Origin: a virus
Taxonomy: Duplodnaviria > Heunggongvirae > Uroviricota > Caudoviricetes
Direction: 5' to 3' (one strand)
DNA: 64,000 bases
IMG/VR virus record: IMGVR_UViG_3300022918_000010
Shown here: positions 1-64,000 of the stretch, one piece after another
How positions within the stretch are numbered: position 1 is the first letter of the stretch
How the letters are laid out: every line of letters begins with the position of its first letter
Translations under genes and position numbers: made by a program
The notes under the pieces: model-generated
What the model was told of the DNA's origin: nothing
Databases searched by the model: none
Seen by the model: only the letters and a program-made list of their open reading frames with translations

Positions 1-28
1 TAATAAAAAAATAATAAGGTTATCTGCT

Positions 29-628
29 ATGTTTACTAATGGAGTATTGGTAGCTAGAGAACAAAAGTTACCAGGTGATCAGATTCATTTGGCTCAATAT
101 CTTTTTGATGGAACATTTACAGATAATGATTTTACTGGTACTATTATTCCAGCATATCAATTTGGTAATCATGTATCATTTGAATTAGAAGAAGGTAAAG
201 TACTTAAAGCTGATTTTAAGATTGAGGATGAAGTTGAATCTAGTGGTATGCCTGTATATATGAGTACTGTAACTAGATTACTAACTAGTTTTGTTACTTA
301 TATAAAGACTAAAAATCTATTAGGATTATCATCTGGTCCACCAACAATTGAATCAGATATGCAGAAGTTACTTACTATGTATAGACTTTATGATATACTT
401 TTTATAGAGGGGCAATTAAATAAGTTCAGTAAGGCATCAAAAGAAGACTTTGAAAGATTTAATTTAGATATGCAGAAATTTGATGAGGACTTTGAGATAA
501 CTAGTATTAGTATAGATTATACTAAACCAGATATATTATACTCAAATTCTAAAGTAACGGATAAATCAATTTTATCTTTTTCATCTGGTGAACAATCATT
601 AATTAATATGATATTTGCAAATAATTAA
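29..628 (+). CDS. hypothetical protein
   Basis: 199-aa ORF from track; stop overlaps next start; no recognisable motif. Confidence 0.5.
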   Translation: MFTNGVLVAREQKLPGDQIHLAQYLFDGTFTDNDFTGTIIPAYQFGNHVSFELEEGKVLKADFKIEDEVESSGMPVYMSTVTRLLTSFVTYIKTKNLLGLSSGPPTIESDMQKLLTMYRLYDILFIEGQLNKFSKASKEDFERFNLDMQKFDEDFEITSISIDYTKPDILYSNSKVTDKSILSFSSGEQSLINMIFANN

Positions 629-959
629 AAATAAATCTATGAAAAATTTAATATTAAGTTTAGTAGTACTAGTTCTCCTATTTGGATCGAGCTGTAAGAG
701 AGTATATTACTGTCCTGAAGGAGGTAATAAGGATGGTAAAGAAACATACATTATAATTACTGATAAGTCTCAGATCCAAGATGCATCATCATGGAAAATT
801 ATTGAGACAAAACCCTTTGGTAAAGCAGAAGAACCTTATTGGATACTTCAATCAGGTAATTCTAAAGTTACTGTTAGGAATATCTATGAATATTACTGGA
901 AACCAGAATATGTGAAGGGTAAAGTAGTATCTGGAGCATTTGTTAAGTCAGTATATTAA
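615..959 (+). CDS. putative secreted lipoprotein
   Basis: N-terminus MKNLILSLVVLVLLFGSSC = signal peptide with lipobox-like Cys. Confidence 0.5.
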   Translation: MQIIKNKSMKNLILSLVVLVLLFGSSCKRVYYCPEGGNKDGKETYIIITDKSQIQDASSWKIIETKPFGKAEEPYWILQSGNSKVTVRNIYEYYWKPEYVKGKVVSGAFVKSVY

Positions 960-971
960 AATATAATAAAC

Positions 972-1031
972 CTCCCTACTGGAGCCTGTCCCGTAATGTA
1001 TGAAAGTCATTATATAGGAAAGGTAGGGAGA
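972..1031 (+). other. long-range hairpin (CTCCCTAC ... GTAGGGAG) followed by TTTATTTATT; terminator-like or structured RNA
   Basis: perfect 8-bp inverted repeat with ~44-nt loop in the 94-bp gap 960-1053. Confidence 0.3.
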
Positions 1032-1053
1032 GTTTATTTATTAATCTAATACT

Positions 1054-1335
1054 ATGAAACAAATACAAAAACTATTATTACAAGCTCAAGAGAAATATCC
1101 AATTGGTACTAAAGTAAATAATAAAAATTTATTTAATTACGATGGTAGGGGTGGAGATTTCACTGTTACTGGTAGTGAAATATATATTACCAGTTCTAAT
1201 GTGATATCAATTAGTAGTAATAGTGTTGACATGGGAGGCTCATATAGTTTATATAGACAAGGTATATGGGCAGATATTACTGAAAAGGTAGTTACAGATC
1301 TTGATAAAGCCAGACAAATAATATATTCAGAATAA
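1054..1335 (+). CDS. small protein, paralog family A (C-terminus LDKARQIIYSE)
   Basis: shared C-terminal motif with 6 other ORFs; translationally coupled. Confidence 0.6.
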   Translation: MKQIQKLLLQAQEKYPIGTKVNNKNLFNYDGRGGDFTVTGSEIYITSSNVISISSNSVDMGGSYSLYRQGIWADITEKVVTDLDKARQIIYSE

Positions 1336-1336
1336 T

Positions 1337-1663
1337 ATGGAAGATATACAACAAGTATTGGAAAAAGCTAGACAAATATATGTTACTGGTACTGTATTTA
1401 TATTTGCTCATTTATCTCATAAGGAAGACTCATTAACTGATACGTCTTATCATTGTGAAATAACTGATGATCACTATTTAGATATATATAGAGATCTTAT
1501 AATGCTTTATGATAAGAGTAATAAATCAATAGTTAGTTGTTATGGGTCCCAATGTTATAGTGCTATAATATATGTTGAGAAAGAGAATAAATTTGCACCT
1601 ATTATAAAACAAGGTATTAATATAGAATTGATAGAGGCTAGAAAGATAATATATAAAGACTGA
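1337..1663 (+). CDS. small protein, paralog family A (C-terminus IEARKIIYKD)
   Basis: C-terminal motif; next ATG embedded in last codons (ctgATGg). Confidence 0.6.
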   Translation: MEDIQQVLEKARQIYVTGTVFIFAHLSHKEDSLTDTSYHCEITDDHYLDIYRDLIMLYDKSNKSIVSCYGSQCYSAIIYVEKENKFAPIIKQGINIELIEARKIIYKD

Positions 1664-1950
1664 TGGAATATATAACTATAGATAATTTAGAACAATTCAG
1701 AAAGGTTTGTCTTATCTATAGGAAACTAGGTAAACTTCCTTTTGTTGATACAAGAGAAATAACAATTTACGATCGTGTTGATCAAGATGAAAGATATAAA
1801 ATCTTTATGTATGCTGATAATAGACATTATTATACTCAGTATTATGATATCAAAAATGGCTTAGCTAATACTGATAGAATAATACCAGCATCATTATTTG
1901 TATGTGAATACTACCTAGATAAACTTGAACAGAAACTTAAAACCAAATAA
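1663..1950 (+). CDS. small protein, paralog family C (C-terminus YLDKLEQKLKTK)
   Basis: C-terminal NLDKLE-type motif. Confidence 0.55.
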   Translation: MEYITIDNLEQFRKVCLIYRKLGKLPFVDTREITIYDRVDQDERYKIFMYADNRHYYTQYYDIKNGLANTDRIIPASLFVCEYYLDKLEQKLKTK

Positions 1951-1951
1951 T

Positions 1952-2278
1952 ATGAAATATTTAATCTTATTTCCATTAAATGGAGAACTTAATTTATTAG
2001 GTACTCTTAATTCTCATTCATATGAGAAAGTAGCTGAAGTAGAAGCTACCAGCATTAGTTGTCTTTTACAGAAAGCTCATGATATGTTTATTGAATCATG
2101 TAATAGAGGGTTATCTAAAGGAGATATAATATTAGAACCACATGATGGAACTTCATATATGATAGAGGATTCAGAAATATCTTTATTATGCAATTGTAAT
2201 CATTTATATGAACATCTATATGATTATGAATATTATGATCATAATATAATTGATCAAGGAAAACATTACTATCATTAA
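1952..2278 (+). CDS. hypothetical protein
   Basis: track ORF 1925-2278; start moved to in-frame ATG at 1952 just after upstream stop. Confidence 0.5.
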   Translation: MKYLILFPLNGELNLLGTLNSHSYEKVAEVEATSISCLLQKAHDMFIESCNRGLSKGDIILEPHDGTSYMIEDSEISLLCNCNHLYEHLYDYEYYDHNIIDQGKHYYH

Positions 2279-2290
2279 TACGTCCCGTTA

Positions 2291-2320
2291 AATAGTGGTG
2301 AAATTAGTAGCCACTATTTT
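2291..2320 (+). terminator. hairpin AATAGTGG-loop-CCACTATT followed by T/A-rich run
   Basis: 8-bp inverted repeat in gap 2279-2332. Confidence 0.35.
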
Positions 2321-2332
2321 AAATTTAAAATT

Positions 2333-2641
2333 ATGCATATTACATACGTAATTAAAACAAAAGATATAAATGAATACGAAAAAGCTTGTGGTATATTAGC
2401 ATCACAAGGATATAAATGGACAGGTGATGTTGACTCTCCTGTAGATACCAAACTAGTACCATATGATTCTAGTCGTCCATATTTATATGTATGTGGAATA
2501 TATGCTGGTGCAACTAAAAGAGTTTATCATTATAAAACTGATAAGGGATATACTGCTATTTCTTTAGATGATTATATGACAATATCTGATCCTGATTATT
2601 TTGGATTACAAAAAGCACTTAAAATTATTTATCATGACTGA
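2333..2641 (+). CDS. small protein, paralog family A (C-terminus LQKALKIIYHD)
   Basis: C-terminal motif; stop overlaps next ATG (ATGACTGA). Confidence 0.6.
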   Translation: MHITYVIKTKDINEYEKACGILASQGYKWTGDVDSPVDTKLVPYDSSRPYLYVCGIYAGATKRVYHYKTDKGYTAISLDDYMTISDPDYFGLQKALKIIYHD

Positions 2642-2921
2642 AAAACAATTATCAATAGAAGTTCTATCTGAAAATGAATATAATAGATTAACTAAAGAGT
2701 TATTAAAACAGGGATATACTTATTTTGGTAAAGATCCTGCTGAAAGAGCATATATTACTCATGATAAATTCATGATTATTAATTTTAGTCCTCATGCAGC
2801 TAAAAATAATTATATAATAGGATCTAGTACTTCTATTGGAAAAGTTATAAGTATAGATTCTTTTATAGACGGAGATTGTAATGATGATTTATATGAAATA
2901 AGAAAATGGTTATATGACTAG
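2634..2921 (+). CDS. small protein, paralog family B (C-terminus YEIRKWLYD)
   Basis: track ORF 2601-2921; start placed at ATG 2634, matching the junction pattern of 3209. Confidence 0.55.
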   Translation: MTEKQLSIEVLSENEYNRLTKELLKQGYTYFGKDPAERAYITHDKFMIINFSPHAAKNNYIIGSSTSIGKVISIDSFIDGDCNDDLYEIRKWLYD

Positions 2922-3216
2922 AAAAGTAATTTATTGTCGTAATCCAGAAAGATGGGAAGAAATAAATGAATTATTAAAGTCTTTAGGTTATTATTGGAAG
3001 AACGGATCACCAGGTGTAGAACCATTTATACCCGCCTATGTTGAATCTTTTCCTTATTTAGTTATAAATGATGCAGGTAAGGGATATATATTAATAAGAT
3101 TAAGGACTAATGATTTAAAAGACGATGAACAAATATATACCATACCTCAGTTTATATCAGAATATGGTATTAATGCTGAGTTAGAAGAAGCTTTAAAAAT
3201 AATATACAATGACTGA
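2914..3216 (+). CDS. small protein, paralog family A (C-terminus LEEALKIIYND)
   Basis: C-terminal motif. Confidence 0.6.
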   Translation: MTRKVIYCRNPERWEEINELLKSLGYYWKNGSPGVEPFIPAYVESFPYLVINDAGKGYILIRLRTNDLKDDEQIYTIPQFISEYGINAELEEALKIIYND

Positions 3217-3532
3217 TGAAGATAAAAAGTGGATTATAGAGAATTTTACAGAGGGTACACAATTTATTCCAGCTCATATTATTAGTCGCAATGAACATTA
3301 TAATCTAAAAGAATATATATATACTGTACCTAAAGATCCAGTAATTTATTTTAACGAAGATGGTAATGTTACTATAGTTAGAAGTATTTTATCAGATGAT
3401 TGGGATGAATTAGCTAGTGAGTATGGTTGGTATGGAAGAATTAAACATAGAGGTGTAATGGCAACTATAATTACCCCTGGAGGAAGTATTGAGTTAAATA
3501 ATATTAGAAAATGGTTATATGATAAACAATGA
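3209..3532 (+). CDS. small protein, paralog family B (C-terminus NNIRKWLYDKQ)
   Basis: N-terminus WIIENFTEGTQFIP is paralogous to 3844-4146. Confidence 0.6.
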   Translation: MTDEDKKWIIENFTEGTQFIPAHIISRNEHYNLKEYIYTVPKDPVIYFNEDGNVTIVRSILSDDWDELASEYGWYGRIKHRGVMATIITPGGSIELNNIRKWLYDKQ

Positions 3533-3854
3533 TCAGAAAATATTAATACCTGCTACTAAAGATAATTTTAATGATATTATAGATTATTTATATGACCATG
3601 GTTATGTATGGGTAAATGAGAATGAAAATGGTAAATTATCACATGTATATCAAAACGTTACTGATTATATAATGGTAAATTATAATCATACAAATAATAT
3701 ATATACCAGTAATGAGATAAGTAGGAAAAAATCTTATATGCATTATAAAATACATAATATTCATGATATGAAACTAATTTACCCTACCGAACAAAATAAA
3801 CAAAATAGAGATAAAGATCTTCAAGATATAAGAAATTGGTTGTATGATGAATAA
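3519..3854 (+). CDS. small protein, paralog family B (C-terminus QDIRNWLYDE)
   Basis: C-terminal motif. Confidence 0.55.
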   Translation: MINNDQKILIPATKDNFNDIIDYLYDHGYVWVNENENGKLSHVYQNVTDYIMVNYNHTNNIYTSNEISRKKSYMHYKIHNIHDMKLIYPTEQNKQNRDKDLQDIRNWLYDE

Positions 3855-4146
3855 TGAAGAAAAACAATGGGTTATAGATAACTTTACTGAAGGAGCTACT
3901 TTTTATCCTTGTGATGTATATAAACCTGGATTAGAACATTTAATCACAATTCCTCCAAATCCTCTTATAAGTTTTGAAAATGATAATTATTGGTTTATAT
4001 GTAGAGGTAATAATATTGATGAAGAATTTAATAATGAGAGAGGATGGATAGCAACTATAAAAAACAATGAGAAATTATCAAAAATAATTACTCCTGGAGT
4101 ACAAAGTGAGTTAAATAAGATAAGAACTTGGCTTTATAATGATTAA
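3844..4146 (+). CDS. small protein, paralog family B (C-terminus NKIRTWLYND)
   Basis: N-terminus WVIDNFTEGATFYP paralogous to 3209-3532. Confidence 0.6.
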   Translation: MMNNEEKQWVIDNFTEGATFYPCDVYKPGLEHLITIPPNPLISFENDNYWFICRGNNIDEEFNNERGWIATIKNNEKLSKIITPGVQSELNKIRTWLYND

Positions 4147-4429
4147 AGAAAGATACGCTATTCATTGTTTTAATGAAGAAGAACATGAATCATTACAAGA
4201 TATACTATTTTCTTTAGGGTATAAATGGCGTGAACTAAATAGATGGAATTGGGATTATAATTATCCTTGTATATTACTACATGATACTGGTCTTGATAGT
4301 AATATATTATATATTGGAAATGAAGATGATGATGATAGTATATATATAACATATAGTGATTTTGAACGTATATATGGACAAAATAAAGAATTAGAACAAA
4401 TAAGAGAATATTTATATAAACCAGATTAA
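4139..4429 (+). CDS. small protein, paralog family B (C-terminus EQIREYLYKPD)
   Basis: C-terminal motif. Confidence 0.55.
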   Translation: MIKERYAIHCFNEEEHESLQDILFSLGYKWRELNRWNWDYNYPCILLHDTGLDSNILYIGNEDDDDSIYITYSDFERIYGQNKELEQIREYLYKPD

Positions 4430-4431
4430 TT

Positions 4432-4728
4432 ATGAAAAATTTATTATTACTACTTATTATAGTAGTCCTAGGAAGCTGTATAAAGCTATCTAAAGAAGAA
4501 AAACAAGAGATTGAGCTAATAGCTAACTCAAAGATTTTAATGTCTAAGGTGACAGCTAATGATGTTAAACTTGATTATTTTGAAAGCAAATTAAAAAGTA
4601 CTGATACTACTGTAACAAGAGAAAGAATAGATTTTTATATAAAAGAATCTAACAATTTAATTGATTCAAATGAACTATTTCTTGATAGTTTAAGAAAAAT
4701 AGTAGTTATACTTAAAGCTAGGCAATAA
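4432..4728 (+). CDS. putative lipoprotein
   Basis: MKNLLLLLIIVVLGSC signal/lipobox. Confidence 0.5.
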   Translation: MKNLLLLLIIVVLGSCIKLSKEEKQEIELIANSKILMSKVTANDVKLDYFESKLKSTDTTVTRERIDFYIKESNNLIDSNELFLDSLRKIVVILKARQ

Positions 4729-4940
4729 TGAAGACACATAGATATTATAAGTTTATAGTAGAATACCTTTTATCATTTTCGTTATTCTTAATATTTATAA
4801 TATTTATGAGTATTCTACTTAGAGTATTTAATATTATTATTACAAAAGATATGCTTGTTACTATAGGTGTATCTTTTTTATTAATATGGATGACATCATA
4901 TATAGGGAGTTGGTTTACAAGTAAATATAAAGAGAAATGA
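4728..4940 (+). CDS. small membrane protein (2 TM)
   Basis: hydrophobic stretches. Confidence 0.45.
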   Translation: MKTHRYYKFIVEYLLSFSLFLIFIIFMSILLRVFNIIITKDMLVTIGVSFLLIWMTSYIGSWFTSKYKEK

Positions 4941-5158
4941 TAACTAAGAAAAAAGCTTTTTATGCTTTATACTCTATATCAGGAGATAAAGCAGATGATT
5001 GGTTGGATAATTTAGATATTAAACATTTACATCAAATTAAGAGAATAATTTTAGCTGATTATGGTATAAAAGACTTCTCTGAAGAATTAACTAAGGATCT
5101 TTGTATTGTTATGACGTATTTAACAGAACTATATTTGCAAAATCATGAGTCAAAGTAG
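4937..5158 (+). CDS. hypothetical protein
   Basis: ORF track. Confidence 0.45.
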   Translation: MITKKKAFYALYSISGDKADDWLDNLDIKHLHQIKRIILADYGIKDFSEELTKDLCIVMTYLTELYLQNHESK

Positions 5159-5384
5159 AATTCAATATGCTAAAGCTATATATTATGAAGGCGTATGTTA
5201 TATTCCTTTATCAAGTAATGGTGATGATGAAGATTATACTTGTATAGCTGAGTCTTATATGGATTCAAATAAATATGGTATTTATGTTGGACCTGGTTAT
5301 ATTTATAATTATAAACTAGATAAATGGGCTCAAGTTATTAGTAAAGAACTACAAGAAGCATTAGAAATTATTTACAAAGATTAA
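5145..5384 (+). CDS. small protein, paralog family A (C-terminus LQEALEIIYKD)
   Basis: C-terminal motif. Confidence 0.55.
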   Translation: MSQSRIQYAKAIYYEGVCYIPLSSNGDDEDYTCIAESYMDSNKYGIYVGPGYIYNYKLDKWAQVISKELQEALEIIYKD

Positions 5385-5405
5385 AAACTTAAAAACAAAA
5401 AACAT

Positions 5406-5645
5406 ATGTTAGCATTAGTATTAATAAATCATATAGGTATAGTACTTATTATGATTTTAGTTGCATTAATTATTGGACTTATTAGATTAGTATTTCAATA
5501 TATAGAAGATGGTGGTAAACATGTAATTATTAGTAAATCAGTAAAGAAAGAATATAAAAATATAGTAGTAACTCCTATTATTATAGCACTTGTAATATTC
5601 TCTATATTTGAATTATTTTATTGGATCTGTAAAATCTTTTTTTAA
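5406..5645 (+). CDS. small membrane protein
   Basis: two long hydrophobic segments. Confidence 0.45.
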   Translation: MLALVLINHIGIVLIMILVALIIGLIRLVFQYIEDGGKHVIISKSVKKEYKNIVVTPIIIALVIFSIFELFYWICKIFF

Positions 5646-6016
5646 TGGGAATTATAATAAGATTTATATATAGATTAATAGTTAGTCTATTTTTATTACT
5701 ATTCATGTATCCAATGACATTCTTATTTGTATTTATACTTCACTTATTGTGGAGTTTTAATATAAAAAAGAGTTGGAATTCTTTTATAGAAGTAATTAAG
5801 GAGCCAATTGAAGTTGATAGCAATAGTTATAACTATTGGGCAAATTATGAAGAAACAATTCAATTACATATGCACGTATGGGACTATTTATGGAATAAAA
5901 TTACTATAATTAAAAATCCTAATTATAAACCATTTGAATTAATACCTAAAGAAGATAAAGAAGTAAAGAGAATTAAGGCTAAAAAGACTATTGTAAAGGC
6001 TTTAGATGATCTTTAA
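5645..6016 (+). CDS. membrane protein
   Basis: N-terminal hydrophobic segments. Confidence 0.45.
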   Translation: MGIIIRFIYRLIVSLFLLLFMYPMTFLFVFILHLLWSFNIKKSWNSFIEVIKEPIEVDSNSYNYWANYEETIQLHMHVWDYLWNKITIIKNPNYKPFELIPKEDKEVKRIKAKKTIVKALDDL

Positions 6017-6046
6017 ACTTTATATGTTTATAAACTTATAATATTT

Positions 6047-6307
6047 ATGGATATAAAAATAGGTGACATTGTATATTTAAAAGAATGGGCAGGTCAGATA
6101 AGAAATCATAAATGGGATACTGGAAACTTAGATAGAGATATATCTATACAATATATTGTTGAAGATATAGATTATGAATGTGCAGCTAATAGCAATAAAG
6201 ATGTTGTAAAAATAGGAGGAACAGCATTTAGAGCTCAATATCTTAGAATTCAAGATCCTATGATAAAACAATTAGAACAAGCAAGAAAAATAATTTATAC
6301 AGATTAA
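6047..6307 (+). CDS. small protein, paralog family A (C-terminus LEQARKIIYTD)
   Basis: C-terminal motif. Confidence 0.6.
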   Translation: MDIKIGDIVYLKEWAGQIRNHKWDTGNLDRDISIQYIVEDIDYECAANSNKDVVKIGGTAFRAQYLRIQDPMIKQLEQARKIIYTD

Positions 6308-6308
6308 T

Positions 6309-6575
6309 ATGAAAGTATCAGAAATCAAAAACAATGAGATAGTAACAACTGACAATGGTCAGACTATCACAACTAAATTAGATGGAGTATTTATTACTTT
6401 ATCTAAATCATCAGGTATTTTATCAATGAAGACTATTACAGAAGCTAAGGAATCTGTTCCTGTATCTTTAAGTAATATGTTTTCTTTTTTATCATCTATT
6501 AGTCCTGAAGTATTAGACTTTAATGGTCTTGTACTAAAGGAAAAGATAAATATTTCATTCAATGGGACACAATAA
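6309..6575 (+). CDS. hypothetical protein
   Basis: ORF track. Confidence 0.45.
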   Translation: MKVSEIKNNEIVTTDNGQTITTKLDGVFITLSKSSGILSMKTITEAKESVPVSLSNMFSFLSSISPEVLDFNGLVLKEKINISFNGTQ

Positions 6576-6702
6576 GATATATGCTTTAATGTTAGCAATT
6601 TATATTGCTGTATTATTATTTCTATATTGGTTGGGTAAGTAAGATATGTTTTAAGTTGGTCGAAAGCTAAAAAGTGAGTAGACCATTTTAATTTAAACAA
6701 AT

Positions 6703-7035
6703 ATGGAATTAGTAACAGAGAATAATATAGATCATACACGTATAGTAATATTTAGTGAAGAAGGAAGAAATTCTCACTTTCACTCAGGCTGTAGTGAAAT
6801 AGAAGGTGAATTCTATATAGCTCCTGAAAATATAAAGGAAATACATTATGGTGCTAAAGATACAGAAAATTGGTGGCCTTTAATTAAGACTAAAGATTCT
6901 GATCACATCATACGTGGGGTTTTAATTGGTAAATATGATAAATATAAAGAATATCATCTTTGTTATAAGGATGATACATATGAAATAGAAACAATTATGG
7001 ACAATCTAGATATTCTAGAAGCTAAACTTAAATAA
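6703..7035 (+). CDS. small protein, paralog family C (C-terminus IMDNLDILEAKLK)
   Basis: C-terminal motif. Confidence 0.55.
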   Translation: MELVTENNIDHTRIVIFSEEGRNSHFHSGCSEIEGEFYIAPENIKEIHYGAKDTENWWPLIKTKDSDHIIRGVLIGKYDKYKEYHLCYKDDTYEIETIMDNLDILEAKLK

Positions 7036-7036
7036 T

Positions 7037-7642
7037 ATGATAAAGTCAATATCAAAGAAATTAATAGAAGTATCTTTTCCTTCATTTGAAGGTGAGATTA
7101 AAATGTTACCATTTAATTTATCAGATCTTAGTTCTATACCTAAACAGTTTTTAGAGTTAGTAATGAGTATGATTAGCTCCCTTCCTGTAAAAGAAGGTAT
7201 AGCATATCTAACTGTTGATGGTAAAATGATTCCTGCTGGTTCTTCCCATAGAAGAGGTGGAGCACATATAGATGGTAATTATATACCAGAAATGTGTGGA
7301 TGGGGATCTAGTGGAACTGGTGGAAATGGATGGAAAGTAGGAGAAAATGGTAGAGCTTTAGATACTGAAACTCATAAATTATCTTATAATAATCCAGATG
7401 GTGGTATGTTAATAGTATCAGATTATGCTGGTTGTAAAGGATGGAATGGTATGTTCAATGGAGAACCTGGAATAGGTGGTGATTGTAGACATATAGAATT
7501 AGATAAAGGATTTATTCTAGAACCTAATACTGTATATTATGGTTCATCTCAATTTATTCATGAATCACTTCCTTTAGAGAAAGAAGTATATAGAACTATG
7601 GTAAGAATAACTCTTCCATTAGATTATCCAATAATTAACTAA
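7037..7642 (+). CDS. hypothetical Gly/Trp-rich protein
   Basis: GWGSSGTGGNGWKVGENG region; unknown function. Confidence 0.5.
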   Translation: MIKSISKKLIEVSFPSFEGEIKMLPFNLSDLSSIPKQFLELVMSMISSLPVKEGIAYLTVDGKMIPAGSSHRRGGAHIDGNYIPEMCGWGSSGTGGNGWKVGENGRALDTETHKLSYNNPDGGMLIVSDYAGCKGWNGMFNGEPGIGGDCRHIELDKGFILEPNTVYYGSSQFIHESLPLEKEVYRTMVRITLPLDYPIIN

Positions 7643-7649
7643 AAACGAC

Positions 7650-8123
7650 ATGAATAAAGAAAAAATTACATTAATCATTCAGATGAAGATTGATTCACTG
7701 AAGGAAGAAGTTAAAACAGGTAAGAATCAAGAAGCTAAACTTGGAAGAGATTATGCTGATAAAGTAGAAGATGGTACTATTACTACTCAAGATCTTATAG
7801 ATGCTCAAAATCATGGATTAAAAGCTGGTGATCTTATGATAGCATTTACTCATCTTAGAAAGAATGATACTGGAATGACTCAAGCTGAATCTATTGAATT
7901 AGGTCATAAGATTCAATTTATTTATTTAAGTTATCATCAATCTAAAGGTAGAACTGATGGTGCTAATTTATTCAGAGAATCTATGAGGCCACATGAAGAT
8001 GGTATTGATGCTATATATGCTGGTACATATGACCCAGTTAAGTTAGAAGTACTTAAATCTCTTCCTGAAATAAATGCATGGGATCATAAATTAGGTGCGT
8101 CTGCATATTCTAAAATATTCTAA
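7650..8123 (+). CDS. hypothetical protein
   Basis: ORF track. Confidence 0.5.
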   Translation: MNKEKITLIIQMKIDSLKEEVKTGKNQEAKLGRDYADKVEDGTITTQDLIDAQNHGLKAGDLMIAFTHLRKNDTGMTQAESIELGHKIQFIYLSYHQSKGRTDGANLFRESMRPHEDGIDAIYAGTYDPVKLEVLKSLPEINAWDHKLGASAYSKIF

Positions 8124-8125
8124 TA

Positions 8126-8527
8126 GTGACAGCTGAGAAGATAGCTAAATTAAGAGAATTAGCTGATAGAGGTATTGGAGGTGAAAAACAGAATGCTAGA
8201 GATATACTTACTAAACTTGGAGTAGATTGGAAGAAACCTAAGTTAAACTTTCAAGATACAATTAAGAAGACTTTTAAGAAGGATTATACTAGATCATATC
8301 AAATACCTATTAAGGATGCAGGTGATGTATTATTCATAATGCAATTACTTAATAAAATCACTAGTAAAGCTAGTATATCAATAACTGATAATCGTATTCA
8401 ATTTAATTGTACAAGTGTGCAAATGGAGGATATCTCTAAAATCTACAATAAATATAGACAAGATTTTAATGCTAAAATGTGGTATGAATCTGATAAATAT
8501 ATTAATCAATATTTAAAAACAATATAA
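8126..8527 (+). CDS. hypothetical protein
   Basis: ORF track. Confidence 0.5.
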   Translation: MTAEKIAKLRELADRGIGGEKQNARDILTKLGVDWKKPKLNFQDTIKKTFKKDYTRSYQIPIKDAGDVLFIMQLLNKITSKASISITDNRIQFNCTSVQMEDISKIYNKYRQDFNAKMWYESDKYINQYLKTI

Positions 8528-8709
8528 TGGGACAAATAATAGATAAGCCTGAAGGCTATTTAGACCACACTATAAAGAATAGTAAAGGTCAAACACTACT
8601 ACTTATTGAAACAGAAGATGGGATTGTTACAGAGCCTCTAGGAGACTCTTCATACAATTATGAAATAGAAGTATATGATGCTTCTATAGAAATAAGAGAA
8701 GTAGCTTAA
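8527..8709 (+). CDS. hypothetical small protein
   Basis: ORF track. Confidence 0.4.
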   Translation: MGQIIDKPEGYLDHTIKNSKGQTLLLIETEDGIVTEPLGDSSYNYEIEVYDASIEIREVA

Positions 8710-8734
8710 AGATAATGTTTATGTTTTATGGTTT

Positions 8735-8769
8735 AGCCTATACTGAGAAATTGGTATAGGCTTTTTTAT
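8735..8769 (+). terminator. rho-independent terminator
   Basis: AGCCTATAC-loop-GTATAGGCT perfect 9-bp stem followed by TTTTTTATT. Confidence 0.7.
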
Positions 8770-8776
8770 TAATGTT

Positions 8777-9130
8777 ATGGGAAAAATATGGAAATCAGGT
8801 GAAGATGATTATGTAATTATAAAGGATGATGGATCAAGATTACATCTGAAAACAAATTGTAGATATTTAGGACAAGATAGAACTGGTTTATATATAACAT
8901 TTAGATTAATAAAAGTAGAATATATAAGTAGTAGACAGCAATATATTATGAGAGTTAGTGAAGTATACAATTCTAATGGAACTACTCTACTTGCAGATAA
9001 TGAAGATGTATTATTCACTTTTAATTATGGAGATCGTGATAACTATAGTACTATTACTCCCACAGAAATAGTTTCATTACTTGAAACTATGTTATATAAC
9101 ACTAATAAACTTAAACAAAATGGGAAGTAA
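8777..9130 (+). CDS. hypothetical protein
   Basis: ORF track; first gene after terminator. Confidence 0.5.
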   Translation: MGKIWKSGEDDYVIIKDDGSRLHLKTNCRYLGQDRTGLYITFRLIKVEYISSRQQYIMRVSEVYNSNGTTLLADNEDVLFTFNYGDRDNYSTITPTEIVSLLETMLYNTNKLKQNGK

Positions 9131-9368
9131 TAATACAATAACAGATTTTAATAAAGATGATCTGGTATATTATGTACCAAGACATCTTCAACCTCTAGAA
9201 AGAGAAAGTCCAATGTTTAAAGATTGTCAGGAAGGTATAGTAACTAGTATCAGATATCCTTGGGTCTTTGTAAAATATAAGATAAAGAGTAAAACATTTA
9301 CTGGAAAAGATTATTCTAAATATCAAATAACTTCTCAAGCAACTAAACCTGAAGATTTATGGAAGTAG
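9120..9368 (+). CDS. hypothetical protein
   Basis: track ORF 9081-9368 trimmed to ATG 9120, which overlaps the upstream stop by 11 nt. Confidence 0.45.
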   Translation: MGSNNTITDFNKDDLVYYVPRHLQPLERESPMFKDCQEGIVTSIRYPWVFVKYKIKSKTFTGKDYSKYQITSQATKPEDLWK

Positions 9369-9670
9369 ATGAAATAATAGAAATATGTAAAAAGATATAT
9401 ACCAAAGATACTTATTATTTTAATGCTCGTGTGGCTGTTGTAGATAATTATAATAGGTTAACACATTTAGGTTTGCCTATTTTTAAAAAATATCATCATC
9501 AAAATTATAAAGATTCTGACTTAGCTATAAGTAGTGGTAATGGAATAGTATATTGGAATGGTCATTATGCAGAATTATGTGATAATAAGGGTAATATTAT
9601 ACCTTTTCCAGAAGGAGTATTTACTAATTCAGATTTAGAACTAGCTAGAAAGATAATATATGCAGACTAG
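9359..9670 (+). CDS. small protein, paralog family A (C-terminus LELARKIIYAD)
   Basis: C-terminal motif; next ATG inside YAD codons. Confidence 0.6.
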   Translation: MEVDEIIEICKKIYTKDTYYFNARVAVVDNYNRLTHLGLPIFKKYHHQNYKDSDLAISSGNGIVYWNGHYAELCDNKGNIIPFPEGVFTNSDLELARKIIYAD

Positions 9671-9896
9671 TAATATAGGTAAATTTTATTACTGTAGAGA
9701 AGATCCACATATATTGTTCTTTAGATGTGATGCTATATCTAGGAATTCACAATCAATGCTTTCATATTTTATTATAAATAGAGAAGGTAAGTTATCTACT
9801 GATGGGTATGCAATGAGTGGTGTATATGAAGAAGTAACAATGTCACAAATATTAGATTATTATTTTGATGGTGAATTACCACCATGGTGGGCTTAA
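9660..9896 (+). CDS. hypothetical protein
   Basis: ORF track. Confidence 0.45.
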   Translation: MQTSNIGKFYYCREDPHILFFRCDAISRNSQSMLSYFIINREGKLSTDGYAMSGVYEEVTMSQILDYYFDGELPPWWA

Positions 9897-10198
9897 ATTT
9901 AAAAATTATGTGGGAAAAATTAAAACAACAATGGGGTATACAAAAGAAGTATACTAAAGCTGAATTAGATGTAATTGTAAAAGCAGCTGTTAATGGTACT
10001 ATAGAGGGTACTATTAAATATCTAGAATCAGATAATTTAAAAGCAGTATTTATTAAAAGTGGAAAAGATGTTCCAGGATGTGAGATCGTTCCTACTGGAG
10101 AACATCCAATATTCTTTATAAAAAGAGCTCTAGATGAACAAGGTATTGAATTTACCTTTGATGAAACAGATTTATATGAGTCTGAAGAAGATAAATAG
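9884..10198 (+). CDS. hypothetical protein
   Basis: ORF track. Confidence 0.5.
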   Translation: MVGLNLKIMWEKLKQQWGIQKKYTKAELDVIVKAAVNGTIEGTIKYLESDNLKAVFIKSGKDVPGCEIVPTGEHPIFFIKRALDEQGIEFTFDETDLYESEEDK

Positions 10199-10211
10199 TT
10201 TAAATCAAGTA

Positions 10212-10364
10212 ATGGATTTACTTGATAATGAGAAAGCTAGTTTTTATTCAGGTAGTGATAAAGAAATGGATAATATCTCTAAAGAAGATATTAGAAAGAT
10301 GAAAACTGATGATGTAAGAAACCTAGTAAAAATAGGTCTAATAGTAAGAATAAGCAGACATTAA
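10212..10364 (+). CDS. hypothetical small protein
   Basis: track ORF 10134-10364 trimmed to the first ATG after the upstream stop. Confidence 0.35.
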   Translation: MDLLDNEKASFYSGSDKEMDNISKEDIRKMKTDDVRNLVKIGLIVRISRH

Positions 10365-10365
10365 T

Positions 10366-10545
10366 ATGAATCTAATTAAAGTAATTTTGGCAATTGTAAT
10401 AATATCTTTTGGTATTATACATATTAGTCAACCATCTAACCTTGAAGTATATATAGGTGTAGGTGAAGTAATAATAGCAATGGTGTTATTATATGGTCCA
10501 ATTAAACAATTAATCAAAAACTTAAACAATGAACAACTTTGATCA
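10366..10545 (+). CDS. small 2-TM membrane protein (59 aa), possible SPFH partner
   Basis: unlisted ORF MNLIKVILAIVIISFGIIH...; its 3' end overlaps the SPFH gene start. Confidence 0.45.
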
Positions 10546-11407
10546 AAAGGAATCAGGTATTCCACAACCAGCTAGAACAATTGTAAAGATTCTAGTACCT
10601 CTTATTATTGCAATTATTATATTAGCAGTACAACCATTTACTTATGAGAATGTCGATGCTGGAAATGTAGGGATTAAATTAAATCTTTATGGAACAAATA
10701 GAGGTGTAGATAAGATCACTATTGTTTCAGGAAGAGTGTGGTATAATACCTGGACTACACGTATTGTGGAATTTCCTACATTCATACAAAATGTAGATTA
10801 CAAACCATTTGCAATTAATACTGTAGATGCTGCTAAATTTAATATTGATACAAAAATGCAATATAGAGTATTGTCAGATTCTGTTCCTAGAATATATACA
10901 ACATTTAGATCTTCTCTACAGGAGATACAAGGTGAAGGTAGATATATTCAAACAGCAGTATATGATGCATTTAAGGCTATTGTACCTAAGTATACATCTG
11001 ACTCATTGATGGCTAAAAGATCTCAATTTGAAAGTGAAGTTGAAGTTGTATTAAAGGAAAAACTTGGTTCCAGAGGTATATATTTAGAACAATTGACATC
11101 TAATATAGATCCACCTAGATCAATGGCTGATGCAATTGAGGCTAAGAATGCTAGTATACAAGCTAGATTTAAAGCTGAGAATCAAGCTAAACAAGCTGTT
11201 GCAGAAGCTACAGTAATTAAAGCTAAAGCAGAAGGTGAAGCAGCTGCTACTATTGTTAGAGCTAAAGCAGAATCTGAAGCTAATAGATTAAAACAAGCTA
11301 CACTTACCCCATTATTAGTTGAGATGGAAAGAATACGCCGATGGGATGGTACATATCCAACTACAGTAGCTGGTGCTGGTACTAACTTTTTAATGCAGTT
11401 AAAATAA
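10529..11407 (+). CDS. SPFH/band-7 (HflC/prohibitin-like) domain membrane protein
   Basis: N-terminal TM; VDAGNVGI...G core; C-terminal Ala/Glu/Lys-rich helix AKAEGEAAATIVRAKAESEA typical of HflK/C. Confidence 0.6.
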   Translation: MNNFDQKESGIPQPARTIVKILVPLIIAIIILAVQPFTYENVDAGNVGIKLNLYGTNRGVDKITIVSGRVWYNTWTTRIVEFPTFIQNVDYKPFAINTVDAAKFNIDTKMQYRVLSDSVPRIYTTFRSSLQEIQGEGRYIQTAVYDAFKAIVPKYTSDSLMAKRSQFESEVEVVLKEKLGSRGIYLEQLTSNIDPPRSMADAIEAKNASIQARFKAENQAKQAVAEATVIKAKAEGEAAATIVRAKAESEANRLKQATLTPLLVEMERIRRWDGTYPTTVAGAGTNFLMQLK

Positions 11408-11416
11408 TTAAACGTA

Positions 11417-11446
11417 AACCTGGGGAGTTGTAAAACAAACCAGGTT
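11417..11446 (+). other. hairpin AACCTGG-loop-CCAGGTT
   Basis: 7-bp inverted repeat in the gap between the SPFH and ATPase genes; no T-run. Confidence 0.3.
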
Positions 11447-11461
11447 AATTAAACTAAAAAC

Positions 11462-12490
11462 ATGGATCAAAAATATTTTAAATCAGGAAATAATTATTTC
11501 CTACGTGAAGTAAGTAATGTAGAAGACCCTCTACAAGTAGCACTATATGTGTTACAATTCTCTCCTAAAGAAGGATTTTATTTAGAGAAATCAGCAGAAG
11601 ATTTTCATGTAAATCATAAAATATATGGTAAAGATGAAAAAGCATTTACAGAACGTGTAAAGAAAACATTTAATGCTACCAAAGATAATCTTGGTGTATT
11701 ATTAAATGGAGTAAAAGGTACTGGCAAGTCAGTTCAATTAAAATTAATAGCTAATCATCTTGAGTTACCTATTATTATTATTCCACAAGCTTATGAAGGT
11801 GTAGCAGATTATATTAGTAAAATACCTTATTCAGTTACTCTTGTATTTGATGAGTTTGAAAAAATGTATCCTGCTAACTATAATAACAATGCTGATATAC
11901 TTACAGTAATGGAAGGTGTACTTGCAAATCAATATAGAAGAGTATTCTTATTGACAACAAATAGCACTTATATTAATGATAATCTTCTAGAAAGACCAGG
12001 AAGAATTAGATATCATAGGACTTATGAAGATCTTCCTTTAGAGACAATAGAGGAGATTGTAGATGATCTACTTGAATATAAAGATCTTAGAACTGCTACA
12101 ATTGATTTCTTATCGACTCTTAAAACTATTACTATTGATATAGTAAAGAAAATTGTTGAAGAGGTTAATATCCATAATGAAGACCCTAAAATCTTTGGTA
12201 AATATTTTAATATCAAAAAAGATAGTAAAAAATATGATGTATTAATCATTAATGAGAATGGTACTGAAAAAGTATGGTTTGAAGATGTAGCTTTACCTGT
12301 TTTTGATCCTAAAAAGCCAATTAAAGATCTTAGAGTAAATGGTGAATGGGAAGCTAAAATTATTAGTATTCTTTCTCCAACTATGTTAATTGTTGATGAA
12401 CAGCTAAATGAAAATAATGAACCAGAAGTTCATATTAAGATTAAAATTGTAGATAGAGATAATCTACATAAATCATTTAGAGTTTTCTAG
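11462..12490 (+). CDS. AAA-type ATPase
   Basis: Walker A GVKGTGKS, Walker B LVFDEFEKM, sensor-1 LLTTN. Confidence 0.6.
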   Translation: MDQKYFKSGNNYFLREVSNVEDPLQVALYVLQFSPKEGFYLEKSAEDFHVNHKIYGKDEKAFTERVKKTFNATKDNLGVLLNGVKGTGKSVQLKLIANHLELPIIIIPQAYEGVADYISKIPYSVTLVFDEFEKMYPANYNNNADILTVMEGVLANQYRRVFLLTTNSTYINDNLLERPGRIRYHRTYEDLPLETIEEIVDDLLEYKDLRTATIDFLSTLKTITIDIVKKIVEEVNIHNEDPKIFGKYFNIKKDSKKYDVLIINENGTEKVWFEDVALPVFDPKKPIKDLRVNGEWEAKIISILSPTMLIVDEQLNENNEPEVHIKIKIVDRDNLHKSFRVF

Positions 12491-12521
12491 TCTAGTATCT
12501 TCAAAGGATACAATCGTAAGA

Positions 12522-12529
12522 TAGATTTG
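12522..12529 (+). promoter_or_regulatory. TAGATTTG match to Bacteroidota -7 promoter consensus TAnnTTTG
   Basis: exact consensus match in the gap upstream of the first family-C array. Confidence 0.35.
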
Positions 12530-12565
12530 ATGACATGGGAGCAATCCCATGTAAAAACCATAGAT

Positions 12566-12841
12566 ATGAAAACAAAGTATGAAGTAGGAGATATGGCTAT
12601 TATTGTTAGGTATGATAAATATAAAGGAGATAAGTCACAGAATAATATAGGTGAATTGGTTTGTATAACTACAGCTGGAAGCTTGACAAGAGCTCCTCAA
12701 GTTCTTATAGCTGATGATAGAATATTTACACAAGATTCTGTATTTACTTGTGATGTAAATGAACTTTTTCCTATAGAAAAATACATAGAAGTAATAGATA
12801 TGAATTTAGATAAGTTAATAGATAAGTATGGCAAAAGATAA
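12566..12841 (+). CDS. small protein, paralog family C (C-terminus NLDKLIDKYGKR)
   Basis: track ORF 12527 starts with TTG inside the promoter motif; start moved to MKTKYEVGDMAIIV, which fits the family N-terminus. Confidence 0.5.
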   Translation: MKTKYEVGDMAIIVRYDKYKGDKSQNNIGELVCITTAGSLTRAPQVLIADDRIFTQDSVFTCDVNELFPIEKYIEVIDMNLDKLIDKYGKR

Positions 12842-13169
12842 TACAATATTTCAACAAGGTAAATACTATATTATTACAGAATTCAAAAAAGGATATGGTA
12901 AATCTTTTAGTAATATATTTAAAGATCACATATATATATCTAGAAAAAGTGACAATGGATATTTATTTCCAAGACTTGATAGTCTTGGTAGAATAAATTC
13001 TGGTATTCACACTAACTATATAGAAAGTTATAGAGAAGCAACTAAAGAAGAAATAATTAGATATAGAAAGCTAAAGAAACCTTTTGATATTAATGATAAA
13101 TCATATATAATAGATGATATTAATATGTATTTAGATATATTAGAATTAAAATTTAAAGAAGATGAATAA
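12828..13169 (+). CDS. small protein, paralog family C
   Basis: LLKKPFD and YLDILELKF motifs shared with 13162. Confidence 0.6.
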   Translation: MAKDNTIFQQGKYYIITEFKKGYGKSFSNIFKDHIYISRKSDNGYLFPRLDSLGRINSGIHTNYIESYREATKEEIIRYRKLKKPFDINDKSYIIDDINMYLDILELKFKEDE

Positions 13170-13497
13170 TAGATTTAGTCAAGGACAATGTATAGTAATA
13201 ACTAAATTAAATACTAGTTATATATCTTCTAAAGATCAGTATTTGAAAGTTAATCATGTATATAAACAAAGAAAAAATTATAACTGTTTATTACCTATGT
13301 TAGATAGTAATGGTAAAGAAAATACACGTGTACATTTTATAAACCCAGCTAATAATTATGATAATGAATGTAGAGCAGCTACCCCAACAGAAGCTGCTAG
13401 ATATAAGTTACTAAAGAAACCATTTGATGTTTATAATAATGCTTATTTAATAGAAAAGATGTTTGATGATTTAGATAAATTAGAGAAGAAATTGTAA
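13162..13497 (+). CDS. small protein, paralog family C
   Basis: paralog of 12828 (LLKKPFD...DLDKLEKKL). Confidence 0.6.
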   Translation: MNNRFSQGQCIVITKLNTSYISSKDQYLKVNHVYKQRKNYNCLLPMLDSNGKENTRVHFINPANNYDNECRAATPTEAARYKLLKKPFDVYNNAYLIEKMFDDLDKLEKKL

Positions 13498-13844
13498 TGT
13501 TTAAAAGAGGAGAAAGAGTAGTATTAAAGAAATGTGATATAGAAGGTTATAGATTTAACTTTGAATATAACTTATCTAATGATCCTAACACTATAATAGA
13601 TGAATCTGATGATATTTATAATTCACAATATGGTGAAATAGCTAAAGATTGGATAAAAGATAATTCTACTATAGGAGTAAATTGGTATAATTCTAAAGAA
13701 GAAATTATAAATACTAAAGATCCACTTAATATGTATGTTATCGAGTCTAATGGTAATTTAGTAGAAATTGAACATATACAACTGTATTCTATAGATAAAA
13801 TTATTAGTGATTTAGATACATTAGAAAATGGACTTAAAGATTAA
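13497..13844 (+). CDS. small protein, paralog family C
   Basis: MFKRGERVVL ... LDTLENGLKD. Confidence 0.6.
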   Translation: MFKRGERVVLKKCDIEGYRFNFEYNLSNDPNTIIDESDDIYNSQYGEIAKDWIKDNSTIGVNWYNSKEEIINTKDPLNMYVIESNGNLVEIEHIQLYSIDKIISDLDTLENGLKD

Positions 13845-14157
13845 AAAAGGTGATAAACTAAAATTAGTCAAGACTTTAAATTCTAGATATTTTTATCCAG
13901 ATGGAAGATTAAAATTTACTGAATTGATAGATTATCAATATTTTGAAGTTGATAAACATAAACCTTATCCAGATAAAATTAATTGTTCATTTTGTGAAGG
14001 TGAATTTATATTAAAAGATGGTTCTAGATCAAAAACTTATAATGTTAATTATAGAGAAAATAAGGATTTTGGTATTGAAGTAGAATTGTATGATTTAATA
14101 AAAATTGAAGATATAATAAGTAATTTGGATAAACTGGAAAGTAAATATAATGTTTAA
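13828..14157 (+). CDS. small protein, paralog family C
   Basis: KKGDKLKL ... NLDKLESKYNV. Confidence 0.6.
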   Translation: MDLKIKKGDKLKLVKTLNSRYFYPDGRLKFTELIDYQYFEVDKHKPYPDKINCSFCEGEFILKDGSRSKTYNVNYRENKDFGIEVELYDLIKIEDIISNLDKLESKYNV

Positions 14158-14467
14158 GGCTGGAGATAAAGTTAGGCTTATAGTTGATAAAGATAGTAGA
14201 TATTTTAACGAAGATTTAAGTCATGTACATGAAAATTTAATAGGTTATAAGTATGGGATATTAAAGGATAATTTAACTTATATATATGAGGACCCTGGTA
14301 CTGAAAAATTTTATGTTAATTGGTTAGAAATAGGTGGAAACTTTACTAGTGATTGGGGTATATATGATGGATCAAATAAGAAACACAAGTGTGAAATAGA
14401 GTTTTATCAATATGATATAAATAGAATAGTTAAGAATTTAGAGATATTAGAAAGTAAATATGAGTGA
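14150..14467 (+). CDS. small protein, paralog family C
   Basis: MFKAGDKVRL ... NLEILESKYE. Confidence 0.6.
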   Translation: MFKAGDKVRLIVDKDSRYFNEDLSHVHENLIGYKYGILKDNLTYIYEDPGTEKFYVNWLEIGGNFTSDWGIYDGSNKKHKCEIEFYQYDINRIVKNLEILESKYE

Positions 14468-14960
14468 ATTTAAAATAGGAGATATAGTAGTCTCACTTAT
14501 AGATCAAGAATCATCTACTAATCAAGAACCTGTTTCCATAAGAGAAGGTTATGTAGGTGAAAATATATCACCATTAGATAATCAAGTAGTATTCTTTGAT
14601 CAAACAGTGCCTGGAAAAGGATGTTATAAATCAGAGAACTTTAGATTAGCTACTGATGATGAGAAAGAACAGTTTTTGAAAGGAAGAAAAATAGTAGAAC
14701 CTGAATCACCTTTTGAGGAAGGTGATATAATAATAGTGGATACTAATGAGATAATATCAATTGATAAAAAAAATACTCTCAAAAGAGGTGTTATGGGTCA
14801 AATTGATGGTATAGTTAAAACTAAAGACATTAGTAAATCTATGTTTTATTTTGCTTCTACATTATTTGATCAACCACATACTATAGACGGGTATTATAGA
14901 TTGACAGATAAGTTTAGATTAGCTACACAAGAAGAAATTGATAATGAATCAAAACTCTAA
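14460..14960 (+). CDS. two-module family-C-related protein with FRLAT(D/Q)EE motifs
   Basis: two internal repeats, each starting FKIGD and ending FRLATxEE. Confidence 0.55.
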   Translation: MSEFKIGDIVVSLIDQESSTNQEPVSIREGYVGENISPLDNQVVFFDQTVPGKGCYKSENFRLATDDEKEQFLKGRKIVEPESPFEEGDIIIVDTNEIISIDKKNTLKRGVMGQIDGIVKTKDISKSMFYFASTLFDQPHTIDGYYRLTDKFRLATQEEIDNESKL

Positions 14961-15420
14961 ATTTGTAAATAATACTATCATAGTAGCATTGCTAGATATG
15001 AATAGTGTTGATGGTAATGAAAGTATAAAAGAAGGAACTGTAGATAGAGTATCAATATCTGGTAGCAGTGGTAAGTTTAGCTGTGATTGGGTTATTGGAT
15101 TTATAGATAGAAGAGCAACAGAAAGCTACTATAAAGCTGATAAAGAGATCTATTTTAGGTTAGCTACAGAAAGTGAAATTGAAGAGTTTAATAAAAAAGG
15201 AAGATATACAATAGATCAACCTAAATTTAAGATAGGTGATAAAATAGTAGCATTAGATGATATTACTACTACTGAAGATGAGTACTCAGTTAAGAAGGGA
15301 GAAGAAAGAACTATAGAAGATATAATTGTTAATAAAAAAGATATTAATAAATCTATATTTTGGTTTCCTGGACATAAAGGAGTATTTACAATGGAAGATA
15401 ATTTTAAATTAAAAGATTAA
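14938..15420 (+). CDS. two-module family-C-related protein (paralog of 14460)
   Basis: YFRLATESEIEEF and KFKIGDKIVAL repeats. Confidence 0.55.
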   Translation: MIMNQNSKFVNNTIIVALLDMNSVDGNESIKEGTVDRVSISGSSGKFSCDWVIGFIDRRATESYYKADKEIYFRLATESEIEEFNKKGRYTIDQPKFKIGDKIVALDDITTTEDEYSVKKGEERTIEDIIVNKKDINKSIFWFPGHKGVFTMEDNFKLKD

Positions 15421-15423
15421 ACA

Positions 15424-15825
15424 ATGACTGAAGAATTAAAAAATGCAGTAAAAAGAGAAGCTGCTCTATTAAGAGCAAATGCTACTCAAGAACAACTAGA
15501 TAAAATTAATCTAGATGATCTTAATGGATTATCAGCAGAATATTGTATATATGGACAGCTTACTGGATCATGTTATAATGATGAAGCTAGAGATCTATTT
15601 GCTAAATGTGCTATACCATATAGAAGAGGTATATATAGTGATTTTAATGAGGGTTCACCAGAACCAGCTGAAGCTACAGCAACATGTTTTGATGAAGCTG
15701 GAGAAGCTAGAAAACAGGGTAATCACTCGGCTATTGAGTATTATATATCTTTACCAGAGAATGAGTATAAATTACAAGGATTAGTAGATTTCTTACAAAA
15801 TAAAACAAATAAATTAATTTTATAA
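15424..15825 (+). CDS. hypothetical protein
   Basis: ORF track. Confidence 0.5.
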   Translation: MTEELKNAVKREAALLRANATQEQLDKINLDDLNGLSAEYCIYGQLTGSCYNDEARDLFAKCAIPYRRGIYSDFNEGSPEPAEATATCFDEAGEARKQGNHSAIEYYISLPENEYKLQGLVDFLQNKTNKLIL

Positions 15826-15837
15826 TTAAAAATAAGT

Positions 15838-16062
15838 ATGACAATAGCAGAACAAGCAACAGCTCAAGAAAGAAGAGAATTATTACAAAGAATGATTAAC
15901 TTAAACAAAGTAGAACCTGTAGATAGAAGTATCTATACTAAATCTGAACAGGATAAAGCTAAGTTGTTTAAACTTAAAAAGGAGTGGCAGGTGAAGATTG
16001 ATAATGGTTATCTAATCAATACAGTTATTCATTCTGGAGCATATACTGCAATCGCTGAATAA
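15838..16062 (+). CDS. hypothetical protein
   Basis: ORF track. Confidence 0.45.
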   Translation: MTIAEQATAQERRELLQRMINLNKVEPVDRSIYTKSEQDKAKLFKLKKEWQVKIDNGYLINTVIHSGAYTAIAE

Positions 16063-16508
16063 TGAAAAGATCAGTTGTATTAATAGTAATGGATACTCAA
16101 AGTAGAGTGTTATTACTAAAAAGACCAGAGCATCATACTTATGGATCAGAATGGTGTTTCCCTGGTGGAAAAGTAGATTACATAGTTGATGATGTTAAAT
16201 ATCAGATATATGGTACTGATTCACATGGTACTATTAAACGTTTTGAAACAGATGATGAAGCTTGTGTAAGAGAATGTATTGAAGAAACTGGTTACGTACC
16301 AGCTGTAATACAAGATACATTAGTAACTGCTAGTGATGGAAAATATTTAGTTAAAGTATTTGTATCCCACGAACGTATAGAAGAAAATGAAGTAACAAAG
16401 AAATTTCCTAACAGAGAACATACTGAGTATAGATTCTTTGCTTTGAATGAATTACCTGAAGATATAGGTAAATTAACTAATAAAATTTTAAAACACGTAC
16501 AACTTTAA
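16062..16508 (+). CDS. Nudix-family hydrolase (probable)
   Basis: Nudix-box-like E-x7-RECIEETGY, preceded by PGGKVD. Confidence 0.5.
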   Translation: MKRSVVLIVMDTQSRVLLLKRPEHHTYGSEWCFPGGKVDYIVDDVKYQIYGTDSHGTIKRFETDDEACVRECIEETGYVPAVIQDTLVTASDGKYLVKVFVSHERIEENEVTKKFPNREHTEYRFFALNELPEDIGKLTNKILKHVQL

Positions 16509-16511
16509 AAC

Positions 16512-17675
16512 ATGGCTGAAACACAAGACGAAATTATTGAACAATTAGAAGCTAAGGTTCAAGAATATGAGAATTTATTAGAAGAGACTCTTTCTGATAA
16601 AAAAGGATTTGGTAAGATACTAGCAGGTCCTTTTGATCATGATGGTAAGAAGTATTATAGAGTTTCTATAGGAAGTGATATATCAATGGTATATGCTGCT
16701 GAAGTTAGTATGTTTGATGGATCTCCAATTGATCCAACTTTACCTGAAGAAACAGAAGTTATTGTTGTAGGTCAAACTATAGCATGTGTTGTTCCTGAAG
16801 AACTTAAAGTTATTATCGAACCACCAGTATTTGATCTTATTTCATGGTCTGATATAGGTGGATTTAAATCACAACTTCAAATTATCAGAGATGCTATCGA
16901 ACTTCCTATGGTAAATGCTAAGTTAGCAGAAGAATTGGGTGTTCAACCTATCTGTGGTATTCTTTTATATGGAGCTCCAGGTTGTGGTAAAACATATATA
17001 GCAAAAGCTATTGCATCTACAGTACTTGGTGCAACTAGAATTGATCCACAAGCTTTTCAGTATATGAAAGGTGGTGAGATGTTATCTATGTATGTTGGTA
17101 AAACTGAACAGGATATTAAGAATTCATTTGCACAATGTAGAGATTACACTAAACGTACTGGTAAAAAAGCTATTATGTTTATTGATGAAGCTGAAGCATT
17201 ACTTCCTACAAGAGGTAGCAGAAGATCATCTGATGTAGAAACTACTATTGTACCAACATTCTTAAGTGAGATGTCTGGTTTTGAAGGTAATAATCCAATT
17301 GTTATCTTAGCAACTAATAAAAAAGATGCTATTGATGAAGCCATCCTTAGAGAAGGTAGGATTGATATTAAAATTGAGATCAAACGTCCTACAGAGCCTG
17401 ATGCATTAGAGATCTTTGAGATTCATCTTAAGAAACTTAAAACTCATGATGCTGTTGCAGATTTGGCAGAATTTGCATCTTCATCTTTATTTGGATCACC
17501 TGCTGCTAAGAAAGTTAGTGGAGCTATGATAGAAGCTATCTGTAAAGATGCAATACGTAAAACCATGACTAGAGTAATAGCTACTCCAAAAACTAAGGAG
17601 AAAGGAATAACCTTAGATGATATGTCAAAAGCAATAACAGCAATAAATACATCATATGTCACTACAAAAGCGTAA
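16512..17675 (+). CDS. classic-clade AAA+ ATPase (CDC48/FtsH-type module)
   Basis: Walker A GAPGCGKT, Walker B IMFIDEAEAL, second region ILATNKKDAIDEAILREGRIDIKIEI. Confidence 0.75.
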   Translation: MAETQDEIIEQLEAKVQEYENLLEETLSDKKGFGKILAGPFDHDGKKYYRVSIGSDISMVYAAEVSMFDGSPIDPTLPEETEVIVVGQTIACVVPEELKVIIEPPVFDLISWSDIGGFKSQLQIIRDAIELPMVNAKLAEELGVQPICGILLYGAPGCGKTYIAKAIASTVLGATRIDPQAFQYMKGGEMLSMYVGKTEQDIKNSFAQCRDYTKRTGKKAIMFIDEAEALLPTRGSRRSSDVETTIVPTFLSEMSGFEGNNPIVILATNKKDAIDEAILREGRIDIKIEIKRPTEPDALEIFEIHLKKLKTHDAVADLAEFASSSLFGSPAAKKVSGAMIEAICKDAIRKTMTRVIATPKTKEKGITLDDMSKAITAINTSYVTTKA

Positions 17676-17928
17676 AGGTCAAGAATCTGATCAAGAACAG
17701 AGTGGTTTAGAATCTCTTAAAGAGAAGTTCTCTAAAGAGAAAGCTAAAGTTATAGATACTGAAATATCTCAAGAAGACAGACAAGTTAGATTAACTGTAA
17801 CTATGGATCAATTCTGTGGGTGTGGAGGAAAAGAAGATGTTGAAGTTACAAGAACTGTTCCATGGGATTCTCCATTAAATGATGGAGATAAAGTGGAAGG
17901 TTTTCATGACTCTGACGAAATACATTAG
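17656..17928 (+). CDS. hypothetical acidic protein
   Basis: ORF track; CGCGG pair. Confidence 0.45.
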   Translation: MSLQKRKGQESDQEQSGLESLKEKFSKEKAKVIDTEISQEDRQVRLTVTMDQFCGCGGKEDVEVTRTVPWDSPLNDGDKVEGFHDSDEIH

Positions 17929-17935
17929 TAAGATA

Positions 17936-17960
17936 GGGGACTCAAAAGGTCCCCTTTTTA
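17936..17960 (+). terminator. rho-independent terminator
   Basis: GGGGAC-loop-GTCCCC followed by TTTTTAATTTT. Confidence 0.7.
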
Positions 17961-17970
17961 ATTTTACATT

Positions 17971-18231
17971 ATGATTCCAGGAGAAAAAAGACAATTAACA
18001 GATTTAGGAAGAGAACAATTTAAATTAATAAAATGGGATAGTATAGCTAATTCCAGATATGGAATTGTTGAAATAAATTCCTCTGATATAACTTGGTATA
18101 ATGATCTTAATCAAAATATAGGAAAAAGTGGATGCTGTAGAGATGGTTGGCATATTGAATGGGAAGAACCTTATACTATTGAGAAAATTGAAGAGAATTT
18201 AGATAAACTAATTAAGAAATGTTTAAGTTAA
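17971..18231 (+). CDS. small protein, paralog family C
   Basis: ...NLDKLIKKCLS; next ATG embedded. Confidence 0.6.
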   Translation: MIPGEKRQLTDLGREQFKLIKWDSIANSRYGIVEINSSDITWYNDLNQNIGKSGCCRDGWHIEWEEPYTIEKIEENLDKLIKKCLS

Positions 18232-18482
18232 ATGATAAAGTAACTCTTTCTGAAGAAGGTGTAAAAGTATTTGATGCTCCTAATGAAACTAATATTAGAA
18301 ATTCAGCTTATGGTATAATAACATATTATAGTGAATCTAATATAGATGTAATTTGGTATGATTATAATCATAATAAAATAAAAGTTACTGGATCTTATAA
18401 AGGTTGGATTCAACATTATATTATATATGATATTAACGAAATTGAGCAAAATTTAGATAAATTGATAGAAAAATATGTATAA
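18219..18482 (+). CDS. small protein, paralog family C
   Basis: MFKLNDKVTL...NLDKLIEKYV. Confidence 0.6.
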   Translation: MFKLNDKVTLSEEGVKVFDAPNETNIRNSAYGIITYYSESNIDVIWYDYNHNKIKVTGSYKGWIQHYIIYDINEIEQNLDKLIEKYV

Positions 18483-18765
18483 GAAAGGAGATAGAGTTGA
18501 ATTAACATATGAAGGTATAGAAGATTTAAATTCTATAAGTCGTACTGATATATTAACATCTCATTATGGTATTTGTCAAGATGATATTATTTCACTTAAT
18601 CCAAATTTTGGACCTCATGTACATTGGTATGATCAATATCATAATTATATATCTAATTCAGGAACAGATATTAGATGGATTAAGCACTTTAAAGAAGTTG
18701 AACCATATAATATCAGTAAAATAATGAATAATTTAGATAAACTTATTGAAAAATGTTTAAAGTAG
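18475..18765 (+). CDS. small protein, paralog family C
   Basis: MYKKGDRVEL...NLDKLIEKCLK. Confidence 0.6.
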   Translation: MYKKGDRVELTYEGIEDLNSISRTDILTSHYGICQDDIISLNPNFGPHVHWYDQYHNYISNSGTDIRWIKHFKEVEPYNISKIMNNLDKLIEKCLK

Positions 18766-19067
18766 GAGATAAGATTAAATTTAATGATTATACTAAATCT
18801 TTAATAAATGCTAGTAATCATGAATATTATAGAAGTGCGATATGGAAATCAGTAGAATATATGATTATTGATATAGTACGTACTCAAAGTTATGGTGCTA
18901 GATGCTTTTATATCAATGGTCTACCCATCGAAGATTTACATACAGGACAACCTATACATGAAGATATTGAACTATATATCAAATATAATATAGAAGAAAT
19001 AATAAACGATTTAAATAACTTAGAACAAAAATTAAATGGAAAATTGGTTAATAATATTAGCAGCTAG
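18753..19067 (+). CDS. small protein, paralog family C
   Basis: MFKVGDKIKF...LNNLEQKLNGK. Confidence 0.6.
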   Translation: MFKVGDKIKFNDYTKSLINASNHEYYRSAIWKSVEYMIIDIVRTQSYGARCFYINGLPIEDLHTGQPIHEDIELYIKYNIEEIINDLNNLEQKLNGKLVNNISS

Positions 19068-19407
19068 TTTATGTTGTGCTGGTATATCATTCACAGTTAC
19101 AATATCTGGAATGTTTGAAGGATTAAGAAATTGGATTTATGATAAAAATAAATTCTTAGGTGAACTTATAACATGTCCATGGTGTTTTGGACATTATGTT
19201 GTATTTGTATTGTTACTTATTTCAGATATACAATATATAATTGTGTCACAGTATGTAGTTTTTAACTTTTTATTTACATCTTTTGTAATAATTGGATTAA
19301 TGGGACTATGGCATAAGATATTACTTGTAGCATATGACCCTGTAATGAAGATTAAAGCTCAAAGAGAAATAAATAGATTAAAGATAGCTAAAGCTAAATC
19401 TGAATAA
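19036..19407 (+). CDS. membrane protein (3-4 TM)
   Basis: hydrophobic segments; CPWCFGH motif. Confidence 0.5.
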   Translation: MENWLIILAASLCCAGISFTVTISGMFEGLRNWIYDKNKFLGELITCPWCFGHYVVFVLLLISDIQYIIVSQYVVFNFLFTSFVIIGLMGLWHKILLVAYDPVMKIKAQREINRLKIAKAKSE

Positions 19408-19410
19408 TAT

Positions 19411-19484
19411 ATAGGAGTCGTATAAATGGTTAGTAAGATTCGCTGAAGAATCTGGTGGTAGTTCGAATCTGCCCTCCTATGCCA
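19411..19484 (+). tRNA. tRNA-like gene with encoded 3' CCA; anticodon uncertain (possibly CUG/Gln)
   Basis: perfect 7-bp acceptor stem ATAGGAG/CTCCTAT, discriminator G then CCA. Canonical T-arm GGTAG-TTCGAAT-CTGCC. D-loop contains GG. Anticodon arm GATTC-GCTGAA-GAATC does not give a standard 7-nt loop in a manual fold. Confidence 0.6.
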
Positions 19485-19498
19485 CTAAATAAAGTGAT

Positions 19499-19894
19499 AT
19501 GACATATTCAAAAGTAACACCAGAGATCACCAGAGAAGTGATCAGAATGAGAGGTCTAGGTAAACAGCTAGAAGTAATAGCTAAAGCTGTTGGAATCTCT
19601 ACAACATCAGTATTCAGAATTGTGAATACAAGGAAAACAATTATAAATGGAGCAAATAATGGACAAATAGTCTCTGCTAAAGAATTAATTAGTAAAAGTA
19701 TATCAAAACCAAATGATTCTACTTTTGTAGAACGTATGCAAATGGCTAAACAAGCTAAGAAAGTCGCACCACTTCCTGTAGAAGAGAATACAATCAATCT
19801 TACAATTGAATTTAATGGTATAAAAATCCATGTAAATAATAAAGTAAGTGATGTATACTTATCACAATCTTCAATACGAGTTATAACTAAGTAA
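19499..19894 (+). CDS. helix-turn-helix DNA-binding protein
   Basis: LEVIAKAVGISTTSVFRIV HTH-like segment; the overlapping minus-strand ORF 19477-19902 is rejected. Confidence 0.5.
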   Translation: MTYSKVTPEITREVIRMRGLGKQLEVIAKAVGISTTSVFRIVNTRKTIINGANNGQIVSAKELISKSISKPNDSTFVERMQMAKQAKKVAPLPVEENTINLTIEFNGIKIHVNNKVSDVYLSQSSIRVITK

Positions 19895-19953
19895 TATACC
19901 ATAAGTACAGCAGATCTAATATAAGCTATAGGTTCCCTGGAATACTACCCTTA

Positions 19954-19961
19954 TAGGTTTG
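19954..19961 (+). promoter_or_regulatory. TAGGTTTG match to Bacteroidota -7 consensus
   Basis: 28 nt upstream of ATG 19989. Confidence 0.35.
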
Positions 19962-19988
19962 GTCTGTTGTACTTTCTATTTTAATATT

Positions 19989-20294
19989 ATGAAGGAAATA
20001 AAAGAAGGAGACTCAATAAAATTTACAAATAAAGCAAAACTAAATTTATCTATTGATGGATATTATATGGATGATGATGATTGTAAAGATGGTTGGAATA
20101 AAATGAAATTCATGATCGTTAAGAAGATCGAACAAAATGGATATGTAATAACTGGTTTTGATAAAAACAATGATCTTATAACAGAAATACAAGATCATGC
20201 ACCTAGAAAAGAAGATTGTGAATTTTATAACAATTATAATATAGATGAAATTATGAGTAATTTAGATAAACTTAAAAACAAATGGAAAAGATAG
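19989..20294 (+). CDS. small protein, paralog family C
   Basis: track ORF 19959 trimmed to MKEIKEGDSIKF; ...NLDKLKNKWKR. Confidence 0.55.
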   Translation: MKEIKEGDSIKFTNKAKLNLSIDGYYMDDDDCKDGWNKMKFMIVKKIEQNGYVITGFDKNNDLITEIQDHAPRKEDCEFYNNYNIDEIMSNLDKLKNKWKR

Positions 20295-20647
20295 TAGCAA
20301 CACCAAATAATGTTAAAGTAGGTACTAAAGTTATTATTGATAAAACTAATACAAGATTATCTAAATGGGCAACTATAATAGTGAACAGTGACCAATATCG
20401 TTTAGTTGAATATTTTAAAGTAATAAGATTTAATAAAGTTAATGATAATATAGTATATGTAAATGGTTATAATCTTAATGATAAAAAGATAGATATTGCG
20501 GAAGATGTACTATGTATAGGTTATGATGGATTTTATGATGTTACACTTTATGAAAATACTCCAGATTATGATCTTGATAGTATTTTGAATAATCTTGATA
20601 AACTTCGATATAAGTTACCTAAAAAGAAATGGTGGAAAATATTTTAA
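20282..20647 (+). CDS. small protein, paralog family C
   Basis: ...NLDKLRYKLPKKKWWKIF. Confidence 0.55.
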   Translation: MEKIVATPNNVKVGTKVIIDKTNTRLSKWATIIVNSDQYRLVEYFKVIRFNKVNDNIVYVNGYNLNDKKIDIAEDVLCIGYDGFYDVTLYENTPDYDLDSILNNLDKLRYKLPKKKWWKIF

Positions 20648-20656
20648 TAAAAGAAT

Positions 20657-20965
20657 ATGACTAAAGGAGATATAGTAAAAAATGACAACTTTAAAAAAGG
20701 ACATAAAGTTATAAAAGGTCCTGATTGGGAATATGGAGATCAGGATATACATTCTATATATGGTGTAATAGTAACTCCTCCAGGGACATATAATGAAGAT
20801 TGTGAAGTTATCTGGATAGATCAACATAATCATCCATTAAAGAAATATGTATATAGAACAGGAAGAGCTGGTAAACATGATTTAGTATTTTATCAAGATA
20901 CAATTGATTATTCATTAGAAGATATGTTTGCAGATCTAGATGCTTTGGCAGATAAATTTAAATAG
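20657..20965 (+). CDS. small protein, paralog family C
   Basis: MTKGDIVKND...DLDALADKFK. Confidence 0.55.
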   Translation: MTKGDIVKNDNFKKGHKVIKGPDWEYGDQDIHSIYGVIVTPPGTYNEDCEVIWIDQHNHPLKKYVYRTGRAGKHDLVFYQDTIDYSLEDMFADLDALADKFK

Positions 20966-20967
20966 TT

Positions 20968-21291
20968 ATGATAACTTTTATAGGAGACCATGAAACAGCA
21001 AAATTGTTAGGAGATCAAAAGGTTAAAATATACTTAACTAGAGAAGGAGCACTTCGGTATAGAACTACTAATAATTTTATTTACAATAATTATGAATATG
21101 GTTTAATAGAATATGTTACTAAAGGTGCATTTACTATTCAATGGTATGATAGGTCAAGTAAGAGTATAGGAGGTGAAACTCATTTATATGGATTTGAGCT
21201 TTTATATTATTTATCTGAAAAGCTTAATTCAATCCCTTCTATAGAAAGTATAATTATCAATCTTGAAAAACTAGAAAAGAAATATGTATAA
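20968..21291 (+). CDS. small protein, paralog family C
   Basis: ...NLEKLEKKYV. Confidence 0.55.
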   Translation: MITFIGDHETAKLLGDQKVKIYLTREGALRYRTTNNFIYNNYEYGLIEYVTKGAFTIQWYDRSSKSIGGETHLYGFELLYYLSEKLNSIPSIESIIINLEKLEKKYV

Positions 21292-21580
21292 TATTAATAT
21301 TGAAGATAAAGTATACTTTACTCCTGATGCTAAAAACAGATTAATAATGTATTTTAATAATCATGCTGTAGATCATGGTATTATTAAAAGTGAATATAGA
21401 GGCGGCAAAGAATTAATATTATTAACTATAATAGATATGTTTGGTCTTGTTATAGATGAGAACTTTGTTGTATCATGTTTAGATATTAGTACCGAACGTT
21501 ACAACGATATTGAAACAGTAATGCATAATATCTTAGTAAATTTAAATAAATTAGAAAAGAAAATCATAAAACAAAAATAA
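21284..21580 (+). CDS. small protein, paralog family C
   Basis: ...NLNKLEKKIIKQK. Confidence 0.55.
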   Translation: MYNINIEDKVYFTPDAKNRLIMYFNNHAVDHGIIKSEYRGGKELILLTIIDMFGLVIDENFVVSCLDISTERYNDIETVMHNILVNLNKLEKKIIKQK

Positions 21581-21581
21581 C

Positions 21582-22259
21582 ATGGAAAAATTAGTAGTCC
21601 CACAATTTGATCACGAAGCAAAAGGATTGTCAGCATCATTAGGATTGACAGATAGAGATGTACATTATGTAAGATCTGCTATCTTATTTGAAGCATTAGC
21701 TTGCCCTATATTAGCTAAAGAATTATTTGATGAAGATCAAGCACCAGCTAACATGACAACTATGACAGGAGTTATGGAAAGAGTTTATCTTCATATGAGA
21801 AATTATGTAGAGCAATTCTATATGACAATGATATTTGCTGATGGTTGGTTTAATATTCAGAATGCTATTAAACATTCAGAACAATTAGGTGAAAGAGAAG
21901 CTGAGATTAATGAATTACCTGAAGCATTAAAGAAAATGCTTAGTAAAGCTATTGGAGGGCCACTTCAAACACTTACTGGAGTAACAGCTCAAATTAGACA
22001 ATCATCTTTTAATTTCAATGAATTTGTTAACATAGTTCTTGATGACAATAATTATAATGCTTCAGGTAAATACTGTCCTACAGAGATAGAACCTAATGAA
22101 ACTGATATTAAAGAAGTTGAAGAATTTATGGCTAAAAAACTTGAAGCATTTAAAGAGAAAGCTGAAAAGTTAAAGAAAGAAAAAAAAGCTAAGAAGAAAG
22201 ATAAGAAGAAGTCTAAGGACAATCCTGAAAGTACAACTGAAGAAAAGAAAGATGAATAA
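21582..22259 (+). CDS. hypothetical protein with Lys/Glu-rich tail
   Basis: C-terminus KKEKKAKKKDKKKSKD. Confidence 0.5.
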   Translation: MEKLVVPQFDHEAKGLSASLGLTDRDVHYVRSAILFEALACPILAKELFDEDQAPANMTTMTGVMERVYLHMRNYVEQFYMTMIFADGWFNIQNAIKHSEQLGEREAEINELPEALKKMLSKAIGGPLQTLTGVTAQIRQSSFNFNEFVNIVLDDNNYNASGKYCPTEIEPNETDIKEVEEFMAKKLEAFKEKAEKLKKEKKAKKKDKKKSKDNPESTTEEKKDE

Positions 22260-22623
22260 TATAGGTATTATAATAGGATTTATTCCTACAGTATTTATAT
22301 TATTTTATATAGTAAAAATACTAATTGAAGCATTTAAACATGAATGTTACTACTTTGTATCTTACTACTGGACATCACAAGATCAAAAAGGACATGGAAA
22401 TATAGAAGTTATATTACATGGTACTACAATAGATTCTTATGATGATATGGAAGAAATAACTCATTATATAGAAGATAGAGTTAGAGATAGTAAAGGAAAA
22501 CAAGTTAAAGCTATAGTACTTAATATAGTTAAATTAACTAAAGCTTCAAAAAACGGTAAAACAGATAACATATTATTTACAGACGAAGGTATAATTATAA
22601 AACAAAATGAAAAGAACATATAA
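22252..22623 (+). CDS. membrane-anchored protein
   Basis: N-terminal TM IGIIIGFIPTVFILFYIV. Confidence 0.5.
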   Translation: MNNIGIIIGFIPTVFILFYIVKILIEAFKHECYYFVSYYWTSQDQKGHGNIEVILHGTTIDSYDDMEEITHYIEDRVRDSKGKQVKAIVLNIVKLTKASKNGKTDNILFTDEGIIIKQNEKNI

Positions 22624-22993
22624 GATAGCTAGTACAATATTATTAATTGGTATATTATTTTGGATTGGTGAAACAGTGTTTTTCCTTATAAAAGATGGAT
22701 GGCACTACAGACCATTATCAGTATCTGAAGCTCAGTGTGATAAAATAGTAAGTTATATATTTACTTTAGGTTGGATATTTATGGTAGTTGCTGCAATGGA
22801 AACTATACAATGGACTATAAGAGCTAAAGATGATATTGAATTATTATTTGAGTTACTAGAAAGGAATACAGAAGTTACTAGAGCTAATAGTAAATCATTT
22901 ATGTCACTTATGGATGATCTTAAAAAAGCATTTGATTCAATAGGTAATTCTAAGGAAAAGAAACCTGAAGAAAAGGTAGAGAAAACAGAATAA
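22607..22993 (+). CDS. membrane protein (2 TM)
   Basis: hydrophobic segments. Confidence 0.5.
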   Translation: MKRTYKIASTILLIGILFWIGETVFFLIKDGWHYRPLSVSEAQCDKIVSYIFTLGWIFMVVAAMETIQWTIRAKDDIELLFELLERNTEVTRANSKSFMSLMDDLKKAFDSIGNSKEKKPEEKVEKTE

Positions 22994-22999
22994 TTACAT

Positions 23000-23029
23000 G
23001 GGTCCTTTAATCGGGACCCTTTTTATTTT
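23000..23029 (+). terminator. rho-independent terminator
   Basis: GGGTCC-loop-GGACCC followed by TTTTTATTTT. Confidence 0.7.
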
Positions 23030-23034
23030 AAGAT

Positions 23035-23292
23035 ATGTTTAACAAAGGAGATGTAATTGTAGTACGTGAAGATCGTGAATGTTATGATGAATATAGTGAT
23101 ACTGATTATATAGTAGATCGTATGGAAAATAGTAATCATAGTGTTTATTGTTATCCTACATCTGGTGAACGTTTAGGACAATTACATGGTTTTGACCTAA
23201 AAGATGTTGTTCTAAAAAATCAATATTTCATTGAAGATATAATTAAAGATTTAGAAATACTAGAGAAAAGATGTTTAATAAAGGAGATATAG
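23035..23292 (+). CDS. small protein, paralog family C
   Basis: MFNKGDVIVV...LEILEKRC. Confidence 0.6.
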   Translation: MFNKGDVIVVREDRECYDEYSDTDYIVDRMENSNHSVYCYPTSGERLGQLHGFDLKDVVLKNQYFIEDIIKDLEILEKRCLIKEI

Positions 23293-23516
23293 TTACAATA
23301 ATACCTGGTACTAGATATTTTAAAGATTATTCATATACAAATTATAGAGTAGAAGAATTTACTAGTAATGATCATATTCAAACAAAGCCTATATCAGGTA
23401 ATAAAACAATGCAAGTACATTCATTTACTATACTTGATATAATGTTAGCATCAGATCCTATAGATTCTATATTAGAAAATCTAGAAATATTAGAAAAGAA
23501 ATATGAAAAAGCATGA
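23271..23516 (+). CDS. small protein, paralog family C
   Basis: MFNKGDIVTI...LEILEKKYEKA. Confidence 0.6.
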   Translation: MFNKGDIVTIIPGTRYFKDYSYTNYRVEEFTSNDHIQTKPISGNKTMQVHSFTILDIMLASDPIDSILENLEILEKKYEKA

Positions 23517-23787
23517 ATATTTAATGGCTGAAGACCATTATGAAGTAAGAAGTGTAAAGAAGGGTAGAAAAGAAAAAGTTTGTGAATATTGTGGAAGAGC
23601 TATACCTATAGGAGCTCCAGCAAATACCCACACATTCTATCCTGAATTTCAAGCTTATGATACACATTTAAAATGTAGTGATGATTTTGAGGCTAGTCTA
23701 AATACTCAAGAAGACATAAAACAAAAAGAGTATGAAGAATCCACTGAATATCAATTACAACAAGTTAGAGAATTAATTAAAGAATAA
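23503..23787 (+). CDS. putative zinc-binding small protein
   Basis: CEYCGR...HLKC. Confidence 0.45.
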   Translation: MKKHEYLMAEDHYEVRSVKKGRKEKVCEYCGRAIPIGAPANTHTFYPEFQAYDTHLKCSDDFEASLNTQEDIKQKEYEESTEYQLQQVRELIKE

Positions 23788-24431
23788 TGGCATCAGGAGA
23801 TTTAAGTATAGCAGGATCAGGTTCTCCTATATCAATGCAAAAGTTTACAGACTATTTAGATGCAGAAACTCCTATAGAAAAGCAACCAGAATTAATTGTA
23901 ATGCTTAATCAATCAGGACAAGGATTATTACAGGATAATGATAGTATAGTTCAAGTTATGATAGCTGATAGAGTAATGCAAGCTCATTATTGGAGAGATG
24001 AATTCTGGAATGGAAAGCAGATATCAGCATACTTATATAGATATGTATATTATATGCTAGAAGAAGACGAATATGATATAGTTAAACATAAATATCCAAA
24101 TAACCAAGCTATAGTAGATGCATTAACTTCAGGAGCTTTAACAGAAACTTCAGATGAGTTTGTAAGAATGAAAGGTTATTTTGAATGGCTTAAAAGTAAT
24201 AATGAAGTAACTCATATAGTAGGATTAGTCCAATTAGTAGGAGGTTCATTAAGAGCTGCTGCTAAAAAACAATCTTATCTTAGAATATTTATAGAAGAAC
24301 CTGAAACAGGTATGCATCCTAAAAGAGAAAGAAAACTTGTAACATTAATTAAAATGTTAGGAGATGACTATGGATTTAGTCAAAAAAATCATGACAGAGA
24401 TGTTGATGAAGCTAGAAAAATAATAGGATAA
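23787..24431 (+). CDS. hypothetical protein
   Basis: ORF track. Confidence 0.5.
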   Translation: MASGDLSIAGSGSPISMQKFTDYLDAETPIEKQPELIVMLNQSGQGLLQDNDSIVQVMIADRVMQAHYWRDEFWNGKQISAYLYRYVYYMLEEDEYDIVKHKYPNNQAIVDALTSGALTETSDEFVRMKGYFEWLKSNNEVTHIVGLVQLVGGSLRAAAKKQSYLRIFIEEPETGMHPKRERKLVTLIKMLGDDYGFSQKNHDRDVDEARKIIG

Positions 24432-24433
24432 TA

Positions 24434-24685
24434 ATGTTCAATATTGGTGATAAAATTAAGGTAAAGCATGTTGGTTTAGGTCATAAACCTTATATAACTC
24501 AAGTATTTACTGTTATATACGCAAGTCATGAATATATTACTTGTACTACTGAAGATTATGTTGATGCTAAATCTATACATGAAAATTATACATTTGATGA
24601 AAATGATTGTTATCTATATTATATGTACGATATAAACCTAATAATAGCTGACCTTGAAAAATTAGAGAAAAAATATGAAAGATAA
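24434..24685 (+). CDS. small protein, paralog family C
   Basis: MFNIGDKIKV...LEKLEKKYER. Confidence 0.6.
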   Translation: MFNIGDKIKVKHVGLGHKPYITQVFTVIYASHEYITCTTEDYVDAKSIHENYTFDENDCYLYYMYDINLIIADLEKLEKKYER

Positions 24686-24950
24686 AGTAAGATTAATTTG
24701 TCAACTCAATGGTTCTGATAAATTTTATGAGATGGAGCAGAAGATAGAAGGAACTTTTGATGTATTCTATGGAAGAATAGGAGCAGCTCCTCAAACAAAA
24801 ACTTATCATATAAGTGATTGGCAGAAAAAATATAATGAAAAGATTAATAAAGGTTATAAAGATATATCTGAAAGCATAGTTAAATTTAGTCTTGAAGATG
24901 TATTTGCTAATCTAGATAAACTAGAACTTAAGCTAAGTGAAAAAGGGTGA
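24675..24950 (+). CDS. small protein, paralog family C
   Basis: KDKVRL...NLDKLELKLSEKG. Confidence 0.55.
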   Translation: MKDKVRLICQLNGSDKFYEMEQKIEGTFDVFYGRIGAAPQTKTYHISDWQKKYNEKINKGYKDISESIVKFSLEDVFANLDKLELKLSEKG

Positions 24951-25227
24951 TAAAGTCCAGCTTAATGAAAAAGGTTACAAAGGATATAATATAGGCCAAG
25001 GATCTGAATTAAAACTACGTAATAATTTTGGATATGCTATTATAAATCGTATTAATAAAGAAAAAATAGATTATATATCAGTTGATATATATAATGTACA
25101 ACAGGCTAAATTAAGTACTATAGAGGGATGTGCAAGTTGGTTTGAGCCTTATGAAGAACCTTTTGATATAGATAATACTATAGATAATCTAAATAAATTA
25201 GAAATTAAACTAAAAAAAGATGAGTAA
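24937..25227 (+). CDS. small protein, paralog family C (GTG start)
   Basis: KKGDKVQL...NLNKLEIKLKKDE. Confidence 0.5.
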   Translation: MKKGDKVQLNEKGYKGYNIGQGSELKLRNNFGYAIINRINKEKIDYISVDIYNVQQAKLSTIEGCASWFEPYEEPFDIDNTIDNLNKLEIKLKKDE

Positions 25228-26419
25228 TACACAATTGGTTATACCAAAAACAATTACTGTAGGTTATCAAGAGAGATCTGATACTTACACTAAAAGATTA
25301 GCATATATTATATATACAGATGCTAAAGGAGTACTTAGAAAAGAAAAATCCTGGAGAGCATGGTGTGAACTTGGTCAACAACATCAATATGGTGCTCCAG
25401 GTCAAATGAGAAAAAATTTAGGTTCAGATGTTTATGATAATGCTCCTACAGAAGGATTTGTATTAAATAAAGGAGCTGGAGGTTATGCTGGAAGTAGTTC
25501 ATCATGGAACATTAGAAAAGAAACTATTAGAGTTTATGATCCAAGAGGATTTGAATTTGAAATTAGTATAGCTAATCTATTATTCATACTTGAAAATAGC
25601 AATTCTTATAAGGGTAAAGGATTAGAAGGTGAATTTGTTTATTCCTGGGAAGGAACTGAACTTGTATTACTTCCTGCTGCATGTGATGAGTATAAAAAGT
25701 CTCAAGTATTTACTAATCTTCAATCTGGTAAAGTAGCCAGTAAAGATCTAGTAGAAGGTGGAACATATGAAACTAAGAGACAAGAAAAACTTGTTTATAT
25801 GGGAAGACATATGTGGTTTACTTTTGATGGTTATTATAAAAAAGAAGCTAAGTTTAGAAAAGTATATGCTTTTATGAATGAAGCTGGAGCCTTTGTAACT
25901 CAAACTGGATTAACTTCTATTGCTGCTACAATTGATGATAAACCTATATCAGATTATGCAAATAGAGTTGAGAAGTTTGAGAAGACTTGTGCTTTTAACT
26001 TATCTAAACCAAAAGAGTTTTTCTTAAAACCAGCTAAGTTTAATACAAAAAATAGAAATTATGGTTGGGTTGAAGCTAATGATGGAAGTAAATTCTGCCA
26101 GAAAGTAGGAGATCTTTATAAACACTATCATATTTATTGTAAACAAACTTATGAGCAAAAAAGAGCTACTGATAGTTGGATGTTAGGTAGAATGATAGAT
26201 GATATAAAAAAACCTCTTGGTTATCGTATGTGTATGGTTCCCATAGAAGATCTTATTATAAAAAATGATACTATTATTCAAAAAGAAAATAGGGAAAATC
26301 ATAATGATGTTATAAATGGAAAACATACTAAATGGTATACAGAATCTGAAATAGAACCTTTAGTAAGTGTATTATGGTTGAAAATGGATTCAGGTAAAGA
26401 AGTAATATTTAACAAATAA
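25220..26419 (+). CDS. hypothetical protein (399 aa)
   Basis: ORF track; no motif recognised. Confidence 0.55.
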   Translation: MSNTQLVIPKTITVGYQERSDTYTKRLAYIIYTDAKGVLRKEKSWRAWCELGQQHQYGAPGQMRKNLGSDVYDNAPTEGFVLNKGAGGYAGSSSSWNIRKETIRVYDPRGFEFEISIANLLFILENSNSYKGKGLEGEFVYSWEGTELVLLPAACDEYKKSQVFTNLQSGKVASKDLVEGGTYETKRQEKLVYMGRHMWFTFDGYYKKEAKFRKVYAFMNEAGAFVTQTGLTSIAATIDDKPISDYANRVEKFEKTCAFNLSKPKEFFLKPAKFNTKNRNYGWVEANDGSKFCQKVGDLYKHYHIYCKQTYEQKRATDSWMLGRMIDDIKKPLGYRMCMVPIEDLIIKNDTIIQKENRENHNDVINGKHTKWYTESEIEPLVSVLWLKMDSGKEVIFNK

Positions 26420-26421
26420 CA

Positions 26422-26856
26422 ATGGCTAAAAAAGAAAACAAAGACAAAGTTGTAGCAGAATTACAAGAGATTGTCAAAACAAAGAAAGCTGAAATAGCTA
26501 GTATAGAAAGACCTAATTATAAGACTCATATGTCTTTGAATGTAGGAGATGGTAGTGTTAATTTAAATACTATAACTGATCCTTGGACTTTAGGAACTTT
26601 ATTAGGTACATTATTAAGATTAAAAGCAGACTTTGAAACAGGAGCTAAATTATTAGGACTTGATGTACATTATAAGCACCAATCATTTCCTGTAGGAGAT
26701 TGGGTAGATGATATTCAAGCTAGATTTGAGAAAGTAACTATTAATCAAAAGAAACAACAACTTGAGATCATAGAGAAAAGATTAGCTGCTTTAGAGTCTA
26801 AGGAATCACGTGAAGAAAAAGAGTTAAAAGAAATTCAATCATTATTAAACAAATAA
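26422..26856 (+). CDS. hypothetical protein
   Basis: ORF track. Confidence 0.5.
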   Translation: MAKKENKDKVVAELQEIVKTKKAEIASIERPNYKTHMSLNVGDGSVNLNTITDPWTLGTLLGTLLRLKADFETGAKLLGLDVHYKHQSFPVGDWVDDIQARFEKVTINQKKQQLEIIEKRLAALESKESREEKELKEIQSLLNK

Positions 26857-26865
26857 ATAACAAAT

Positions 26866-27243
26866 ATGAAAAAAGTAAAAGTAACACCTGCACAAGTACA
26901 AGAGATCACTAGTAAAGAAGCTGCTGAAATGGGATTTAATGATGCTCCAGCTAAGAAATTAACTGCTGCTGAAATTAAAACAAAAAATATTAGTAGAACT
27001 CAAGCTTTAGAGTTGATGAAAAATAATAAAGGTCATTTCTTCAGTGCTGTATTTGTGACTAAAGGTAATAAACTACGTACTATTAATGGTCAATGGTTGA
27101 AAGATCAAGGTCCTTCAGATTTAGGTTATGTTAAAGTAAGAGAAACTTCTAAACTTAAATCAGGTAAAGAGGCTATCCGTAATGTAAATCTTCAGACTCT
27201 TGAGTTATTGAAAATTGCTGGCAAAACTTTTAACGTAGGATAA
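26866..27243 (+). CDS. hypothetical protein
   Basis: ORF track. Confidence 0.5.
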   Translation: MKKVKVTPAQVQEITSKEAAEMGFNDAPAKKLTAAEIKTKNISRTQALELMKNNKGHFFSAVFVTKGNKLRTINGQWLKDQGPSDLGYVKVRETSKLKSGKEAIRNVNLQTLELLKIAGKTFNVG

Positions 27244-27393
27244 TTATTTATCCTGGAGGTTCTGTTGCAGTTATAAAAGAAAAGAAACATTATAGAGAAG
27301 CCGATTTAATGGAACAGTATTACCATGAATCTCCAATAATCTGGAAACGGATAAAAAGAAAAGTACGTGTATCTCAAAAGTAACGTATATTAA

Positions 27394-27418
27394 GGGGTAT
27401 CTGAGATATGGATACCCC
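27394..27418 (+). other. hairpin GGGGTATC-loop-GATACCCC followed by TTTCACTT (terminator or leader structure)
   Basis: perfect 8-bp inverted repeat in the 194-bp gap. Confidence 0.45.
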
Positions 27419-27437
27419 TTTCACTTAATTAAAAAGA

Positions 27438-27965
27438 ATGAATAAAGAAGACAGTGGACATAGACAGTGGGCTACAGGATTGTTAGGAGGAATAGTTATA
27501 GCATTTATCAGTATTGGATTTATGTATTATCTTATGCAAAAGGTTCCTATTAAAGTCACTGAAACTAAAACTCAAGTAGTATATGATTTAAATGATTCAT
27601 ATAGTGAACAGAAGGTGATGGATTATTTATTACAGTTAAATGTAAAATATCCTAAAGTAGCTTTAGCTCAGATGAAGTTAGAATCAGCTAATGGTACTAG
27701 TAAAATCTTTAAAGAAGGTAACAATCTTTTTGGGATGAAAGTGCCTGTAAGAAGACCCACTACTGCTTTAGGTGAAAAGGATAATCATGCTTATTATTCA
27801 CATTGGAGACAAGCTGTTATTGATTATGCATTATTTCAAGCATTTGTATCTAATACAGAGAATATGAATAGTGAATCTGATTGGTTGGATTATATTAGTC
27901 ATACATATGCATCTGATACTTCTTATAGAAATAAATTAGTTCATATTAAGAACAATTTAAAATGA
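27438..27965 (+). CDS. membrane-anchored peptidoglycan hydrolase, glucosaminidase (FlgJ-like) domain
   Basis: N-terminal TM; LAQMKLESANGTSKIFKEGNNLFGMK resembles the glucosaminidase-domain core AQAALESGWG...NNLFGIK. Confidence 0.6.
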   Translation: MNKEDSGHRQWATGLLGGIVIAFISIGFMYYLMQKVPIKVTETKTQVVYDLNDSYSEQKVMDYLLQLNVKYPKVALAQMKLESANGTSKIFKEGNNLFGMKVPVRRPTTALGEKDNHAYYSHWRQAVIDYALFQAFVSNTENMNSESDWLDYISHTYASDTSYRNKLVHIKNNLK

Positions 27966-28303
27966 CACAACAAATTGAAGAAGGTCAAATAGTATATAGA
28001 TTCTCAACTGGTATGTATCCAAAAATTGAAGAATGGAAGGTAACTGGTTTAACACCTGAAGTTACTTCATTTGAGTATCAACATAGTAAAATAACTAGAA
28101 ATACAGAGACAGTTAATAGTTACATTGATAATATAGCTTATTTATACAATTCTTTTTATACTACAAAACAGAAGTGTATTGAGGGTATTGAAGCACATAG
28201 TGTATTGATGAAAAACAATTATATTAAGAAACAACAACAAATGCAAGGTAAAATTGATAGAATCAATGATTACTTAACAAATATTAAACTTAAAAATAAA
28301 TAA
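27962..28303 (+). CDS. hypothetical protein
   Basis: ORF track. Confidence 0.5.
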   Translation: MTQQIEEGQIVYRFSTGMYPKIEEWKVTGLTPEVTSFEYQHSKITRNTETVNSYIDNIAYLYNSFYTTKQKCIEGIEAHSVLMKNNYIKKQQQMQGKIDRINDYLTNIKLKNK

Positions 28304-28304
28304 T

Positions 28305-28616
28305 ATGAAAACTACAATTAGAGAAGTGTTTATGCACTCAAAACCTAAGAAAAATGTAAAACGTTCTAGAACTACTATTGCTGGTATTGTCAATTATGAA
28401 GAACAGACAATTTCATTACATGGTGCTAGAAATAATACTTCTGTAGGAGAAACATTTAAAAGAGAAATAGGAAGACAGGTTGCTCTAGGTAGAGCTAGAA
28501 AACATCCAATTAAAGTTGTTCCTTTCAGTGATGCTAAAACAGTTAGAGATATTTTTAATGCTGAAGCAACTCAGTTAATTAAACACTCTCATAGACTTAA
28601 TCCTTTAGCGGATTAA
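28305..28616 (+). CDS. hypothetical protein
   Basis: ORF track. Confidence 0.5.
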   Translation: MKTTIREVFMHSKPKKNVKRSRTTIAGIVNYEEQTISLHGARNNTSVGETFKREIGRQVALGRARKHPIKVVPFSDAKTVRDIFNAEATQLIKHSHRLNPLAD

Positions 28617-28945
28617 TGATTTGGTATAAGTTGGTAGGTAAGAAAGTTGTACAAACAAATGAGCCTCCAGCTGGATCAGATATAATAAACGTTACAAATC
28701 TAGAAATACTAGATCATAAAGTTAAAGTATCTACAGTATTTTTAGCTATAGATCACAATCATTCTCGTACTGGACTCCCAATATTATTTGAAACAATGAT
28801 ATTTGGGGGTTCACATGATCAAGATCAATTCAGATATACATCATATGAAGCTGCTGAAAGAGGTCATGAACTAATAGTGAAATATATCACTGGTAGAATA
28901 TATGAGGATGAATTTTATAAATCAATTAACATTGAAGAGGCATAA
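28616..28945 (+). CDS. hypothetical protein
   Basis: ORF track. Confidence 0.5.
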   Translation: MIWYKLVGKKVVQTNEPPAGSDIINVTNLEILDHKVKVSTVFLAIDHNHSRTGLPILFETMIFGGSHDQDQFRYTSYEAAERGHELIVKYITGRIYEDEFYKSINIEEA

Positions 28946-28989
28946 GCCATTAAACATTAAATTAAAAAAAAATAAATTAAAAACAAGTT

Positions 28990-30084
28990 ATGGTAACTAC
29001 ACAAAACAAATCAGCATTGAAAGAGAAATTAGCTAAAATTAATGAGAAAGAAATCATTAAACCAGGAACACCTCCTGCTAGTGCAGCAGTAATTGATGCA
29101 TCAAAATTTGTATATATTGATCCAACTAAAAAAGCTTTAGAATTATCTTTTAATTGCAATGAGAATATCATTCTTTATGGTAAAGGTGGACATGGTAAGT
29201 CAGAACTTGTTGAATGGTTTTTACATAACAAAGGAATTACTCCATTTGTTAAAACTATGGGTGCTGGTACTACTACAGAAAGTCTATTTGGTGGTATGGA
29301 TATTAAAAAATTCAATGATACAGGTATGTTAGAGTACTTAGTTGAAAATTCATTCATGAATCATGAGTATGTGATTTTTGAAGAGTTAATGGATGCACCT
29401 GATTATATCTTAGAGCAATTGAAAGATATCATTACTTCTAAGAAATTTAGAAATGGTAGTCAAGTATTCCATATCAAAACTAAACTTATAATCTGCTGTA
29501 CTAACCGTACTAGGGATGAATTCTCTAAAAACGATTCATTAAAAGCATTGATGGAAAGGTTTCCTTTAGAGCAAAAAGTAGAATGGGATTCATATAATAG
29601 AACTACTTACGGATTCATGTTCAAAACACTATTTGGTAAAAACTATAAAACTCTTGAATATATCTTAGAGAAATTAGCTCAAGCAGATAGTATTGTATCA
29701 CCAAGGACTGCTGTTAAAGCAGCTAAAATTCTTGATGCAAATGGAGGTGATTATAGCTGTTTAGAATTTATTGCAGATTTTGCAGGTAAAAACCAGAAAA
29801 TGGTTCAAACTGAAATTGCTAAATACAAAACAGTTGAGCAAGTTGATGTTATTATTGATAGTGTTAAATCTATGATGACTCAATGTGATGCTCTTAAATT
29901 AGATACACTTGATAATATCAAAAATGTTAAAACATTATTGCGTAGTATTGATAGTGAAACTAAAACATTAAAAGCTAAAAAAGTTGATGATGATTTAATG
30001 AAAACTATTAATGCAAACACAAGTCAATTTGAGAATTATTTAGTAACTAAAGGTAAAGAGATTCAACATGCTACAGAAGGATAA
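28990..30084 (+). CDS. MoxR-like (AAA_5-type) AAA+ ATPase
   Basis: Walker A GKGGHGKS; FEELMDAPDYILEQLKDII resembles the MoxR DEINRA...LLEAM segment; paired with a downstream VWA gene. Confidence 0.6.
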   Translation: MVTTQNKSALKEKLAKINEKEIIKPGTPPASAAVIDASKFVYIDPTKKALELSFNCNENIILYGKGGHGKSELVEWFLHNKGITPFVKTMGAGTTTESLFGGMDIKKFNDTGMLEYLVENSFMNHEYVIFEELMDAPDYILEQLKDIITSKKFRNGSQVFHIKTKLIICCTNRTRDEFSKNDSLKALMERFPLEQKVEWDSYNRTTYGFMFKTLFGKNYKTLEYILEKLAQADSIVSPRTAVKAAKILDANGGDYSCLEFIADFAGKNQKMVQTEIAKYKTVEQVDVIIDSVKSMMTQCDALKLDTLDNIKNVKTLLRSIDSETKTLKAKKVDDDLMKTINANTSQFENYLVTKGKEIQHATEG

Positions 30085-31312
30085 TAAGAAGTTTTATATT
30101 AATGACCATGATTGGTATTGGACACCAAGTGAGTGGAATGTTGAGTGGAGATTAAAAATGAGAAAGTTGGGCATTAATAATGTCCACTTTGCTCAAGAAT
30201 TATCTAGATTTTATTATCATAAGATGATTCAAGAAAAAGAATATGTTGATCCATATTTTGCAGATGAAACTAAACTTAATGCATTTGAGTTAGAACAAGC
30301 TAACCAGTCAAAGGAGTTTTATGCAAAAATGTGGGACAAATATGTTCCTGGAATGTCTCCTTTAGATAAGGCTTTAAATTTATTAGCTTTACTAAAGAAA
30401 CAACATGATGCATCTGGTGGAGTTGGTGGTCAAAGAGGAAGAAATGAGTTAATGGATGTAGATATTGAGAAAGCTTTGGAACATGTCCCTGAGAAAGAGA
30501 TATTTGAATCCTCTACTCTAAATGAAATCTTTGATCGTAAAGAAGGTTTGGATGACTTTGATAAGAAAATCAATCTTATGAATAAGATTGCTATGGTTGA
30601 AAAGTTTGGTAAAACCTTTGATGTAAAGAAAATCATCTCTGAGAAAAGAGTAACTAATTCTCGTATACACAAACAGAAAAGAATGGTTGAGTATGAAGAA
30701 TTAATTAATTCTCCTTTGTATCAAAAAATACTTCCTAATTATCAAGCCAAATTAATCAGTAAAGATCTAGTAATTAATACTCCTGTAGTATATGAAGAAT
30801 CTAAACAAAAGATTATTATTTTGGTAGATTATAGTGGTAGTATGTCAATGATACAGAAACAAGACTGGGTTTTATCTATATTAGCAGATAGACTTAGATA
30901 TTGTGTCAAAGAGGAGTGTGAGATTTTCTTTAGTTTCTTTTTAACTGCACGTGATGTAAAGAACAAAAACTTTAAATTCACACACATTTATAATAGAGAA
31001 ACAGCTCTTAAGTTCTTCAAAGAATTGAGTACTGCTCCTTCTGGTGGTGACACTGAAGTTGGACATGTAATTGAATTAATCAGAGAAGAGATTATGGACA
31101 ATAAACGTCTATTTAATCTTGATGTTGATTTATCTTTTGAGAAACCTGAAATCTTAGTGATTAATGATGGTCAAGATAGTGTTAAAACTGATAAGTTAAC
31201 ATGGAAGACCAATGCAATTACCTTATATGGTAATAATCCTGAATTAGAAGCCTTATGTAAAAAGACAGGTGGAAAATTTATATCTATTGATGGTAAACAA
31301 GATCATTACTAA
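30068..31312 (+). CDS. von Willebrand factor A (VWA) domain protein
   Basis: C-terminal MIDAS motif ILVDYSGSMS; coupled to the ATPase. Confidence 0.6.
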   Translation: MLQKDNKKFYINDHDWYWTPSEWNVEWRLKMRKLGINNVHFAQELSRFYYHKMIQEKEYVDPYFADETKLNAFELEQANQSKEFYAKMWDKYVPGMSPLDKALNLLALLKKQHDASGGVGGQRGRNELMDVDIEKALEHVPEKEIFESSTLNEIFDRKEGLDDFDKKINLMNKIAMVEKFGKTFDVKKIISEKRVTNSRIHKQKRMVEYEELINSPLYQKILPNYQAKLISKDLVINTPVVYEESKQKIIILVDYSGSMSMIQKQDWVLSILADRLRYCVKEECEIFFSFFLTARDVKNKNFKFTHIYNRETALKFFKELSTAPSGGDTEVGHVIELIREEIMDNKRLFNLDVDLSFEKPEILVINDGQDSVKTDKLTWKTNAITLYGNNPELEALCKKTGGKFISIDGKQDHY

Positions 31313-31695
31313 TGATCATAAGCTGGTATGGAGAAATCTGTACCAGCTTTTTAATTATGAACAAAAAAGTACCAGTGATTCTTAAAATAGTAAACAAGGA
31401 ATTTGTTGTAGAGTTTGAGGATCAGATTATAAAAATAGAAAATATTGGCTGGGTAAGTGAATCAATCCAAATTATTATGGATCATATACCACGTAAGTAT
31501 AAACCTATTACAGAAGATGATTTAATCAGTATAGTAGAGGATGGAGGTGAGTGTTATCTTGAACTTGTTGAAGTTAGAAATAAAGCTAAAACATGGGAAG
31601 GAAGTGCAATTAATTCATTTACTACAGAAGAACCTATTTACACAGATGAGATAAAATTAATTGAGAACAAAATGGTACTTCACTATAAAAACTAA
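31312..31695 (+). CDS. hypothetical protein
   Basis: ORF track; TAATG overlap. Confidence 0.45.
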   Translation: MIISWYGEICTSFLIMNKKVPVILKIVNKEFVVEFEDQIIKIENIGWVSESIQIIMDHIPRKYKPITEDDLISIVEDGGECYLELVEVRNKAKTWEGSAINSFTTEEPIYTDEIKLIENKMVLHYKN

Positions 31696-31697
31696 GT

Positions 31698-31898
31698 ATG
31701 AATCCATTAGAATGGTTAAAAAGGAAGTTACTTCCTGAATATTATAAACAACTAGATGAAATAACAAAAGACAGAGATAATTTGACTAAAGTAGTTAAAG
31801 ATCTAGAGGAAAGAAACAAAAATTGTCAAGAAAATATCAATAAGACTAATTCATACTGGAAAGGTGTAATTAGAACTAAAAAAGGAAGTAAACTATAG
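31698..31898 (+). CDS. hypothetical small protein
   Basis: ORF track. Confidence 0.4.
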   Translation: MNPLEWLKRKLLPEYYKQLDEITKDRDNLTKVVKDLEERNKNCQENINKTNSYWKGVIRTKKGSKL

Positions 31899-31978
31899 CT
31901 ATATTCTCCCGTTAGATAAACTCATCTATTGCTAATACAGTTAATAGAGTTTACATTTATGATACAAATTATCATCAA

Positions 31979-32233
31979 ATGACTTATTCATTAAAAAACG
32001 GGACAACTATTGAGATGTCTGTAGAACAATATTTAAACATGTCAGATTCAGAATTAGATTATTTAAATAGTACCTATCATGGTGACTATATAGAGAATCC
32101 TTGGCATGGTTCAGTATTAGGAAGACAGATACCAGATGATATAGAAGAAGAAATTCTTGAAGATCTTACTTCTGTAACAGATGAAGAAAAGCTATTAGAT
32201 CCAGATATTGACATAGATTTATTTATGGAATAA
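31979..32233 (+). CDS. hypothetical acidic protein
   Basis: ORF track. Confidence 0.45.
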   Translation: MTYSLKNGTTIEMSVEQYLNMSDSELDYLNSTYHGDYIENPWHGSVLGRQIPDDIEEEILEDLTSVTDEEKLLDPDIDIDLFME

Positions 32234-32234
32234 A

Positions 32235-32717
32235 ATGAGAAGTCCAGTAACAATAACTGCTGATGTTACTGGGGCAATTATAGGAATATCACCTAATAAT
32301 CCAGAGTATGGTTATATTAGGGTAGAACAGAACACTCCTTTAATTAGTAACAAAGGTTGGTTAACCTTTGATCCCAGATCAGCATTAATTAAAGGTACAT
32401 TAGATGATTTAAAGAAAGCTAAATATAGAGATGGACAAGAATTAGAAGGAAGAATAGTAATTAAAGAATCTTTAATACCATTCAATACTGAAGATCCTGA
32501 TCATGATCTAAAAATAGCTGGAAATACAGGAATTATATGTACTTTTCAAGGTGATCCAATTTATAGACAAGTTGTATATACACCAGATTTTAATGACAAA
32601 GATGAGTTAATTCAACATGATAATGGTGAAGAGATAAGAAAAGAAATAGCTTATCTAAAAAAGATGGGTAGATACTACTCAGATAATGTAGTAAATGGTG
32701 ATACCATAACAGAATAA
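32235..32717 (+). CDS. hypothetical protein
   Basis: ORF track. Confidence 0.5.
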   Translation: MRSPVTITADVTGAIIGISPNNPEYGYIRVEQNTPLISNKGWLTFDPRSALIKGTLDDLKKAKYRDGQELEGRIVIKESLIPFNTEDPDHDLKIAGNTGIICTFQGDPIYRQVVYTPDFNDKDELIQHDNGEEIRKEIAYLKKMGRYYSDNVVNGDTITE

Positions 32718-32723
32718 TACCAG

Positions 32724-32760
32724 AATGGGGTTTGTAGGAATACAGCCCCATTTATTTTTT
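32724..32760 (+). terminator. rho-independent terminator
   Basis: AATGGGG-loop-CCCCATT followed by TTATTTTTT; overlaps the ATG of track ORF 32725. Confidence 0.6.
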
Positions 32761-32784
32761 ATACTAACTATAAATCCATGTAAC

Positions 32785-33300
32785 ATGAAACACAATCCTA
32801 ACAAAGCTATTTCAGCAAACAGTCGTGGTATAACAATATCATATACTGACACATGTAAACACTTTAATCTACCTTATGAAAAAGAATCAATATTAAATAG
32901 TATTCAGTTACATGGAAATAAATACAAAGGTAAGTTCTATCAAAATAAAGCTCAACAACAAGCTTATAGAGTAGCATTGTATGGATTATCTGTATTTACT
33001 CCCGAAGAAGTTAAAGAAATCCCATTCCTAAAGAAGGCTAAAATTACAAACAATCAACAAAAAGTACAACAATTTCTTGATAAGTGGAAACAAGAAATAT
33101 GTCATCAAAAATTAGGTAGTTTTCTTACTACTTTCTTTTCACATAGTAAACTAGCATCTGAATTAGCTAATTATGATTATTATGATTCAAATAATAAGAA
33201 TAAATTAGATTTTAAAGAGTTAGGTATTACAAAAGATATGATAGTTAAAAAGCTTATATTAGCTAAGTTATTACCAAATAACTATTATGAATTAAAATAA
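32785..33300 (+). CDS. hypothetical protein
   Basis: track ORF 32725 trimmed to ATG 32785 downstream of the terminator. Confidence 0.45.
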   Translation: MKHNPNKAISANSRGITISYTDTCKHFNLPYEKESILNSIQLHGNKYKGKFYQNKAQQQAYRVALYGLSVFTPEEVKEIPFLKKAKITNNQQKVQQFLDKWKQEICHQKLGSFLTTFFSHSKLASELANYDYYDSNNKNKLDFKELGITKDMIVKKLILAKLLPNNYYELK

Positions 33301-33465
33301 ATACTTATAGAAAATAAGAAAAAACTATGCTACGGATGTAAACTAGAAAAGTTCATCTGGTCAAGCAAACTGGGTGAGAAGTATTGTATTTCATGTTGGA
33401 ATAAACTGAAATTAGATACTAAAGAGGCTGTAGATTCATATGAAACTCCAGTCTCTACTCAACCT

Positions 33466-33804
33466 ATGAAATATAAACCATTGAAGAGGACTAAGTTCCC
33501 TAAAATAGTTTCATTAAAGAGAAAGATAGAACAAAAAGAATATGGTATAGAAAGATTATTATTTTTAGTAGCAAATCCTATATGTGCAGCTAATATAAGA
33601 TTTATATGTACACATGAATCAACGGAAGTACATCACTCAAGAGGTAGAGTTGGTGATTTGTATTTGGATAAAAAATGGTGGAAACCTTTATGTCATGCAT
33701 GTCATGAATATTGTGAGCTTCACCCTAAAGAAGCTAAAGAATTAGGTATAAGTTATAATAGATTAGATAAATACAATGAAGATGAAGATGAAGATAAGGA
33801 ATGA
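33466..33804 (+). CDS. HNH-like endonuclease (probable)
   Basis: C-x8-C...HHSRGR...CHACH pattern; upstream same-frame sequence encodes a CxxC...CxxC ribbon (see findings). Confidence 0.45.
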   Translation: MKYKPLKRTKFPKIVSLKRKIEQKEYGIERLLFLVANPICAANIRFICTHESTEVHHSRGRVGDLYLDKKWWKPLCHACHEYCELHPKEAKELGISYNRLDKYNEDEDEDKE

Positions 33805-34030
33805 AGTACATACTAGAATAAAGTTTGCATCACAACAGTATTATAAACATTTAACTAATGCTGCATATAATTTACCAACAGATAATAAGAAAATTGATTT
33901 AACTGCATATAGAAGATTAAGTGGTATTGGAGTAAAAGAATTACCATATAAATTATTAAAAGCAGTTAATATATATAATCATTATACTAAAGAGTATAAT
34001 GATACACTAGATAAAATAAATTCACAATGA
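33776..34030 (+). CDS. hypothetical protein
   Basis: ORF track. Confidence 0.45.
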   Translation: MKMKMKIRNEVHTRIKFASQQYYKHLTNAAYNLPTDNKKIDLTAYRRLSGIGVKELPYKLLKAVNIYNHYTKEYNDTLDKINSQ

Positions 34031-34275
34031 AAAATGAAATATTAGTATGTGAATGTTCTAGCTTAGAACATATGGTAGTTATTAGATATGATGATGAAGA
34101 TGTATATTTAGGTGTACATCTAACTAAGAGATCTTTTTTAGATAGACTTAAGTATGGTATTAAATATATATTTGGATACCAATCTACATATGGGGCTTTT
34201 GAAGAAGTAATACTTCATAAAGATCATTTAGAAGGATTTGAAAATATTGTTAAAGAATTAAAGTTTAAACAATAA
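34027..34275 (+). CDS. hypothetical protein
   Basis: ORF track. Confidence 0.45.
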   Translation: MKNEILVCECSSLEHMVVIRYDDEDVYLGVHLTKRSFLDRLKYGIKYIFGYQSTYGAFEEVILHKDHLEGFENIVKELKFKQ

Positions 34276-34598
34276 TGATAGAATTTAGATATATAAAAAC
34301 AGGTAATGCTTATATGCCTCAATATAAACAAGCTGAGTTTGAAAATGAGTGGAGATATTTTACTGAAAAAACTTTAGGTGAAAAGACTTTAATAAGAAGA
34401 TTAGCAGCTGGATTAGCAGAACTTAATATTATTACACAAAGTAGATTTGAAAGTAGATGGGATAGTGTTAAATCAGGTCCATATTTTATAATGACTGATA
34501 ATAAACAAGTATATTTTCTAGAGGAGCATTTAGTATGTGCATTTTTAGGTGGAGCTAAATCCTACTATAGTAAAGAAATAAAAGAATTTGATTCATGA
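34275..34598 (+). CDS. hypothetical protein
   Basis: ORF track. Confidence 0.5.
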   Translation: MIEFRYIKTGNAYMPQYKQAEFENEWRYFTEKTLGEKTLIRRLAAGLAELNIITQSRFESRWDSVKSGPYFIMTDNKQVYFLEEHLVCAFLGGAKSYYSKEIKEFDS

Positions 34599-34828
34599 AA
34601 GTTAAAGTAACAAAAATATTAGATGATAAGTTTAATGATAATCATCCTAATAAAATAAATACTGGTTATGAAAAGACTGGAGATATGATTAATAGCGAAT
34701 TAAGAGTTGGAGAATGTGTTATGATTTTAACCCTTGGTACATGGTTTTCTACTTCTCCTATAGAAGAGATTATTGATAACTCTACATTTAAAACTGCTAA
34801 TTCAACATATAAAATAGAATACTTATGA
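34595..34828 (+). CDS. hypothetical protein
   Basis: ORF track. Confidence 0.45.
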   Translation: MKVKVTKILDDKFNDNHPNKINTGYEKTGDMINSELRVGECVMILTLGTWFSTSPIEEIIDNSTFKTANSTYKIEYL

Positions 34829-35214
34829 TTGAGAATAGACAATATATTAAAGCTATAGAATTAGAAAAAGGTGAATATAATTCTTTAGATGAATTAAGTA
34901 AAGAAGTATTACAGATCTATAATGATGGTCTTAAAGATATCTATATAACATATCCACCTGATGAATTTCAATTTGAATATGTTCTTAATATAGCTGGAAA
35001 TGAAAATGATGCTTATATAGAAGTTGATTTTTATAGATCTGAAAATAAAGATGAAAAGATTAAAAGAGAAAAATATGAAGCTGATAAAATTCAGAAACAA
35101 CTAGATAGAGAAAGAGCTATTAAAGTGAGAGAAACCAGATTACAATTGGCTCAAGATGACCCTGATTATATTCAATATAATAAGTTATATGAAAAATTTA
35201 AAGATATATTATGA
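34825..35214 (+). CDS. hypothetical protein
   Basis: ORF track. Confidence 0.5.
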   Translation: MIENRQYIKAIELEKGEYNSLDELSKEVLQIYNDGLKDIYITYPPDEFQFEYVLNIAGNENDAYIEVDFYRSENKDEKIKREKYEADKIQKQLDRERAIKVRETRLQLAQDDPDYIQYNKLYEKFKDIL

Positions 35215-35435
35215 CACTAGGAGAATTAAGGCAACATATAGATAACATACTTATAGATGACCCATCTAAGAATGATTTAAGAGTAGTAATATCAACTAAT
35301 GATGATAGTGTAGGACCATCTTCTTCTGCTAATATAGTTATGTTACATGAGGGATTCGACTGGGATTCTGGAACTGTATTTATATATACAGAACATATGT
35401 TAGTGAAAGATAATGGAAGAAATAGAAGTAAGTAA
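35211..35435 (+). CDS. hypothetical protein
   Basis: ORF track. Confidence 0.45.
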   Translation: MTLGELRQHIDNILIDDPSKNDLRVVISTNDDSVGPSSSANIVMLHEGFDWDSGTVFIYTEHMLVKDNGRNRSK

Positions 35436-35859
35436 AAATATATTTAATGATATAGAAAATGTAGAATCTCATGTAAATGAATATAAAGAGTTTTATCTTA
35501 GTAAAGGTATAGTATTATCAACCATAAAAATAAAACCTCATGGTTGGAATCAGATTGAAGTTATTTGCAATAGAGAATTAACTGAAGAGTTAAAAGAAGA
35601 AATACGTATTAAGAAAGAAGCTGATCTTATTAAACAACAAGAACGTTTAAAAGCTCTATCTGAAAAAATGTCTAAAGCAGCAAAGAAAGGTTGGATTAAA
35701 AGACATGAAAGAGAAACTAAAGAAAGAGAAAAACGTAATGAAGCAGCTAGAAAGTATGCTGAAAAACAGTTGATTAAAAGACAAGCTAAAGAAGCAGAAA
35801 AATTAAGAATACAACAAGAAAAAGATTTCTTACATAAGTTATTATACGAAGAAGAGTAA
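35413..35859 (+). CDS. Lys/Glu-rich coiled-coil protein
   Basis: KE-rich C-terminal half. Confidence 0.45.
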   Translation: MEEIEVSKNIFNDIENVESHVNEYKEFYLSKGIVLSTIKIKPHGWNQIEVICNRELTEELKEEIRIKKEADLIKQQERLKALSEKMSKAAKKGWIKRHERETKEREKRNEAARKYAEKQLIKRQAKEAEKLRIQQEKDFLHKLLYEEE

Positions 35860-35861
35860 TT

Positions 35862-36599
35862 ATGAAAGTATATATTTATAAAAATAAAGAAATAGAAACT
35901 GATTGGATTTTTGCAGCATATAAAGGTTTTCGGGAATTACAAGCAGAAATTATATTCTTTACTAATGTAAATGATATACCTTATGCTCCTGATAATATAG
36001 TAGTAGCTGATGTAGAACCTACTATTGAATATATGGATAAGCATAATATAAAATATCCAAGACCTTTAAATATACCAGCATGTCTAAGAGAAGATGATTA
36101 TTTACAAAGAAAAGTAAAAACTCTAACACTCAAACAGGTTGCTGCTATTACTACACCTGTCTTTATTAAACCATTTGAAAAAGTTAAACAGTTTTCTTCA
36201 GGTGTTATTAAACATGGATCTAATATTCATTATTTAATTGATCAACCAGATGCTACTGCTGTTTTTGTATCTAATATTATAGATATAGTATCTGAATGGA
36301 GAGGATTTGTATATAATAAAGAATTAGTAGGATTAAAACATTATAGTGGTCAATTTGATAAATTTCCAGATATAGCAATTATAGATAAAATGATTTATAG
36401 ATATAAAGGTTTTGCATATTCTCCTATAGCATATACTATAGATGTAGCAGTAATAAGTACTCCTAATCCTCAAAAAACTGTACTAATTGAATGTAATGAT
36501 TTTTGGAGTATAGGACATTATGGATTAGATCCACTAACATATGCTAAAATGCTAAGAGATAGGTGGTTTCAAATGACAGAATATAGAAAATGGACTTAA
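35862..36599 (+). CDS. ATP-grasp-like enzyme (tentative)
   Basis: VFIKP...EWRGFV...DVAV...VLIECNDFWSIGHYG resembles the ATP-grasp core. Confidence 0.4.
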   Translation: MKVYIYKNKEIETDWIFAAYKGFRELQAEIIFFTNVNDIPYAPDNIVVADVEPTIEYMDKHNIKYPRPLNIPACLREDDYLQRKVKTLTLKQVAAITTPVFIKPFEKVKQFSSGVIKHGSNIHYLIDQPDATAVFVSNIIDIVSEWRGFVYNKELVGLKHYSGQFDKFPDIAIIDKMIYRYKGFAYSPIAYTIDVAVISTPNPQKTVLIECNDFWSIGHYGLDPLTYAKMLRDRWFQMTEYRKWT

Positions 36600-36940
36600 A
36601 GGTTATTAAAGAAAAATGTCCTAATGCATACAGTAACTTCAAATTTTGGAAAGATAAAGAAGTAACTAGTGGAAGCAGACATTTCGTTATAGTAAGAGAT
36701 TTATATACATTCTTTGATAAGAAAAGAATATGGATTGAAGTATGTCCTGAATATAACTTTGGAGAAGAGTATGTAAATATTAAAAGATGGTTTTTTACTA
36801 TTAATAATGGTACATCCTTTAAAGGACAATCTTCAGATAACAAACCTTATGAGAGTAGAAAAGAATGTGAAGAAGCTGCTTTTTATAGTAGCTTTTTTAT
36901 ATTAGAGCAAAACATACTTAATAAAAAGAAAAAGATATGA
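36590..36940 (+). CDS. hypothetical protein
   Basis: ORF track. Confidence 0.45.
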   Translation: MDLKVIKEKCPNAYSNFKFWKDKEVTSGSRHFVIVRDLYTFFDKKRIWIEVCPEYNFGEEYVNIKRWFFTINNGTSFKGQSSDNKPYESRKECEEAAFYSSFFILEQNILNKKKKI

Positions 36941-37326
36941 AGAAGGTAGAAAAGAAGAAGTATGAAGAGTATGCTGATGTTCCTCCAGGAGAGAATGTTA
37001 TAAGGAAGAAAGTACCTAAACCATGGCAATTAGAAGCTATGATGATAGATGAAAATGTAGTTAAAGAACATGCTTTCTTTTATAAAGAGTTTAAAAAAGA
37101 TACTTGGGTTAAAGACTCATGGTTTAGTAATATGCTATCAGTTAAACACTGTATAGAACAAATGAATAAATTAGCTAGAACTACAATGTTAGCTGGTAAA
37201 GGTAAAACTGCAATTAATGAACATTGGAGGTTTGCTGGAAGAAAGTTTAGAGTAGTAAATACAGAAACAAAAGAAATCGTATCTTTGTTAAATACAGATA
37301 CAGAATTCTATGCAGAATCAGAATAG
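36937..37326 (+). CDS. hypothetical protein
   Basis: ORF track. Confidence 0.5.
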   Translation: MKKVEKKKYEEYADVPPGENVIRKKVPKPWQLEAMMIDENVVKEHAFFYKEFKKDTWVKDSWFSNMLSVKHCIEQMNKLARTTMLAGKGKTAINEHWRFAGRKFRVVNTETKEIVSLLNTDTEFYAESE

Positions 37327-38404
37327 AGAAAAGGTTCAGGAAGAAGCAATTACTGAAGCTTCAAAATATACAAAACGAACTCTTAATATAAGTATGAGAG
37401 TTGGTAAGACTAAGATAGGTCTTGAAGTAATAAATAAAATAGTTAAAGGAACTGAAGGTAAAGTATTAATAGTTGCTCCTAAGCTTTCAATCTTTAAAGG
37501 ATGGAAAGATGATATAAAGAAGTTTAATTATCATTACTTAAATGAACATATTGATTATGTAACATATAGATCATTTAGTAAATTGAAATTATCAGATTAT
37601 AAACTTATAGTATTTGATGAAATACATGCTCTTAAAATGAGTCATAATACTCAAGAATTATATACTTTTAAAGGAGAGGTATTAGGTCTTACTGGTACAC
37701 CACCAACAAATAAACATAGTGAGCAATATAAGATGATTAAGCATTATGCTCCTATTCAATATACTTATCATACTGAAGATGCAATAGATGCGGATATTCT
37801 TAATGATTATAGAATTATAGTACATATGATTCCTCTATCACAAAAGAGAGATATTCATGTAAAAACAGCTAAACATGATTTTTATACTAATGAAATAAAA
37901 GCTTATGAGTATGCTACGAAATCTGTAGAAGAGACTAGAACTTCTTGGGCTCATATAAATAGAATGAAGACAATGCAGAACTTTAAATCAAAAGAAGTAT
38001 ATGCTAAGAATCTTCTAGAAAAGATGGAACATAAATGTATTGTATTTGCTAACACTAAAGATCAAGCTGATAAATTATGTGATCACACATATCATAGTAG
38101 TAATTCAGAAAGTGAAGCTAATCTTCAATTATTTAAAATTGGAGTAATAGAAAAACTAGGATGTGTATTGCAATTATCTGAAGGAGTTACTATTCCTGGA
38201 CTTAAAGAATCTATTATATTACATGCTTTTGCATCAGATAATAAATTTTTACAAAGGTTTGCTAGAGCTCTTAATCTTACTACAGATGATATGTCTAATG
38301 TACATTTATTATGTTATAAAAATACAGTAGATGAGCAATGGATAGAAAAAGCTTTATCTAGTTTAGATCAGAGTAAAATTACATATAAGGAGTTTAAAGA
38401 TTAA
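37310..38404 (+). CDS. superfamily-2 (DEAD/SNF2-like) helicase
   Basis: motif I RVGKTKIG, motif II VFDEIHAL, motif III GLTGTPP, helicase-C-like region. Confidence 0.65.
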   Translation: MQNQNREKVQEEAITEASKYTKRTLNISMRVGKTKIGLEVINKIVKGTEGKVLIVAPKLSIFKGWKDDIKKFNYHYLNEHIDYVTYRSFSKLKLSDYKLIVFDEIHALKMSHNTQELYTFKGEVLGLTGTPPTNKHSEQYKMIKHYAPIQYTYHTEDAIDADILNDYRIIVHMIPLSQKRDIHVKTAKHDFYTNEIKAYEYATKSVEETRTSWAHINRMKTMQNFKSKEVYAKNLLEKMEHKCIVFANTKDQADKLCDHTYHSSNSESEANLQLFKIGVIEKLGCVLQLSEGVTIPGLKESIILHAFASDNKFLQRFARALNLTTDDMSNVHLLCYKNTVDEQWIEKALSSLDQSKITYKEFKD

Positions 38405-38406
38405 AT

Positions 38407-38808
38407 ATGGTCATTAAAGAATTATTCCATAGAATTTTAACAGATATAAAAGTTGATAAAGTAAATAATGAAATCATCTTTACAAGAGATGATGGAAAAC
38501 AGTTTAGAATGTATCATTCTCAGGATTGTTGTGAATCTGTTACTATTGATGATATTATAGGAGATATAAATGATCTTATTGGATATCCATTACATATGGC
38601 AGATGAGGAAACTAGTAATCTAGCTGAACCTACTAGAGATGATGAAGATGATTATAGTGTAGAATCATGTACTTGGACATTCTATAAGTTTGCTACTATT
38701 AAAGGATATGTAACTATAAGATGGTATGCTCAATCTAATGGTTATTATAGTGAGTCAGTATACATTAGTGAGATAAACGAAACAGAAGAAGATGAATTTG
38801 AATTATAA
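38407..38808 (+). CDS. hypothetical protein
   Basis: ORF track. Confidence 0.5.
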   Translation: MVIKELFHRILTDIKVDKVNNEIIFTRDDGKQFRMYHSQDCCESVTIDDIIGDINDLIGYPLHMADEETSNLAEPTRDDEDDYSVESCTWTFYKFATIKGYVTIRWYAQSNGYYSESVYISEINETEEDEFEL

Positions 38809-39193
38809 TTTTTTTGGTAGACTTAAGAAAGAGAATGGACAATTAGTCTATATTAAAGATAGAGATACGAAGGATTATGAGAAGTTTAAATCACTTATTC
38901 CCGAAGGAAGTTATGTTGATTTATATGCAGAGATTGTAGATGATGATGCTAACTTAGCCCAGTTATCAAAGATTCATGCTATGATTAGAGATTTATCTAG
39001 ACATACTGGTATAAGTACATCTGATCTTAAGTTAGTAATTAAACAGAAAGCTGGATTATGTATTACTAGAGAAAAAGAAGGAAAGGAGATATTTATCTGC
39101 CCTTCCTTCGGTGATGCATCTAAAGAAGATTTATCAGCTGCTATACAAGAATGTTATAATTTAGGTGATGAACTTAACTACCCATTGATGTAA
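38792..39193 (+). CDS. hypothetical protein
   Basis: ORF track. Confidence 0.5.
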   Translation: MNLNYNFFGRLKKENGQLVYIKDRDTKDYEKFKSLIPEGSYVDLYAEIVDDDANLAQLSKIHAMIRDLSRHTGISTSDLKLVIKQKAGLCITREKEGKEIFICPSFGDASKEDLSAAIQECYNLGDELNYPLM

Positions 39194-39449
39194 CATCCTT
39201 TTCTTCAGTTAAATTAGATTGCATAGCTGAGTCTTCAATAGCTTTGATTAGAAGAGCTAAAGTCTCATAATGAGTCATCCATTCACTTAAAGAAGTTTCT
39301 CCCTTGAGAGCATCTGTAAATGCCTGTACCTCTTCATCAGTCTTCTGATTCATAAAATAAACAAAAGCTTGTTGTAATTTATTTATAAAACTTGTTCCTA
39401 AGTTTAATGGAACAAGTGCGTCCTTTTTTATAACAGTTATATTATCCAT
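39174..39449 (-). CDS. hypothetical acidic protein, lone minus-strand gene
   Basis: only ORF covering the 267-bp gap left by + strand ORFs; start taken at MDNITVIKKD. Confidence 0.4.
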   Translation of the reverse strand: MDNITVIKKDALVPLNLGTSFINKLQQAFVYFMNQKTDEEVQAFTDALKGETSLSEWMTHYETLALLIKAIEDSAMQSNLTEEKDVTSMGS

Positions 39450-39460
39450 AATACAAATAT

Positions 39461-39709
39461 ATGAAAACATTATTAACAAAGGAATTACTTATAGAAAAAG
39501 GATTCTTATATAAAAGTGGTAAAGGCCCTAGTGGAGCAGATCAGTGGCAAGGAATGGACTTCTGGAAATTACCTTATGGAAGTAATAAAGAATTAGTTTT
39601 TAGAGGTCCAGCTAATCATTTATATTCTCAAGATGAGTTTAATGCTCAATTTGATAACTATGAAGAATTAGCTGATTTTATATTTAATAAGATTAAAAAA
39701 TTAATATGA
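39461..39709 (+). CDS. hypothetical protein
   Basis: ORF track. Confidence 0.5.
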   Translation: MKTLLTKELLIEKGFLYKSGKGPSGADQWQGMDFWKLPYGSNKELVFRGPANHLYSQDEFNAQFDNYEELADFIFNKIKKLI

Positions 39710-39897
39710 AAAATTTAGATAGTGAGTGGAAATACACTACAAAAGTAAATATAGCTCAAGCAGAGTTATTAGGTAGAATAGGATACTATAGACAAGGTGC
39801 ATCTGAGTTTCAGGAAAGACTTCTTAAAGTATTAGAAGATAGACAACCAGGTGATGAACCTGATATTATAACATTAGTTAAGGAATTAAAACCATGA
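39706..39897 (+). CDS. small protein, VKELKP paralog 1
   Basis: ends ...LVKELKP, as does its neighbour. Confidence 0.5.
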   Translation: MKNLDSEWKYTTKVNIAQAELLGRIGYYRQGASEFQERLLKVLEDRQPGDEPDIITLVKELKP

Positions 39898-40079
39898 GCC
39901 AATTAGATGAAAAATGGTTTAAAACTGCTGAAGAATTTGGTGAACACCCATTATCATATTTTGAGGGATGTGAAGATTTTCAGTCAACATTACTTAAAAA
40001 ATTAAAAAAAGTTAAAGAATTAAAAGCTATTGATTCAATAGATAATATTATTAAAATAGTAAAAGAATTAAAACCATGA
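39894..40079 (+). CDS. small protein, VKELKP paralog 2
   Basis: ends ...IVKELKP. Confidence 0.5.
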   Translation: MSQLDEKWFKTAEEFGEHPLSYFEGCEDFQSTLLKKLKKVKELKAIDSIDNIIKIVKELKP

Positions 40080-40342
40080 ATTATAACTGTGTAATATGCA
40101 ATTTTGAAATTGTAAATTTAGAACCATCATTAACTAAAGACAGACCTGAATCAGGTATGTATGATGGAGGAGTTGTAGATAAAATATCTGCTGGATATGG
40201 AAGTAGATTAGATGGTAATATGCATATTATAGCAATATGTGATAACTGTTTAAATGAGAAAACTTTAGCAGGTATTACTCCTTTTGTAGGAGACTATATG
40301 ATGCCTGATGTAAAAGAATATACTCCATTAAGAAATGATTGA
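40076..40342 (+). CDS. putative zinc-ribbon protein
   Basis: CVICNFE...CDNC. Confidence 0.45.
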   Translation: MNYNCVICNFEIVNLEPSLTKDRPESGMYDGGVVDKISAGYGSRLDGNMHIIAICDNCLNEKTLAGITPFVGDYMMPDVKEYTPLRND

Positions 40343-40751
40343 AAGAGAATACACTCCAGATAATATAGAATCATTACCAGATAATGGAATATTTGTATTT
40401 GGTAGTAATACAGAAGGTAGACATGGTAAAGGAGCTGCATTAGTAGCTAAACAAAAGTTTGGAGCTATATATGGTAAGTCATCTGGTTTACAAGGTAAAT
40501 CTTATGCTATTATAACTAAAGACTTAAAAAAAGGTTTAAAATCATATCCATTAACAGAAATATATATTCAATTATTATTTTTATTTCAGTTTGCTAATGA
40601 TAATTCTCAACTAAAGTTTTATGTAACTAAATTAGGTAGCTCTCTTGCGGGTTATACTATAGAAGAAATTAAAACTCTTATAGTAGATTTAGAAGATGAA
40701 ATAACAGATAATATAATACTACCAAAAGAATACGAATTTAGAGATGATTAA
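40335..40751 (+). CDS. hypothetical protein with Gly-rich nucleotide-binding-like N-terminus
   Basis: GIFVFGSNTEGRHGKGAALVAKQKFGAIYGKSSGLQGKSYAI; family not identified. Confidence 0.45.
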   Translation: MIEREYTPDNIESLPDNGIFVFGSNTEGRHGKGAALVAKQKFGAIYGKSSGLQGKSYAIITKDLKKGLKSYPLTEIYIQLLFLFQFANDNSQLKFYVTKLGSSLAGYTIEEIKTLIVDLEDEITDNIILPKEYEFRDD

Positions 40752-41448
40752 CATAGAAGAGATTAAAGAAAAACTTATAGATAAATTAAAATCATCAGGA
40801 TGGGCGTCAGTACTTAAGGGATTTATATACTCATCAGACTTTGTTAAGATTATAGAAGATCTAGAAAAAGAAGTTAATGATGGTAAGAGGTTTACTCCTG
40901 TACTAAAAGATGTATTTACTGCATTTGAAGAATGTAAATGGGAAGATCTTAGAGTAGTAATGATTGGACAAGATAGTTATCCTACTTTAGGAGTAGCAGA
41001 TGGACTAGCATTTAGTTGTAGTAAGACTAACAAAGAGCAACCTAGTTTAAGATATATGAGAGATGCAATACAAAGAACTGTATATGATCCAATACCTGAA
41101 CCTAGACAAACTGATTTAAGGTATTTAGCTAATCAGGGTGTATTATTAATAAATACAGCTCTTACTACTCAAATAGATAAACCAATGACTCATCAAAAGA
41201 TATGGTCAGCATTTATTGCATATACTTTAGATACTATTAGTAGTAATAAAAAAGATATTGTATTTGTTTTCTTAGGAAAAGAAGCTGCTAGTGTTGAAGG
41301 ATTAGTTAGTGATTTACATACTAAATATATAGTATCACATCCAATGTCAGCTGGATATAGTAATCAATTAGAATGGGATTGTAAAGATGTGTTTAATAAA
41401 GTAAATGAAAGTTTAGAACAAAATAAAATAACTCCAATAAAATGGTAG
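40744..41448 (+). CDS. ung: uracil-DNA glycosylase, UNG family
   Basis: VVMIGQDSYP (water-activating loop), GLAFS, QGVLLINTALT, VFVFLGKEA, SHPMSAGYS (His loop); near-collinear with E. coli Ung. Confidence 0.8.
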   Translation: MINIEEIKEKLIDKLKSSGWASVLKGFIYSSDFVKIIEDLEKEVNDGKRFTPVLKDVFTAFEECKWEDLRVVMIGQDSYPTLGVADGLAFSCSKTNKEQPSLRYMRDAIQRTVYDPIPEPRQTDLRYLANQGVLLINTALTTQIDKPMTHQKIWSAFIAYTLDTISSNKKDIVFVFLGKEAASVEGLVSDLHTKYIVSHPMSAGYSNQLEWDCKDVFNKVNESLEQNKITPIKW

Positions 41449-41798
41449 AACATAAGTTAATTACAAAAATAGTTGATGTAAGTGATTATAAAATAGGTGC
41501 AAAATTTAATTTTATTATAAAAGATAATCCTAGAATATCAACCATGAATTCTAGTCATTATGCAATTATTAAAGAAACACAGGTAACATACTATGATAGA
41601 TTAAGTAATCCGGGATTTTATATAGATATATATACTAAGAAAGATAAACTTGTAAAATCAAATGAATTTGGATTAATATATAGAACTGGATCAACATATA
41701 GTGGTTCATATAGTCCAGAATTATGTTATCTTGAACCAGATTATAATATTGATGATATATTAAATAATTTACAAATATTAGAACAAAACATAAAATGA
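41442..41798 (+). CDS. small protein, paralog family C (outlier copy)
   Basis: ...ILNNLQILEQNIK. Confidence 0.5.
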   Translation: MVEHKLITKIVDVSDYKIGAKFNFIIKDNPRISTMNSSHYAIIKETQVTYYDRLSNPGFYIDIYTKKDKLVKSNEFGLIYRTGSTYSGSYSPELCYLEPDYNIDDILNNLQILEQNIK

Positions 41799-42163
41799 TA
41801 GAAAAAGTAAAATTAACCATAACACAATTAATAGAAAATTTAAATTCAGGATTATCTTGGTTAAAAAAAGATGATAATGGAGCTGGTAGTATTCAACAAA
41901 AGTATGAAGCTACTGATATTCAGATACTTACTATACAGAAACATCCAGCATTAAAAGATGTTCAAGTTACTAAATATATATTTGAAATAGTTGATGATAC
42001 TAAGGCTACGGAAGATGTAGAAGAAAAAGTTTGTGATAATCAGGTAGTTATACCAGAACAACCAACTCCTCCTAGTTTAAGAATGGTTAAAGAAGGTGAA
42101 TTATTACAAAAAGGTCCTGGTATATATCTACATTCAGCTGAAGTAGAACAACAATTACCATAA
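41795..42163 (+). CDS. hypothetical protein
   Basis: ORF track. Confidence 0.5.
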   Translation: MIEKVKLTITQLIENLNSGLSWLKKDDNGAGSIQQKYEATDIQILTIQKHPALKDVQVTKYIFEIVDDTKATEDVEEKVCDNQVVIPEQPTPPSLRMVKEGELLQKGPGIYLHSAEVEQQLP

Positions 42164-43254
42164 TGGAACAAACAAAGTCAGATAGATATATAACTATAGA
42201 TACTAATCTTATTAATAAGAAAGAAGTATTCAAAATGCTGGCTTTAGCTCATTCATCTGGATTACCTGTCTTATTGATTGGTAATCCAGGTACTGGGAAA
42301 ACCAGGATAGCATTGGATTATGCTAAAGCATGGATAATGCAGAATATAGATAAGAGTAATAAACAAGAAATGACTCAAGCTTCTAATGACTATATGGATA
42401 AAGTATATATCTTAGAAACTGATGAAGGTACAAAGGCTTCTGAAATCAAAGGTACTCCTGATATAGAAAACATGTTTATTAATAACAAATACTCTTTAAA
42501 TACTCCTATAGCAGATGCAGAAATTATTATTGTTAATGAAATAGATAAAGCCTCTTCTGCTATTAGAAATAGTTTATTAGGTGTTATGAATGAGAAGTTC
42601 ATATTTAATGGTAAAGAGAAAATACCATGTAAATGGAAGCTTTTTATAGGTGCATGCAATGAGATCCCTAAAGAAGAGGAAGGATCACCATTTTGGGATA
42701 GATTTATTCTAAAGAAAGTAGTTAATAGAATATCTTCTTCAGATGTATTAAAATACTATGAAGGTGGAGAAAAGAGTTATAAAGAATATTTTGATATTAA
42801 CATTCCTACTAAAGAAGAGATTGATGATATAGAAGTAAATTCTAAAAAGTTAAATAAGTTTCTTACTGTAAGTTATAATAAATGTTCTGATAGGACTCTT
42901 ACCTTTATTCCAAAGCTTACTAAAATTATCAGTAAAGTATGGGAAGAGAATATAGATAAATCATTAATTAGATTAGCATCTATTATAGTTGGATCTGCTG
43001 CTGCTTCTGAGCTTCATAATAGTTTAATAAGTACTGAAGTAAAAAGTATATTAAATAAAATCGAAGTATTATATACAGTTACTGATCCTGTAGGAATTGA
43101 GGCTCATATGAATGAAATAGAAGCTTTAATTAAAGGTTATACTGCATCTAAAAAGATTGACAGTGATGATCTAATTATAATTGAAGATGCTATTACAGAA
43201 GTAATGAATAAACATCCTAGTAAAGCTCAAAATGATGATGACACACCATTTTAA
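42163..43254 (+). CDS. MoxR-like AAA+ ATPase (second copy)
   Basis: Walker A GNPGTGKT; IIIVNEIDKASSAIRNSLLGVMNEK resembles DEINRA...LLEAMEE. Confidence 0.65.
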   Translation: MEQTKSDRYITIDTNLINKKEVFKMLALAHSSGLPVLLIGNPGTGKTRIALDYAKAWIMQNIDKSNKQEMTQASNDYMDKVYILETDEGTKASEIKGTPDIENMFINNKYSLNTPIADAEIIIVNEIDKASSAIRNSLLGVMNEKFIFNGKEKIPCKWKLFIGACNEIPKEEEGSPFWDRFILKKVVNRISSSDVLKYYEGGEKSYKEYFDINIPTKEEIDDIEVNSKKLNKFLTVSYNKCSDRTLTFIPKLTKIISKVWEENIDKSLIRLASIIVGSAAASELHNSLISTEVKSILNKIEVLYTVTDPVGIEAHMNEIEALIKGYTASKKIDSDDLIIIEDAITEVMNKHPSKAQNDDDTPF

Positions 43255-44608
43255 AAAAGAGTTAGTAAGTCCTTATCTACATGAGATGGATAGTAATGCA
43301 TTAATTAATGCTATTAATGCTTATATCAATGATAATTCTAATAATAAGAAGTTTGTTCAGTTAATAACTAAATATAAGAAGACTGAAATACTTTCTCCAG
43401 ATGATATATTTAATCAAATAAGACAAATCTGGAGATCTTTTCCAAGATCAATTGTCAATGATATATATAATATATATTATAATCATATTGAGAATTTAAA
43501 GTTTGAACAAAGAACAGAACAAAATGGTAGTAAATATAGATTACTTGATAAAGCAAATGATCCTAATATAAAAGTTATTACTAATAATAATAGTATTAGA
43601 TCTATGATCTTTACTAGAGGACTTGTCCAATATTATTTAATTATGTTATCTACTATAGAGCAGTATGATAATGATAGTTTTCATGAGATAATGAAAGATC
43701 TTAAAGATAAAAGTGGATCTGCTGGATTAGAAGAGTTAAATGACTTACTTGAAGAACAAAATAGTTGGAATAAAATTATAAGTAATACTATTGATAAGGA
43801 CTCTAAGGAAAATATTGAAGAACTTTCTAAGATATATACTGAAAATGAGTTACAAGAAATGTGGGAAGAGTTAAAAATAACTACTGTTCCATCAAATGTT
43901 ATTAATAAAATGAATCTTCAAAGTCTTAAATTATTAGGATATGAGCTTAAAAAAGTAACAATGAGTCTTGGTTCTTTACAATCAAGTATTAAAAAGATAC
44001 TTAATAAGTCTATATCTTACTTTTCTTCTAAAGAAGAAGTTATTTATAATAATTTATTAGAAAGTGATAATTTGGATGGTTTAGAAGATTATCATTTACT
44101 TCATCCTAATTTAAAGAAATTATTTATTAATGACATCTTAGTAAAAGATGTAAAAAAAGTAGGTAAGGTAGATCTATATTTAGATGTATCTGGATCTATG
44201 GATGCATGGTCAGGATCTTACAATAAAGAAGGTAAATCAATTACTAAAATACATTTTGCTAAAGCATTCGTATTTAAGATGAAAGAACTAAACCTTATTA
44301 ATGATCTTTATGTTTTTGATACAGTTGTAGATAAGACAGGAAAAAGTATTCATGATATACTTTCTATAGAAAGTGGTGGAGGTACAAATATTAATGAAGT
44401 AGTTAAGCATATATCGAAGATTAATAGAAATGCAATTGTTCTTACTGATGCTGAAGACCATTGCAGTCTATACTCAAAATATACATATTTTATTGGAGTA
44501 AAAGGTGCAAATTTTAGCAGATTTGCTAATGGAGTAAAAAAACAATATGTTGAAAACAAACAAATTATAATATTTGATGGAATTAAAGTAGAAAATGTTG
44601 TTAAATAA
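43232..44608 (+). CDS. VWA domain protein (second copy)
   Basis: MIDAS motif LYLDVSGSMD in the C-terminal third. Confidence 0.6.
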   Translation: MMMTHHFKKELVSPYLHEMDSNALINAINAYINDNSNNKKFVQLITKYKKTEILSPDDIFNQIRQIWRSFPRSIVNDIYNIYYNHIENLKFEQRTEQNGSKYRLLDKANDPNIKVITNNNSIRSMIFTRGLVQYYLIMLSTIEQYDNDSFHEIMKDLKDKSGSAGLEELNDLLEEQNSWNKIISNTIDKDSKENIEELSKIYTENELQEMWEELKITTVPSNVINKMNLQSLKLLGYELKKVTMSLGSLQSSIKKILNKSISYFSSKEEVIYNNLLESDNLDGLEDYHLLHPNLKKLFINDILVKDVKKVGKVDLYLDVSGSMDAWSGSYNKEGKSITKIHFAKAFVFKMKELNLINDLYVFDTVVDKTGKSIHDILSIESGGGTNINEVVKHISKINRNAIVLTDAEDHCSLYSKYTYFIGVKGANFSRFANGVKKQYVENKQIIIFDGIKVENVVK

Positions 44609-44612
44609 TAAA

Positions 44613-44634
44613 GGGAGATATTATTCTCCCTTTT
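44613..44634. terminator. bidirectional terminator hairpin between convergent genes
   Basis: GGGAGA-TATTAT-TCTCCC followed by TTTTCTTT; overlaps the last codons of minus-strand gene 44621-44923. Confidence 0.55.
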
Positions 44635-44923
44635 CTTTAATTTTGTTATCTACATTTATATCTCCAGAATTTGTTGTTGCTACTGGAGTAGGACTGGCAT
44701 TCATAGTTGCTATCAACTCATCCTTTTTATTAGCTCCTTGACTGCTACCGAAGTAATATTGTAATACATTACTCATTGCAGCTACTATAGCAATTATTAC
44801 TTGAGGATCAGCTTTACGTTCATAAAAAGTAATTATAAAGAAATAAGCAAATGAGGATACAATTACTGTTGCTGCTAATATACCTTTAAAGTTATCTGGA
44901 ATCCATTTAAATCCTGTTTCCAT
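44621..44923 (-). CDS. holin-like membrane protein
   Basis: 2 TM plus hydrophilic C-terminus; adjacent to the hydrolase. Confidence 0.45.
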   Translation of the reverse strand: METGFKWIPDNFKGILAATVIVSSFAYFFIITFYERKADPQVIIAIVAAMSNVLQYYFGSSQGANKKDELIATMNASPTPVATTNSGDINVDNKIKEKGE

Positions 44924-45465
44924 TATGATTCATTTGATGATAAAGAACCAGTCTCATTAAGATATATTTTTCTTACACCTGCTGGTTGTGATGTTTTCCA
45001 ATGTGCTCTACGACATCCTTTTAGTCTATCTTTTGCTATAAATGCAAATCCAACAGCATTAGATTGGTTACCACCATATACTAAAAAAGCATTATCATTT
45101 TCTCCAATATAATATCCAACATGTCCACCACCAGGTCTAATAAATACTAAAGTATCTCCAAGAGATTCTTGACCTTTAGGTACAGCATCACCCCATGTTA
45201 ACCATGATAATGCAGAAAGTAGATCATATTTAGGTTTTTCTAACCAACCAGTTCTTTTAGCACATACACCTTTAAATAAACCACACCAAGGTATATCATC
45301 ATCTCCATACCAACCTGATACACCAACTTCTTTGGCCCAACTGGTTATATTAGGATTTGATCCTTTACCTACTTTTTCTAAAGTACCATAATGCTTTAAA
45401 GCTTCTTTTAATTCTAATGGTCCACTTTCTTTAAGTAACCATTGATATTTATTTGGTAGCATCAT
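44923..45465 (-). CDS. phage cell-wall hydrolase, TIGR02594/CHAP-NlpC-P60-like
   Basis: GSNPNITSW...DIPWCGLF...WLTWGDAV...GGGHVGYYIGE...YGGNQSNAV...GCRRA matches the TIGR02594 pattern (Cys/His). Confidence 0.75.
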   Translation of the reverse strand: MMLPNKYQWLLKESGPLELKEALKHYGTLEKVGKGSNPNITSWAKEVGVSGWYGDDDIPWCGLFKGVCAKRTGWLEKPKYDLLSALSWLTWGDAVPKGQESLGDTLVFIRPGGGHVGYYIGENDNAFLVYGGNQSNAVGFAFIAKDRLKGCRRAHWKTSQPAGVRKIYLNETGSLSSNES

Positions 45466-45745
45466 TTTTATCTTTTTGTTCTAATTGATTTAGTTTTTGA
45501 ATTAGAGCCCATTTATCTTTGATGAACTTGAGATATAAATCTCCACCACCAAATATCCAACAGAATATTATTGCAAAACTAAGTACAGATCCTAACCATG
45601 TACGTTGTACTAATGATAATTCTAAGTATCCTTTAGTTATTACTGTAAGTACAGCTATCATGTTTGGTAACAATACAGCAGAAATTGGACGCATTATTTG
45701 TATAAAGCGTAGTAACCAACTTGATTTCTCTTTTTCTGTATTCAT
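45449..45745 (-). CDS. small membrane protein (holin/antiholin-like)
   Basis: 2-3 TM; charged C-terminus. Confidence 0.45.
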   Translation of the reverse strand: MNTEKEKSSWLLRFIQIMRPISAVLLPNMIAVLTVITKGYLELSLVQRTWLGSVLSFAIIFCWIFGGGDLYLKFIKDKWALIQKLNQLEQKDKNDATK

Positions 45746-45747
45746 TA

Positions 45748-46377
45748 TTAACCATCTTGTTTTAATATCTTATATCGGTTACGTTTTTTAAGTCTCAACC
45801 ACTCAAGAAATAGAGTTAAACTAATGAATATGAATCCAAGACCTAATATTAAATATATTGCTAAATCACGTACTGTTATTATTAAGTTAGTCAATCCCTG
45901 TGATATTTTAGTTGCTTCTATATTAGTATTTTCAATTCTATTTACTGCGGATTGTAAAGAATCAATTCTTTTATCTTTAACAATTGATTGTAATAAAGAA
46001 GAATCTCTTTCTGTTGATGCTTTTTGATATTCTAATGTTTCTATATATCTTAAATTATTTATACTGTCTAACCTTTTACTTTGTCTTTGTAAGACGAATG
46101 TTAATGTAGATATATCTTTATAATTTGAGTTTTTTAAATCATCAGTATAAGGTTGTATAATACTAGCTATATATCTCCTAAAGGAAGTATCACGTTGAGC
46201 TTGTTCTTTTTTTGAAAGAGGTTGTCTTTCTACATATTTTATAACTGTATCTTGTTTTAAATGTATTAATGTTGTAGATGGTTTACTTTGTGTAATGCCT
46301 CCTCTTGTAGAAAATGCACAACTTACTACGATACATATAAAAGATACAATTAGTACTTTTTTCATCATTGCTATCAT
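45748..46377 (-). CDS. membrane-anchored coiled-coil protein (N-terminal signal/TM and C-terminal TM)
   Basis: hydrophobic N- and C-termini; could be a spanin-like component. Confidence 0.45.
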   Translation of the reverse strand: MIAMMKKVLIVSFICIVVSCAFSTRGGITQSKPSTTLIHLKQDTVIKYVERQPLSKKEQAQRDTSFRRYIASIIQPYTDDLKNSNYKDISTLTFVLQRQSKRLDSINNLRYIETLEYQKASTERDSSLLQSIVKDKRIDSLQSAVNRIENTNIEATKISQGLTNLIITVRDLAIYLILGLGFIFISLTLFLEWLRLKKRNRYKILKQDG

Positions 46378-46378
46378 A

Positions 46379-46942
46379 TTAGAGAAAAGGGATAAATTTT
46401 TTAAACAAACCTGTCTTTATACCAATCCCCAACAATAATACCAAACCAATGCCAATATATGTAAAGGTTAATTTATTTTTTGCAGATTTTAATTCTAAAT
46501 TTCTTACTTTTAAATTACTTTCTGTAATATTAAGCTGTTTAAGTGCTGTATCTCGTTCTACTTTTAACATAGATTCTAATTTAAGATCTCTAATATTATT
46601 AGTAATTGTTCTAGTAATTAATTTTTCTTTTGTTTTTACTGGATAATCAACTGTTAGAATCCCATTTTTACTAGTTACTGTAGCACCATTACTTGTTTTT
46701 TTAGTAAAATCAGGACATGGGGTATCTACAGTGTCTCTAATAATAGAATCCTTAGTTAAATATGTTATACTATCTTTAGAAATAGTTACAGTATCATTAA
46801 CACAAATCTTTAAATCTTCAATTAAGTACTTTTGTACTGCATTAAATGTTTTAGGATCTGTTTTAATTTTCTTTAAAGTACGATTAACTGAACTACATGA
46901 TGACAATATTAGAAGTAATAGTAGTATTATTGTTGGTTTCAT
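46379..46942 (-). CDS. lipoprotein with C-terminal TM segment
   Basis: MKPTIILLLLLILSSCSS lipobox; C-terminal IGIGLVLLLGIGI. Confidence 0.5.
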   Translation of the reverse strand: MKPTIILLLLLILSSCSSVNRTLKKIKTDPKTFNAVQKYLIEDLKICVNDTVTISKDSITYLTKDSIIRDTVDTPCPDFTKKTSNGATVTSKNGILTVDYPVKTKEKLITRTITNNIRDLKLESMLKVERDTALKQLNITESNLKVRNLELKSAKNKLTFTYIGIGLVLLLGIGIKTGLFKKFIPFL

Positions 46943-46947
46943 GATTA

Positions 46948-47238
46948 TTAAGCTATACTATCAAATAATATAAATTCTCTATATTTACCTTTTGGTCTTT
47001 TCTTAGAAGCAATAAGTGAGTTTGGTAAAACATCACAACAGGCTCCTGATACTTGATAAAAATAATGTAGACCATTAGGATGATATCTACGTGAATCATT
47101 ACCATCTGGTTGATCTGGAGTACCTAAGATTTCAATAAGTTCACATTTACATGGATCTTTAAGGTAACCTCTAAGAGTAGATGGAATAGGGAAGCCCAAT
47201 TCGTCTTTTAATGCAAAATATCTTAATTTTTTTGCCAT
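46948..47238 (-). CDS. Cys-rich hypothetical protein
   Basis: track ORF trimmed to MAKKLRYF start; CKC...CC motifs. Confidence 0.4.
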   Translation of the reverse strand: MAKKLRYFALKDELGFPIPSTLRGYLKDPCKCELIEILGTPDQPDGNDSRRYHPNGLHYFYQVSGACCDVLPNSLIASKKRPKGKYREFILFDSIA

Positions 47239-47247
47239 AATATATAG

Positions 47248-47278
47248 TTTGAATTTAAACTTGAAATGTGTAGATTTG
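47248..47278 (+). promoter_or_regulatory. Bacteroidota-type promoter candidate: TTTG-N19-TAGATTTG
   Basis: -33-like TTTG at 47248-47251 and -7 TAGATTTG at 47271-47278 in the divergent intergenic region. Confidence 0.4.
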
Positions 47279-47344
47279 TGAATAACTTTACAATATAATA
47301 TACTAAAAATCAACTAATAAACCTAAATATATAATAAATAACAT

Positions 47345-47920
47345 ATGAATGATGATGATATAAAAGAAGAGAAAAGATATATAGATAAGTTTAAAATGAA
47401 TTTTGCTCTTAGGTACGGATATTACCCTAAGATAGATATAAGTGACAGAACACCAACATTATTAACACACGATTTAAATAGTCTTTTAGAAATAATTGAT
47501 AACTTTATTCCTGATGATATAGTTAATAAACTATCAACTATAAAAATCAAAACTAGAAAAAGACCTATTACTCTTCTTAGAAGTATATTTTGTATGTTAT
47601 CAATGGATATGGGATATACTTTAGTTGAAATAGGTAAATTTTTAAATAAAGATCATTCTACTATTATTTATAATAATAAAGCAGGATATGATTTATTAGA
47701 GAATGATACTGAATTTCAGAAATTATATATTCAGATATCAACAATAGTCAATCCAAAAATATATCCACATGCAAGAATTAATGAAGTTATTGATAATAAA
47801 CAAATTGACACCAAACCAGTTGGTGCTTTTAGATTGCATCAACGAAGGTATAATGTCACAAGACCTAATTTCGAACAAAGAAGAGGAATTAAAGGTATTA
47901 GAAGAGAAGAATTTCATTGA
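47345..47920 (+). CDS. DnaA C-terminal-domain-like DNA-binding protein
   Basis: ITLLRSIFCMLSMDMGYTLVEIGKFLNKDHSTIIY resembles Bac_DnaA_C (...IG..FGGRDHTTVLHA). Confidence 0.5.
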   Translation: MNDDDIKEEKRYIDKFKMNFALRYGYYPKIDISDRTPTLLTHDLNSLLEIIDNFIPDDIVNKLSTIKIKTRKRPITLLRSIFCMLSMDMGYTLVEIGKFLNKDHSTIIYNNKAGYDLLENDTEFQKLYIQISTIVNPKIYPHARINEVIDNKQIDTKPVGAFRLHQRRYNVTRPNFEQRRGIKGIRREEFH

Positions 47921-48356
47921 TGAACATAATAAACTTACAGTAAGTGGTTATACTTTATTAGAGGATGCACAAAAGTTATTTGTAATTCCACGTAACAAGA
48001 AAAAGAATAATCTAATTACTACTGAGTTTATGCAAAATTTAGAAGAGTATAGGGAACTATTTCCTAATAAAAAACTACCGTCTGGTAAAGCTGCCAGAAC
48101 CAATATAGATGATCTTAAGAAGAAAATGATTGAATTTAGAATTAAATATCCTAGTTATAGTTGGGATACAATTTTAGATGCTACTACATATTATGTAGAA
48201 GAATATCGTAAATCTGATTACATGTATATGAAAACTGCGGGATATTATATATCAAAAAATAATGAGTCAGATTTAGCTACAGATTGTCAGCTTCTTATAG
48301 AAGGTGGTATGGAAGAGTTACAAAGAAAATCTACATCATTATATAGTGTAAGATAA
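47769..48356 (+). CDS. hypothetical protein (start ambiguous; ATG 47853 alternative)
   Basis: overlaps the upstream gene by 150 nt in another frame; true start uncertain. Confidence 0.4.
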   Translation: MQELMKLLIINKLTPNQLVLLDCINEGIMSQDLISNKEEELKVLEEKNFIDEHNKLTVSGYTLLEDAQKLFVIPRNKKKNNLITTEFMQNLEEYRELFPNKKLPSGKAARTNIDDLKKKMIEFRIKYPSYSWDTILDATTYYVEEYRKSDYMYMKTAGYYISKNNESDLATDCQLLIEGGMEELQRKSTSLYSVR

Positions 48357-48365
48357 AGGAGGAAG

Positions 48366-49331
48366 ATGAGTGATAAACCTAAACTGAAATTATGGAGTCA
48401 TATCTCTGATATTCATAAAGCTGGTATAGCTTATATGGAAGATAGAAGAGATGGTATTGTTAAATCAATAGCAACTCCATGGAAGAAGTTTAATGATGCG
48501 GGTATTGGTGGGCTTGAATGGGGAACTATAAATACTATAGGTGGAAGACCTGGAAGTGGTAAAACACTTATAGTAAATCAAATAACCAGACAAGCTCATA
48601 GCTTAAATAAAGATCAAGACTTTTGTGTTCTTGATTTTCAGTTTGAAATGAGTAATAAGACTACTGCTGTAAGAGAATTCTCTTCTATAGTACGTAAGAC
48701 TTATAAAGAATTAGTAAGTGTTGATAGAAGAATTGATGATTCTGATATTAATATTATTAAGACTTATATAAGTAAAGGTGAACATAAAGAGATATATCAA
48801 GTAGATATGTCTATGACTGTTGATCAGATGAAGGAAACAATATTGTTATTCCTACATGAAAAAGGTAAACCTACTATAATCACAATAGATCATAGTGTGT
48901 TGATTAAAAAGGATGCTACAGAGAAAGATAAATTTGAAATGTTATATAATTTAGGTGAGATGATGACAGAGCTCAAAAGGGCTTATCCTGTTATCTTTAT
49001 TGTATTAACACAAATGAATCGTAGTATTGAGGCACAGGAAAGAAAGATTCCTGGAACAGTAGGAAATTATCCTACAACAGCTGATGTTTTTGGAGCAGAT
49101 GCTCTATTACAACATTCAGATTTAATGGTTGCAATCAATAAACCATCTGAATATTATTTAGATATTTATGGTCCAGAACAGTACATTGTTGATGAAAAAA
49201 CCTTAGCTTTACACTTTGTAAAAGCACGTAATGGTGATAGATCAATATGTTTCTTTGAAGCTCAATTTGAACATATGAGTATTAAAGAGATGGGAATACC
49301 AGCAACTAAAAAAGTAAAATTAAGAACGTAA
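48366..49331 (+). CDS. DnaB-like replicative helicase (RecA-like C-terminal domain only)
   Basis: Walker A GGRPGSGKT; FQFEMSNKTTAVRE resembles DnaB H2 FSLEMS...R; IITIDHSVLI. Confidence 0.7.
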   Translation: MSDKPKLKLWSHISDIHKAGIAYMEDRRDGIVKSIATPWKKFNDAGIGGLEWGTINTIGGRPGSGKTLIVNQITRQAHSLNKDQDFCVLDFQFEMSNKTTAVREFSSIVRKTYKELVSVDRRIDDSDINIIKTYISKGEHKEIYQVDMSMTVDQMKETILLFLHEKGKPTIITIDHSVLIKKDATEKDKFEMLYNLGEMMTELKRAYPVIFIVLTQMNRSIEAQERKIPGTVGNYPTTADVFGADALLQHSDLMVAINKPSEYYLDIYGPEQYIVDEKTLALHFVKARNGDRSICFFEAQFEHMSIKEMGIPATKKVKLRT

Positions 49332-49332
49332 T

Positions 49333-49848
49333 ATGATTACATCAAAAGGACTTCTTACTAAAGAGGAAAAAGAGCAAAAGTTATTGGATGCTAGAGAATA
49401 TCATAAAGATATTTTGCAACATTATAATGCAAAAGCAACAGACTTTAACTTTAAGAAAGAATTTATGGATGCCAGACAAAAAGTTGTTGGTATATTTCCA
49501 TCAGAATTTAAGAAAGACAATGGTTTCTTTCTTGAGTTTATAGATTCTAATCTTGATCCTACAGATAAAGAAAGAAAGTTATATAGATTACAACCTACTG
49601 AGAATTATGAAGATATTTATAATTTATTACAGTCAGGTTCTTATGCAGTTCCTTTAGAAGATCTAGAGGTTGCATCTATACCAGTTAAGGAAAAGAAGAA
49701 AGATTTTGAAGTTAATTTTGATACATTAAATGAAGTAAAAGATGATAATATCAGTAACATGACTATTACAGACTTTGCTGCAATAATGTGGATGAAACCA
49801 GTCTCAACAAGACCATGGTTAAATAACTTAATAAATCAGAATTTATAA
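49333..49848 (+). CDS. hypothetical protein
   Basis: ORF track. Confidence 0.5.
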   Translation: MITSKGLLTKEEKEQKLLDAREYHKDILQHYNAKATDFNFKKEFMDARQKVVGIFPSEFKKDNGFFLEFIDSNLDPTDKERKLYRLQPTENYEDIYNLLQSGSYAVPLEDLEVASIPVKEKKKDFEVNFDTLNEVKDDNISNMTITDFAAIMWMKPVSTRPWLNNLINQNL

Positions 49849-49851
49849 TAT

Positions 49852-50640
49852 ATGTCAGATTTTAAATTACCAACATCACCAACTATAAATGTAGATCAAT
49901 CACCAAATAACTTAGTGATTATATCTAAACCAAAAACAGGTAAGACTAGTTTATTAGCTGGATTACCTAATTGTTTAATCCTAGACTTTGAAAATGGTTC
50001 AGGATTTGTAAATGCAATGAGAGTTCATATTGAATCAGTTGATGATATTACAAAAACAGCAGAAGCTATTGCAGCAGCTAACTTCCCATATGAGTATATA
50101 GGAGTTGATACTATGACTGCTTTAGAGGATATGTGTGTGGGATATGCTGAAACATTATATAGTAGGTCACCAATGGGTAAAAATTGGTTTGTAGCTGATA
50201 CTGGTGGTAAAGCTAAATATGGAAGTATTATAGCTCTTCCTGAAGGAAGTGGTTATCATTGGTTAAGACAAGCATTTGAAAAAGTATTGAGTGTTATTCA
50301 GAAAATGGCACCAAGAATAGTTCTAGCAGGACACATAAAAGATATCTTTTTAGATAAAGATGATAATAAAGTAACTTCATCAGAAATTGATTTAACTGGT
50401 AAGTTAAAAAGAGTTATAGCTTCTAAATCAGATTCCATTGGATATTTGTTTAGAAAGAAAAATCAAACCATACTAAGTTTTAAAACTAGTGAAGATGTTG
50501 TATGTGGTGCAAGACCAGAACATCTTAGTAATAAGGAAATTGTAGTCTCAGAAAAAATAGGTGATAAATTATACACTTATTGGGATGAAATTTTCTTAGA
50601 TTTGGATAAACAACCAAGAGCTCCTAAAGAGGAAAAGTAA
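49852..50640 (+). CDS. AAA_24/Sak4-like RecA-fold ATPase
   Basis: LVIISKPKTGKTSLLAGLPNCLILDFENG matches the AAA_24 N-terminus. Confidence 0.55.
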   Translation: MSDFKLPTSPTINVDQSPNNLVIISKPKTGKTSLLAGLPNCLILDFENGSGFVNAMRVHIESVDDITKTAEAIAAANFPYEYIGVDTMTALEDMCVGYAETLYSRSPMGKNWFVADTGGKAKYGSIIALPEGSGYHWLRQAFEKVLSVIQKMAPRIVLAGHIKDIFLDKDDNKVTSSEIDLTGKLKRVIASKSDSIGYLFRKKNQTILSFKTSEDVVCGARPEHLSNKEIVVSEKIGDKLYTYWDEIFLDLDKQPRAPKEEK

Positions 50641-50897
50641 TGATAAAGACAGCACATGAGATATTAAGTTCTTATCAGTGTTTTTCAGTTGAAATAGCAG
50701 ATCACTATACTGAATATGTAATATCAACTGAAGATGCTGAATTAGCAATGAAAGAATTTGCTGCACAATTTATAGATCTAGCAGCAGAACAAGGTAAAGT
50801 AGATTACAAAGAAGCTAGAAATGGCTTTGGAGATTATGAAAATGAATACTTTGTAAATAAAGATTCTATTTTAGAAATTAAGAAACAAATTAAATAA
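50640..50897 (+). CDS. hypothetical protein
   Basis: ORF track. Confidence 0.45.
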   Translation: MIKTAHEILSSYQCFSVEIADHYTEYVISTEDAELAMKEFAAQFIDLAAEQGKVDYKEARNGFGDYENEYFVNKDSILEIKKQIK

Positions 50898-50910
50898 TAA
50901 ATACAAATAT

Positions 50911-51558
50911 ATGTTAAGTACAAATAATCTTCCACAAGCAAACGTATCAAAAACTTTAAATCCAGGTAATCAAGTAGTGAAAATCAACTCTGTTGAATTA
51001 GCTAAAGGATATCAAGAAGGTTCATATCAAGTTAATCTTAATATGGAAGGAGAGGATTTAGGTGATGATTTTGAGGGATTTTTTATAGATAACGTATCTA
51101 AATCTGGAGACAGATATAAAGGACAAGTGGGAAGAGTTAGAATGTCACAGTATGCATATAATAATGCAACAACTAATAGTGGCGTTAAGATTGACAGAGA
51201 TCAATCTATTTTAAGAGGTCTACAAAACTTAGCTAAAGTAAGTGGAGTATTATCTCAGTTAGATGCTATAGAAGCAGATACAATTGAAGAGTATATTCCA
51301 TTAGCATCAGAAGTATTAGCTGGTGGTGAATATTTTAAAGCATGTATTGGTGGTAAAGAATACCTTAATAAAGGTGGTTATACACAACATGATTTGTTTT
51401 TACCTGGAAGTAAAGGTGGACAATATGCATTTACTGCAATAGATGAAGATGATTCTAAATTAATGCAATTTGATGCTAGTAAACATATAATTAAACCTAC
51501 TCCAGCAGCATCTGTAGATGGTTTTGAAGCAGCTAAGAAAAGTCAGTTCGCATTGTAA
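50911..51558 (+). CDS. hypothetical protein (candidate ssDNA-binding partner of the Sak4-like ATPase)
   Basis: position only; no motif. Confidence 0.4.
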   Translation: MLSTNNLPQANVSKTLNPGNQVVKINSVELAKGYQEGSYQVNLNMEGEDLGDDFEGFFIDNVSKSGDRYKGQVGRVRMSQYAYNNATTNSGVKIDRDQSILRGLQNLAKVSGVLSQLDAIEADTIEEYIPLASEVLAGGEYFKACIGGKEYLNKGGYTQHDLFLPGSKGGQYAFTAIDEDDSKLMQFDASKHIIKPTPAASVDGFEAAKKSQFAL

Positions 51559-51579
51559 TAGTTATAAATAGATAAATTA

Positions 51580-51607
51580 GGGGAGGAGAGATCTTCCCCT
51601 TTTTTTG
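51580..51607 (+). terminator. rho-independent terminator
   Basis: GGGGAGGA-GAGA-TCTTCCCC followed by TTTTTTTG. Confidence 0.7.
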
Positions 51608-51623
51608 TCTTAAAATTTTAATA

Positions 51624-52592
51624 ATGTTATCAACTAAGAATCTTGTTAATGATTATACAAGTGTTCCAGCTAAATTTATCTTTGAATACTACTGTAATTT
51701 ACAAGAGAAACTAACTGGTCAAGAGGTTACAATAAAGTCAATATTTAATGATCAGGATAATAATCCTAGTATGAGTATCTATATAGATAAAAAGACTAGA
51801 GATTATAAATTTAAAGATTTTTCTACAGGAATAGGTGGAAGTGCTATCAATTTAGTAATGGCTAGTAAAGGATTAAATTTTAACCAAGCTGCATTATTAA
51901 TTGTAAGTGATTATAATACATATAAACTACTTCACCCCGAAGAAGAAACAAAACAAATTGTAGTTCAAGATAAGTTTACAGTAAGTGATTATAAAATACG
52001 TAAATGGAATACTAATGATCAATCTTTTTGGACAGACTTTTATATTGGCAGTGAATTCTTAAATGAATATGAGGTTAAACCTTTATCAGAGTATACTATG
52101 TCACGTGTTGGTGATTCATTTACTATGAAAGGTCAATTTATGTATGGTTATTTTACTAAAGCTGGAGAGCTCTATAAAATATATCAACCTAAGAATAAAG
52201 AAAGAAAGTTTATTAAAGTTAAATCACATATACAAGGATCAGAACAATTAAAAGGTTATGATGTTCTTATTATACAATCAAGTATAAAAGATATTGGAGC
52301 TATGAAGAGTTTAAAACTTCAAGTAGATTCTATAGCTGCTGATTCAGAAAATGTAATGATACTTCCTGCTGTAATAGCTAAGTATAAGAAAGAATATAAG
52401 TGGGTTTTTGTGATGTTTGATAATGATGAAGCTGGTATAAAAGCTATGAAGAAGTATAGAGAGGTTTATAACTTACCATGTATACTACTTACTATAGGAA
52501 AAGACTTAGCTGAAGCAGTAAAAGATAAAGGTCCCAGGGAAATAAGACCACGTGTAATATCTTTGATAGAATTAAAAACTTTTGATATGTAA
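51624..52592 (+). CDS. DnaG-like primase (toprim domain)
   Basis: toprim signature VFVMFDNDEAGIKAMKK; N-terminal region resembles a cysteine-less primase zinc-binding fold. Confidence 0.6.
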   Translation: MLSTKNLVNDYTSVPAKFIFEYYCNLQEKLTGQEVTIKSIFNDQDNNPSMSIYIDKKTRDYKFKDFSTGIGGSAINLVMASKGLNFNQAALLIVSDYNTYKLLHPEEETKQIVVQDKFTVSDYKIRKWNTNDQSFWTDFYIGSEFLNEYEVKPLSEYTMSRVGDSFTMKGQFMYGYFTKAGELYKIYQPKNKERKFIKVKSHIQGSEQLKGYDVLIIQSSIKDIGAMKSLKLQVDSIAADSENVMILPAVIAKYKKEYKWVFVMFDNDEAGIKAMKKYREVYNLPCILLTIGKDLAEAVKDKGPREIRPRVISLIELKTFDM

Positions 52593-52615
52593 TAAAGTAG
52601 TTATATATTTGTTAT

Positions 52616-53074
52616 ATGACTCATTGGAAATATAAAGGAAAAGAAGTTACATGTTTAGAAGATATTGCTGACTATGAAAAGATAGTTGGTTTTGTGTATA
52701 TAATTAAAAGACAGAAGTCTTCAAATGGACCTGAAAAGATTTATATTGGTAAGAAGTCCTTACAACATTCACGTAAAGTACGTATAACAAAGAAGGAGAA
52801 ACTTGAAGCTCCAACTAGAAAAGTATTTAAAAGAGTAGTAAAAGAATCTGATTGGATTAAGTATTGGGGTTCATGCACTCCTTTAAAAGATGATATGAAG
52901 ATTATACCATTAAAATATTTTACTAGAGAAATAATTGAGTTTTGTTATACTAAAAAGTATTTATCTTATTGTGAAATTGAACATCAGTTTAAATATGATG
53001 TTCTTAGAAAAGATACCTATAATGGTAATATATTAAGTAGATACTTTAAAAAAGATATGTTAAATGAGCCGTAG
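52616..53074 (+). CDS. GIY-YIG endonuclease-like protein
   Basis: GFVYIIK...KIYIGKK matches the GIY-x10-YIG spacing. Confidence 0.5.
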   Translation: MTHWKYKGKEVTCLEDIADYEKIVGFVYIIKRQKSSNGPEKIYIGKKSLQHSRKVRITKKEKLEAPTRKVFKRVVKESDWIKYWGSCTPLKDDMKIIPLKYFTREIIEFCYTKKYLSYCEIEHQFKYDVLRKDTYNGNILSRYFKKDMLNEP

Positions 53075-53489
53075 TTATAAACAACCGTATACACGATCAA
53101 AAAGGTTTGATAGTACATGTAGATGTCATGGTACTTGTGAATATTGTAGAGATAATAGACTATACCAATCCAACAAACAGCCTACATTAGAAGAAGAATT
53201 AAAAATAGAAGACTATAATATGATACAACCAGAAAGTAAACTTCCTTGGGAATATACAAAAATAAGTGACGAATATATTGTAAAAGATGCAGAAGGTTTG
53301 GCTATTATGTGTGATAGACAATATGAAAATTGGGTTCCATATGAAGAAGATGCTAAATATTTAGTAGTAGCTTGTAATCAATATCCAGTATTATTAGATA
53401 CTTTAGAAAGATTAGAGTCAACTACTACAGATAAAGCTACAGCAGCTAAAATAAGAGAAGTTCTAATAGAACAAGGATTATGGAAATAA
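53064..53489 (+). CDS. hypothetical protein
   Basis: ORF track; CRCHGTCEYC. Confidence 0.45.
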   Translation: MSRSYKQPYTRSKRFDSTCRCHGTCEYCRDNRLYQSNKQPTLEEELKIEDYNMIQPESKLPWEYTKISDEYIVKDAEGLAIMCDRQYENWVPYEEDAKYLVVACNQYPVLLDTLERLESTTTDKATAAKIREVLIEQGLWK

Positions 53490-54181
53490 AGATAGTGTGC
53501 GTCTCAGATTCGCATGGGTTACATCGGAAGATGAAATATAAAATACCAGAATGTGATATACTTATTCATGCTGGAGATTACACCAATAGAGGTGAAAAAG
53601 AACAAGTAGATGATTTCTTTAAATGGTTAAATGAGCAAACTCAATGTACCACTAAAGTTGTTATTGAAGGTAATCATGATTTACATACAGAAGCTAGATT
53701 TGATGCTGAAACTGGTGCAAATAAGTGGTTTGAAGAGTTAATAGATAAACATAATATAAATAAACCAGAAGGTTCAATAACTAGATTATATAATTCATCT
53801 GTACAATTGTATGGATTAAATATATGGGGATCTCCTATTACTCCTGATTTTTATCCTGAGAATTGGGCACATAATTGTGCTAGAGGAACTAAAATTAAAG
53901 CTGTATGGGATGAAATTCCTTTAGATACAGATATAGTTGTAACACATGGTCCTGTATATGCTAAATTAGATTGGGTTCCTTATAGAGGAGGTGAATTTGT
54001 TGGTTGTGCAGAACTTGATTATAAATTACAAGAAGTAAAACCTATATTGCATGTATGTGGTCATATACATTGTGGGGTAGGTATTGAACAAACTATTGAT
54101 ACAATATATATTAATGCTTCTATATGTGATGAAAAGTATAGACCAATTAATGAACCACATACAATAGATTTGACAATATGA
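53480..54181 (+). CDS. calcineurin-like metallophosphoesterase
   Basis: VSDSHG, HAGD, GNHD, VTHGP, GHIH motifs in canonical order. Confidence 0.8.
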   Translation: MEIKIVCVSDSHGLHRKMKYKIPECDILIHAGDYTNRGEKEQVDDFFKWLNEQTQCTTKVVIEGNHDLHTEARFDAETGANKWFEELIDKHNINKPEGSITRLYNSSVQLYGLNIWGSPITPDFYPENWAHNCARGTKIKAVWDEIPLDTDIVVTHGPVYAKLDWVPYRGGEFVGCAELDYKLQEVKPILHVCGHIHCGVGIEQTIDTIYINASICDEKYRPINEPHTIDLTI

Positions 54182-54609
54182 CAATAATTAGTGGTTTTCA
54201 GACAGGAATTGACCAAATGGGATTAGAAGTTGCTAGAGAATTAGGTCTCCCTACAGGGGGATTTGCACCTAAAGACTTTAGAACTGAAAATGGTAGTCAA
54301 CGTAAATTGGCTGAGTTATATGGTATAAAAGAACACTCTAGTGGTGATTACAATGCAAGAACAGAGTTAAATATACAATTATCAGGAGGTACTATTATAT
54401 TTGGAGATATTAATTCTCCAGGAAGTAGGGCTACATTAAGATTTCTTAAGAAGCATGGTAAACCATATCTTATTAATCCCTCTGTAGAAGAAATAAAAGC
54501 TTTCAAGAAATATCAAGATATAATTAATATAGCTGGAAACAGAGGATCTAAGATAAGTAAAGAAGACTTAGAGAAATATAGACAAACTTTAAAAGAAGGT
54601 TTAGCATGA
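54178..54609 (+). CDS. MoCo-carrier-like (PF12694) / SLOG-family nucleotide-binding protein
   Basis: ISGFQTGIDQMGLEVARELGLPTGGFAPKDFRTENG...KKHGKP closely matches the MoCo_carrier consensus SGGQTGVDRAALDAA..G.P.GGW.PKG. Confidence 0.7.
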   Translation: MTIISGFQTGIDQMGLEVARELGLPTGGFAPKDFRTENGSQRKLAELYGIKEHSSGDYNARTELNIQLSGGTIIFGDINSPGSRATLRFLKKHGKPYLINPSVEEIKAFKKYQDIINIAGNRGSKISKEDLEKYRQTLKEGLA

Positions 54610-55628
54610 TTGAAGAATTAGTACAGGAAACAGTTGAAATTCTTGAAGAAGAATTCTATAGTAAAACATTTTACTTCTCATATTCTAGTATATCAAAGCT
54701 ATTATACAGTCCTGCTGTATTTTATCAAATGTATATACTTGGACATAGACCAGAAACTAGAGAACAACATCTCTTAACTGGAAGTGTTATACATTGTTTA
54801 TTATTAGAACCACATGAGTTTAATAATAGATATATTGTTTCTCCTACTAATTTACCAAAAGATCCATCTAAGTCTATTATAGATTCTGTATATAGAAAAA
54901 ATAAGAAAGCTATAAGTTTTGATAATACAATTGAACTTGATACTTTAGAATATAGTATATTAGAAACTCTGATGGATATTAATTTACATCAAAGTTTAAA
55001 ACAAGATTCAGCTAGACTTGATAAAGTGATAACTGAGCAGAACAAAAGTTATTTTGAGTTCTTAAAAAATAAAAATAATAAAGAGTTATTAGATGAAGAA
55101 ACATTCATCTATTGTAAAGAAGCTATAGACATCATTAAAAGTACCCCTGGAGTTCCCAAACTACTTGGAATTGGTGTAACACCAGAAGATAATATTGAGG
55201 TGTTTAATGAGCTATATTTAGAAGGACAATTTCCTGGTAAAGTATATGGTATAAAAGGAATATTAGATAATTTAGTAATTAATCATGATGAAAAGATTAT
55301 CTATATCAATGACTTTAAAACATCAAGTAAATCACTTGATAAATTTGAAGAGTCTATTGAATTCTGGAATTATTGGATGCAAGCCATAATATATATAGAT
55401 TTAGTAGGAATTAACTATATGAATCTAATAATGAAAGGATATCAAATTAAATTTTGTTTTCTAGTAATAGATAAATATTTTAATGTATATCCATTCCATT
55501 TAAGTGCTGATACAGCATTAAAGTGGAATAATAGATTGTTAAAAGTATTTGATGATTTAGATTATCATTACTTAAAGAATGATTATACACTTCCTGCAAA
55601 ATATGCACAAGGATTAGTAAAATTATAA
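54606..55628 (+). CDS. PD-(D/E)xK nuclease (Cas4/YqaJ-like exonuclease fold)
   Basis: GILDNLVINHDEKIIYINDFKTSSK matches D...(h)hDhKT(G/S). Confidence 0.5.
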   Translation: MIEELVQETVEILEEEFYSKTFYFSYSSISKLLYSPAVFYQMYILGHRPETREQHLLTGSVIHCLLLEPHEFNNRYIVSPTNLPKDPSKSIIDSVYRKNKKAISFDNTIELDTLEYSILETLMDINLHQSLKQDSARLDKVITEQNKSYFEFLKNKNNKELLDEETFIYCKEAIDIIKSTPGVPKLLGIGVTPEDNIEVFNELYLEGQFPGKVYGIKGILDNLVINHDEKIIYINDFKTSSKSLDKFEESIEFWNYWMQAIIYIDLVGINYMNLIMKGYQIKFCFLVIDKYFNVYPFHLSADTALKWNNRLLKVFDDLDYHYLKNDYTLPAKYAQGLVKL

Positions 55629-55652
55629 GTTGTATATAAGACAAATTATATA

Positions 55653-55660
55653 TAAATTTG
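55653..55660 (+). promoter_or_regulatory. TAAATTTG match to Bacteroidota -7 consensus
   Basis: 10 nt upstream of ATG 55671. Confidence 0.3.
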
Positions 55661-55670
55661 TACACACAAT

Positions 55671-56036
55671 ATGAGAGATAATAAAACAATGATATTAATT
55701 ACATCTTCATGGGAAGATAAAAAAACATTTAAAATGTTACCTATTAATGATAGGTGTATATATAATGAATGTATTTTTGATCCAGTTGAATGTATATTAG
55801 CTATCGTTTCTAAAGAATATAAAAAAAACCTGCATATGATACCTCAATTAGATATTACTGGTGGGGTTAAAAGTGGAAAAGAAAGAATAAAGTTAGATAC
55901 TTATTATGAGTATTTTATAGAAGAAAAACAAGAGATCATAGAATTTATTAAATCAATGGCTGATAATGATTATACATATAATTATATGGAAATTATAGAA
56001 TCAGCCTTCAAAAATAAAGCTGTTGAAACAGTTTAG
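55671..56036 (+). CDS. hypothetical protein
   Basis: ORF track. Confidence 0.5.
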   Translation: MRDNKTMILITSSWEDKKTFKMLPINDRCIYNECIFDPVECILAIVSKEYKKNLHMIPQLDITGGVKSGKERIKLDTYYEYFIEEKQEIIEFIKSMADNDYTYNYMEIIESAFKNKAVETV

Positions 56037-56050
56037 TGTCGTCATACACA

Positions 56051-56077
56051 TGTTAATTAAGAGGGGTTTCAGCCCCT
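56051..56077 (+). terminator. rho-independent terminator
   Basis: GAGGGG-TTTCAG-CCCCTC followed by TTTTTTTAT. Confidence 0.7.
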
Positions 56078-56097
56078 CTTTTTTTATCTTATAGATT

Positions 56098-58062
56098 ATG
56101 AATAAGAATTGGATAGTAGATTTTGAAACTATGGTCAATTGTACTATATTATGTGCAGAAGATTATAAGACTGATGAAAGACATGAGTTTGTAATTAATA
56201 GGGATAGAAATGATATAGCTAAATTAATAGATTTTCTAGAGCAGAATATTACTAATGTAGAATGGCATATAAGTTTTAATGGTTTAGCATTTGACGGTCA
56301 GGTAACTCACCATATTCTAAAGAATAAGTGGAGATATCTTAAGATGGATTCAGAAAGATTATCTGCTGATATACAAAGATTTGCTGGAGGTGTAATTGAA
56401 AAGATTAATAAAGGTGAATTTCCACCCTATTACTTTGCTAATTTCAAACATAGACATATAGATTTATTTAAGCAGAATCACTGGGATAACAAAGCTAAAA
56501 AGACTAGTCTTAAATGGGCAGAGTATTCTATGGATTGGTATAACATTGAAGAGATGCCTATTCATTATACAACAAGAATAGAAAATGATGAAGATTTACA
56601 AACTGTAATAGATTATTGTTGGAATGATGTAGGTGCTACTAAGAGGATATATGAATATTCTAAAGGAGGAATTGAGTTAAGAGCTAAATTGTCTGAACTT
56701 TATGATTTAGATTTATATTCTGCTTCAGAGACGGCTATTAGTAAAGCTATATTAGGTCCTAAGTTATCTTCTGCAATGAATATGGATCTTAAAGAATTTA
56801 AAGCTTTAAGAACTCCAAGATATAATGTATTAGGTAGAGATATTATATTAGATTATGTGGACTTCAAAACTATGAAGTTTGAAGCTGTTAAAACCTGGGT
56901 TGAGAATCTTAATATAGATTTTCATACTAAGATGACTAAAGAGCAACGTAAGAAATTATATACATATAACTTTGAATATAAAGGTGCTAAAACTAAATTT
57001 GCATTAGGAGGAATACATGGTGCTGCTCCTACAGGAATATATGAATCTGGTAACGGTAAGGTTATTAAATCTGCTGATGTTACTAGTTTTTATCCTAATC
57101 TTATTATGCAGAATAATTGGTCTCCTGCACACATTCCACCTGAGATATTTATACCTGAGTACAGATTCTTTTATACAGAGAGACAGCTTATTCCTAAGAA
57201 AGATCCAATTAACTATACATATAAGATTATATTAAATGCTACTTATGGATTAAGTAATGAAGCAAACTCATTTATGTTTGATCCAGAATTAACTATGAAG
57301 ATTACTCTTAATGGTCAATTATTACTAGCTATGTTATATGAAATGCTTGGGGAAAGAATTCCAGGTATTCAACCATTAATGCAGAATACAGATGGTTTAG
57401 AAATGATGTTTGATGAGAAATATACTGATCTATATATGGAAATATGTAATGAATGGTGTAAGCTTACTAAACTAGAACTAGAGTATGCTGATTATACCAA
57501 AATGATCATAGGTGACGTAAATAGTTATATTGCTGTAGATACTAATGGAAATGTTAAATCTAAAGGTAGATATGAATGGGAAGATCAAGATAAAAAGAAA
57601 GTAGGTTATTTTCATAAAAATAAATCCTTTTTAATTATACCTAAAGCTATTCATGAGTATTTTATTAATGGTACATTACCAGAAGATTATTTAGAATCAA
57701 ACAAAAATATATTTGATTACTGTGCTGGAGTTAAAGTTGATGGCAGATTTAGATTATATGAAAAGTATATTGAAGATGGAGAAGTAATAGAAAGAGATCT
57801 TAATAAGATTGTACGTTATTACATCTCTAAAGAAGGTAATAAATTACTTAAATATAATAAGATATCTGGAACAACAAGTCAATTAGAGGCAGGTAAATGG
57901 ATGCAGATTGAATGTAATAAGATTGATGTTAATAAAAAGTTTGAAGACTATCCTATAGATAAAGAATATTACTTAGAGAAGATATATAATGAGATTTATA
58001 ATCTTGAAAATAGAGTTGAAGAAGTTATAAAAGAAGGAACACAACAATTAGAATTATTTTAA
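56098..58062 (+). CDS. family B DNA polymerase with 3'-5' exonuclease domain
   Basis: Exo I VDFET, Exo II FNGLAFD, Exo III YCWND; pol motif A DVTSFYPNL, motif B KIILNATYG, motif C region QNTDGL (noncanonical), KxY-like KSKGRY. Confidence 0.7.
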   Translation: MNKNWIVDFETMVNCTILCAEDYKTDERHEFVINRDRNDIAKLIDFLEQNITNVEWHISFNGLAFDGQVTHHILKNKWRYLKMDSERLSADIQRFAGGVIEKINKGEFPPYYFANFKHRHIDLFKQNHWDNKAKKTSLKWAEYSMDWYNIEEMPIHYTTRIENDEDLQTVIDYCWNDVGATKRIYEYSKGGIELRAKLSELYDLDLYSASETAISKAILGPKLSSAMNMDLKEFKALRTPRYNVLGRDIILDYVDFKTMKFEAVKTWVENLNIDFHTKMTKEQRKKLYTYNFEYKGAKTKFALGGIHGAAPTGIYESGNGKVIKSADVTSFYPNLIMQNNWSPAHIPPEIFIPEYRFFYTERQLIPKKDPINYTYKIILNATYGLSNEANSFMFDPELTMKITLNGQLLLAMLYEMLGERIPGIQPLMQNTDGLEMMFDEKYTDLYMEICNEWCKLTKLELEYADYTKMIIGDVNSYIAVDTNGNVKSKGRYEWEDQDKKKVGYFHKNKSFLIIPKAIHEYFINGTLPEDYLESNKNIFDYCAGVKVDGRFRLYEKYIEDGEVIERDLNKIVRYYISKEGNKLLKYNKISGTTSQLEAGKWMQIECNKIDVNKKFEDYPIDKEYYLEKIYNEIYNLENRVEEVIKEGTQQLELF

Positions 58063-58063
58063 A

Positions 58064-58873
58064 ATGCCAATAAAAATAGAATACAAAACAGAACAAGAGA
58101 TTAAGGATATCAAAGTGACAGGTCTTGTCTCTTATTCTGATGTAATTGATGAAACATATAGATTATTAGAAGAAAAGAATTTAAGAGTTAAATATGTAAT
58201 ATACAAACCTAGTAGTAATGGAGATACAGTAACTGCAACATTTATTTTAGATGATGGTATAAATTCTGATCCAGATATATTTATGAGTCTTACTTGGACA
58301 CATAGTTATCATAAAGCTATCAGATTTCAATGTAATAGCTCAGCAACTACTACAGATGGATTAATAGTTGTAAAAGGTGTACAAACTCCAGTTACAAAAG
58401 CTAGAAGATCATCTGATGCAATTAAATATAAAGATGAAATATTTTCTGATCTACAATTAGAAATATCATATATATTTAATAGTTTTAATGAAATCATTAA
58501 ATTTAAAGATACACTTAAAGGTTCTGTAGCTAATTTAGAAGTAGCTGCTATTAGTTTAGGTATATTGTATGTACAGTTTAATATTTTAACTACATCTCAA
58601 GCATCTGTAATAAAAGATTGGTTATTAACTAATACTATAGAAACAGGTTGGGATATATATAAATCTTTTGCTGAAGGATTGAGAGACTCACATCCTAAAC
58701 AATTTATGAATGATCATATTGATAGTTATTTATTCTTTCAAGATAGTTTCTCTGAAGAAATTAAACCAAAAGAGTTATATTTACCAAATGAAACACCTAA
58801 ATCAGTTAATCAAGAACTAATAGATGATCATGATTTTGTATCAAAAATACCAAGTGTAATATTTATTTCATGA
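58064..58873 (+). CDS. hypothetical protein
   Basis: ORF track. Confidence 0.5.
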   Translation: MPIKIEYKTEQEIKDIKVTGLVSYSDVIDETYRLLEEKNLRVKYVIYKPSSNGDTVTATFILDDGINSDPDIFMSLTWTHSYHKAIRFQCNSSATTTDGLIVVKGVQTPVTKARRSSDAIKYKDEIFSDLQLEISYIFNSFNEIIKFKDTLKGSVANLEVAAISLGILYVQFNILTTSQASVIKDWLLTNTIETGWDIYKSFAEGLRDSHPKQFMNDHIDSYLFFQDSFSEEIKPKELYLPNETPKSVNQELIDDHDFVSKIPSVIFIS

Positions 58874-58874
58874 G

Positions 58875-59108
58875 ATGAAACGTTATAAATGTAATTTGAC
58901 GGGTAAAACTACTTTTGAATCAGTTTCTGAAGCTAAAGACTCAATGTTTGGATTTGGTTTCAGGAACTGGGACCCTGTCACATTACAACGTAGAAATAGA
59001 CGGATTAAAAAGAAAGAACAAAAAAGAGTTTACTTTTGTGAAGGATGTCAAGGATATCACTTAACAAGTCAAGAATATTATTCAGAAGACTATAAACGTA
59101 AAAAATGA
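58875..59108 (+). CDS. small basic zinc-ribbon-like protein
   Basis: CNLTG...CEGCQGYH. Confidence 0.45.
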   Translation: MKRYKCNLTGKTTFESVSEAKDSMFGFGFRNWDPVTLQRRNRRIKKKEQKRVYFCEGCQGYHLTSQEYYSEDYKRKK

Positions 59109-59515
59109 AAGATCAATTAAATAAAATTGAACAATTCCATACATCATTTGGTGTAAAAAATGGTGAATCACCTTCTAATATTGATGAGATAGATTATCTA
59201 TTAAGATATGATCTTATGAAAGAAGAAAATGATGAATATTTAAAAGCTTGTCAGGAAGATGATTTAGTAGAAATAGCAGATGCTCTAGGGGATAAGTTAG
59301 TTATCTTATGTGGAACTATATTAAAACATGGTATGCAGAATATTATTGAAGATGTATTCGCTGCAATACATGATAATAATATGTCTAAGTTAGATGAAAA
59401 TGGTAAACCTATTATTAATGGTGAAAATGGAATACTTGATACTAAAAGACCATTAGGTAAAATACTTAAACCATCTACTTATAGACCAGTAGATATTACT
59501 CATTTAGTTAAATAA
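59105..59515 (+). CDS. MazG-like nucleotide pyrophosphohydrolase
   Basis: EENDEYLKA...DDLVEIADALGDKLVILCG matches the MazG all-alpha EExxE...DxxD pattern. Confidence 0.55.
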   Translation: MKDQLNKIEQFHTSFGVKNGESPSNIDEIDYLLRYDLMKEENDEYLKACQEDDLVEIADALGDKLVILCGTILKHGMQNIIEDVFAAIHDNNMSKLDENGKPIINGENGILDTKRPLGKILKPSTYRPVDITHLVK

Positions 59516-59718
59516 TGAAACAATATAGATTTTTCTATCATTATAGAAGATCTGATAAAAAGATGAGTGTTCATTTTAGAGGTAGTTGTTATTCTACAGA
59601 AAATGTAGATTGTAAAGTACCTTGTCAAACTAAAAGAAATAAAATACAACCATATCTTGTGTTACAAGGTTATTGTACAGAGTTAGAACAAAAAGATAAT
59701 ATAATTATAATCAAATAA
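59515..59718 (+). CDS. hypothetical Cys-rich small protein
   Basis: ORF track. Confidence 0.4.
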   Translation: MKQYRFFYHYRRSDKKMSVHFRGSCYSTENVDCKVPCQTKRNKIQPYLVLQGYCTELEQKDNIIIIK

Positions 59719-59720
59719 TC

Positions 59721-59921
59721 ATGACTGAGAAAAAAGAAGATCATAAAGAGAAAGAGATTAAAACTCATAAAGAGGATAAGAAACCAGAAAAGAAACAAAG
59801 TCTAGCAGATAAGGTCGGTGTAGATCAAAAAGTTGTTGATTTTGTTAAAGATTTTTTAAAGACTGATGATGAAGTTATTTTAGAACATCACATTAGAGGT
59901 CATTATGAAACTAAAAACTAA
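59721..59921 (+). CDS. hypothetical Lys/Glu-rich small protein
   Basis: ORF track. Confidence 0.4.
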   Translation: MTEKKEDHKEKEIKTHKEDKKPEKKQSLADKVGVDQKVVDFVKDFLKTDDEVILEHHIRGHYETKN

Positions 59922-60602
59922 TTGAAGAATACAGTAGAACTTATAGGTTTTTATGGATCTGATACTGTTATTGCAAGTTCAGCTTGGACTAGTACTAGTA
60001 GAAAATTATCAGAAGAGAAGAAAGCTAGGATACCTAAGCTTATTAATCAGTTATGGAAAGATGGGCATGAAACTCCATTCGAAAAGGGTGTTGTTCACTT
60101 TCTTGTAGATACAGATATTGCATCCCATATACATTTATTAAAACATAGAATATCATCATTTAATGGTGAATCTGCTAGATATAAAGAGTTAAAAGAGGAT
60201 AAGACATATTCACCTGAAGATTGGATAGGAATCGAATTTGATATTGATAAATTTAACTCTTATACAGTTAATTTCTTACATGGTTATGAAACTTGGACAC
60301 AAGTTTTAGAAAGATATAACGAATTAGGTAATGAATTATATCATCAAGCTTTAGAAGATATTACTCCTGTATTAGGAAGAAAAAGAGCTAAAGAATCTGC
60401 TAGATATTTTAAAACATATGCTTCACAGATACAGGGTGATGTTAGTTTTAATATGAGATCTTTTGCTAATTTCATTAAGTTACGTAATTCTCCACATGCT
60501 CAATTAGAGATAAGAGAAGTTGCTGCTGAAATGTTAAAGTTAGTTAAAGAAATACCAGGGAATCCATTTGAACATACATTAAAAGCCTGGGAAGATGAAT
60601 AA
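59922..60602 (+). CDS. thyX: flavin-dependent thymidylate synthase ThyX-like
   Basis: ThyX signature (R/K)HR-x7-S-xRY present as KHRISSFNGESARY; N-terminal SAWTSTSRK substrate-loop-like. Confidence 0.65.
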   Translation: MKNTVELIGFYGSDTVIASSAWTSTSRKLSEEKKARIPKLINQLWKDGHETPFEKGVVHFLVDTDIASHIHLLKHRISSFNGESARYKELKEDKTYSPEDWIGIEFDIDKFNSYTVNFLHGYETWTQVLERYNELGNELYHQALEDITPVLGRKRAKESARYFKTYASQIQGDVSFNMRSFANFIKLRNSPHAQLEIREVAAEMLKLVKEIPGNPFEHTLKAWEDE

Positions 60603-60753
60603 TATATATAAAGTAAAAGTAAAAACACCTCTTTTACGTCCTGGTCTAGAAATAGAAACAGAATGTTCAGAAAAATATTTAGTAGATGTTACCAAAACAT
60701 TATTAGAAAAAGTAAGAGAAATAAATACTAAAGATGAACAGAAAGAGGTTTAA
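60595..60753 (+). CDS. unlisted 52-aa ORF bridging the ThyX gene and the next gene
   Basis: ATG inside the GAAGATGAATAA stop region of ThyX; its 3' end overlaps ATG 60734. Same coupling architecture as neighbouring genes, but below the track size cutoff. Confidence 0.4.
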   Translation: MNNIYKVKVKTPLLRPGLEIETECSEKYLVDVTKTLLEKVREINTKDEQKEV

Positions 60754-61063
60754 CCATATTATAGAACACAGAGTTGAGAAATCAATTGGTGTGTTTAAAT
60801 CAAAGAATGATGAGTATGCTTCTGAAGAAGAAGTATTTGCTAATTTTAAACAAGGTGTAGGTATATCATATAATAATACTCCAGAGAAATATGCTTGGGA
60901 GCTATTATCAAAACATCTTCAATCTATAAAAGATATATTATCTTCTTTAGAGAAAGGGATTAAACCATCTGTATCATTAATTGATGAAAAGATGAATGAT
61001 GCACATAATTACTTATACCTTATAGAAGGTATGATTACAGAAAAAATAGAGAATGACACATAA
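60734..61063 (+). CDS. hypothetical protein
   Basis: ORF track. Confidence 0.5.
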   Translation: MNRKRFNHIIEHRVEKSIGVFKSKNDEYASEEEVFANFKQGVGISYNNTPEKYAWELLSKHLQSIKDILSSLEKGIKPSVSLIDEKMNDAHNYLYLIEGMITEKIENDT

Positions 61064-61343
61064 AAAACAAGCAATAGTACTTAGCTATGTATATAGCAGT
61101 CTATTAATAAAAAATTTAGAGGTAGCTGTTCATGAAGCTAGAGTTAGTAAAGATCCTGATGTAAAGAAAATGGCAGACAAGTTAAAAAAGCTACAGGATC
61201 AAACTATAACAACAATGATCTTTCTTAATAAGAAAATGATTAAAGATGGAGTTGATATGAATGCTGTAGAAGAAGAACTTGATACCATTATGGATGAAGG
61301 TTGGGTTAATATAGAAACAAATGAAGAAAGCACTATATCTTGA
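61053..61343 (+). CDS. hypothetical protein
   Basis: ORF track. Confidence 0.5.
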   Translation: MTHKKQAIVLSYVYSSLLIKNLEVAVHEARVSKDPDVKKMADKLKKLQDQTITTMIFLNKKMIKDGVDMNAVEEELDTIMDEGWVNIETNEESTIS

Positions 61344-61749
61344 TGACGTAAGAACACCTATAGAAACTATACCAGAATATGATGAATGGATTATTGTAAG
61401 GAGTTATAATGAGTTTGTTCAATATATTACTGATAATGGTATGCCTGATCTTATATCATATGATCATGACTTAGCTGATGAACATATGGATGACTATTAT
61501 GAGCAATTCAGAAAGTTTGGTAGACAACTACCAGCATATGATTTATATAAAGAAAAGACAGGATTAGATTGTGCTAAATATGTATGTGAGTTACATCAGG
61601 ATAATCCAGATATGAACTTCCCTAGATCATTAGTACATTCATTTAATCCTGTAGGAACTAGTAATATAGTTGGTTATATTAATGGTTATATAAAACATGC
61701 TAAACTTGATTCTTTCTGTTATGAACAAATAACTAAATTTGAATCATGA
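61321..61749 (+). CDS. hypothetical protein
   Basis: ORF track. Confidence 0.5.
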   Translation: MKKALYLDDVRTPIETIPEYDEWIIVRSYNEFVQYITDNGMPDLISYDHDLADEHMDDYYEQFRKFGRQLPAYDLYKEKTGLDCAKYVCELHQDNPDMNFPRSLVHSFNPVGTSNIVGYINGYIKHAKLDSFCYEQITKFES

Positions 61750-61928
61750 AGGCACACCATTTAAAAATAGATTTCTTAAGTCCTTTTCAAATACTTTTAG
61801 GAATTAACTTTCGTAGAGGTTATGAGATAATGGAGAAAGAAGATTCTTCAGATATAAAGATGATGACTACAGATATCCAAATAGGATTATTATTTATCTT
61901 ATTTACATATACACTATATGAGTTATAA
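61746..61928 (+). CDS. small membrane protein
   Basis: C-terminal hydrophobic IGLLFILFTYTLY. Confidence 0.4.
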   Translation: MKAHHLKIDFLSPFQILLGINFRRGYEIMEKEDSSDIKMMTTDIQIGLLFILFTYTLYEL

Positions 61929-61933
61929 AAGAG

Positions 61934-61960
61934 TGGGGGAGTTAATCCCCCATTTTTATT
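61934..61960. terminator. bidirectional rho-independent terminator between convergent genes
   Basis: TGGGGGA-GTTAA-TCCCCCA perfect 7-bp stem, flanked by T-runs on both strands. Confidence 0.7.
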
Positions 61961-63968
61961 TAATATAAAATGATTTAACAGTCTCAAATGAATCCCATCT
62001 GTTGAGCATAGCTAATGCTGGAATAACATCTTTAAGTTCTTTCCAAGCTTTTAAATCACCTTTATGAACACCTTTTTCATAATAGTTCTTATCATAAGGA
62101 GGAATAGGTAGTTTCAATGCAGATAATAATACATCACCAAAATCTTTAGCTGTACCTAATACTGCTATAGGAGATTTAGCCAATTGAAATTGTTCTTGTA
62201 AACCAAATATAGGAACCAGAGTAAGTAATTCTTTTGCTTGTCTTGATTGTTGATATTGTAAGAAGTTCATAAATCTTTTAAGTTCTTCATCTTCATCAGG
62301 AACACCTGCACCTACTAAAGCTACTATATTATACATTGCTATTGAAGACATAAGAAATCCAAGTTCAGCCATATTTTTTCTCATATTAGCTATCTGCATA
62401 TCATCCATATTTGCCCAACCAGATTTAATTCTATCATATATAGCACCCTCTGATTGAGCTATATATTTAATTAGACTCCATACAGTAAGATATCTCCCTT
62501 CAAGTTCACCTAAGTTCTGATCCATATATCTAGATTTAAATCTATTTTTATATGAAGGATAAACCCATTTATGAAACTGAGCTGCTAGTGAACCTATCCA
62601 ATGTTCTTGAATAACCATTCTATCACCAAAAGCATAGTTACCATGTATCTTTTTATTTACTTCATATATATAATTGGTTTGTTTATGTCTTTCTTCATCT
62701 AACAACGTATATCCAGGTTTTAATTTAAGTTGATTAGTATTAGGATTAAATTCATATGCATCATATATAGATTCAGTTTCTCCTGTAATAGAGTTAGTTA
62801 GCTGTTTATCCATAAGTATTGCAATACCAGTCTTAGATTGTACATTATACTCACCTCCTTCTTGTATGATATATGCCCAAGATAATGGATCTACTCTACC
62901 TGAATCTTGTTGATTTTTTCTTACAATTCTAAACTTTTCTACTAAAGCTTCATATTTAGATCCATTTTTTTCTTCAGCATATGATCCTGGATTACGTCCT
63001 ACTTTTCCTAACCAACCTGGAACTAATTCTTTATTAAAAGCTATATTAGCTCTAGTAGATGATTTCCATGTATAGTGATGATTACCTGCTGCTTCTACAG
63101 CATTGTTAATCCTACCCATTACATAGTTATTTACACCACCAAATACGTTGAAACCAATACCTTTTAAAGACGTAAGTTGCTGAAGTCGTTGAGCTACCAT
63201 TGCCATTGTAGTCTTATTAAACTCTTCATCAGCATAGAATACCATCTTCATATACTTACGTACTCTACGGGCAGCTAATGATTCCTTATCCTGTTGTAAT
63301 ACAGAACCACCACCTATTTTCTTTAATAGCTTTTGTCCTGTTGAATCTGTTTTAATATAAGTTCTATCTTCAACTACACGTTGGATAGCTTTAATATCAG
63401 CTTCCACATTACTCATAGCTTCAAAGTTCTCAGCCATAGCTCTGAATGCAATTAAGTTGTTTACTAAATCACCTTCAAGTTCACTAGAAGATACTTTACC
63501 CTCTTCTATTCTTAACCAATTAGTTAGATCTTTCTTTTGAGCTAAGTATTCTTTTTGGGATACTTTTTTGGACAGCTTATCAGCATTAAGTTTAGTAATC
63601 TTGTCTTTAATATTTTGTACTGATTTTTCTGATTGTAGTTTACCAACATACATAATTGGCACTGATTCTGCAATTTGTCCTTTTTCATCTACTATACGTT
63701 GATTAGTATAAACATCAGCTGTAAAAAAGTTTCTCATTTTCTTAGATACTGCTTCATAGAAACCTGATCCATTTTTAGTCATTGCTTCTATAAAAGATGA
63801 TCTAATACGACCTACTTTACCATTCATAGATCTTTGTACATCTGGTGGGAGTTTTTCTAAAGTAGTATCCATTTCATTAGTCCAACCTTTATAGAATTCA
63901 GATTGAGCTCTTTCCACTGGAGAACTAGGATTGCTAAGTTTTACATATTTAGGATCTCTTAGATCCAT
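61956..63968 (-). CDS. large hypothetical protein (670 aa), possibly a virion/structural protein
   Basis: long minus-strand ORF starting a new gene block; no motif recognised; internal hydrophobic segment. Confidence 0.55.
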   Translation of the reverse strand: MDLRDPKYVKLSNPSSPVERAQSEFYKGWTNEMDTTLEKLPPDVQRSMNGKVGRIRSSFIEAMTKNGSGFYEAVSKKMRNFFTADVYTNQRIVDEKGQIAESVPIMYVGKLQSEKSVQNIKDKITKLNADKLSKKVSQKEYLAQKKDLTNWLRIEEGKVSSSELEGDLVNNLIAFRAMAENFEAMSNVEADIKAIQRVVEDRTYIKTDSTGQKLLKKIGGGSVLQQDKESLAARRVRKYMKMVFYADEEFNKTTMAMVAQRLQQLTSLKGIGFNVFGGVNNYVMGRINNAVEAAGNHHYTWKSSTRANIAFNKELVPGWLGKVGRNPGSYAEEKNGSKYEALVEKFRIVRKNQQDSGRVDPLSWAYIIQEGGEYNVQSKTGIAILMDKQLTNSITGETESIYDAYEFNPNTNQLKLKPGYTLLDEERHKQTNYIYEVNKKIHGNYAFGDRMVIQEHWIGSLAAQFHKWVYPSYKNRFKSRYMDQNLGELEGRYLTVWSLIKYIAQSEGAIYDRIKSGWANMDDMQIANMRKNMAELGFLMSSIAMYNIVALVGAGVPDEDEELKRFMNFLQYQQSRQAKELLTLVPIFGLQEQFQLAKSPIAVLGTAKDFGDVLLSALKLPIPPYDKNYYEKGVHKGDLKAWKELKDVIPALAMLNRWDSFETVKSFYIK

Positions 63969-64000
63969 ACCATTTCTAGCAACATCTCTAATTTCTACAT

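Follow-up and report, generated by a model that had tools for sequence, protein, structure and literature searches.

Between two early genes of a large uncultured phage lies a tRNA-derived gene whose anticodon loop has six nucleotides and no U33. The gene spans positions 19411-19484, on the plus strand, of a 64-kb window (the whole stretch of DNA analysed here, part of the 137.8-kb contig ENA ERZ27228460), and its identity as a real gene of tRNA descent with this loop is firmly established. The explanation that we favor, with a confidence that stands at about even, is that the gene has ceased to decode, probably continues to be cut out of the early transcript, and is on a path towards loss.

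The element occupies a 91-nt gap, where it begins 3 nt past the stop codon of an upstream gene and ends 14 nt ahead of the start codon of a downstream gene, both in the same orientation. The upstream gene (19036-19407, plus strand) encodes a membrane protein of 123 aa that contains a CPWCFGHY motif and matches DUF1360 weakly, and the downstream gene (19499-19894, plus strand) encodes a 131-aa protein with a weak match to the resolvase-type HTH_7 domain. The trailer between the element and the downstream start codon (19485-19498, plus strand) becomes 17 nt long if counted from after the discriminator.

Rfam family RF00005 and ARAGORN run with the -ps option both delimit an RNA of 71 nt followed by an encoded CCA. 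The 5' strand of the acceptor stem, ATAGGAG (19411-19417), forms seven of seven Watson-Crick pairs with CTCCTAT (19474-19480), and T8 and C9 (19418-19419) follow directly on its 3' side. The D arm (19420-19436, as placed by the Rfam alignment and the ARAGORN drawing) consists of GTAT, the 9-nt loop AAATGGTTA, which carries A14, G18G19 and A21, and GTAA; its stem has three pairs, among them U13.G22, plus a G10xA25 mismatch, and abuts the anticodon stem so that no separate N26 exists. The anticodon arm (19437-19452) measures 16 nt instead of the usual 17, with the strands GATTC and GAATC enclosing the loop GCTGAA (19442-19447), which holds both a CTG (Gln) and a TGA (Ser) triplet, and its stem can be extended to 6 bp by pairing A19436 with T19453. 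The ARAGORN drawing then gives a 4-nt variable region, TGGT (19453-19456), which is followed by the T arm GGTAG-TTCGAAT-CTGCC (19457-19473), with one U.G pair and G53, T54, T55, C56, A58 and C61 present, and by the 3' acceptor strand, the discriminator G73 (19481) and CCA (19482-19484). The set of elbow and core bases is thus complete: U8, A14, G18G19, A21, G53, T54-T55-C56, A58 and C61. The preliminary description of this DNA had placed the acceptor stem, discriminator, CCA and T arm exactly as they are found here, and the mismatches that it suspected in the D stem are accounted for by G10xA25, beside the U13.G22 pair.

Compared with a canonical tRNA, and with tRNA-Gln(CUG) in particular, the element has the expected 7-bp acceptor stem, U8, A14, G18G19, A21, T arm, G73 and CCA, and its loop includes CUGAA, as in tRNA-Gln(CUG); its weak first base pair, G73 and G10 resemble GlnRS identity elements. 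Furthermore, like the ordinary tRNAs of related phages, it lies between co-oriented early genes. Unlike a canonical tRNA, it combines a 6-nt anticodon loop without U33 with the absence of N26, the G10xA25 mismatch, and a D-stem-to-T-stem spacing of 20 nt, which is 2 nt below the shortest canonical value (22-23 nt). The acceptor stem with discriminator and CCA, the T arm and the D arm are all of canonical form, but the anticodon arm departs from the canonical pattern of a 5-bp stem, a 7-nt loop, U33 and a purine at position 37, and because of this one departure the element is not filed as a canonical tRNA.

Detection depends strongly on how the search is run. ARAGORN at default settings reports no tRNA across the 64-kb window, its -i mode for intron-containing tRNAs returns nothing for the element, and Rfam scans of the whole window, both at gathering thresholds and at E <= 1, leave it undetected. 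In contrast, when Rfam is run locally on 19350-19550, the element aligns to RF00005 over its full length (model positions 1-71) with 31.9 bits, above the gathering score of 29, and with an E-value of 2.9e-5 that applies to the local scan; the whole-window misses are therefore losses to speed filters. This fit requires that three anticodon-loop positions be deleted and that a G31xA39 mismatch be accepted. Relaxed ARAGORN (-ps, with the threshold lowered to 95%) calls 'tRNA-?(Gln|Ser)(tg)', the sole call in 64 kb at that setting, and draws a cloverleaf in which a 5-bp anticodon stem closes the 6-nt loop GCUGAA. A mitochondrial-type reading was discarded, as ARAGORN -mt yields only an implausible antisense call. 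The preliminary description had allowed that tRNA predictors might return nothing or might reveal a 7-nt loop misread in a manual fold: the first is what default ARAGORN gives, but the relaxed and local searches do find the element, and they find it with a 6-nt loop and not a mis-registered one of 7 nt. The covariance-model score, which it had proposed as a check, speaks for a tRNA in the local scan.

The most direct evidence that the loop is authentic comes from a second strain of the phage, L037 (Logan SRR7968057), which stems from a different run and sample and was assembled independently. All 74 nt of the element are identical in this strain, with zero differences throughout 19296-19632, which shows that the 6-nt loop is not an assembly error. 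The flanks are 96-98% identical to the window and include several replaced patches. At ~2% divergence, 0 differences in 74 nt compares with ~1.5 expected, a difference that is uninformative on selection. The replaced stretches at 18785-18983, 19988-20244 and 20966-21282 are highly divergent from L037 or deleted (a 317-nt indel), a comparison that points to mosaic exchange of small early genes among strains.

These data also bear on the suspicion that there is no gene here at all, and that the cloverleaf arose by chance, through misassembly or from an attP-type fragment of a host tRNA. The negative results of default ARAGORN and of the whole-window Rfam scans are as such a suspicion would have them, and the free-energy z-score of the bare 74-mer is -1.6 only. 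However, the local covariance score lies above the gathering threshold in a full-length alignment, all the conserved tRNA bases are in place, an identical copy stands in an independent assembly, and a related contig carries an orthologous tRNA (L003, below). An attP fragment is further contradicted by the completeness of both the 5' and 3' halves, by the lack of an integrase among the window proteins scanned, and by DNA pattern scans of IMG/VR and GTDB genomes (T arm plus acceptor stem, D arm, and D arm plus T loop), which gave 0 matches and so no matching host tRNA. We regard this suspicion as scarcely credible.

Among catalogued phages none is close. INPHARED holds no DNA match to the window in near or distant mode, and the AAA ATPase finds remote phage matches only, so no host or taxon is assigned. 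Single flanking proteins used as IMG/VR queries gave no relatives, metagenomes searched with the ATPase profile yielded loci that were all either distant or short, and a genome-contig scan with the membrane-protein profile gave one irrelevant match. Six related contigs were reached through homologues of the upstream protein together with the nearby AAA ATPase. In L002, L004, L034 and L035 the orthologous junction is only 4-13 nt long and holds no RNA element, while in L003 a 79-nt gap holds a tRNA. The much more distant phage L006 (identical to L043) has a normal tRNA-Trp(CCA) at the orthologous junction, and this is the one case among 29 IMG/VR loci carrying the upstream gene in which a tRNA lies directly downstream of it. 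Ordinary tRNAs are scattered across the early region in distant relatives.

A custom covariance model, for which the window and L003 copies served as input, detected no additional family member in 396 kb of related loci, and its top foreign match is an ordinary tRNA-Gln(UUG) in L005. Two unusual RNAs were seen along the way in L006: a deviant tRNA-like element at 7324-7398, which scores 25.4 bits on the custom model and is uncalled even by relaxed ARAGORN, and a 122-nt element at 1176-1297 that ARAGORN -i reads as a tRNA-Asn(gtt) whose anticodon loop carries a 48-nt insertion.

The tRNA in L003 (Logan SRR28413680_22247, positions 4366-4438) is called by default ARAGORN as a 'tRNA(CUA)' and reaches 41.1 bits with Rfam. 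It has a 7-nt loop, GACUAUU, closed by an anticodon stem in which 3 of 5 positions pair, with A33 in place of U33 and U37 in place of a purine. It also has G14, U73, no CCA, and a G3.U70 pair, the classic AlaRS determinant. Overall identity to the window element is 56%. Measured from the C-terminus of the upstream protein, both elements begin at the same position, both have a trailer of 17 nt from discriminator to ATG (12 of 17 positions identical), and both have the D stem GUAU, a 9-nt D loop of the form (A/G)AAUGG(U/G)UA, no N26 and a 4-nt variable region. The shared junction, start point, trailer, D arm, variable region and absence of N26 indicate common descent. The distance from D stem to T stem in L003 is 21 nt, one more than in the window and again below the canonical range. 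In L003, the last three codons and the TAG stop of the upstream ORF lie inside the 5' part of the tRNA, so that RNase P cleavage would strip that stop from the upstream mRNA.

Comparison of the two copies separates the parts of the molecule that have been kept from those that have not. All 12 pairs of the acceptor and T stems are intact in both, and 7 of them have changed on both sides; one more compensated pair, in the anticodon stem, brings the total to 8 compensatory pairs. Defects concentrate in the anticodon arm in both copies, with one loop base lost in the window. For these two diverged copies, the unbroken and compensated acceptor and T stems argue against long neutral decay. In the membrane protein, L002 and L003 share 78% identity, and each shares 63-68% with the window, which suggests the topology (window, (L002, L003)). 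With L002 apparently the sister of L003, the element would have been present in the ancestor of the three phages and deleted in L002.

One question raised by the preliminary description was whether the anticodon loop has six nucleotides or eight, the latter being the mark of a frameshift suppressor. The free (MFE) fold has a 6-bp anticodon stem and a 6-nt loop, the pairs of the GATTC/GAATC stem have probabilities of 0.94-1.0, and the C-G pair that closes the loop has a probability of 0.999 in the isolated anticodon arm; together with the ARAGORN drawing, these bear out the stem and the GCTGAA loop that had been proposed. Explicit cloverleaf energies are -14.9 to -16.6 kcal/mol for the versions with a 6-nt loop and -10.3 kcal/mol for a 4-bp stem with an 8-nt loop, which is 4.6-6.3 kcal/mol worse. 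Furthermore, the 8-nt register CGCUGAAG would place G, not U, at position 33. The 8-nt frameshift suppressor is thus rejected on energy and on the missing U33, and that part of the preliminary description is not supported.

U33 is the base that makes the U-turn of the anticodon loop, and with six loop nucleotides and no U33 the element cannot present an anticodon in the standard manner. It is nevertheless close to a tRNA that could: a T inserted 5' of CTG gives a default ARAGORN call of tRNA-Gln(ctg), and an A inserted 3' of CTG gives a default call of tRNA-Ser(tga), so that the element is a single indel from a callable tRNA. Because the short variable region excludes Ser, 'Gln(CUG) minus U33' is the simplest description, and the earlier label of a tRNA-Gln(CUG)-like gene is a fair one, given the Gln|Ser call of relaxed ARAGORN. 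Among the Gln codons of the window ORFs, CAG is the minor one (7.0 vs 25.4 per thousand for CAA).

A decoder of an unconventional kind would be either a suppressor of +1 frameshifts, with eight nucleotides in its loop, or a 6-nt-loop reader of two bases that promotes -1 frameshifting. It would account for a loop that is not 7 nt long, a situation for which ARAGORN has the category 'tRNA-?(X|Y)(nn)', and with the acceptor stem, CCA and G73 intact charging is conceivable. Suppressors of the sufD/sufB type have an 8-nt loop, U33 and a 4-base anticodon; the element resembles them in joining a normal body to an anticodon loop of other than 7 nt, but differs in that its stable loop is of 6 nt and the 8-nt alternative is energetically disfavored, U33 being absent from both. 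The L003 orthologue, with a 7-nt loop of other sequence, shows that loop length is not conserved, and close relatives do without the element. The window ORFs are contiguous and dense under code 11, with no frame-broken gene run noticed in the 64 of 138 kb covered. We judge a decoder of this general kind improbable, and the natural two-base, -1 frameshifting version of it even more so.

Suppression of a stop codon, tied to reassignment of TAG or TGA, is suggested by the CUA at the anticodon position of the L003 orthologue. However, the loop of the window element offers no CUA, UCA or UUA in a 7-nt context, and the standard genetic code applies in the window, with no stop-codon recoding visible: TAA, TGA and TAG all serve as stops (75, 22 and 16 times, respectively), and no stop reassignment specifically lengthens ORFs or raises ORF coverage. 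In L003 itself, 3 of 18 ORFs terminate in TAG, and since TAG is an ordinary stop there, its tRNA is no obvious working suppressor in a recoded genome. A suppressor role is, on these grounds, very unlikely. One in-frame arrangement may be recorded separately: at 11453-12841, an AAA-ATPase ORF (to 12490) and the next ORF (12491-12841) are split by a single TAG, the only TAG-joined ORF pair in the window and a possible candidate for read-through.

The explanation favored here, a gene that has ceased to decode and is being lost, most likely starts from an ancestral phage tRNA, either one of the Gln(CUG) type or an amber suppressor, which would have stood at this junction in the common ancestor of the window phage, L002 and L003. 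Searches for promoters and terminators around the element gave no match beyond chance, and as it has neither of its own, it is probably co-transcribed with both flanking genes. The acceptor/T helix, the elbow and the 3' NCCA, set within a run of same-strand genes, are features that would be expected of an RNase P substrate, and since the acceptor stem, the T arm, the elbow of the D loop and the CCA are all intact, the element is presumably still cut by RNase P and trimmed at its 3' end. Its release as a stable tRNA-shaped RNA would divide the mRNA in two, parting the membrane-protein gene from the HTH gene. Decoding would have been lost, leaving a gene that is probably dispensable and on its way out, as in the sister lineage that deleted it.

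Several observations are consistent with such a course of events. The element appears dispensable in the sister and outgroup lineages, it is one indel from a normal call, and small lesions in the core, G10xA25 in the window and G14 in L003, may mark the beginnings of erosion. In being deprived of a feature essential to decoding it resembles a tRNA pseudogene. On the other hand, simple decay would scatter lesions over the molecule, and those observed cluster in the anticodon arm in both lineages. The pattern is compatible with decay only if the window and L003 lineages lost decoding recently and independently of each other. Judged from two diverged copies, the distribution of defects is more readily explained if selection acts on the body of the cloverleaf than if decay is neutral.

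This leads to the main rival of the relic explanation, namely that the element is a non-decoding mimic of a tRNA whose cloverleaf body is maintained by selection for a role independent of the anticodon. Such a role might be that of a 'punctuation' site for RNase P and 3' processing that uncouples the flanking cistrons, of a substrate or decoy that engages a defence nuclease or a host enzyme that binds tRNA, or of an aminoacyl carrier that works without an anticodon. The 8 compensatory pairs, the retention of every acceptor and T pair and the deviant anticodon arm in both copies would all follow from selection of this sort, and the abnormally short D-to-T spacing common to the two suggests that this unusual geometry goes back to their ancestor. 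The encoded CCA and all the bases of tertiary contact are likewise retained in the window copy. The conserved parts are those that RNase P needs, its requirements being known from minihelix substrates. The junction itself may favor structured RNA, as a different conserved hairpin is found there in L038 and L039.

Against a maintained mimic, just two diverged members are known, and the element is gone without trace in the sister L002 and absent from L004, L034 and L035. The loops GCUGAA and GACUAUU differ, which speaks against mimicry of a single anticodon-nuclease target, and neither CCA nor G3.U70 is common to both copies. Signs of erosion in the core (G10xA25 in the window, G14 in L003) count against it too, as does the lack of tRNA-repair, tRNA-modification or other tRNA-related genes among the 40 window proteins scanned. 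With evidence on both sides, we consider a selected mimic a serious rival, though on the doubtful side. Similarly, it is only tentatively suggested that the window and L003 copies form a small phage family in which decoding was abandoned long ago and the gene has since been kept for a job of the acceptor stem, T arm and elbow.

The hairpin of the two ~136-kb IMG/VR phages, at L038:1866-1937 and L039:~1916-1990, is not a tRNA. It follows the membrane-protein homologue, its outer stem measures 14 bp, its minimum free energy is -34.8 kcal/mol and its z-score -4.7, and it matches no Rfam family.

In its pattern of conservation the element also resembles tRNA-like processing elements of eukaryotes and organelles. 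In mascRNA of the MALAT1 transcript, and in the tRNA punctuation of mitochondrial transcripts, cloverleafs embedded in longer transcripts are excised by RNase P and 3' enzymes. The element is like them in that the acceptor and T parts are conserved and the anticodon loop is short or unconserved, and unlike them in being phage-borne, in being represented by two diverged copies, and in that its processing is predicted. A search of the literature on 6-nt anticodon loops in phage tRNAs and on phage tRNA decoys turned up nothing that is a direct precedent. The nearest theme concerns phage tRNAs with substitutions in the anticodon loop, for which it has been proposed that they evade host anticodon nucleases (PMC10264068). 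There, too, the differences are concentrated in the anticodon loop, but those tRNAs keep a 7-nt loop and are still decoders, whereas in the window element loop length has changed and U33 is lost.

The significance of the element differs with the explanation adopted. In either case, phage tRNA genes are usually catalogued only through default predictors, and this one is invisible both to default ARAGORN and to Rfam at genome scale. It would represent a tRNA gene of a phage at a stage when decoding has ceased, yet one old enough to have a diverged orthologue with compensatory changes in its stems. If it is under selection, it would be a counterpart in a bacterial virus of the tRNA-like processing or mimic elements of eukaryotes and organelles, and would bear on the question of why phages scatter tRNA genes among their early genes. 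Should it be no more than a relic, it would offer a clean example of the death of a phage tRNA, in which a lesion of the anticodon loop comes first and clean deletion after, and a warning not to take tRNAs with unusual loop sizes for frameshift suppressors.

The surrounding window covers the early/replication region of the phage genome (~138 kb, 28% GC) and has its genes almost entirely on one strand. It encodes a NUDIX protein, AAA+ and MoxR ATPases, a DnaB-like helicase, a primase, a family-B polymerase, a UDG, an R2K ATP-grasp protein and a SegE-like endonuclease. The last of these, a GIY-YIG homing endonuclease gene at 52616-53074, lies within the replication module, between the primase-like gene and the Metallophos gene. 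The only blocks of minus-strand genes lie at 44923-46942 and 61956-63968; their proteins have no Pfam match, and GC skew falls to ~0 in both of the 4-kb bins that hold these blocks. Finally, a MoxR-type AAA ATPase gene followed by an overlapping gene for a protein of 414-458 aa without a Pfam match occurs twice, at 28990-31312 and 42163-44608, and these two pairs may be duplicated MoxR-partner modules.

What the first reader, a model, noticed from the sequence alone, without database searches (positions are those of the whole stretch)
28990..31312. MoxR-like AAA+ ATPase / VWA gene pair (copy 1) in a phage genome
A 364-aa ATPase (Walker A GKGGHGKS, MoxR-like FEELMDA...LEQLKDII segment) is translationally coupled to a 414-aa protein whose C-terminal part carries a VWA MIDAS motif (DYSGSMS). 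MoxR-VWA pairs such as RavA-ViaA, CoxD-CoxE and NorQ-NorD act as chaperone or metal-insertion modules. They are unusual in phages. Here the pair occurs twice; see the finding at 42163-44608. The putative Walker B acidic residue appears as E in VIFEEL, which is worth verifying by alignment.
Basis: partly seen in the sequence, partly recalled or inferred. Interest (0 to 1): 0.7.

Follow-up and report, generated by a model that had tools for sequence, protein, structure and literature searches.

The report
Phage MoxR ATPase–VWA chaperone gene pair
An uncultivated ~137 kb phage carries a two-gene ATP-driven motor plus metal-site adaptor module, of the kind bacteria use to remodel or mature protein complexes; the identification is sound and the family is large and phage-only, but the kind of module is already known, including in a few viruses, and its target here is unknown.

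Summary

The two genes are adjacent in 67 of 67 testable viral loci, and a terminator-like hairpin usually follows the pair. The VWA family spans 564 clusters at 50% identity and is absent from 185,579 species genomes, apart from one phage-like MAG contig. No deposited phage has it. Recurrent neighbours are replication and nucleotide-metabolism genes, not virion genes, and there is no conserved third gene.

The Walker B motif is an invariant EE instead of DE. "Copy 2" is not a duplicate. It is a separate, anciently diverged MoxR-VWA lineage (Walker B NE) whose VWA partner has an unrelated N-terminal domain.

The most likely function is a motor-plus-adaptor remodeller acting on an unknown target during the replication phase. 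I rate it a new member of a known kind, of moderate interest.

The parts
28990..30084 (+). Gene for a 364-aa MoxR-class AAA+ ATPase (A1). It has a disordered N-terminus (residues 1-35), an AAA+ alpha/beta core (about 40-200), a lid (about 204-260) and three long C-terminal helices (266-363).
   Evidence: ORF. Pfam bpMoxR 55.6 bits (cutoff 27) and AAA_5 38.8 bits (cutoff 22). The only PDB sequence relative is RavA. AF2 model pLDDT 87.6. Top Foldseek hits are RavA, cso-CbbQ, NorQ and AfCbbQ2.
29179..29202 (+). Walker A motif GKGGHGKS (residues 64-71).
   Evidence: G64, G66, G67, K70 and S71 are invariant in 41 family members. The GxGGxGKS pattern is kept in the paired ATPases of related loci.
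29368..29385 (+). Walker B motif YVIFEE (residues 127-132), with Glu-Glu in place of the canonical Asp-Glu.
   Evidence: It aligns to RavA VFLDEI. E131 and E132 are invariant. EE is present in about 70 of 73 aligned ATPases, including the distant tier.
29443..29505 (+). Beta-hairpin before sensor 1 (residues 152-161), the sensor-1 strand, and sensor-1 Asn172.
   Evidence: The AF2 secondary structure shows strands 152-155, 158-161 and 166-171. R154, G156 and N172 are invariant.
29557..29559 (+). R190 in the invariant LMERF motif, at the arginine-finger position.
   Evidence: Invariant. LMERFP occurs in 65 of the aligned ATPases. It aligns with RavA 'LYDRM'.
29698..29706 (+). S237-P238-R239 in the lid, at the sensor-2 arginine position.
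   Evidence: Invariant. An SPR motif is present in almost all aligned ATPases. The assignment as sensor 2 rests on its position in the lid helix and is an inference.
30068..30084 (+). 17-nt overlap of the ATPase and VWA genes (ATG at 30068, TAA at 30082-30084).
   Evidence: Sequence. In 67 of 67 testable related loci the ATPase is immediately upstream on the same strand, with a gap of -89 to +20 nt; a 1-nt overlap is the commonest arrangement.
30068..31312 (+). Gene for the 414-aa VWA partner (V1).
   Evidence: ORF. 265 homologues found. AF2 model pLDDT 88.4, pTM 0.77.
30068..30622 (+). V1 N-terminal helical domain (residues 1-185). It is acidic (pI 5.6), has no fold or sequence match, and is the presumed target-specificity domain.
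30623..30802 (+). V1 basic segment before strand beta-1 (residues 186-245, pI 9.5). It comprises a beta-hairpin (188-205), short helices, and the outer half of a 20-residue strand that runs straight into the MIDAS Asp. It is a candidate 'finger' that would dock in the ATPase pore.
   Evidence: Secondary structure. The segment is densely conserved (K188, S198, P223, K232, K246-I250 invariant). It is the only region outside the VWA core that aligns between the V1 and V2 families. pI. The finger role is inferred from NorQD (PMC13036017, PMC9976466) and was not shown here.
30803..31312 (+). V1 VWA domain (residues 246-414) with its MIDAS site: D254-x-S256-x-S258 (nt 30827-30841), T329 (nt 31052-31054) and D367 (nt 31166-31168).
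31320..31356 (+). Terminator-like hairpin (13-bp stem, 4-nt loop, T-rich tail) 8 nt after the V1 stop codon. It probably marks the end of the bicistronic unit.
   Evidence: A hairpin of -13.6 kcal/mol or stronger follows the VWA gene in 72% of 58 distinct loci, against 17% of 400 other gene ends (Fisher p 1.5e-17). The stems are unrelated in sequence.
42163..44608 (+). The second, non-orthologous MoxR-VWA pair: A2 at 42163-43254 and V2 at 43232-44608. It is a related but separate module.
   Evidence: ORFs. A2 scores 78.5 bits on bpMoxR. The V2 MIDAS residues D318, S320, S322, T385 and D406 are invariant. Profile comparison with V1 gives E 3.3e-5 over the VWA core only. The Walker B motif NE is conserved.

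Best explanation
The two genes form a self-contained bicistronic module that encodes a MoxR-class AAA+ motor (A1) and its dedicated VWA/MIDAS adaptor (V1).

Shown here:
- A1 has the MoxR-class fold and all nucleotide-handling residues, so it is probably an active ATPase.
- V1 has a VWA domain with a complete, invariant metal-ion-dependent adhesion site.
- The two genes are always adjacent and usually overlap, and a terminator-like hairpin usually follows them.
- The family is restricted to phages.
- The pair sits among replication and nucleotide-metabolism genes.

Inferred by analogy with NorQ-NorD, CbbQ-CbbO and RavA-ViaA:
- A1 forms a hexameric ring and one V1 docks on it.
- V1 probably docks through the conserved basic beta-segment (residues 186-245) that leads directly into the MIDAS strand.
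- The MIDAS metal captures an acidic side chain on a target protein.
- The family-specific N-terminal helical domain provides target specificity.
- ATP hydrolysis pulls or twists the adaptor to remodel, mature or release the target.

My commitment on biological role: it is a non-virion, early or middle infection factor. It acts on a cytoplasmic protein complex, either a phage replication or nucleotide-metabolism complex or a host complex. The second pair in the genome, with an unrelated N-terminal domain, would serve a different target.
For: - **ATPase class:** Pfam bpMoxR and AAA_5 pass threshold. RavA is the only PDB sequence relative (1.2e-7 with the single sequence, 6.9e-10 with the profile). 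The AF2 model (pLDDT 87.6) matches RavA, cso-CbbQ, NorQ and AfCbbQ2 best, with target-normalised TM about 0.7 for NorQ.
- **Catalytic residues:** Walker A, EE, N172, R190 and SPR239 are invariant.
- **Obligate pairing:** 67 of 67 loci, and also in the distant tier and in the MAG contig. There is no conserved third gene.
- **Unit boundary:** a hairpin follows the pair.
- **Phage restriction:** one phage-like hit in 185,579 species genomes, against 71 IMG/VR loci and 564 clusters at 50% identity.
- **Context:** the recurrent identifiable neighbours are helicase, UDG, DnaB, polymerase, primase, thymidylate synthase, exonuclease, sigma factor and ParB.
- **Mechanistic precedent:** the NorQD cryo-EM work shows a VWA finger in the AAA+ pore, and its authors propose this as general for MoxR/VWA couples (PMC13036017, PMC9976466).
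- **Control:** a genuine RavA-ViaA pair behaves the same way in these tools. RavA hits bpMoxR, ViaA hits VWA_CoxE and VWA_2, and the two genes overlap by 7 nt.
Against: - No target was identified, and nothing in the neighbourhood is a conserved candidate substrate.
- The Walker B Asp that normally coordinates Mg2+ is Glu, so normal ATPase activity is assumed rather than shown.
- V1 itself is below Pfam's VWA thresholds (14.9 bits against 27).
- Gene position among replication genes is only circumstantial evidence about timing and role.
- Hexamer formation and 6:1 stoichiometry are pure analogy.
Confidence: 0.72

Rival explanations
1. It is a virion-assembly chaperone. The pair would help fold or assemble tail or other structural proteins, as shown for p618/p892 of Acidianus two-tailed virus and as proposed for the MoxR-vWA pair of group 2.2 jumbo phages.
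For: The closest viral ATPase relatives by tblastn are the bicaudavirus and monocaudavirus MoxR ATPases. Published precedent exists in PMC4124505 (ATV) and PMC7824862 (jumbo phages). The molecular machinery is the same as in the best explanation.
Against: Similarity to the archaeal ATPases is only 26-28% and is confined to the AAA core. Across 71 loci, none of the recurrent neighbours that could be identified is a virion gene; all of them are DNA, RNA or nucleotide-metabolism genes. V1 has no peptidase domain, unlike the jumbo-phage partner (PMC7824862). In phage 0305phi8-36 the analogous pair also lies in the non-structural arm and can be deleted (PMC2147016, PMC3357382).
Confidence: 0.13
2. 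It is a conflict module. The pair would be an anti-defence or superinfection-exclusion device related to the MoxR-vWA ternary conflict systems, from which the Pfam family bpMoxR takes its name. It would capture and dismantle a host immune complex or a competitor's protein.
For: The best Pfam match is bpMoxR. The family is phage-only, diverse, and shifts position among poorly conserved small early genes. Two non-orthologous pairs with different specificity domains sit in one genome. These features are typical of arms-race genes. The framework is in PMC7159879.
Against: The bpMoxR model is not specific to conflict systems, because housekeeping RavA scores 187.8 bits on it. The defining third component (beta-propeller, VMAP or FtsH) and the effector domains are absent. 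There are no PADLOC matches. The protein sequences are well conserved (about 40-75% identity across the family, with invariant motifs), not hypervariable.
Confidence: 0.1
3. It is a metal-insertion or chelatase-type module like CobS-CobT, BchI-BchD or NorQ-NorD. It would load a metal cofactor into a phage or host enzyme, for example one of nucleotide metabolism.
For: NorQ and NorD are among the closest structures to both partners. The MIDAS site is intact. CobS-type genes are annotated in phages as PHROG 249, 'porphyrin biosynthesis'. The neighbourhood is nucleotide metabolism.
Against: A1 does not match PHROG 249, and A2 matches it only at 0.0028. No conserved neighbour was identified as a CobN-like or ChlH-like third subunit or as a candidate metalloenzyme. 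The Mg_chelatase Pfam model is not matched by A1.
Confidence: 0.04
4. A1 is a degenerate, catalytically inactive ATPase that serves only as a scaffold, because its Walker B motif lacks the canonical Asp.
For: The Walker B motif is hhhhEE in this family and hhhhNE in the copy 2 lineage.
Against: The catalytic Glu, the Walker A Lys and Ser, the sensor-1 Asn, the ERF arginine and the SPR arginine are all invariant over hundreds of diverged sequences. That is the signature of selection for hydrolysis. Asp to Glu keeps the carboxylate.
Confidence: 0.01

Closest known systems
RavA-ViaA (E. coli and Salmonella MoxR AAA+ ATPase and its VWA partner)
   Same: RavA is the only solved protein found by sequence and the top fold match, with 314-323 aligned columns that extend past the AAA+ core. 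The gene order is the same, ATPase first and then the VWA protein, with overlapping genes (7 nt in Salmonella, 17 nt here). The partner architecture is the same, a helical N-terminal part followed by a C-terminal VWA domain. ViaA hits the same Pfam models, VWA_CoxE and VWA_2, that V1 relatives hit.
   Different: It is not an orthologue. A1 scores 36.6 bits against a cutoff of 681 on the RavA NCBIfam model. At 364 aa it is too short to hold the extra domains of the 509-aa Salmonella RavA, and it matches none of that protein's LARA, RavA_C or AAA_lid_8 models. Its Walker B motif is EE, not DE. The V1 family against ViaA gives only E 0.0015 and probability 17%. The family is phage-restricted.
NorQ-NorD and CbbQ-CbbO (MoxR motors with VWA adaptors that mature nitric oxide reductase or reactivate Rubisco)
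   Different: Sequence similarity is undetectable. No NOR or Rubisco genes are present. V1 is much smaller than NorD (about 70 kDa, PMC9976466). The pore-inserting finger is only suspected in V1.
Viral MoxR-VWA pairs: ATV p618/p892, SMV1 ORF588, Bacillus phage 0305phi8-36 orf66/orf63, and group 2.2 jumbo phage MoxR with peptidase-vWA
   Same: These are virus-encoded pairs of a MoxR ATPase and a VWA protein. The archaeal-virus and 0305phi8-36 ATPases are the nearest relatives in deposited viral genomes. The 0305phi8-36 VWA partner gp63 likewise escapes every Pfam model. That pair also lies in the non-structural arm of its genome (PMC2147016).
   Different: Identity is only 23-31% and is confined to the AAA core. 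No deposited virus has a detectable relative of V1 or V2. The ATV proteins are larger and are virion or tail-associated (PMC4124505). The jumbo-phage partner carries a metallopeptidase domain (PMC7824862). In 0305phi8-36 the two genes are separated by two small ORFs.
MoxR-vWA ternary conflict systems (Kaur, Burroughs, Iyer and Aravind 2020; source of Pfam PF20030 bpMoxR)
   Same: The ATPase passes the PF20030 threshold, and it is coupled to a vWA protein with both MIDAS aspartates.
   Different: There is no third component and no effector. The family is found in phages, not in the genomes of multicellular prokaryotes. PF20030 also captures RavA, so the match does not indicate a ternary system.

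Membership tests
MoxR-class AAA+ ATPases (AAA+ clade with a helix-2 insert and a pre-sensor-1 hairpin) | Passes curated profile thresholds for MoxR-type AAA+ domains | tested here: met
   PF20030 bpMoxR scores 55.6 bits (cutoff 27) and PF07728 AAA_5 scores 38.8 bits (cutoff 22). All 120 listed homologues carry PF20030, and nearly all carry PF07728 as well.
MoxR-class AAA+ ATPases (AAA+ clade with a helix-2 insert and a pre-sensor-1 hairpin) | Walker A GxxGxGK[ST], a Walker B acidic pair with the catalytic Glu, sensor-1 Asn, arginine finger and sensor-2 Arg | tested here: met
   GKGGHGKS, FEE (E131, E132), N172, R190 and R239 are all invariant. There is one deviation: the first Walker B acid is Glu, not Asp.
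MoxR-class AAA+ ATPases (AAA+ clade with a helix-2 insert and a pre-sensor-1 hairpin) | Beta-hairpin immediately before the sensor-1 strand | tested here: met
   The AF2 model has strands 152-155 and 158-161 directly before strand 166-171, which is followed by N172.
MoxR-class AAA+ ATPases (AAA+ clade with a helix-2 insert and a pre-sensor-1 hairpin) | Insert in helix 2 of the AAA+ core | tested here: inconclusive
   Residues 90-124 align with RavA's corresponding region and are the most conserved part of the protein. The model shows an interrupted helix with bridging residues. Coordinates could not be inspected.
MoxR-class AAA+ ATPases (AAA+ clade with a helix-2 insert and a pre-sensor-1 hairpin) | Closest structures are MoxR-class members rather than McrB, classical AAA or clamp loaders | tested here: met
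   The Foldseek top 12 are RavA, cso-CbbQ, NorQ and AfCbbQ2. McrB is not among the 50 listed matches.
MoxR-class AAA+ ATPases (AAA+ clade with a helix-2 insert and a pre-sensor-1 hairpin) | Hexameric ring with ATPase activity | not testable with these tools
   This needs biochemistry or a multimer prediction.
RavA proper (NCBIfam NF010054 equivalog) | Full-length score above the curated cutoff, with LARA and RavA C-terminal domains | tested here: not met
   It scores 36.6 bits against a cutoff of 681. There is no LARA_dom, ATPase_RavA_C or AAA_lid_8 hit, whereas Salmonella RavA hits all three.
VWA (von Willebrand factor A) domain with a MIDAS site | Alpha/beta Rossmann-like VWA fold | tested here: met
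VWA (von Willebrand factor A) domain with a MIDAS site | MIDAS motif DxSxS...T...D | tested here: met
   D254, S256, S258, T329 and D367 are invariant in 46 sequences.
VWA (von Willebrand factor A) domain with a MIDAS site | Passes a curated Pfam VWA threshold | tested here: not met
   V1 scores 14.9 bits on VWA_2 and 12.8 bits on VWA_CoxE, both below the cutoffs. Of the family members, 14 of 46 hit VWA_CoxE weakly and 12 of 46 hit VWA_2 weakly. Two distant relatives do pass: P0349 with VWA_2 at 27.4 bits and P0357 with VWA_CoxE at 30.2 bits. The fold and motif evidence outweighs this sequence-threshold failure.
MoxR-partner VWA adaptors (NorD, CbbO, ViaA type) | Encoded next to a MoxR ATPase and co-oriented with it; N-terminal specificity domain followed by a C-terminal VWA domain | tested here: met
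   Adjacency holds in 67 of 67 loci and in the distant tier. The architecture comes from the model.
MoxR-partner VWA adaptors (NorD, CbbO, ViaA type) | Beta-sheet 'finger' that protrudes from the VWA domain, joins the MIDAS through one strand and enters the ATPase pore | tested here: inconclusive
   A 20-residue strand (235-254) ends at the MIDAS D254, is preceded by a hairpin at 188-205, and is basic and conserved. NorD gives the longest alignments. No coordinates or complex model were available.
MoxR-partner VWA adaptors (NorD, CbbO, ViaA type) | Orthology to ViaA | tested here: not met
   hhalign of the V1 family against Salmonella ViaA gives E 0.0015 and probability 17%, covering the MIDAS region only.
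MoxR-vWA-beta-propeller / VMAP / FtsH ternary conflict systems | A conserved third component and effector domains in the operon | tested here: not met
   No gene cluster is conserved at positions -2 or +1 to +8. The neighbours have no Pfam domains. There are no PADLOC hits.
CobS-CobT / Mg-chelatase type ATP-driven chelatases | ATPase matches CobS or ChlI models; a large CobN or ChlH subunit is present | tested here: not met
   A1 has no hit to PHROG 249 or to Pfam Mg_chelatase. No large conserved neighbour was found in the flanks that were searched. The rest of the 137 kb genome was not examined.
ATV-type virion tail-development chaperone (p618/p892) | Virion-associated proteins that interact with tail proteins | not testable with these tools
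   Only remote similarity over the AAA core was found (26-28% identity). The genomic context is non-structural.

The most novel reading that the evidence does not exclude
This may be the founding example of a large, phage-exclusive class of MoxR-VWA remodellers. Its marks are an invariant Glu-Glu Walker B motif and a new N-terminal specificity domain, and it is embedded in replication modules. On this reading, its job is to seize and remodel a host or phage replication, nucleoid or immunity complex, which would be a new category of ATP-driven host-takeover or anti-defence machine. Different phage lineages would carry alternative adaptor types (V1-type or V2-type) against different targets, and some, like this phage, would carry both.
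Probability: 0.15. Interest if true: 0.7.

Novelty: new member of a known kind. Interest (0 to 1): 0.4.

Why it matters
MoxR-VWA modules are widespread but poorly understood remodellers. A target is known for only a few, such as nitric oxide reductase, Rubisco, lysine decarboxylase and fumarate reductase, and the ATV tail.

This work defines a very large, phage-restricted subfamily: at least 564 VWA clusters at 50% identity, and 813 ATPase hits among the 90%-identity clusters. Current phage and domain libraries do not capture the adaptor, which has no PHROG family and falls below Pfam thresholds. The subfamily is tied to replication modules of uncultivated phages of about 110-140 kb, whose hosts are probably Bacteroidota.

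It supplies a compact, well-modelled pair (41 kDa and 49 kDa) for testing whether the finger-in-pore mechanism is general. It also offers a natural experiment on the Walker B motif, with Asp replaced by Glu in one lineage and by Asn in the other. Finding the target would show what phages need such a motor for. Without the target, this remains a well-annotated instance of a known kind of module.

Tried and rejected
- **Nucleotide search of 50,697 phage records:** no match.
- **tblastn of V1 and V2 against the same records:** no match.
- **PADLOC defence models:** nothing for A1, V1 or V2, and only marginal hits for A2.
- **PHROGs:** no family for either VWA partner.
- **AFDB50 fold search:** the library was unavailable. 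Full-length cellular structural relatives of V1, and any match to its N-terminal domain, could therefore not be sought there.
- **Single-sequence scan of viral contigs with V2:** nothing. The profile scan then found 199 relatives, so the earlier count of 28 homologues underestimated that family.
- **Recent duplication of the two pairs:** rejected.
- **RavA orthologue:** rejected.
- **Ternary conflict system:** rejected for lack of a third gene, and because RavA itself hits bpMoxR.
- **Cellular origin or prophage:** rejected. The only genome hit is a 31% GC contig in a CPR MAG that carries the same ATPase-VWA pair.
- **Sigma-70 promoter scan:** fewer sites than in shuffled sequence, so uninformative.
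- **Hairpin at the ATPase/VWA junction as a regulator:** present in many relatives but not in this window, so it is not part of this locus.
- **Neighbouring genes as candidate substrates or partners:** none is conserved.
Full report
**Observation**

One runs from 28990 to 30084 (364 aa) and the other from 30068 to 31312 (414 aa), both on the + strand. The start codon of the second lies 17 nt inside the first (…caacATGctacagaaggaTAA…). The window is 28% G+C and a stop codon is expected at 9.4% of codons. Open frames of this length are therefore expected about 1e-11 to 1e-13 times by chance. The quoted motifs are all present.

The window is phage. It carries a DnaB-like helicase, primase, exonuclease, DNA polymerase and a second helicase that match PHROG families. 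It also carries UDG, an R2K ATP-grasp protein, a glucosaminidase and further AAA proteins. It is part of a 136,668 bp metagenome contig. No deposited phage is close at the nucleotide level, and the DNA polymerase is at most about 35% identical to that of any cultured phage.

**The ATPase (A1)**

A1 passes Pfam's thresholds for bpMoxR (55.6 bits against 27) and AAA_5 (38.8 bits against 22). RavA is the only solved protein that sequence searches detect (1.2e-7 with the single sequence, 6.9e-10 with a 41-member profile).

The AlphaFold model built on that alignment is confident (pLDDT 87.6). It shows four parts:
- an AAA+ core;
- a beta-hairpin (residues 152-161) directly before the sensor-1 strand;
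- a lid;
- three long C-terminal helices.

The best fold matches are RavA, carboxysomal CbbQ, NorQ and AfCbbQ2, with target-normalised TM about 0.7 for NorQ. RuvB and NtrC-type ATPases follow, and McrB is not among the 50 listed matches.

Invariant positions in the family are G64, G66, G67, K70 and S71 (Walker A), E131 and E132, N172 (sensor 1), R190 in LMERF (arginine-finger position) and S237-P238-R239 (sensor-2 position).

RavA's Walker B motif VFLDEI aligns with VIFEEL, so the canonical Asp is Glu. This is a family hallmark. About 70 of 73 aligned paired ATPases have EE, including two distant-tier proteins. Every residue needed for hydrolysis is under strict conservation, so I consider the enzyme active. 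That is an inference.

A1 is not RavA itself. It scores 36.6 bits against a cutoff of 681 on the RavA equivalog model. It also lacks the LARA, RavA-C and AAA_lid_8 domains that a real Salmonella RavA shows in the same scan.

That control also shows that Pfam's bpMoxR model captures RavA at 187.8 bits. The model's name ('MoxR-vWA-beta-propeller ternary systems') therefore says nothing about the kind of system.

**The partner (V1)**

V1 itself reaches only sub-threshold scores on VWA_2 and VWA_CoxE and has no PHROG family. It has 265 homologues in the large protein collection. In an alignment of 46 of them, down to 36% identity, the complete MIDAS signature is invariant: D254, S256, S258, T329 and D367, along with G326, G327 and G368.

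An exhaustive profile search of 1.84 billion cluster representatives found 564 clusters (381 at E <= 1e-10). Two distant members pass Pfam's own VWA thresholds. The second refutation criterion, no VWA fold, is therefore also not met.

The N-terminal half (residues 1-185, helical, acidic) has no detectable relative of known structure.

Between it and the VWA core lies a basic (pI 9.5), densely conserved segment (residues 186-245). It consists of a beta-hairpin, short helices, and the outer half of a 20-residue strand that runs straight into the MIDAS Asp.

**The pairing**

Of 71 related loci recovered from IMG/VR, 67 include DNA upstream of the VWA gene. In all 67 the ATPase homologue is the immediately preceding gene on the same strand. 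The gap ranges from -89 to +20 nt, and a 1-nt overlap is the commonest arrangement.

The same holds in three other places:
- three distant-tier relatives, one of them on a 183 kb contig;
- the only hit among 185,579 species genomes, a 31% G+C contig binned into a CPR MAG;
- adjacent genes 98 and 99 of one NCBI contig.

No third gene is conserved on either side, and the immediate neighbours have no recognisable domains.

Eight nucleotides after the V1 stop codon lies a 13-bp-stem hairpin with a T-rich tail (31320-31349). An equivalent hairpin, with an unrelated stem sequence, follows the VWA gene in 72% of 58 distinct loci, against 17% of 400 other gene ends (Fisher p 1.5e-17). The unit is therefore two genes, co-translated and probably co-terminated.

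**Distribution and context**

The family is essentially confined to phages. It is common in metagenomic viral contigs of about 110-142 kb. It is absent from cellular genomes and from all 50,697 deposited phage records.

Only 10 of those records (with A1) or 27 (with A2) contain even a remote ATPase relative. These are the Acidianus and Sulfolobus tailed-spindle viruses, Bacillus phage 0305phi8-36, two Campylobacter phages, an Aphanizomenon phage and a few fragments.

Across the related loci the pair changes its exact slot but always sits in the replication and nucleotide-metabolism region, near the helicase, UDG, DnaB or polymerase. All the large recurrent neighbours that could be identified belong to that functional class: homing endonuclease, exonuclease, sigma factor, ParB-like protein, thymidylate synthase, primase and primase-helicase. 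None is a virion protein.

**Relation to 'copy 2'**

The pair at 42163-44608 is real but is not a copy.
- **ATPases:** A1 and A2 share 27% identity over 116 residues.
- **VWA partners:** V1 and V2 have no BLASTP similarity. Their family profiles align only from the segment before strand beta-1 through the VWA core, with the three MIDAS segments in register (E 3.3e-5, probability 72%).
- **MIDAS:** V2's own MIDAS site is invariant.
- **Walker B:** the A2 lineage has NE, conserved in its relatives.
- **Synteny:** the order is fixed as helicase, UDG, A2, V2, a divergent lysis cassette, then DnaB and primase.
- **Spread:** V2-type pairs are also widespread, with 199 IMG/VR relatives.

None of the 16 listed V2-type contigs over 100 kb appears among the 23 V1-type contigs over 100 kb. 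This comparison is limited by the pattern-based scans. By contrast, this phage, two close relatives (contigs of 136,320 and 140,966 bp) and L062 carry both types. In L062 the two pairs are three genes apart. These are two anciently separated adaptor-motor systems, which fits two different targets.

**Mechanism**

What is shown:
- the MoxR-class fold with conserved catalytic residues;
- the VWA fold with an intact MIDAS site;
- obligate adjacency and overlap;
- the unit boundary;
- phage restriction;
- the replication-module context.

What is inferred comes from established work on NorQ-NorD, CbbQ-CbbO and RavA-ViaA (PMC9976466, PMC13036017, PMC4660213):
- a hexameric motor binds one adaptor;
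- a finger on the VWA domain enters the pore and contacts the helix-2 inserts;
- the MIDAS metal binds an acidic residue of the target;
- the unrelated N-terminal domains confer specificity;
- ATP hydrolysis twists or pulls the adaptor to remodel the target.

V1's conserved basic beta-segment, which joins the MIDAS through one long strand, fits the published description of the finger, and it is the only extra region shared with V2. I could not inspect coordinates or model the complex, so this step stays inconclusive.

I commit to a non-virion factor that acts on a cytoplasmic complex during the replication phase (confidence 0.72 for the molecular mechanism). The identity of the target is unknown.

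**Rivals**
- **Virion or tail assembly chaperone,** as in ATV (PMC4124505) or as proposed for jumbo phages (PMC7824862). It uses the same machinery, but the consistently non-structural neighbourhood and the missing peptidase domain disfavour it.
- **Conflict or anti-defence role.** The data do not exclude it, and it is the most interesting reading. The ternary-system hallmarks are absent, and the bpMoxR match is non-specific.
- **Chelatase or cofactor-insertion role.** No third subunit or metalloenzyme partner was found in the flanks examined.
- **Dead ATPase.** This is contradicted by the conservation pattern.

**Novelty and score**

MoxR-VWA modules are a known kind, and a handful of viral examples have been published: ATV, 0305phi8-36 (where the pair can be deleted, PMC3357382) and jumbo phages. 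This locus is a new, well-supported member.

It represents a large, phage-only subfamily that had not been catalogued. Its own N-terminal domain, the unusual EE Walker B motif and the co-residence of two non-orthologous pairs set it apart. It is solid and moderately interesting, but it is neither a new kind of system nor a surprise to a specialist. Interest is 0.4.

Noticed in passing
window 42163-44608: The second MoxR-VWA pair belongs to a different lineage. Its Walker B motif is hhhhNE (IIIVNEID), conserved in relatives. Its VWA partner has an unrelated N-terminal domain. It occupies a fixed slot between UDG and a divergent lysis cassette. V2-type relatives number 199 in IMG/VR, and they seem largely confined to contigs that lack a V1-type pair.
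   Followed up: partly
L002-L072, first ~6-60 nt of the annotated VWA ORFs (e.g. L054 from 7836, L021 from 7998): In 44 of 62 relatives, a strong and often perfect hairpin (down to -28 kcal/mol) lies just after the ATPase stop codon, inside the annotated 5' end of the VWA ORF. Those ORFs encode N-terminal extensions, apparently rich in Gly, Tyr and Trp, that the window's V1 lacks. The window's own junction has no such hairpin (best -9.4). It could be an attenuator that sets the ATPase:adaptor ratio, or the true start codons may lie downstream of it.
   Followed up: partly
window 31312-31695: The start of the downstream gene is ambiguous. The longest ORF starts at 31312 and overlaps the V1 stop codon (TAATG). 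The terminator-like hairpin at 31320-31349 lies inside that extension, and the metagenome gene caller starts the gene at ATG 31357 (112 aa). The gene is not conserved next to the pair in other phages.
   Followed up: partly
window 10529-12490: Another two-gene unit that includes an ATPase: an SPFH/Band 7 protein (PHROG 200 'lipoprotein', Pfam Band_7 1.2e-21) followed by an AAA protein (PHROG 2376). SPFH homologues recur within 8 kb of the V1-type pair in about 14-16 related loci.
   Followed up: no
window 16512-17675: A classical AAA ATPase (Pfam AAA, 1.3e-30) with an N-terminal region of about 140 aa of unknown function. Counting A1, A2 and the 11462-12490 protein, it is the fourth AAA-type ATPase in this 64 kb window.
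   Followed up: no
window 44621-47313 (minus strand): A block of six minus-strand genes in an otherwise plus-strand window. None has a Pfam hit. The block is syntenic with an amidase/holin cassette (L080) and an M15 peptidase cassette (L078) in relatives. The 46379-46942 product starts with what looks like a lipoprotein signal (MKPTIILLLLLILSSCSS), and several of the other products have hydrophobic stretches. It is probably the lysis cassette.
   Followed up: partly
L078 12039-17000 (minus strand); window 28946-28989 and 30040-30067: Clues to the host. A relative encodes a 1,653-aa protein with SprB repeats, a domain of the gliding-motility adhesin SprB. No Shine-Dalgarno sequence is evident upstream of A1 or V1, where the leaders are A/T-rich. 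Both point to a Bacteroidota host.
   Followed up: no
L073 (VFLE01000014.1, 'Candidatus Shapirobacteria' MAG): The only 'cellular' hit for the V1 family is a 21 kb, 31% G+C contig that carries the same ATPase-VWA pair (45% and 32% identity) among small ORFs. It is probably a phage contig that was binned into the MAG by mistake.
   Followed up: partly
window 61956-63968 (minus strand): A 670-aa ORF on the minus strand with no PHROG or Pfam match. The GC skew changes sign in this part of the window.
   Followed up: no
window 35862-36599: An R2K-clade ATP-grasp protein (Pfam R2K_2, 4.5e-33) lies between the two MoxR-VWA pairs.
   Followed up: no

What the first reader, a model, noticed from the sequence alone, without database searches (positions are those of the whole stretch)
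42163..44608. Second, paralogous MoxR-like ATPase / VWA pair
A 363-aa ATPase (GNPGTGKT; IIIVNEIDKASSAIRNSLLGVMNEK, i.e. NEIDKA in place of canonical DEINRA) is coupled to a 458-aa protein with MIDAS LYLDVSGSMD near the C-terminus. Sizes and motif positions mirror the pair at 28990-31312, which suggests an ancient duplication with divergence. The Walker-B position appears as N (VNE), possibly a catalytically altered paralog. Two such pairs in one phage region is unexpected. It may reflect two distinct client systems, for example remodelling two different phage or host complexes, or a counter-defence role.
Basis: partly seen in the sequence, partly recalled or inferred. Interest (0 to 1): 0.7.

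Follow-up and report, generated by a model that had tools for sequence, protein, structure and literature searches.

The report
Second phage RavA/ViaA-like chaperone pair
This is a real two-gene AAA+ ATPase plus VWA-adaptor "remodelling machine" of a kind already known in bacteria and phages; it and a second, very distant pair are both conserved core genes of an uncultured group of large AT-rich phages, and each ATPase family carries its own fixed, unusual change in the ATP-hydrolysis motif.

Summary
42163-43254 encodes a 363-aa MoxR-class AAA+ ATPase (A2). 43232-44608 encodes a 458-aa protein (V2) with a helical N-terminal region and a C-terminal VWA domain with a complete MIDAS site. Alignment to RavA places Asn at the Walker B Asp position. 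This Asn is invariant in 121/121 family members, as are the catalytic Glu, sensor-1 Asn and Arg finger. The ATPase of the other pair (A1, 28990-30084) has an invariant Glu at that position (149/149). Both ATPases match RavA best by sequence, and A2 also by predicted structure.

The pairs are strictly cognate: 80/80 A2-type loci are followed by V2-type genes and 76/80 A1-type loci by V1-type genes, never swapped. Both pairs co-occur in the same order on at least eight other long viral or metagenomic contigs.

The duplication reading is only partly supported. A1 and A2 are homologous but are the most dissimilar pair among the MoxR proteins compared (~7 bits). Outgroup-rooted trees place A2 with RavA-like proteins and A1 outside, with a long-branch caveat. 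There is no sign of recent transfer and no defence signature.

Verdict: a known kind of system (phage MoxR-VWA chaperone pair) with variant features; client unknown. Moderate interest.

The parts
42163..43254 (+). A2: 363-aa MoxR-class (RavA-like) AAA+ ATPase
   Evidence: Pfam bpMoxR 78.5 bits and AAA_5. Best PDB sequence hit is RavA. The AF2 model (pLDDT 90) matches RavA best (4upb, 3nbx, 6q7l), then CHU_0153, BchI, MCM and NorQ. NCBIfam RavA scores 43 bits, far below the equivalog cut-off of 681.
42280..42303 (+). A2 Walker A / P-loop GNPGTGKT (residues 40-47)
   Evidence: The family consensus is GxPG[VT][AG]KT. G40, P42, G43, K46 and T47 are invariant in 121/121.
42412..42459 (+). Invariant LETDEGTKxSExKGxP segment after strand beta2 (residues 84-99); probable pore-facing loop / helix-2-insert region
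   Evidence: It is the most conserved block of the A2 family. Its position relative to beta2 comes from the AF2 model. The pore-facing role is inferred by analogy with the NorQ H2-insert (PMC13036017).
42523..42540 (+). A2 Walker B IIIVNE (residues 121-126), with Asn125 in place of the Mg-coordinating Asp and catalytic Glu126 retained
   Evidence: The alignment to RavA VFLDE fixes the position. N125 and E126 are invariant in 121/121. RavA, gp66, gp147, ATV MoxR and McrB all have Asp here.
42658..42702 (+). Sensor-1 Asn166 through Arg-finger Arg180 (CNE...FWDRF)
   Evidence: N166 and R180 are invariant in 121/121. They align to RavA SNE...YDR.
43216..43251 (+). A2 acidic C-terminal tail PSKAQNDDDTPF, ending in Pro-Phe
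   Evidence: 69/120 homologues end in PF, and by eye most others end in Phe after an acidic stretch. It is the only real ORF in the window with such a tail. The DDD codons overlap V2's ATGATGATG start.
43232..44608 (+). V2: 458-aa VWA adaptor (ViaA/NorD-like architecture), translationally coupled to A2 by a 23-nt overlap
   Evidence: ORF. 28 word-based homologues, plus a V2-type gene in 80/80 loci downstream of A2-type genes. AF2 model with pLDDT 83.6.
43232..44023 (+). V2 N-terminal all-helical region (residues 1-264), with a variable acidic low-complexity insert in relatives; presumed client-specificity domain
   Evidence: AF2 secondary structure and the family alignment. No sequence similarity to V1, ViaA or gp63 outside the VWA part.
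44024..44161 (+). V2 pre-VWA 'finger' candidate (residues ~265-310): beta268-274, helix 292-297, beta303-309, with conserved LLHPxLRK
   Evidence: AF2 secondary structure, pLDDT ~60. H291 and P292 are nearly invariant. hhalign aligns this segment between the V1 and V2 families and with gp63. Its position matches the NorD finger (PMC13036017).
44162..44605 (+). V2 VWA domain with a complete MIDAS: D318-x-S320-x-S322 (44183-44197), T385 (44384-44386), D406 (44447-44449)
   Evidence: These columns are invariant. Foldseek matches Rea1 MIDAS 6qt8, NorD 9qhe_G, integrin I-domains and Rpn10, and phage VWFA proteins in BFVD. hhalign to ViaA gives 89%.
44610..44633 (.). Bidirectional intrinsic-terminator hairpin (9-bp stem) between the V2 stop and the convergent minus-strand lysis cassette
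   Evidence: 3 terminator-like sites were found against 1.1 expected. This one sits 2 nt after the V2 stop.
28990..30084 (+). A1: 364-aa MoxR-class ATPase of the first pair; Walker B VIFEE (E131 in place of Asp)
   Evidence: Pfam bpMoxR 55.6 bits. Best PDB hit is RavA. E131 and E132 are invariant in 149/149, N172 is in 148 and R190 in 150 of 151 rows. The family has 907 representatives at E<=1e-3.
30068..31312 (+). V1: 414-aa VWA adaptor of the first pair; MIDAS D254-x-S256-x-S258, T329, D367
   Evidence: Invariant columns in 36 homologues. 265 homologues. hhalign to the V2 family gives E = 6e-5 over finger plus VWA only. A V1-type gene follows A1-type genes in 76/80 loci.

Best explanation
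Pair 2 is a two-gene, translationally coupled operon for a RavA/ViaA-type machine: a MoxR-class AAA+ ATPase (A2) and its dedicated VWA adaptor (V2). It is a conserved core module of an uncultured lineage of AT-rich phages of about 120-140 kb (only two source names were seen: a Lake Mendota bin and a 'Nanoarchaeota' bin). It closes a rightward transcription unit inside the DNA-replication module. The order is ResIII helicase, UDG, two small ORFs, A2, V2, terminator, an inverted lysis cassette, a DnaA-HTH protein, DnaB, a Sak4-like ATPase, primase, and PolB.

Most likely mechanism, inferred by analogy with NorQ/NorD, CbbQ/CbbO and RavA/ViaA:
- A2 forms a hexameric ring.
- One V2 binds it through a beta-hairpin 'finger' placed just before the MIDAS strand.
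- V2's MIDAS metal captures a carboxylate on a client protein, and the helical N-terminal domain supplies client specificity.
- ATP turnover in the ring twists or pulls the adaptor to remodel the client (assembly, disassembly or cofactor loading).

Pair 1 (A1/V1) is a separate, equally old module with a non-interchangeable adaptor, so the phage runs two such machines on two different clients.

The Walker B Asn (A2 family) and Glu (A1 family) are fixed family traits of otherwise intact active sites. They are most likely tuning of Mg2+ coordination and hydrolysis rate, not loss of function.

Shown here: gene structure, family membership at class level, folds, motif conservation, cognate pairing, co-occurrence and synteny. 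Inferred: hexamer, finger-in-pore binding, MIDAS-client binding, ATPase activity, and the identity of the clients (unknown).
For: Class identity: Pfam bpMoxR and AAA_5. RavA is the only MoxR-class PDB sequence hit for both proteins and both family profiles. The A2 model matches RavA best.

Adaptor: invariant MIDAS, VWA fold, and hhalign to ViaA at 89%.

Finger: a beta-helix-beta element directly upstream of beta1, conserved and alignable between V1, V2 and gp63. It matches the NorD finger position (PMC13036017, PMC9976466).

Cognate pairing: 80/80 and 76/80, never swapped.

Intact catalytic set apart from the Walker B Asp: 121/121 (A2); A1: E131/E132 149/149, N172 148/151, R190 150/151.

Lineage conservation and co-occurrence of both pairs: seen directly on JAWVHA010000391.1 and on IMG/VR contigs of 136295, 136320 and 118425 bp. 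Inferred from matching contig lengths of 140966, 118774, 61949 and 39933 bp.

Operon end: terminator at 44610-44633.

Replication-module context. Other phage MoxR/VWA pairs also sit beside DNA-metabolism genes: CL131 next to Pol III beta, and 0305phi8-36 near RecQ.

Native composition of all four genes.
Against: No biochemical or expression data exist for any member.

The Walker B Asp that normally binds Mg2+ (PMC9976466) is missing, so robust ATPase activity is not assured.

V2 and V1 do not reach Pfam VWA thresholds.

The finger is read only from predicted secondary structure, at pLDDT ~60.

A2 lacks the RavA-specific C-terminal region and scores far below the RavA equivalog cut-off, so it is not a RavA orthologue.

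Genomic context is conserved within a single lineage, so it is weak evidence for a replication-related client.

How many genomes carry both pairs was not counted exhaustively, because the scans were capped at 80 loci.
Confidence: 0.75

Rival explanations
1. One reading: the two pairs are paralogues produced by one ancient duplication of a whole ATPase-VWA operon inside this phage lineage, followed by strong divergence.
For: Same two-gene architecture, similar sizes and motif positions. hhalign links the A1 and A2 families (96%, E = 1e-9) and the V1 and V2 families, including the pre-VWA finger segment. RavA is the best PDB and NCBIfam hit for both ATPases. The unrooted NJ tree places the two families adjacent (71/100). 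Both pairs have native composition and co-occur across the lineage.
Against: A1 versus A2 is the weakest pair among all the MoxR proteins compared, at ~7 bits against 28-45 bits to RavA or other phage MoxRs. Profile scores agree. V2 is closer to ViaA than to V1. With three outgroup sets the A1+A2 clade gets 2-17% support, while A2+RavA-like+ATV gets 67-91%. The N-terminal domains of V1 and V2 show no detectable similarity. The two families have different fixed Walker B substitutions.
Confidence: 0.25
2. Virion-assembly chaperone: like ATV p618/p892 and the jumbo-phage group 2.2 MoxR-vWA pairs, pair 2 assists folding or assembly of a structural component such as the tail, baseplate or portal.
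For: This is the only function proposed for viral MoxR-VWA pairs in the papers read here (PMC7159879, PMC7824862). V2 structurally resembles phage VWFA proteins, including ones annotated with metallopeptidase fusions.
Against: The pair is embedded among replication genes and small early-type ORFs, not among structural genes. No metallopeptidase motif or domain was detected in V2. The ATV protein is a virion component of 619 aa with a different architecture.
Confidence: 0.2
3. Metal-cofactor insertase: like NorQD, CoxDE or the chelatases, the pair loads a metal into a phage or host metalloenzyme, for example a nucleotide-metabolism enzyme or the nearby Metallophos phosphoesterase.
For: This is the best-characterised activity of MoxR/VWA couples (PMC9976466, PMC13036017). 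0305phi8-36 gp66/gp63 are annotated as a 'metalloprotein chaperonin' (PMC2147016). A Metallophos gene lies at 53480-54181.
Against: No specific metalloenzyme is consistently adjacent to the pair. A2 groups with RavA rather than with the CbbQ/GvpN/NorQ-type proteins.
Confidence: 0.15
4. Counter-defence or host-takeover factor: the pair dismantles a host immune or respiratory complex, as E. coli RavA/ViaA act on Frd and Nuo.
For: The top Pfam hit is the bpMoxR family, defined from conflict systems (PMC7159879). RavA/ViaA target host respiratory complexes (PMC3893208, PMC10585395). The pairs sit among many small early-type ORFs.
Against: There are no significant PADLOC hits; the two weak A2 matches (E ~0.002-0.003) are generic AAA+. 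There is no third beta-propeller or effector component. The A2 family is highly conserved (50-64% identity over more than 1,100 clusters) and syntenic. That is unlike fast-turnover anti-defence genes.
Confidence: 0.1
5. Catalytically dead scaffold: loss of the Walker B Asp makes A2 a nucleotide-binding but non-hydrolysing ring that merely holds V2 or a client.
For: The Walker B Asp binds Mg2+ in canonical AAA+ proteins (PMC9976466). Asn is fixed at this position in 121/121 family members.
Against: The catalytic Glu, sensor-1 Asn, Arg finger and P-loop are all invariant, which would be unnecessary in a dead enzyme. E. coli YehL and the A1 family show that non-Asp residues occur at this position in MoxR-class proteins.
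Confidence: 0.1

Closest known systems
E. coli/Salmonella RavA-ViaA (MoxR RavA subfamily AAA+ ATPase plus VWA partner)
   Same: It has the same two-gene operon order (ATPase, then an overlapping VWA gene). RavA is the best, and the only MoxR-class, sequence match in the PDB for both A2 and A1, and the best structural match for A2. The partner has a helical N-terminal part and a C-terminal VWA domain with a MIDAS. hhalign of the V2 family to ViaA gives 89%.
   Different: A2 is 363 aa against ~500 aa, and lacks the RavA C-terminal extension. It scores 43 bits against an equivalog cut-off of 681. Walker B is Asn-Glu instead of Asp-Glu. The V2 N-terminal region has no detectable similarity to ViaA. 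It is phage-encoded, and its client is unknown.
NorQ-NorD (and CbbQ-CbbO) MoxR/VWA remodellers with 'finger-in-pore' binding
   Same: V2's VWA domain matches NorD in the NorQD cryo-EM structures (9qhe_G, 9qhd_G). V2 has a beta-helix-beta element directly before the MIDAS strand, where the NorD finger lies (PMC13036017). The N-terminal domain, linker and VWA layout is the same.
   Different: The ATPase belongs to the RavA-like rather than the CbbQ/GvpN/NorQ group. No metalloenzyme client is evident. V2's finger is only predicted.
Phage and archaeal-virus MoxR-VWA pairs: Bacillus phage 0305phi8-36 gp66/gp63, Aphanizomenon phage CL131 gp147/gp146, ATV p618/p892, jumbo-phage group 2.2 pairs
   Same: These are virus-encoded MoxR ATPases with adjacent VWA proteins (PMC2147016, PMC7824862, PMC7159879). 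V2's best viral structural matches include a 553-aa protein (A7KV72), the same length as 0305phi8-36 gp63; the identity is not verified. gp66 is A2's best pairwise match, at 45 bits. In CL131 and 0305phi8-36 the pair also lies next to DNA-metabolism genes.
   Different: Those ATPases are 470-620 aa with a canonical Walker B Asp. Only one pair was seen in each fetched region of those viruses. ATV's ATPase is a virion protein, and the jumbo-phage VWA proteins carry a metallopeptidase domain that V2 lacks.
bpMoxR (Pfam PF20030), the MoxR of MoxR-vWA-beta-propeller ternary conflict systems
   Same: It is the highest-scoring Pfam model for both A2 (78.5 bits) and A1 (55.6 bits), above the gathering cut-off of 27.
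   Different: There is no third component (beta-propeller, effector or STAND-like gene) next to either pair. There are no significant defence-model hits. The system is binary, phage-encoded and highly conserved.
E. coli YehL (MoxR YehL subfamily, with the VWA protein YehP)
   Same: YehL also has Glu-Glu at Walker B (VRFEE), like the A1 family. This shows that a non-Asp Walker B occurs naturally in MoxR-class ATPases.
   Different: There is no significant sequence similarity to A1 or A2 beyond the AAA+ core (about 5 bits). YehL sits in a four-gene operon (yehLMPQ).

Membership tests
MoxR-class AAA+ ATPase (helix-2-insert clade) | AAA+ fold with P-loop Walker A GxxGxGK[ST] | tested here: met
   GNPGTGKT is present, and G40, P42, G43, K46 and T47 are invariant in 121/121. 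The AF2 model matches RavA, CHU_0153, BchI, MCM and NorQ. Pfam bpMoxR and AAA_5 score above their cut-offs.
MoxR-class AAA+ ATPase (helix-2-insert clade) | Canonical Walker B hhhhDE (Mg-binding Asp plus catalytic Glu) | tested here: not met
   The Asp is replaced by Asn125 in A2 (121/121) and by Glu131 in A1 (149/149). The catalytic Glu is retained in both. Comparators RavA, gp66, gp147, ATV MoxR and McrB have Asp; YehL has Glu.
MoxR-class AAA+ ATPase (helix-2-insert clade) | Sensor-1 Asn and trans-acting Arg finger | tested here: met
   A2 N166 and R180 are invariant in 121/121; A1 N172 is present in 148 and R190 in 150 of 151 rows. They align to RavA SNE...DR.
MoxR-class AAA+ ATPase (helix-2-insert clade) | Hexamer formation and Mg-ATP hydrolysis | not testable with these tools
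   This needs purified protein, or at least multimer modelling.
RavA orthologue (NCBIfam NF010054 equivalog) | Full-length match above the equivalog cut-off, including the RavA C-terminal (LdcI-binding) region | tested here: not met
   A2 scores 43.3 bits and A1 36.6 bits against a cut-off of 681, and only the AAA+ core aligns. A2 is 363 aa with an all-helical C-terminal part.
MoxR-VWA two-component chaperone system | Adjacent, co-oriented VWA-domain partner gene | tested here: met
   A2 and V2 overlap by 23 nt. A V2-type gene lies downstream in 80/80 A2-type loci, and a V1-type gene in 76/80 A1-type loci (3 of the rest run off the contig, 1 shows none). The partners are never swapped.
MoxR-VWA two-component chaperone system | VWA fold with a complete MIDAS (DxSxS...T...D) | tested here: met
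   V2 D318, S320, S322, T385 and D406 are invariant. V1 D254, S256, S258, T329 and D367 are invariant. The V2 model matches Rea1-MIDAS, NorD, integrin I-domains and Rpn10. No model was made for V1.
MoxR-VWA two-component chaperone system | VWA 'finger' that inserts into the ATPase pore (NorQD model) | tested here: inconclusive
   A beta268-274 / helix 292-297 / beta303-309 element lies directly before beta1 in the V2 model, at pLDDT ~60. It is conserved and alignable between the V1 and V2 families and gp63. No complex model or 3D inspection was possible.
Pfam VWA families (VWA_CoxE PF05762 / VWA_2 PF13519) | Score above the gathering threshold | tested here: not met
   V2 scores 11.1 bits on VWA_CoxE (cut-off 26.4). 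V1 scores 14.9 bits on VWA_2 (cut-off 27). These are divergent VWA domains, recognised only by profile-profile and fold comparison.
bpMoxR ternary conflict system (MoxR-vWA-beta-propeller) | A third conserved component (beta-propeller or effector) in the same gene neighbourhood | tested here: not met
   The neighbours are UDG, two small ORFs with no domain hits, a terminator and a lysis cassette. Pair 1's neighbours are small ORFs and a glucosaminidase.
Known anti-phage defence systems (PADLOC) | Significant match to a defence-system protein model | tested here: not met
   Only two weak generic AAA+ hits for A2 (E ~0.002-0.003), and none for V2, A1 or V1.
Paralogous pair (A1/V1 and A2/V2 as each other's closest relatives) | A1 and A2 form a clade that excludes other MoxR proteins | tested here: inconclusive
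   Rooted NJ trees recover the clade in 4/200 and 5-17/100 bootstraps. Similarity scores also argue against it. But the unrooted tree has the two families adjacent (71/100), and both are long branches.

The most novel reading that the evidence does not exclude
The A2/V2 module may be a replication-coupled remodeller, which would be the first MoxR-VWA machine dedicated to a DNA-replication or repair complex. On this reading, the family's invariant Asn-Glu Walker B and its conserved acidic, Phe-terminal C-tail (NDDDTPF here, resembling the SSB C-terminal tip) are adaptations for slow, regulated ATP turnover and for docking onto SSB-binding proteins of the replisome. A1/V1 would serve a second, unrelated client.

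The evidence does not exclude this. The pair lies inside the replication module in every relative examined. MoxR/VWA pairs of two unrelated phages also abut Pol III beta or RecQ. The tail is a family feature.

It is weak, however. The synteny is within one lineage. The DDD run in this copy coincides with the overlapping V2 start codons. No client was identified.
Probability: 0.1. Interest if true: 0.7.

Novelty: new variant of a known kind. Interest (0 to 1): 0.38.

Why it matters
MoxR-VWA couples are among the least understood AAA+ machines. A general 'finger-in-pore, MIDAS-on-client' mechanism was proposed only recently.

This phage lineage offers two compact, non-interchangeable MoxR-VWA modules in a single genome. 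Each ATPase family has a naturally fixed substitution at the Mg-binding Walker B Asp: Asn in more than 1,100 A2 clusters, and Glu in 149 of 149 A1 relatives examined (907 representative relatives exist). All other catalytic residues are intact.

That makes these modules a natural experiment on two questions:
- what the Walker B Asp contributes in this class of ATPase;
- how adaptor specificity is encoded.

The work also marks an abundant uncultured phage group in which these are core genes rather than accessory ones. For annotation, both VWA partners currently escape Pfam and PHROGs, and could now be labelled.

Tried and rejected
- Nucleotide and single-protein searches of deposited phages and IMG/VR found no close relative. 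Only profile-based scans worked.
- Exact look-ups of the window's own A2 and V2 proteins found no contig on record.
- The AFDB fold library was unavailable, so a whole-protein comparison of V2 with ViaA models could not be made.
- SSB-tip mimicry of the A2 tail: considered, then downgraded. Only 'acidic stretch + PF' is conserved, not DDDIPF. In this copy the DDD codons are shared with V2's triple ATG.
- A2-A1 fusion protein: P0312 scored with both profiles, but it is a tandem duplication of the A1-type module.
- Metallopeptidase-VWA fusion, as in jumbo phages: there is no peptidase domain hit and no HExxH motif in V2.
- Defence or ternary-system membership: rejected.
- Recent horizontal acquisition of one pair: rejected on composition, codon usage and conserved synteny.
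- A third copy in the window: none found.
- The first rooted tree looked decisive (4/200). I then found that the unrooted topology leaves the question open, so I repeated it with YehL and McrB as outgroups and report the conclusion with a caveat.
- One tree script timed out.

Full report
**1. What is there**

The window is a uniformly AT-rich (~28% GC), almost entirely plus-strand, phage-like region with no tRNAs. At the stated coordinates there are two overlapping ORFs. A2 is 42163-43254 (363 aa). V2 is 43232-44608 (458 aa) and overlaps A2 by 23 nt. The pair cited for comparison is A1 at 28990-30084 (364 aa) and V1 at 30068-31312 (414 aa). All the quoted peptide motifs are present.

**2. The ATPase**

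A2 matches Pfam bpMoxR (E = 4.8e-22) and AAA_5 (2e-12). A1 matches the same two models. For both proteins, and for profiles built from their families, E. coli RavA is the only MoxR-class chain hit by sequence in the PDB, and RavA is the top NCBIfam model. The scores are far below the equivalog cut-off (43 and 37 bits against 681), so these are RavA-like proteins, not RavA orthologues.

An AlphaFold2 model of A2 (pLDDT 90) matches RavA structures best. The next matches are the MoxR protein CHU_0153, BchI, MCM, ComM and NorQ, which together make up the helix-2-insert clade.

The HMMER alignment to RavA fixes the Walker B position: RavA VFLDEIWKA, A2 IIVNEIDKA, A1 VIFEELMDA.

**3. The Walker B variants are family traits**

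Among 120 A2 homologues plus the query, Asn125, Glu126, sensor-1 Asn166, Arg-finger Arg180 and the P-loop Lys and Thr are invariant (121/121). Among 150 A1 relatives, the corresponding Glu131 and Glu132 are invariant in 149/149; Asn172 is present in 148 and Arg190 in 150 of the 151 rows.

All comparators I fetched have Asp at this position: Salmonella RavA, 0305phi8-36 gp66, CL131 gp147, the ATV2 MoxR and E. coli McrB. E. coli YehL has Glu-Glu, like the A1 family.

The Walker B Asp normally binds Mg2+ and the following Glu is the catalytic base (PMC9976466). Every other catalytic residue here is under strict conservation. I therefore read the Asn as a tuned active site rather than a dead one. 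This is inference, and no tool here can measure activity.

**4. The VWA partner**

Pfam barely sees V2 (VWA_CoxE, E = 0.26) or V1 (VWA_2, E = 0.04), and PHROGs sees neither.

V2 has 28 word-based homologues (29-48% identity). Their alignment shows an invariant D318-x-S320-G-S322-M, G383/T385 and T405-D406-x-x-D409, which is a complete MIDAS. The V1 family (265 hits) has D254-x-S256-x-S258, T329 and D367 invariant.

The V2 model (pLDDT 83.6) is helical for residues 1-264, followed by an alpha/beta domain. Foldseek matches that domain to Rea1-MIDAS (6qt8), NorD in NorQD complexes (9qhe_G, 9qhd_G), integrin I-domains, Rpn10 and BRCC-type VWA proteins. In BFVD it matches ~500-550-aa phage 'VWFA domain-containing proteins'. 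hhalign of the V2 family to Salmonella ViaA gives 89% probability over the VWA part.

**5. A candidate 'finger'**

In NorD, a ~45-residue finger with a short helix at its tip lies at the N-terminal edge of the VWA domain and plugs the NorQ pore. The authors propose this binding mode for MoxR/VWA couples in general (PMC9976466, PMC13036017).

The V2 model has beta268-274, helix 292-297 and beta303-309 directly before the MIDAS strand 313-318, at lower confidence (~60). This segment carries the nearly invariant LLHPxLRK motif. It is also the part, together with the VWA core, that hhalign aligns between the V1 and V2 families and with 0305phi8-36 gp63.

On the ATPase side, the most conserved block of the whole A2 family is LETDEGTKxSExKGxP, just after strand beta2, where pore-facing loops lie in this clade. 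These observations fit the finger-in-pore model but do not prove it.

**6. Cognate pairing and distribution**

A2 has more than 1,100 relatives at 50-64% identity, many on contigs of 118-141 kb. A1 has 907 representative relatives.

No cultured phage is close. The best A2 hits in deposited phages are ~27% identical, and the window's PolB is at most 35% identical to any cultured phage polymerase.

In 185,579 species-representative genomes, only two short MAG contigs carry an A2-type gene: a Lake Mendota 'Micavibrio' bin and a 'Nanoarchaeota' bin. These are probably mis-binned phage DNA.

I fetched 80 IMG/VR loci for each ATPase type and scored their ORFs with the four family profiles:
- 80/80 A2-type genes are followed by a V2-type gene.
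- 76/80 A1-type genes are followed by a V1-type gene. Three of the rest run off the contig end, and one has none in the remaining 1.9 kb.
- No locus has the 'wrong' partner.

Both pairs occur together, in the same order and 16-19 kb apart, on NCBI contig JAWVHA010000391.1 (132.8 kb) and on IMG/VR 3300045836_000189 (136.3 kb). Both ATPase types also occur on IMG/VR 3300044684_000278 (136.3 kb) and 3300013121_000009 (118.4 kb). The scans were capped, so I cannot say that every member of the lineage has both.

**7. Are the two pairs each other's closest relatives?**

They are homologous. hhalign of the A2 family against the A1 family gives 96% probability, E = 1e-9, and 20% identity over 178 columns. 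V2 against V1 gives 65%, E = 6e-5, over the finger and VWA parts only.

By every similarity measure, however, they are further from each other than from RavA-like proteins:

| Comparison | Score |
|---|---|
| A1 vs A2 (phmmer) | ~7 bits |
| A2 vs RavA / gp66 / gp147 / ATV MoxR (phmmer) | 37 / 45 / 39 / 38 bits |
| A1 vs RavA (phmmer) | 28 bits |
| A2 family profile vs RavA | 44.8 bits |
| A2 family profile vs A1 | 10.6 bits |
| A1 family profile vs RavA | 59.6 bits |
| A1 family profile vs A2 | 25.1 bits |

An NJ tree of the AAA+ core, rooted with a classical AAA protein, recovers each family in 200/200 bootstraps but an A1+A2 clade in only 4/200.

I checked this result further. Without an outgroup, the two families sit next to each other (71/100), so the answer depends on where the root falls. 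With E. coli YehL and/or McrB as outgroups, a clade of A2 + RavA-like + ATV gets 67-91/100, and A1+A2 gets 5-17/100.

Both phage families are long branches, and A1 could be drawn towards the outgroups. My reading is that sisterhood is not supported and is probably wrong (~70%), but an ancient duplication is not excluded.

A recent acquisition of either pair is not supported either. GC, GC3 and codon usage of all four genes fall within the window's range. The one mild outlier is V1, with GC3 of 0.24 against 0.15 +/- 0.035. Both pairs are also syntenic in relatives at ~50% identity.

**8. Context and operon structure**

Pair 2 lies inside the replication module. The order is:
- ResIII helicase (37310);
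- UDG (40744);
- two small ORFs that overlap each other and A2 by 1-7 nt;
- A2 and V2;
- a 9-bp-stem bidirectional terminator at 44610-44633;
- an inverted five- to six-gene cassette containing a TIGR02594 lysin (44923-45465);
- a DnaA-C HTH protein (47345), DnaB (48366), an AAA_24 Sak4-like ATPase (49852), primase (51624), Metallophos (53480), a PD-(D/E)XK nuclease (54606) and PolB (56098).

The same order is seen in L001 and L004.

Pair 1 sits among small ORFs of unknown function, with a glucosaminidase four genes upstream. That glucosaminidase is conserved in L002 and L003.

Neither pair has a third beta-propeller or effector-type component. There are no significant PADLOC matches.

**9. 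How it most likely works**

By analogy with the characterised couples (PMC9976466, PMC13036017, PMC3893208, PMC10585395):
- A2 forms a hexamer.
- One V2 docks through its finger and VWA domain.
- The MIDAS metal binds a carboxylate of a client, and the helical N-terminal domain adds specificity.
- ATP-driven movement of the ring remodels the client.

Because the adaptors' N-terminal regions are unrelated and the partners never cross, the two modules should act on different clients. Which clients is unknown.

The replication-module position is suggestive of a DNA-metabolism client. So are the positions of the CL131 pair (next to Pol III beta) and the 0305phi8-36 pair (near RecQ). This is weak evidence. 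The published proposals for viral pairs concern virion assembly (PMC7159879, PMC7824862) or metalloprotein maturation (PMC2147016).

**10. Comparison with what is known, and novelty**

Phage- and virus-encoded MoxR-VWA chaperone pairs are an established kind, and JGI already names many A2 homologues 'MoxR-like ATPase'.

What differs here:
- Two distinct, strictly cognate pairs are conserved together in one phage lineage.
- Each ATPase family has a fixed non-Asp residue at Walker B.
- The ATPases are compact (~360 aa) and lack the RavA C-terminal domain.
- The VWA partners are so divergent that Pfam and PHROGs miss them.

I rate this a new variant of a known kind, of moderate interest (0.38).

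Noticed in passing
window 43216-43254 (A2 C-terminus) and 43232-43240 (V2 start): A2 ends in an acidic tail, ...KAQNDDDTPF. 69/120 family members end in 'PF', and by eye most of the rest end in Phe after an acidic stretch. This is reminiscent of the bacterial SSB C-terminal tip (DDDIPF, from my own knowledge). In this copy, the DDD codons (GATGATGAC) are the same bases as V2's ATGATGATG start in another frame.
   Followed up: partly
window 43232-43340 compared with alignment A1, columns 1-47: The window's V2 lacks the ~35-residue N-terminal segment (consensus KxYKNxxTILEKVKxGxI...LF) present in nearly all relatives. Its A2 also has the shortest post-'HP' tail seen among the examples printed from the family. 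This suggests a deletion across the A2/V2 junction that preserved both reading frames.
   Followed up: partly
L002 9956-11005, 11046-11729 and 12019-12282 (NCBI JAWVHA010000391.1); the same arrangement appears in L003: The V1 homologue appears split. The V1 profile hits two ORFs (417 and 135 bits) separated by a LAGLIDADG homing-endonuclease gene. This suggests an intron-like or mobile insertion inside the VWA adaptor gene.
   Followed up: partly
protein P0312 (690 aa, from the A1 representative search): It contains two tandem A1-type AAA+ modules (222 and 221 bits). This is a duplicated MoxR-type ATPase in one polypeptide, and both copies have the EE Walker B.
   Followed up: yes
L289 9597-10685 (E. 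coli K-12 yehL): E. coli YehL, a MoxR-family ATPase of a different subfamily, also has Glu-Glu at Walker B (VRFEE). The A1-type substitution therefore has a cellular precedent.
   Followed up: partly
window 44621-47313 (minus strand): This is the only sizeable minus-strand block in the central part of the window (a 670-aa minus-strand ORF also lies at 61956-63968): a five- to six-gene cassette with a TIGR02594-family lysin (44923-45465) and small, apparently membrane-type proteins. In relative L004, the lysin position is occupied by a VanY/M15 peptidase instead, which suggests endolysin swapping within a conserved cassette.
   Followed up: partly
window 10529-12490 and 16512-17675: There are further ATPase and scaffold genes upstream: an SPFH/Band-7 protein (10529-11407) followed by a weak AAA hit (11462-12490), and a strong classical AAA ATPase (16512-17675, PF00004 at 107 bits). 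This phage carries at least four AAA-type ATPases in 64 kb.
   Followed up: no
window 35862-36599: An R2K-clade ATP-grasp domain protein (PF18299, E = 4.5e-33) lies between the two MoxR/VWA pairs.
   Followed up: no
window 47345-47920: A phage-encoded protein with a DnaA C-terminal helix-turn-helix domain (PF08299, E = 1.5e-8) lies just upstream of DnaB. It is conserved in L004.
   Followed up: no
L005 (JBIICJ010000127.1, 'Micavibrio' MAG) and L006 (NZCU01000020.1, 'Nanoarchaeota' MAG): These are the only A2-family hits in 185,579 species-representative genomes. They are short contigs in metagenome bins and look like phage DNA mis-binned into cellular MAGs.
   Followed up: no
L287 4376-5162 and L286 51-1925: In two unrelated cultured phages, the MoxR/VWA pair is next to DNA-replication genes: CL131 gp146 abuts the DNA Pol III beta subunit gene, and 0305phi8-36 gp66 lies three genes after a RecQ helicase.
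   Followed up: partly
window 27438-27965: A glucosaminidase (PF01832, E = 3.5e-16) lies four genes upstream of pair 1. It is at the same relative position in L002 and L003.
   Followed up: no
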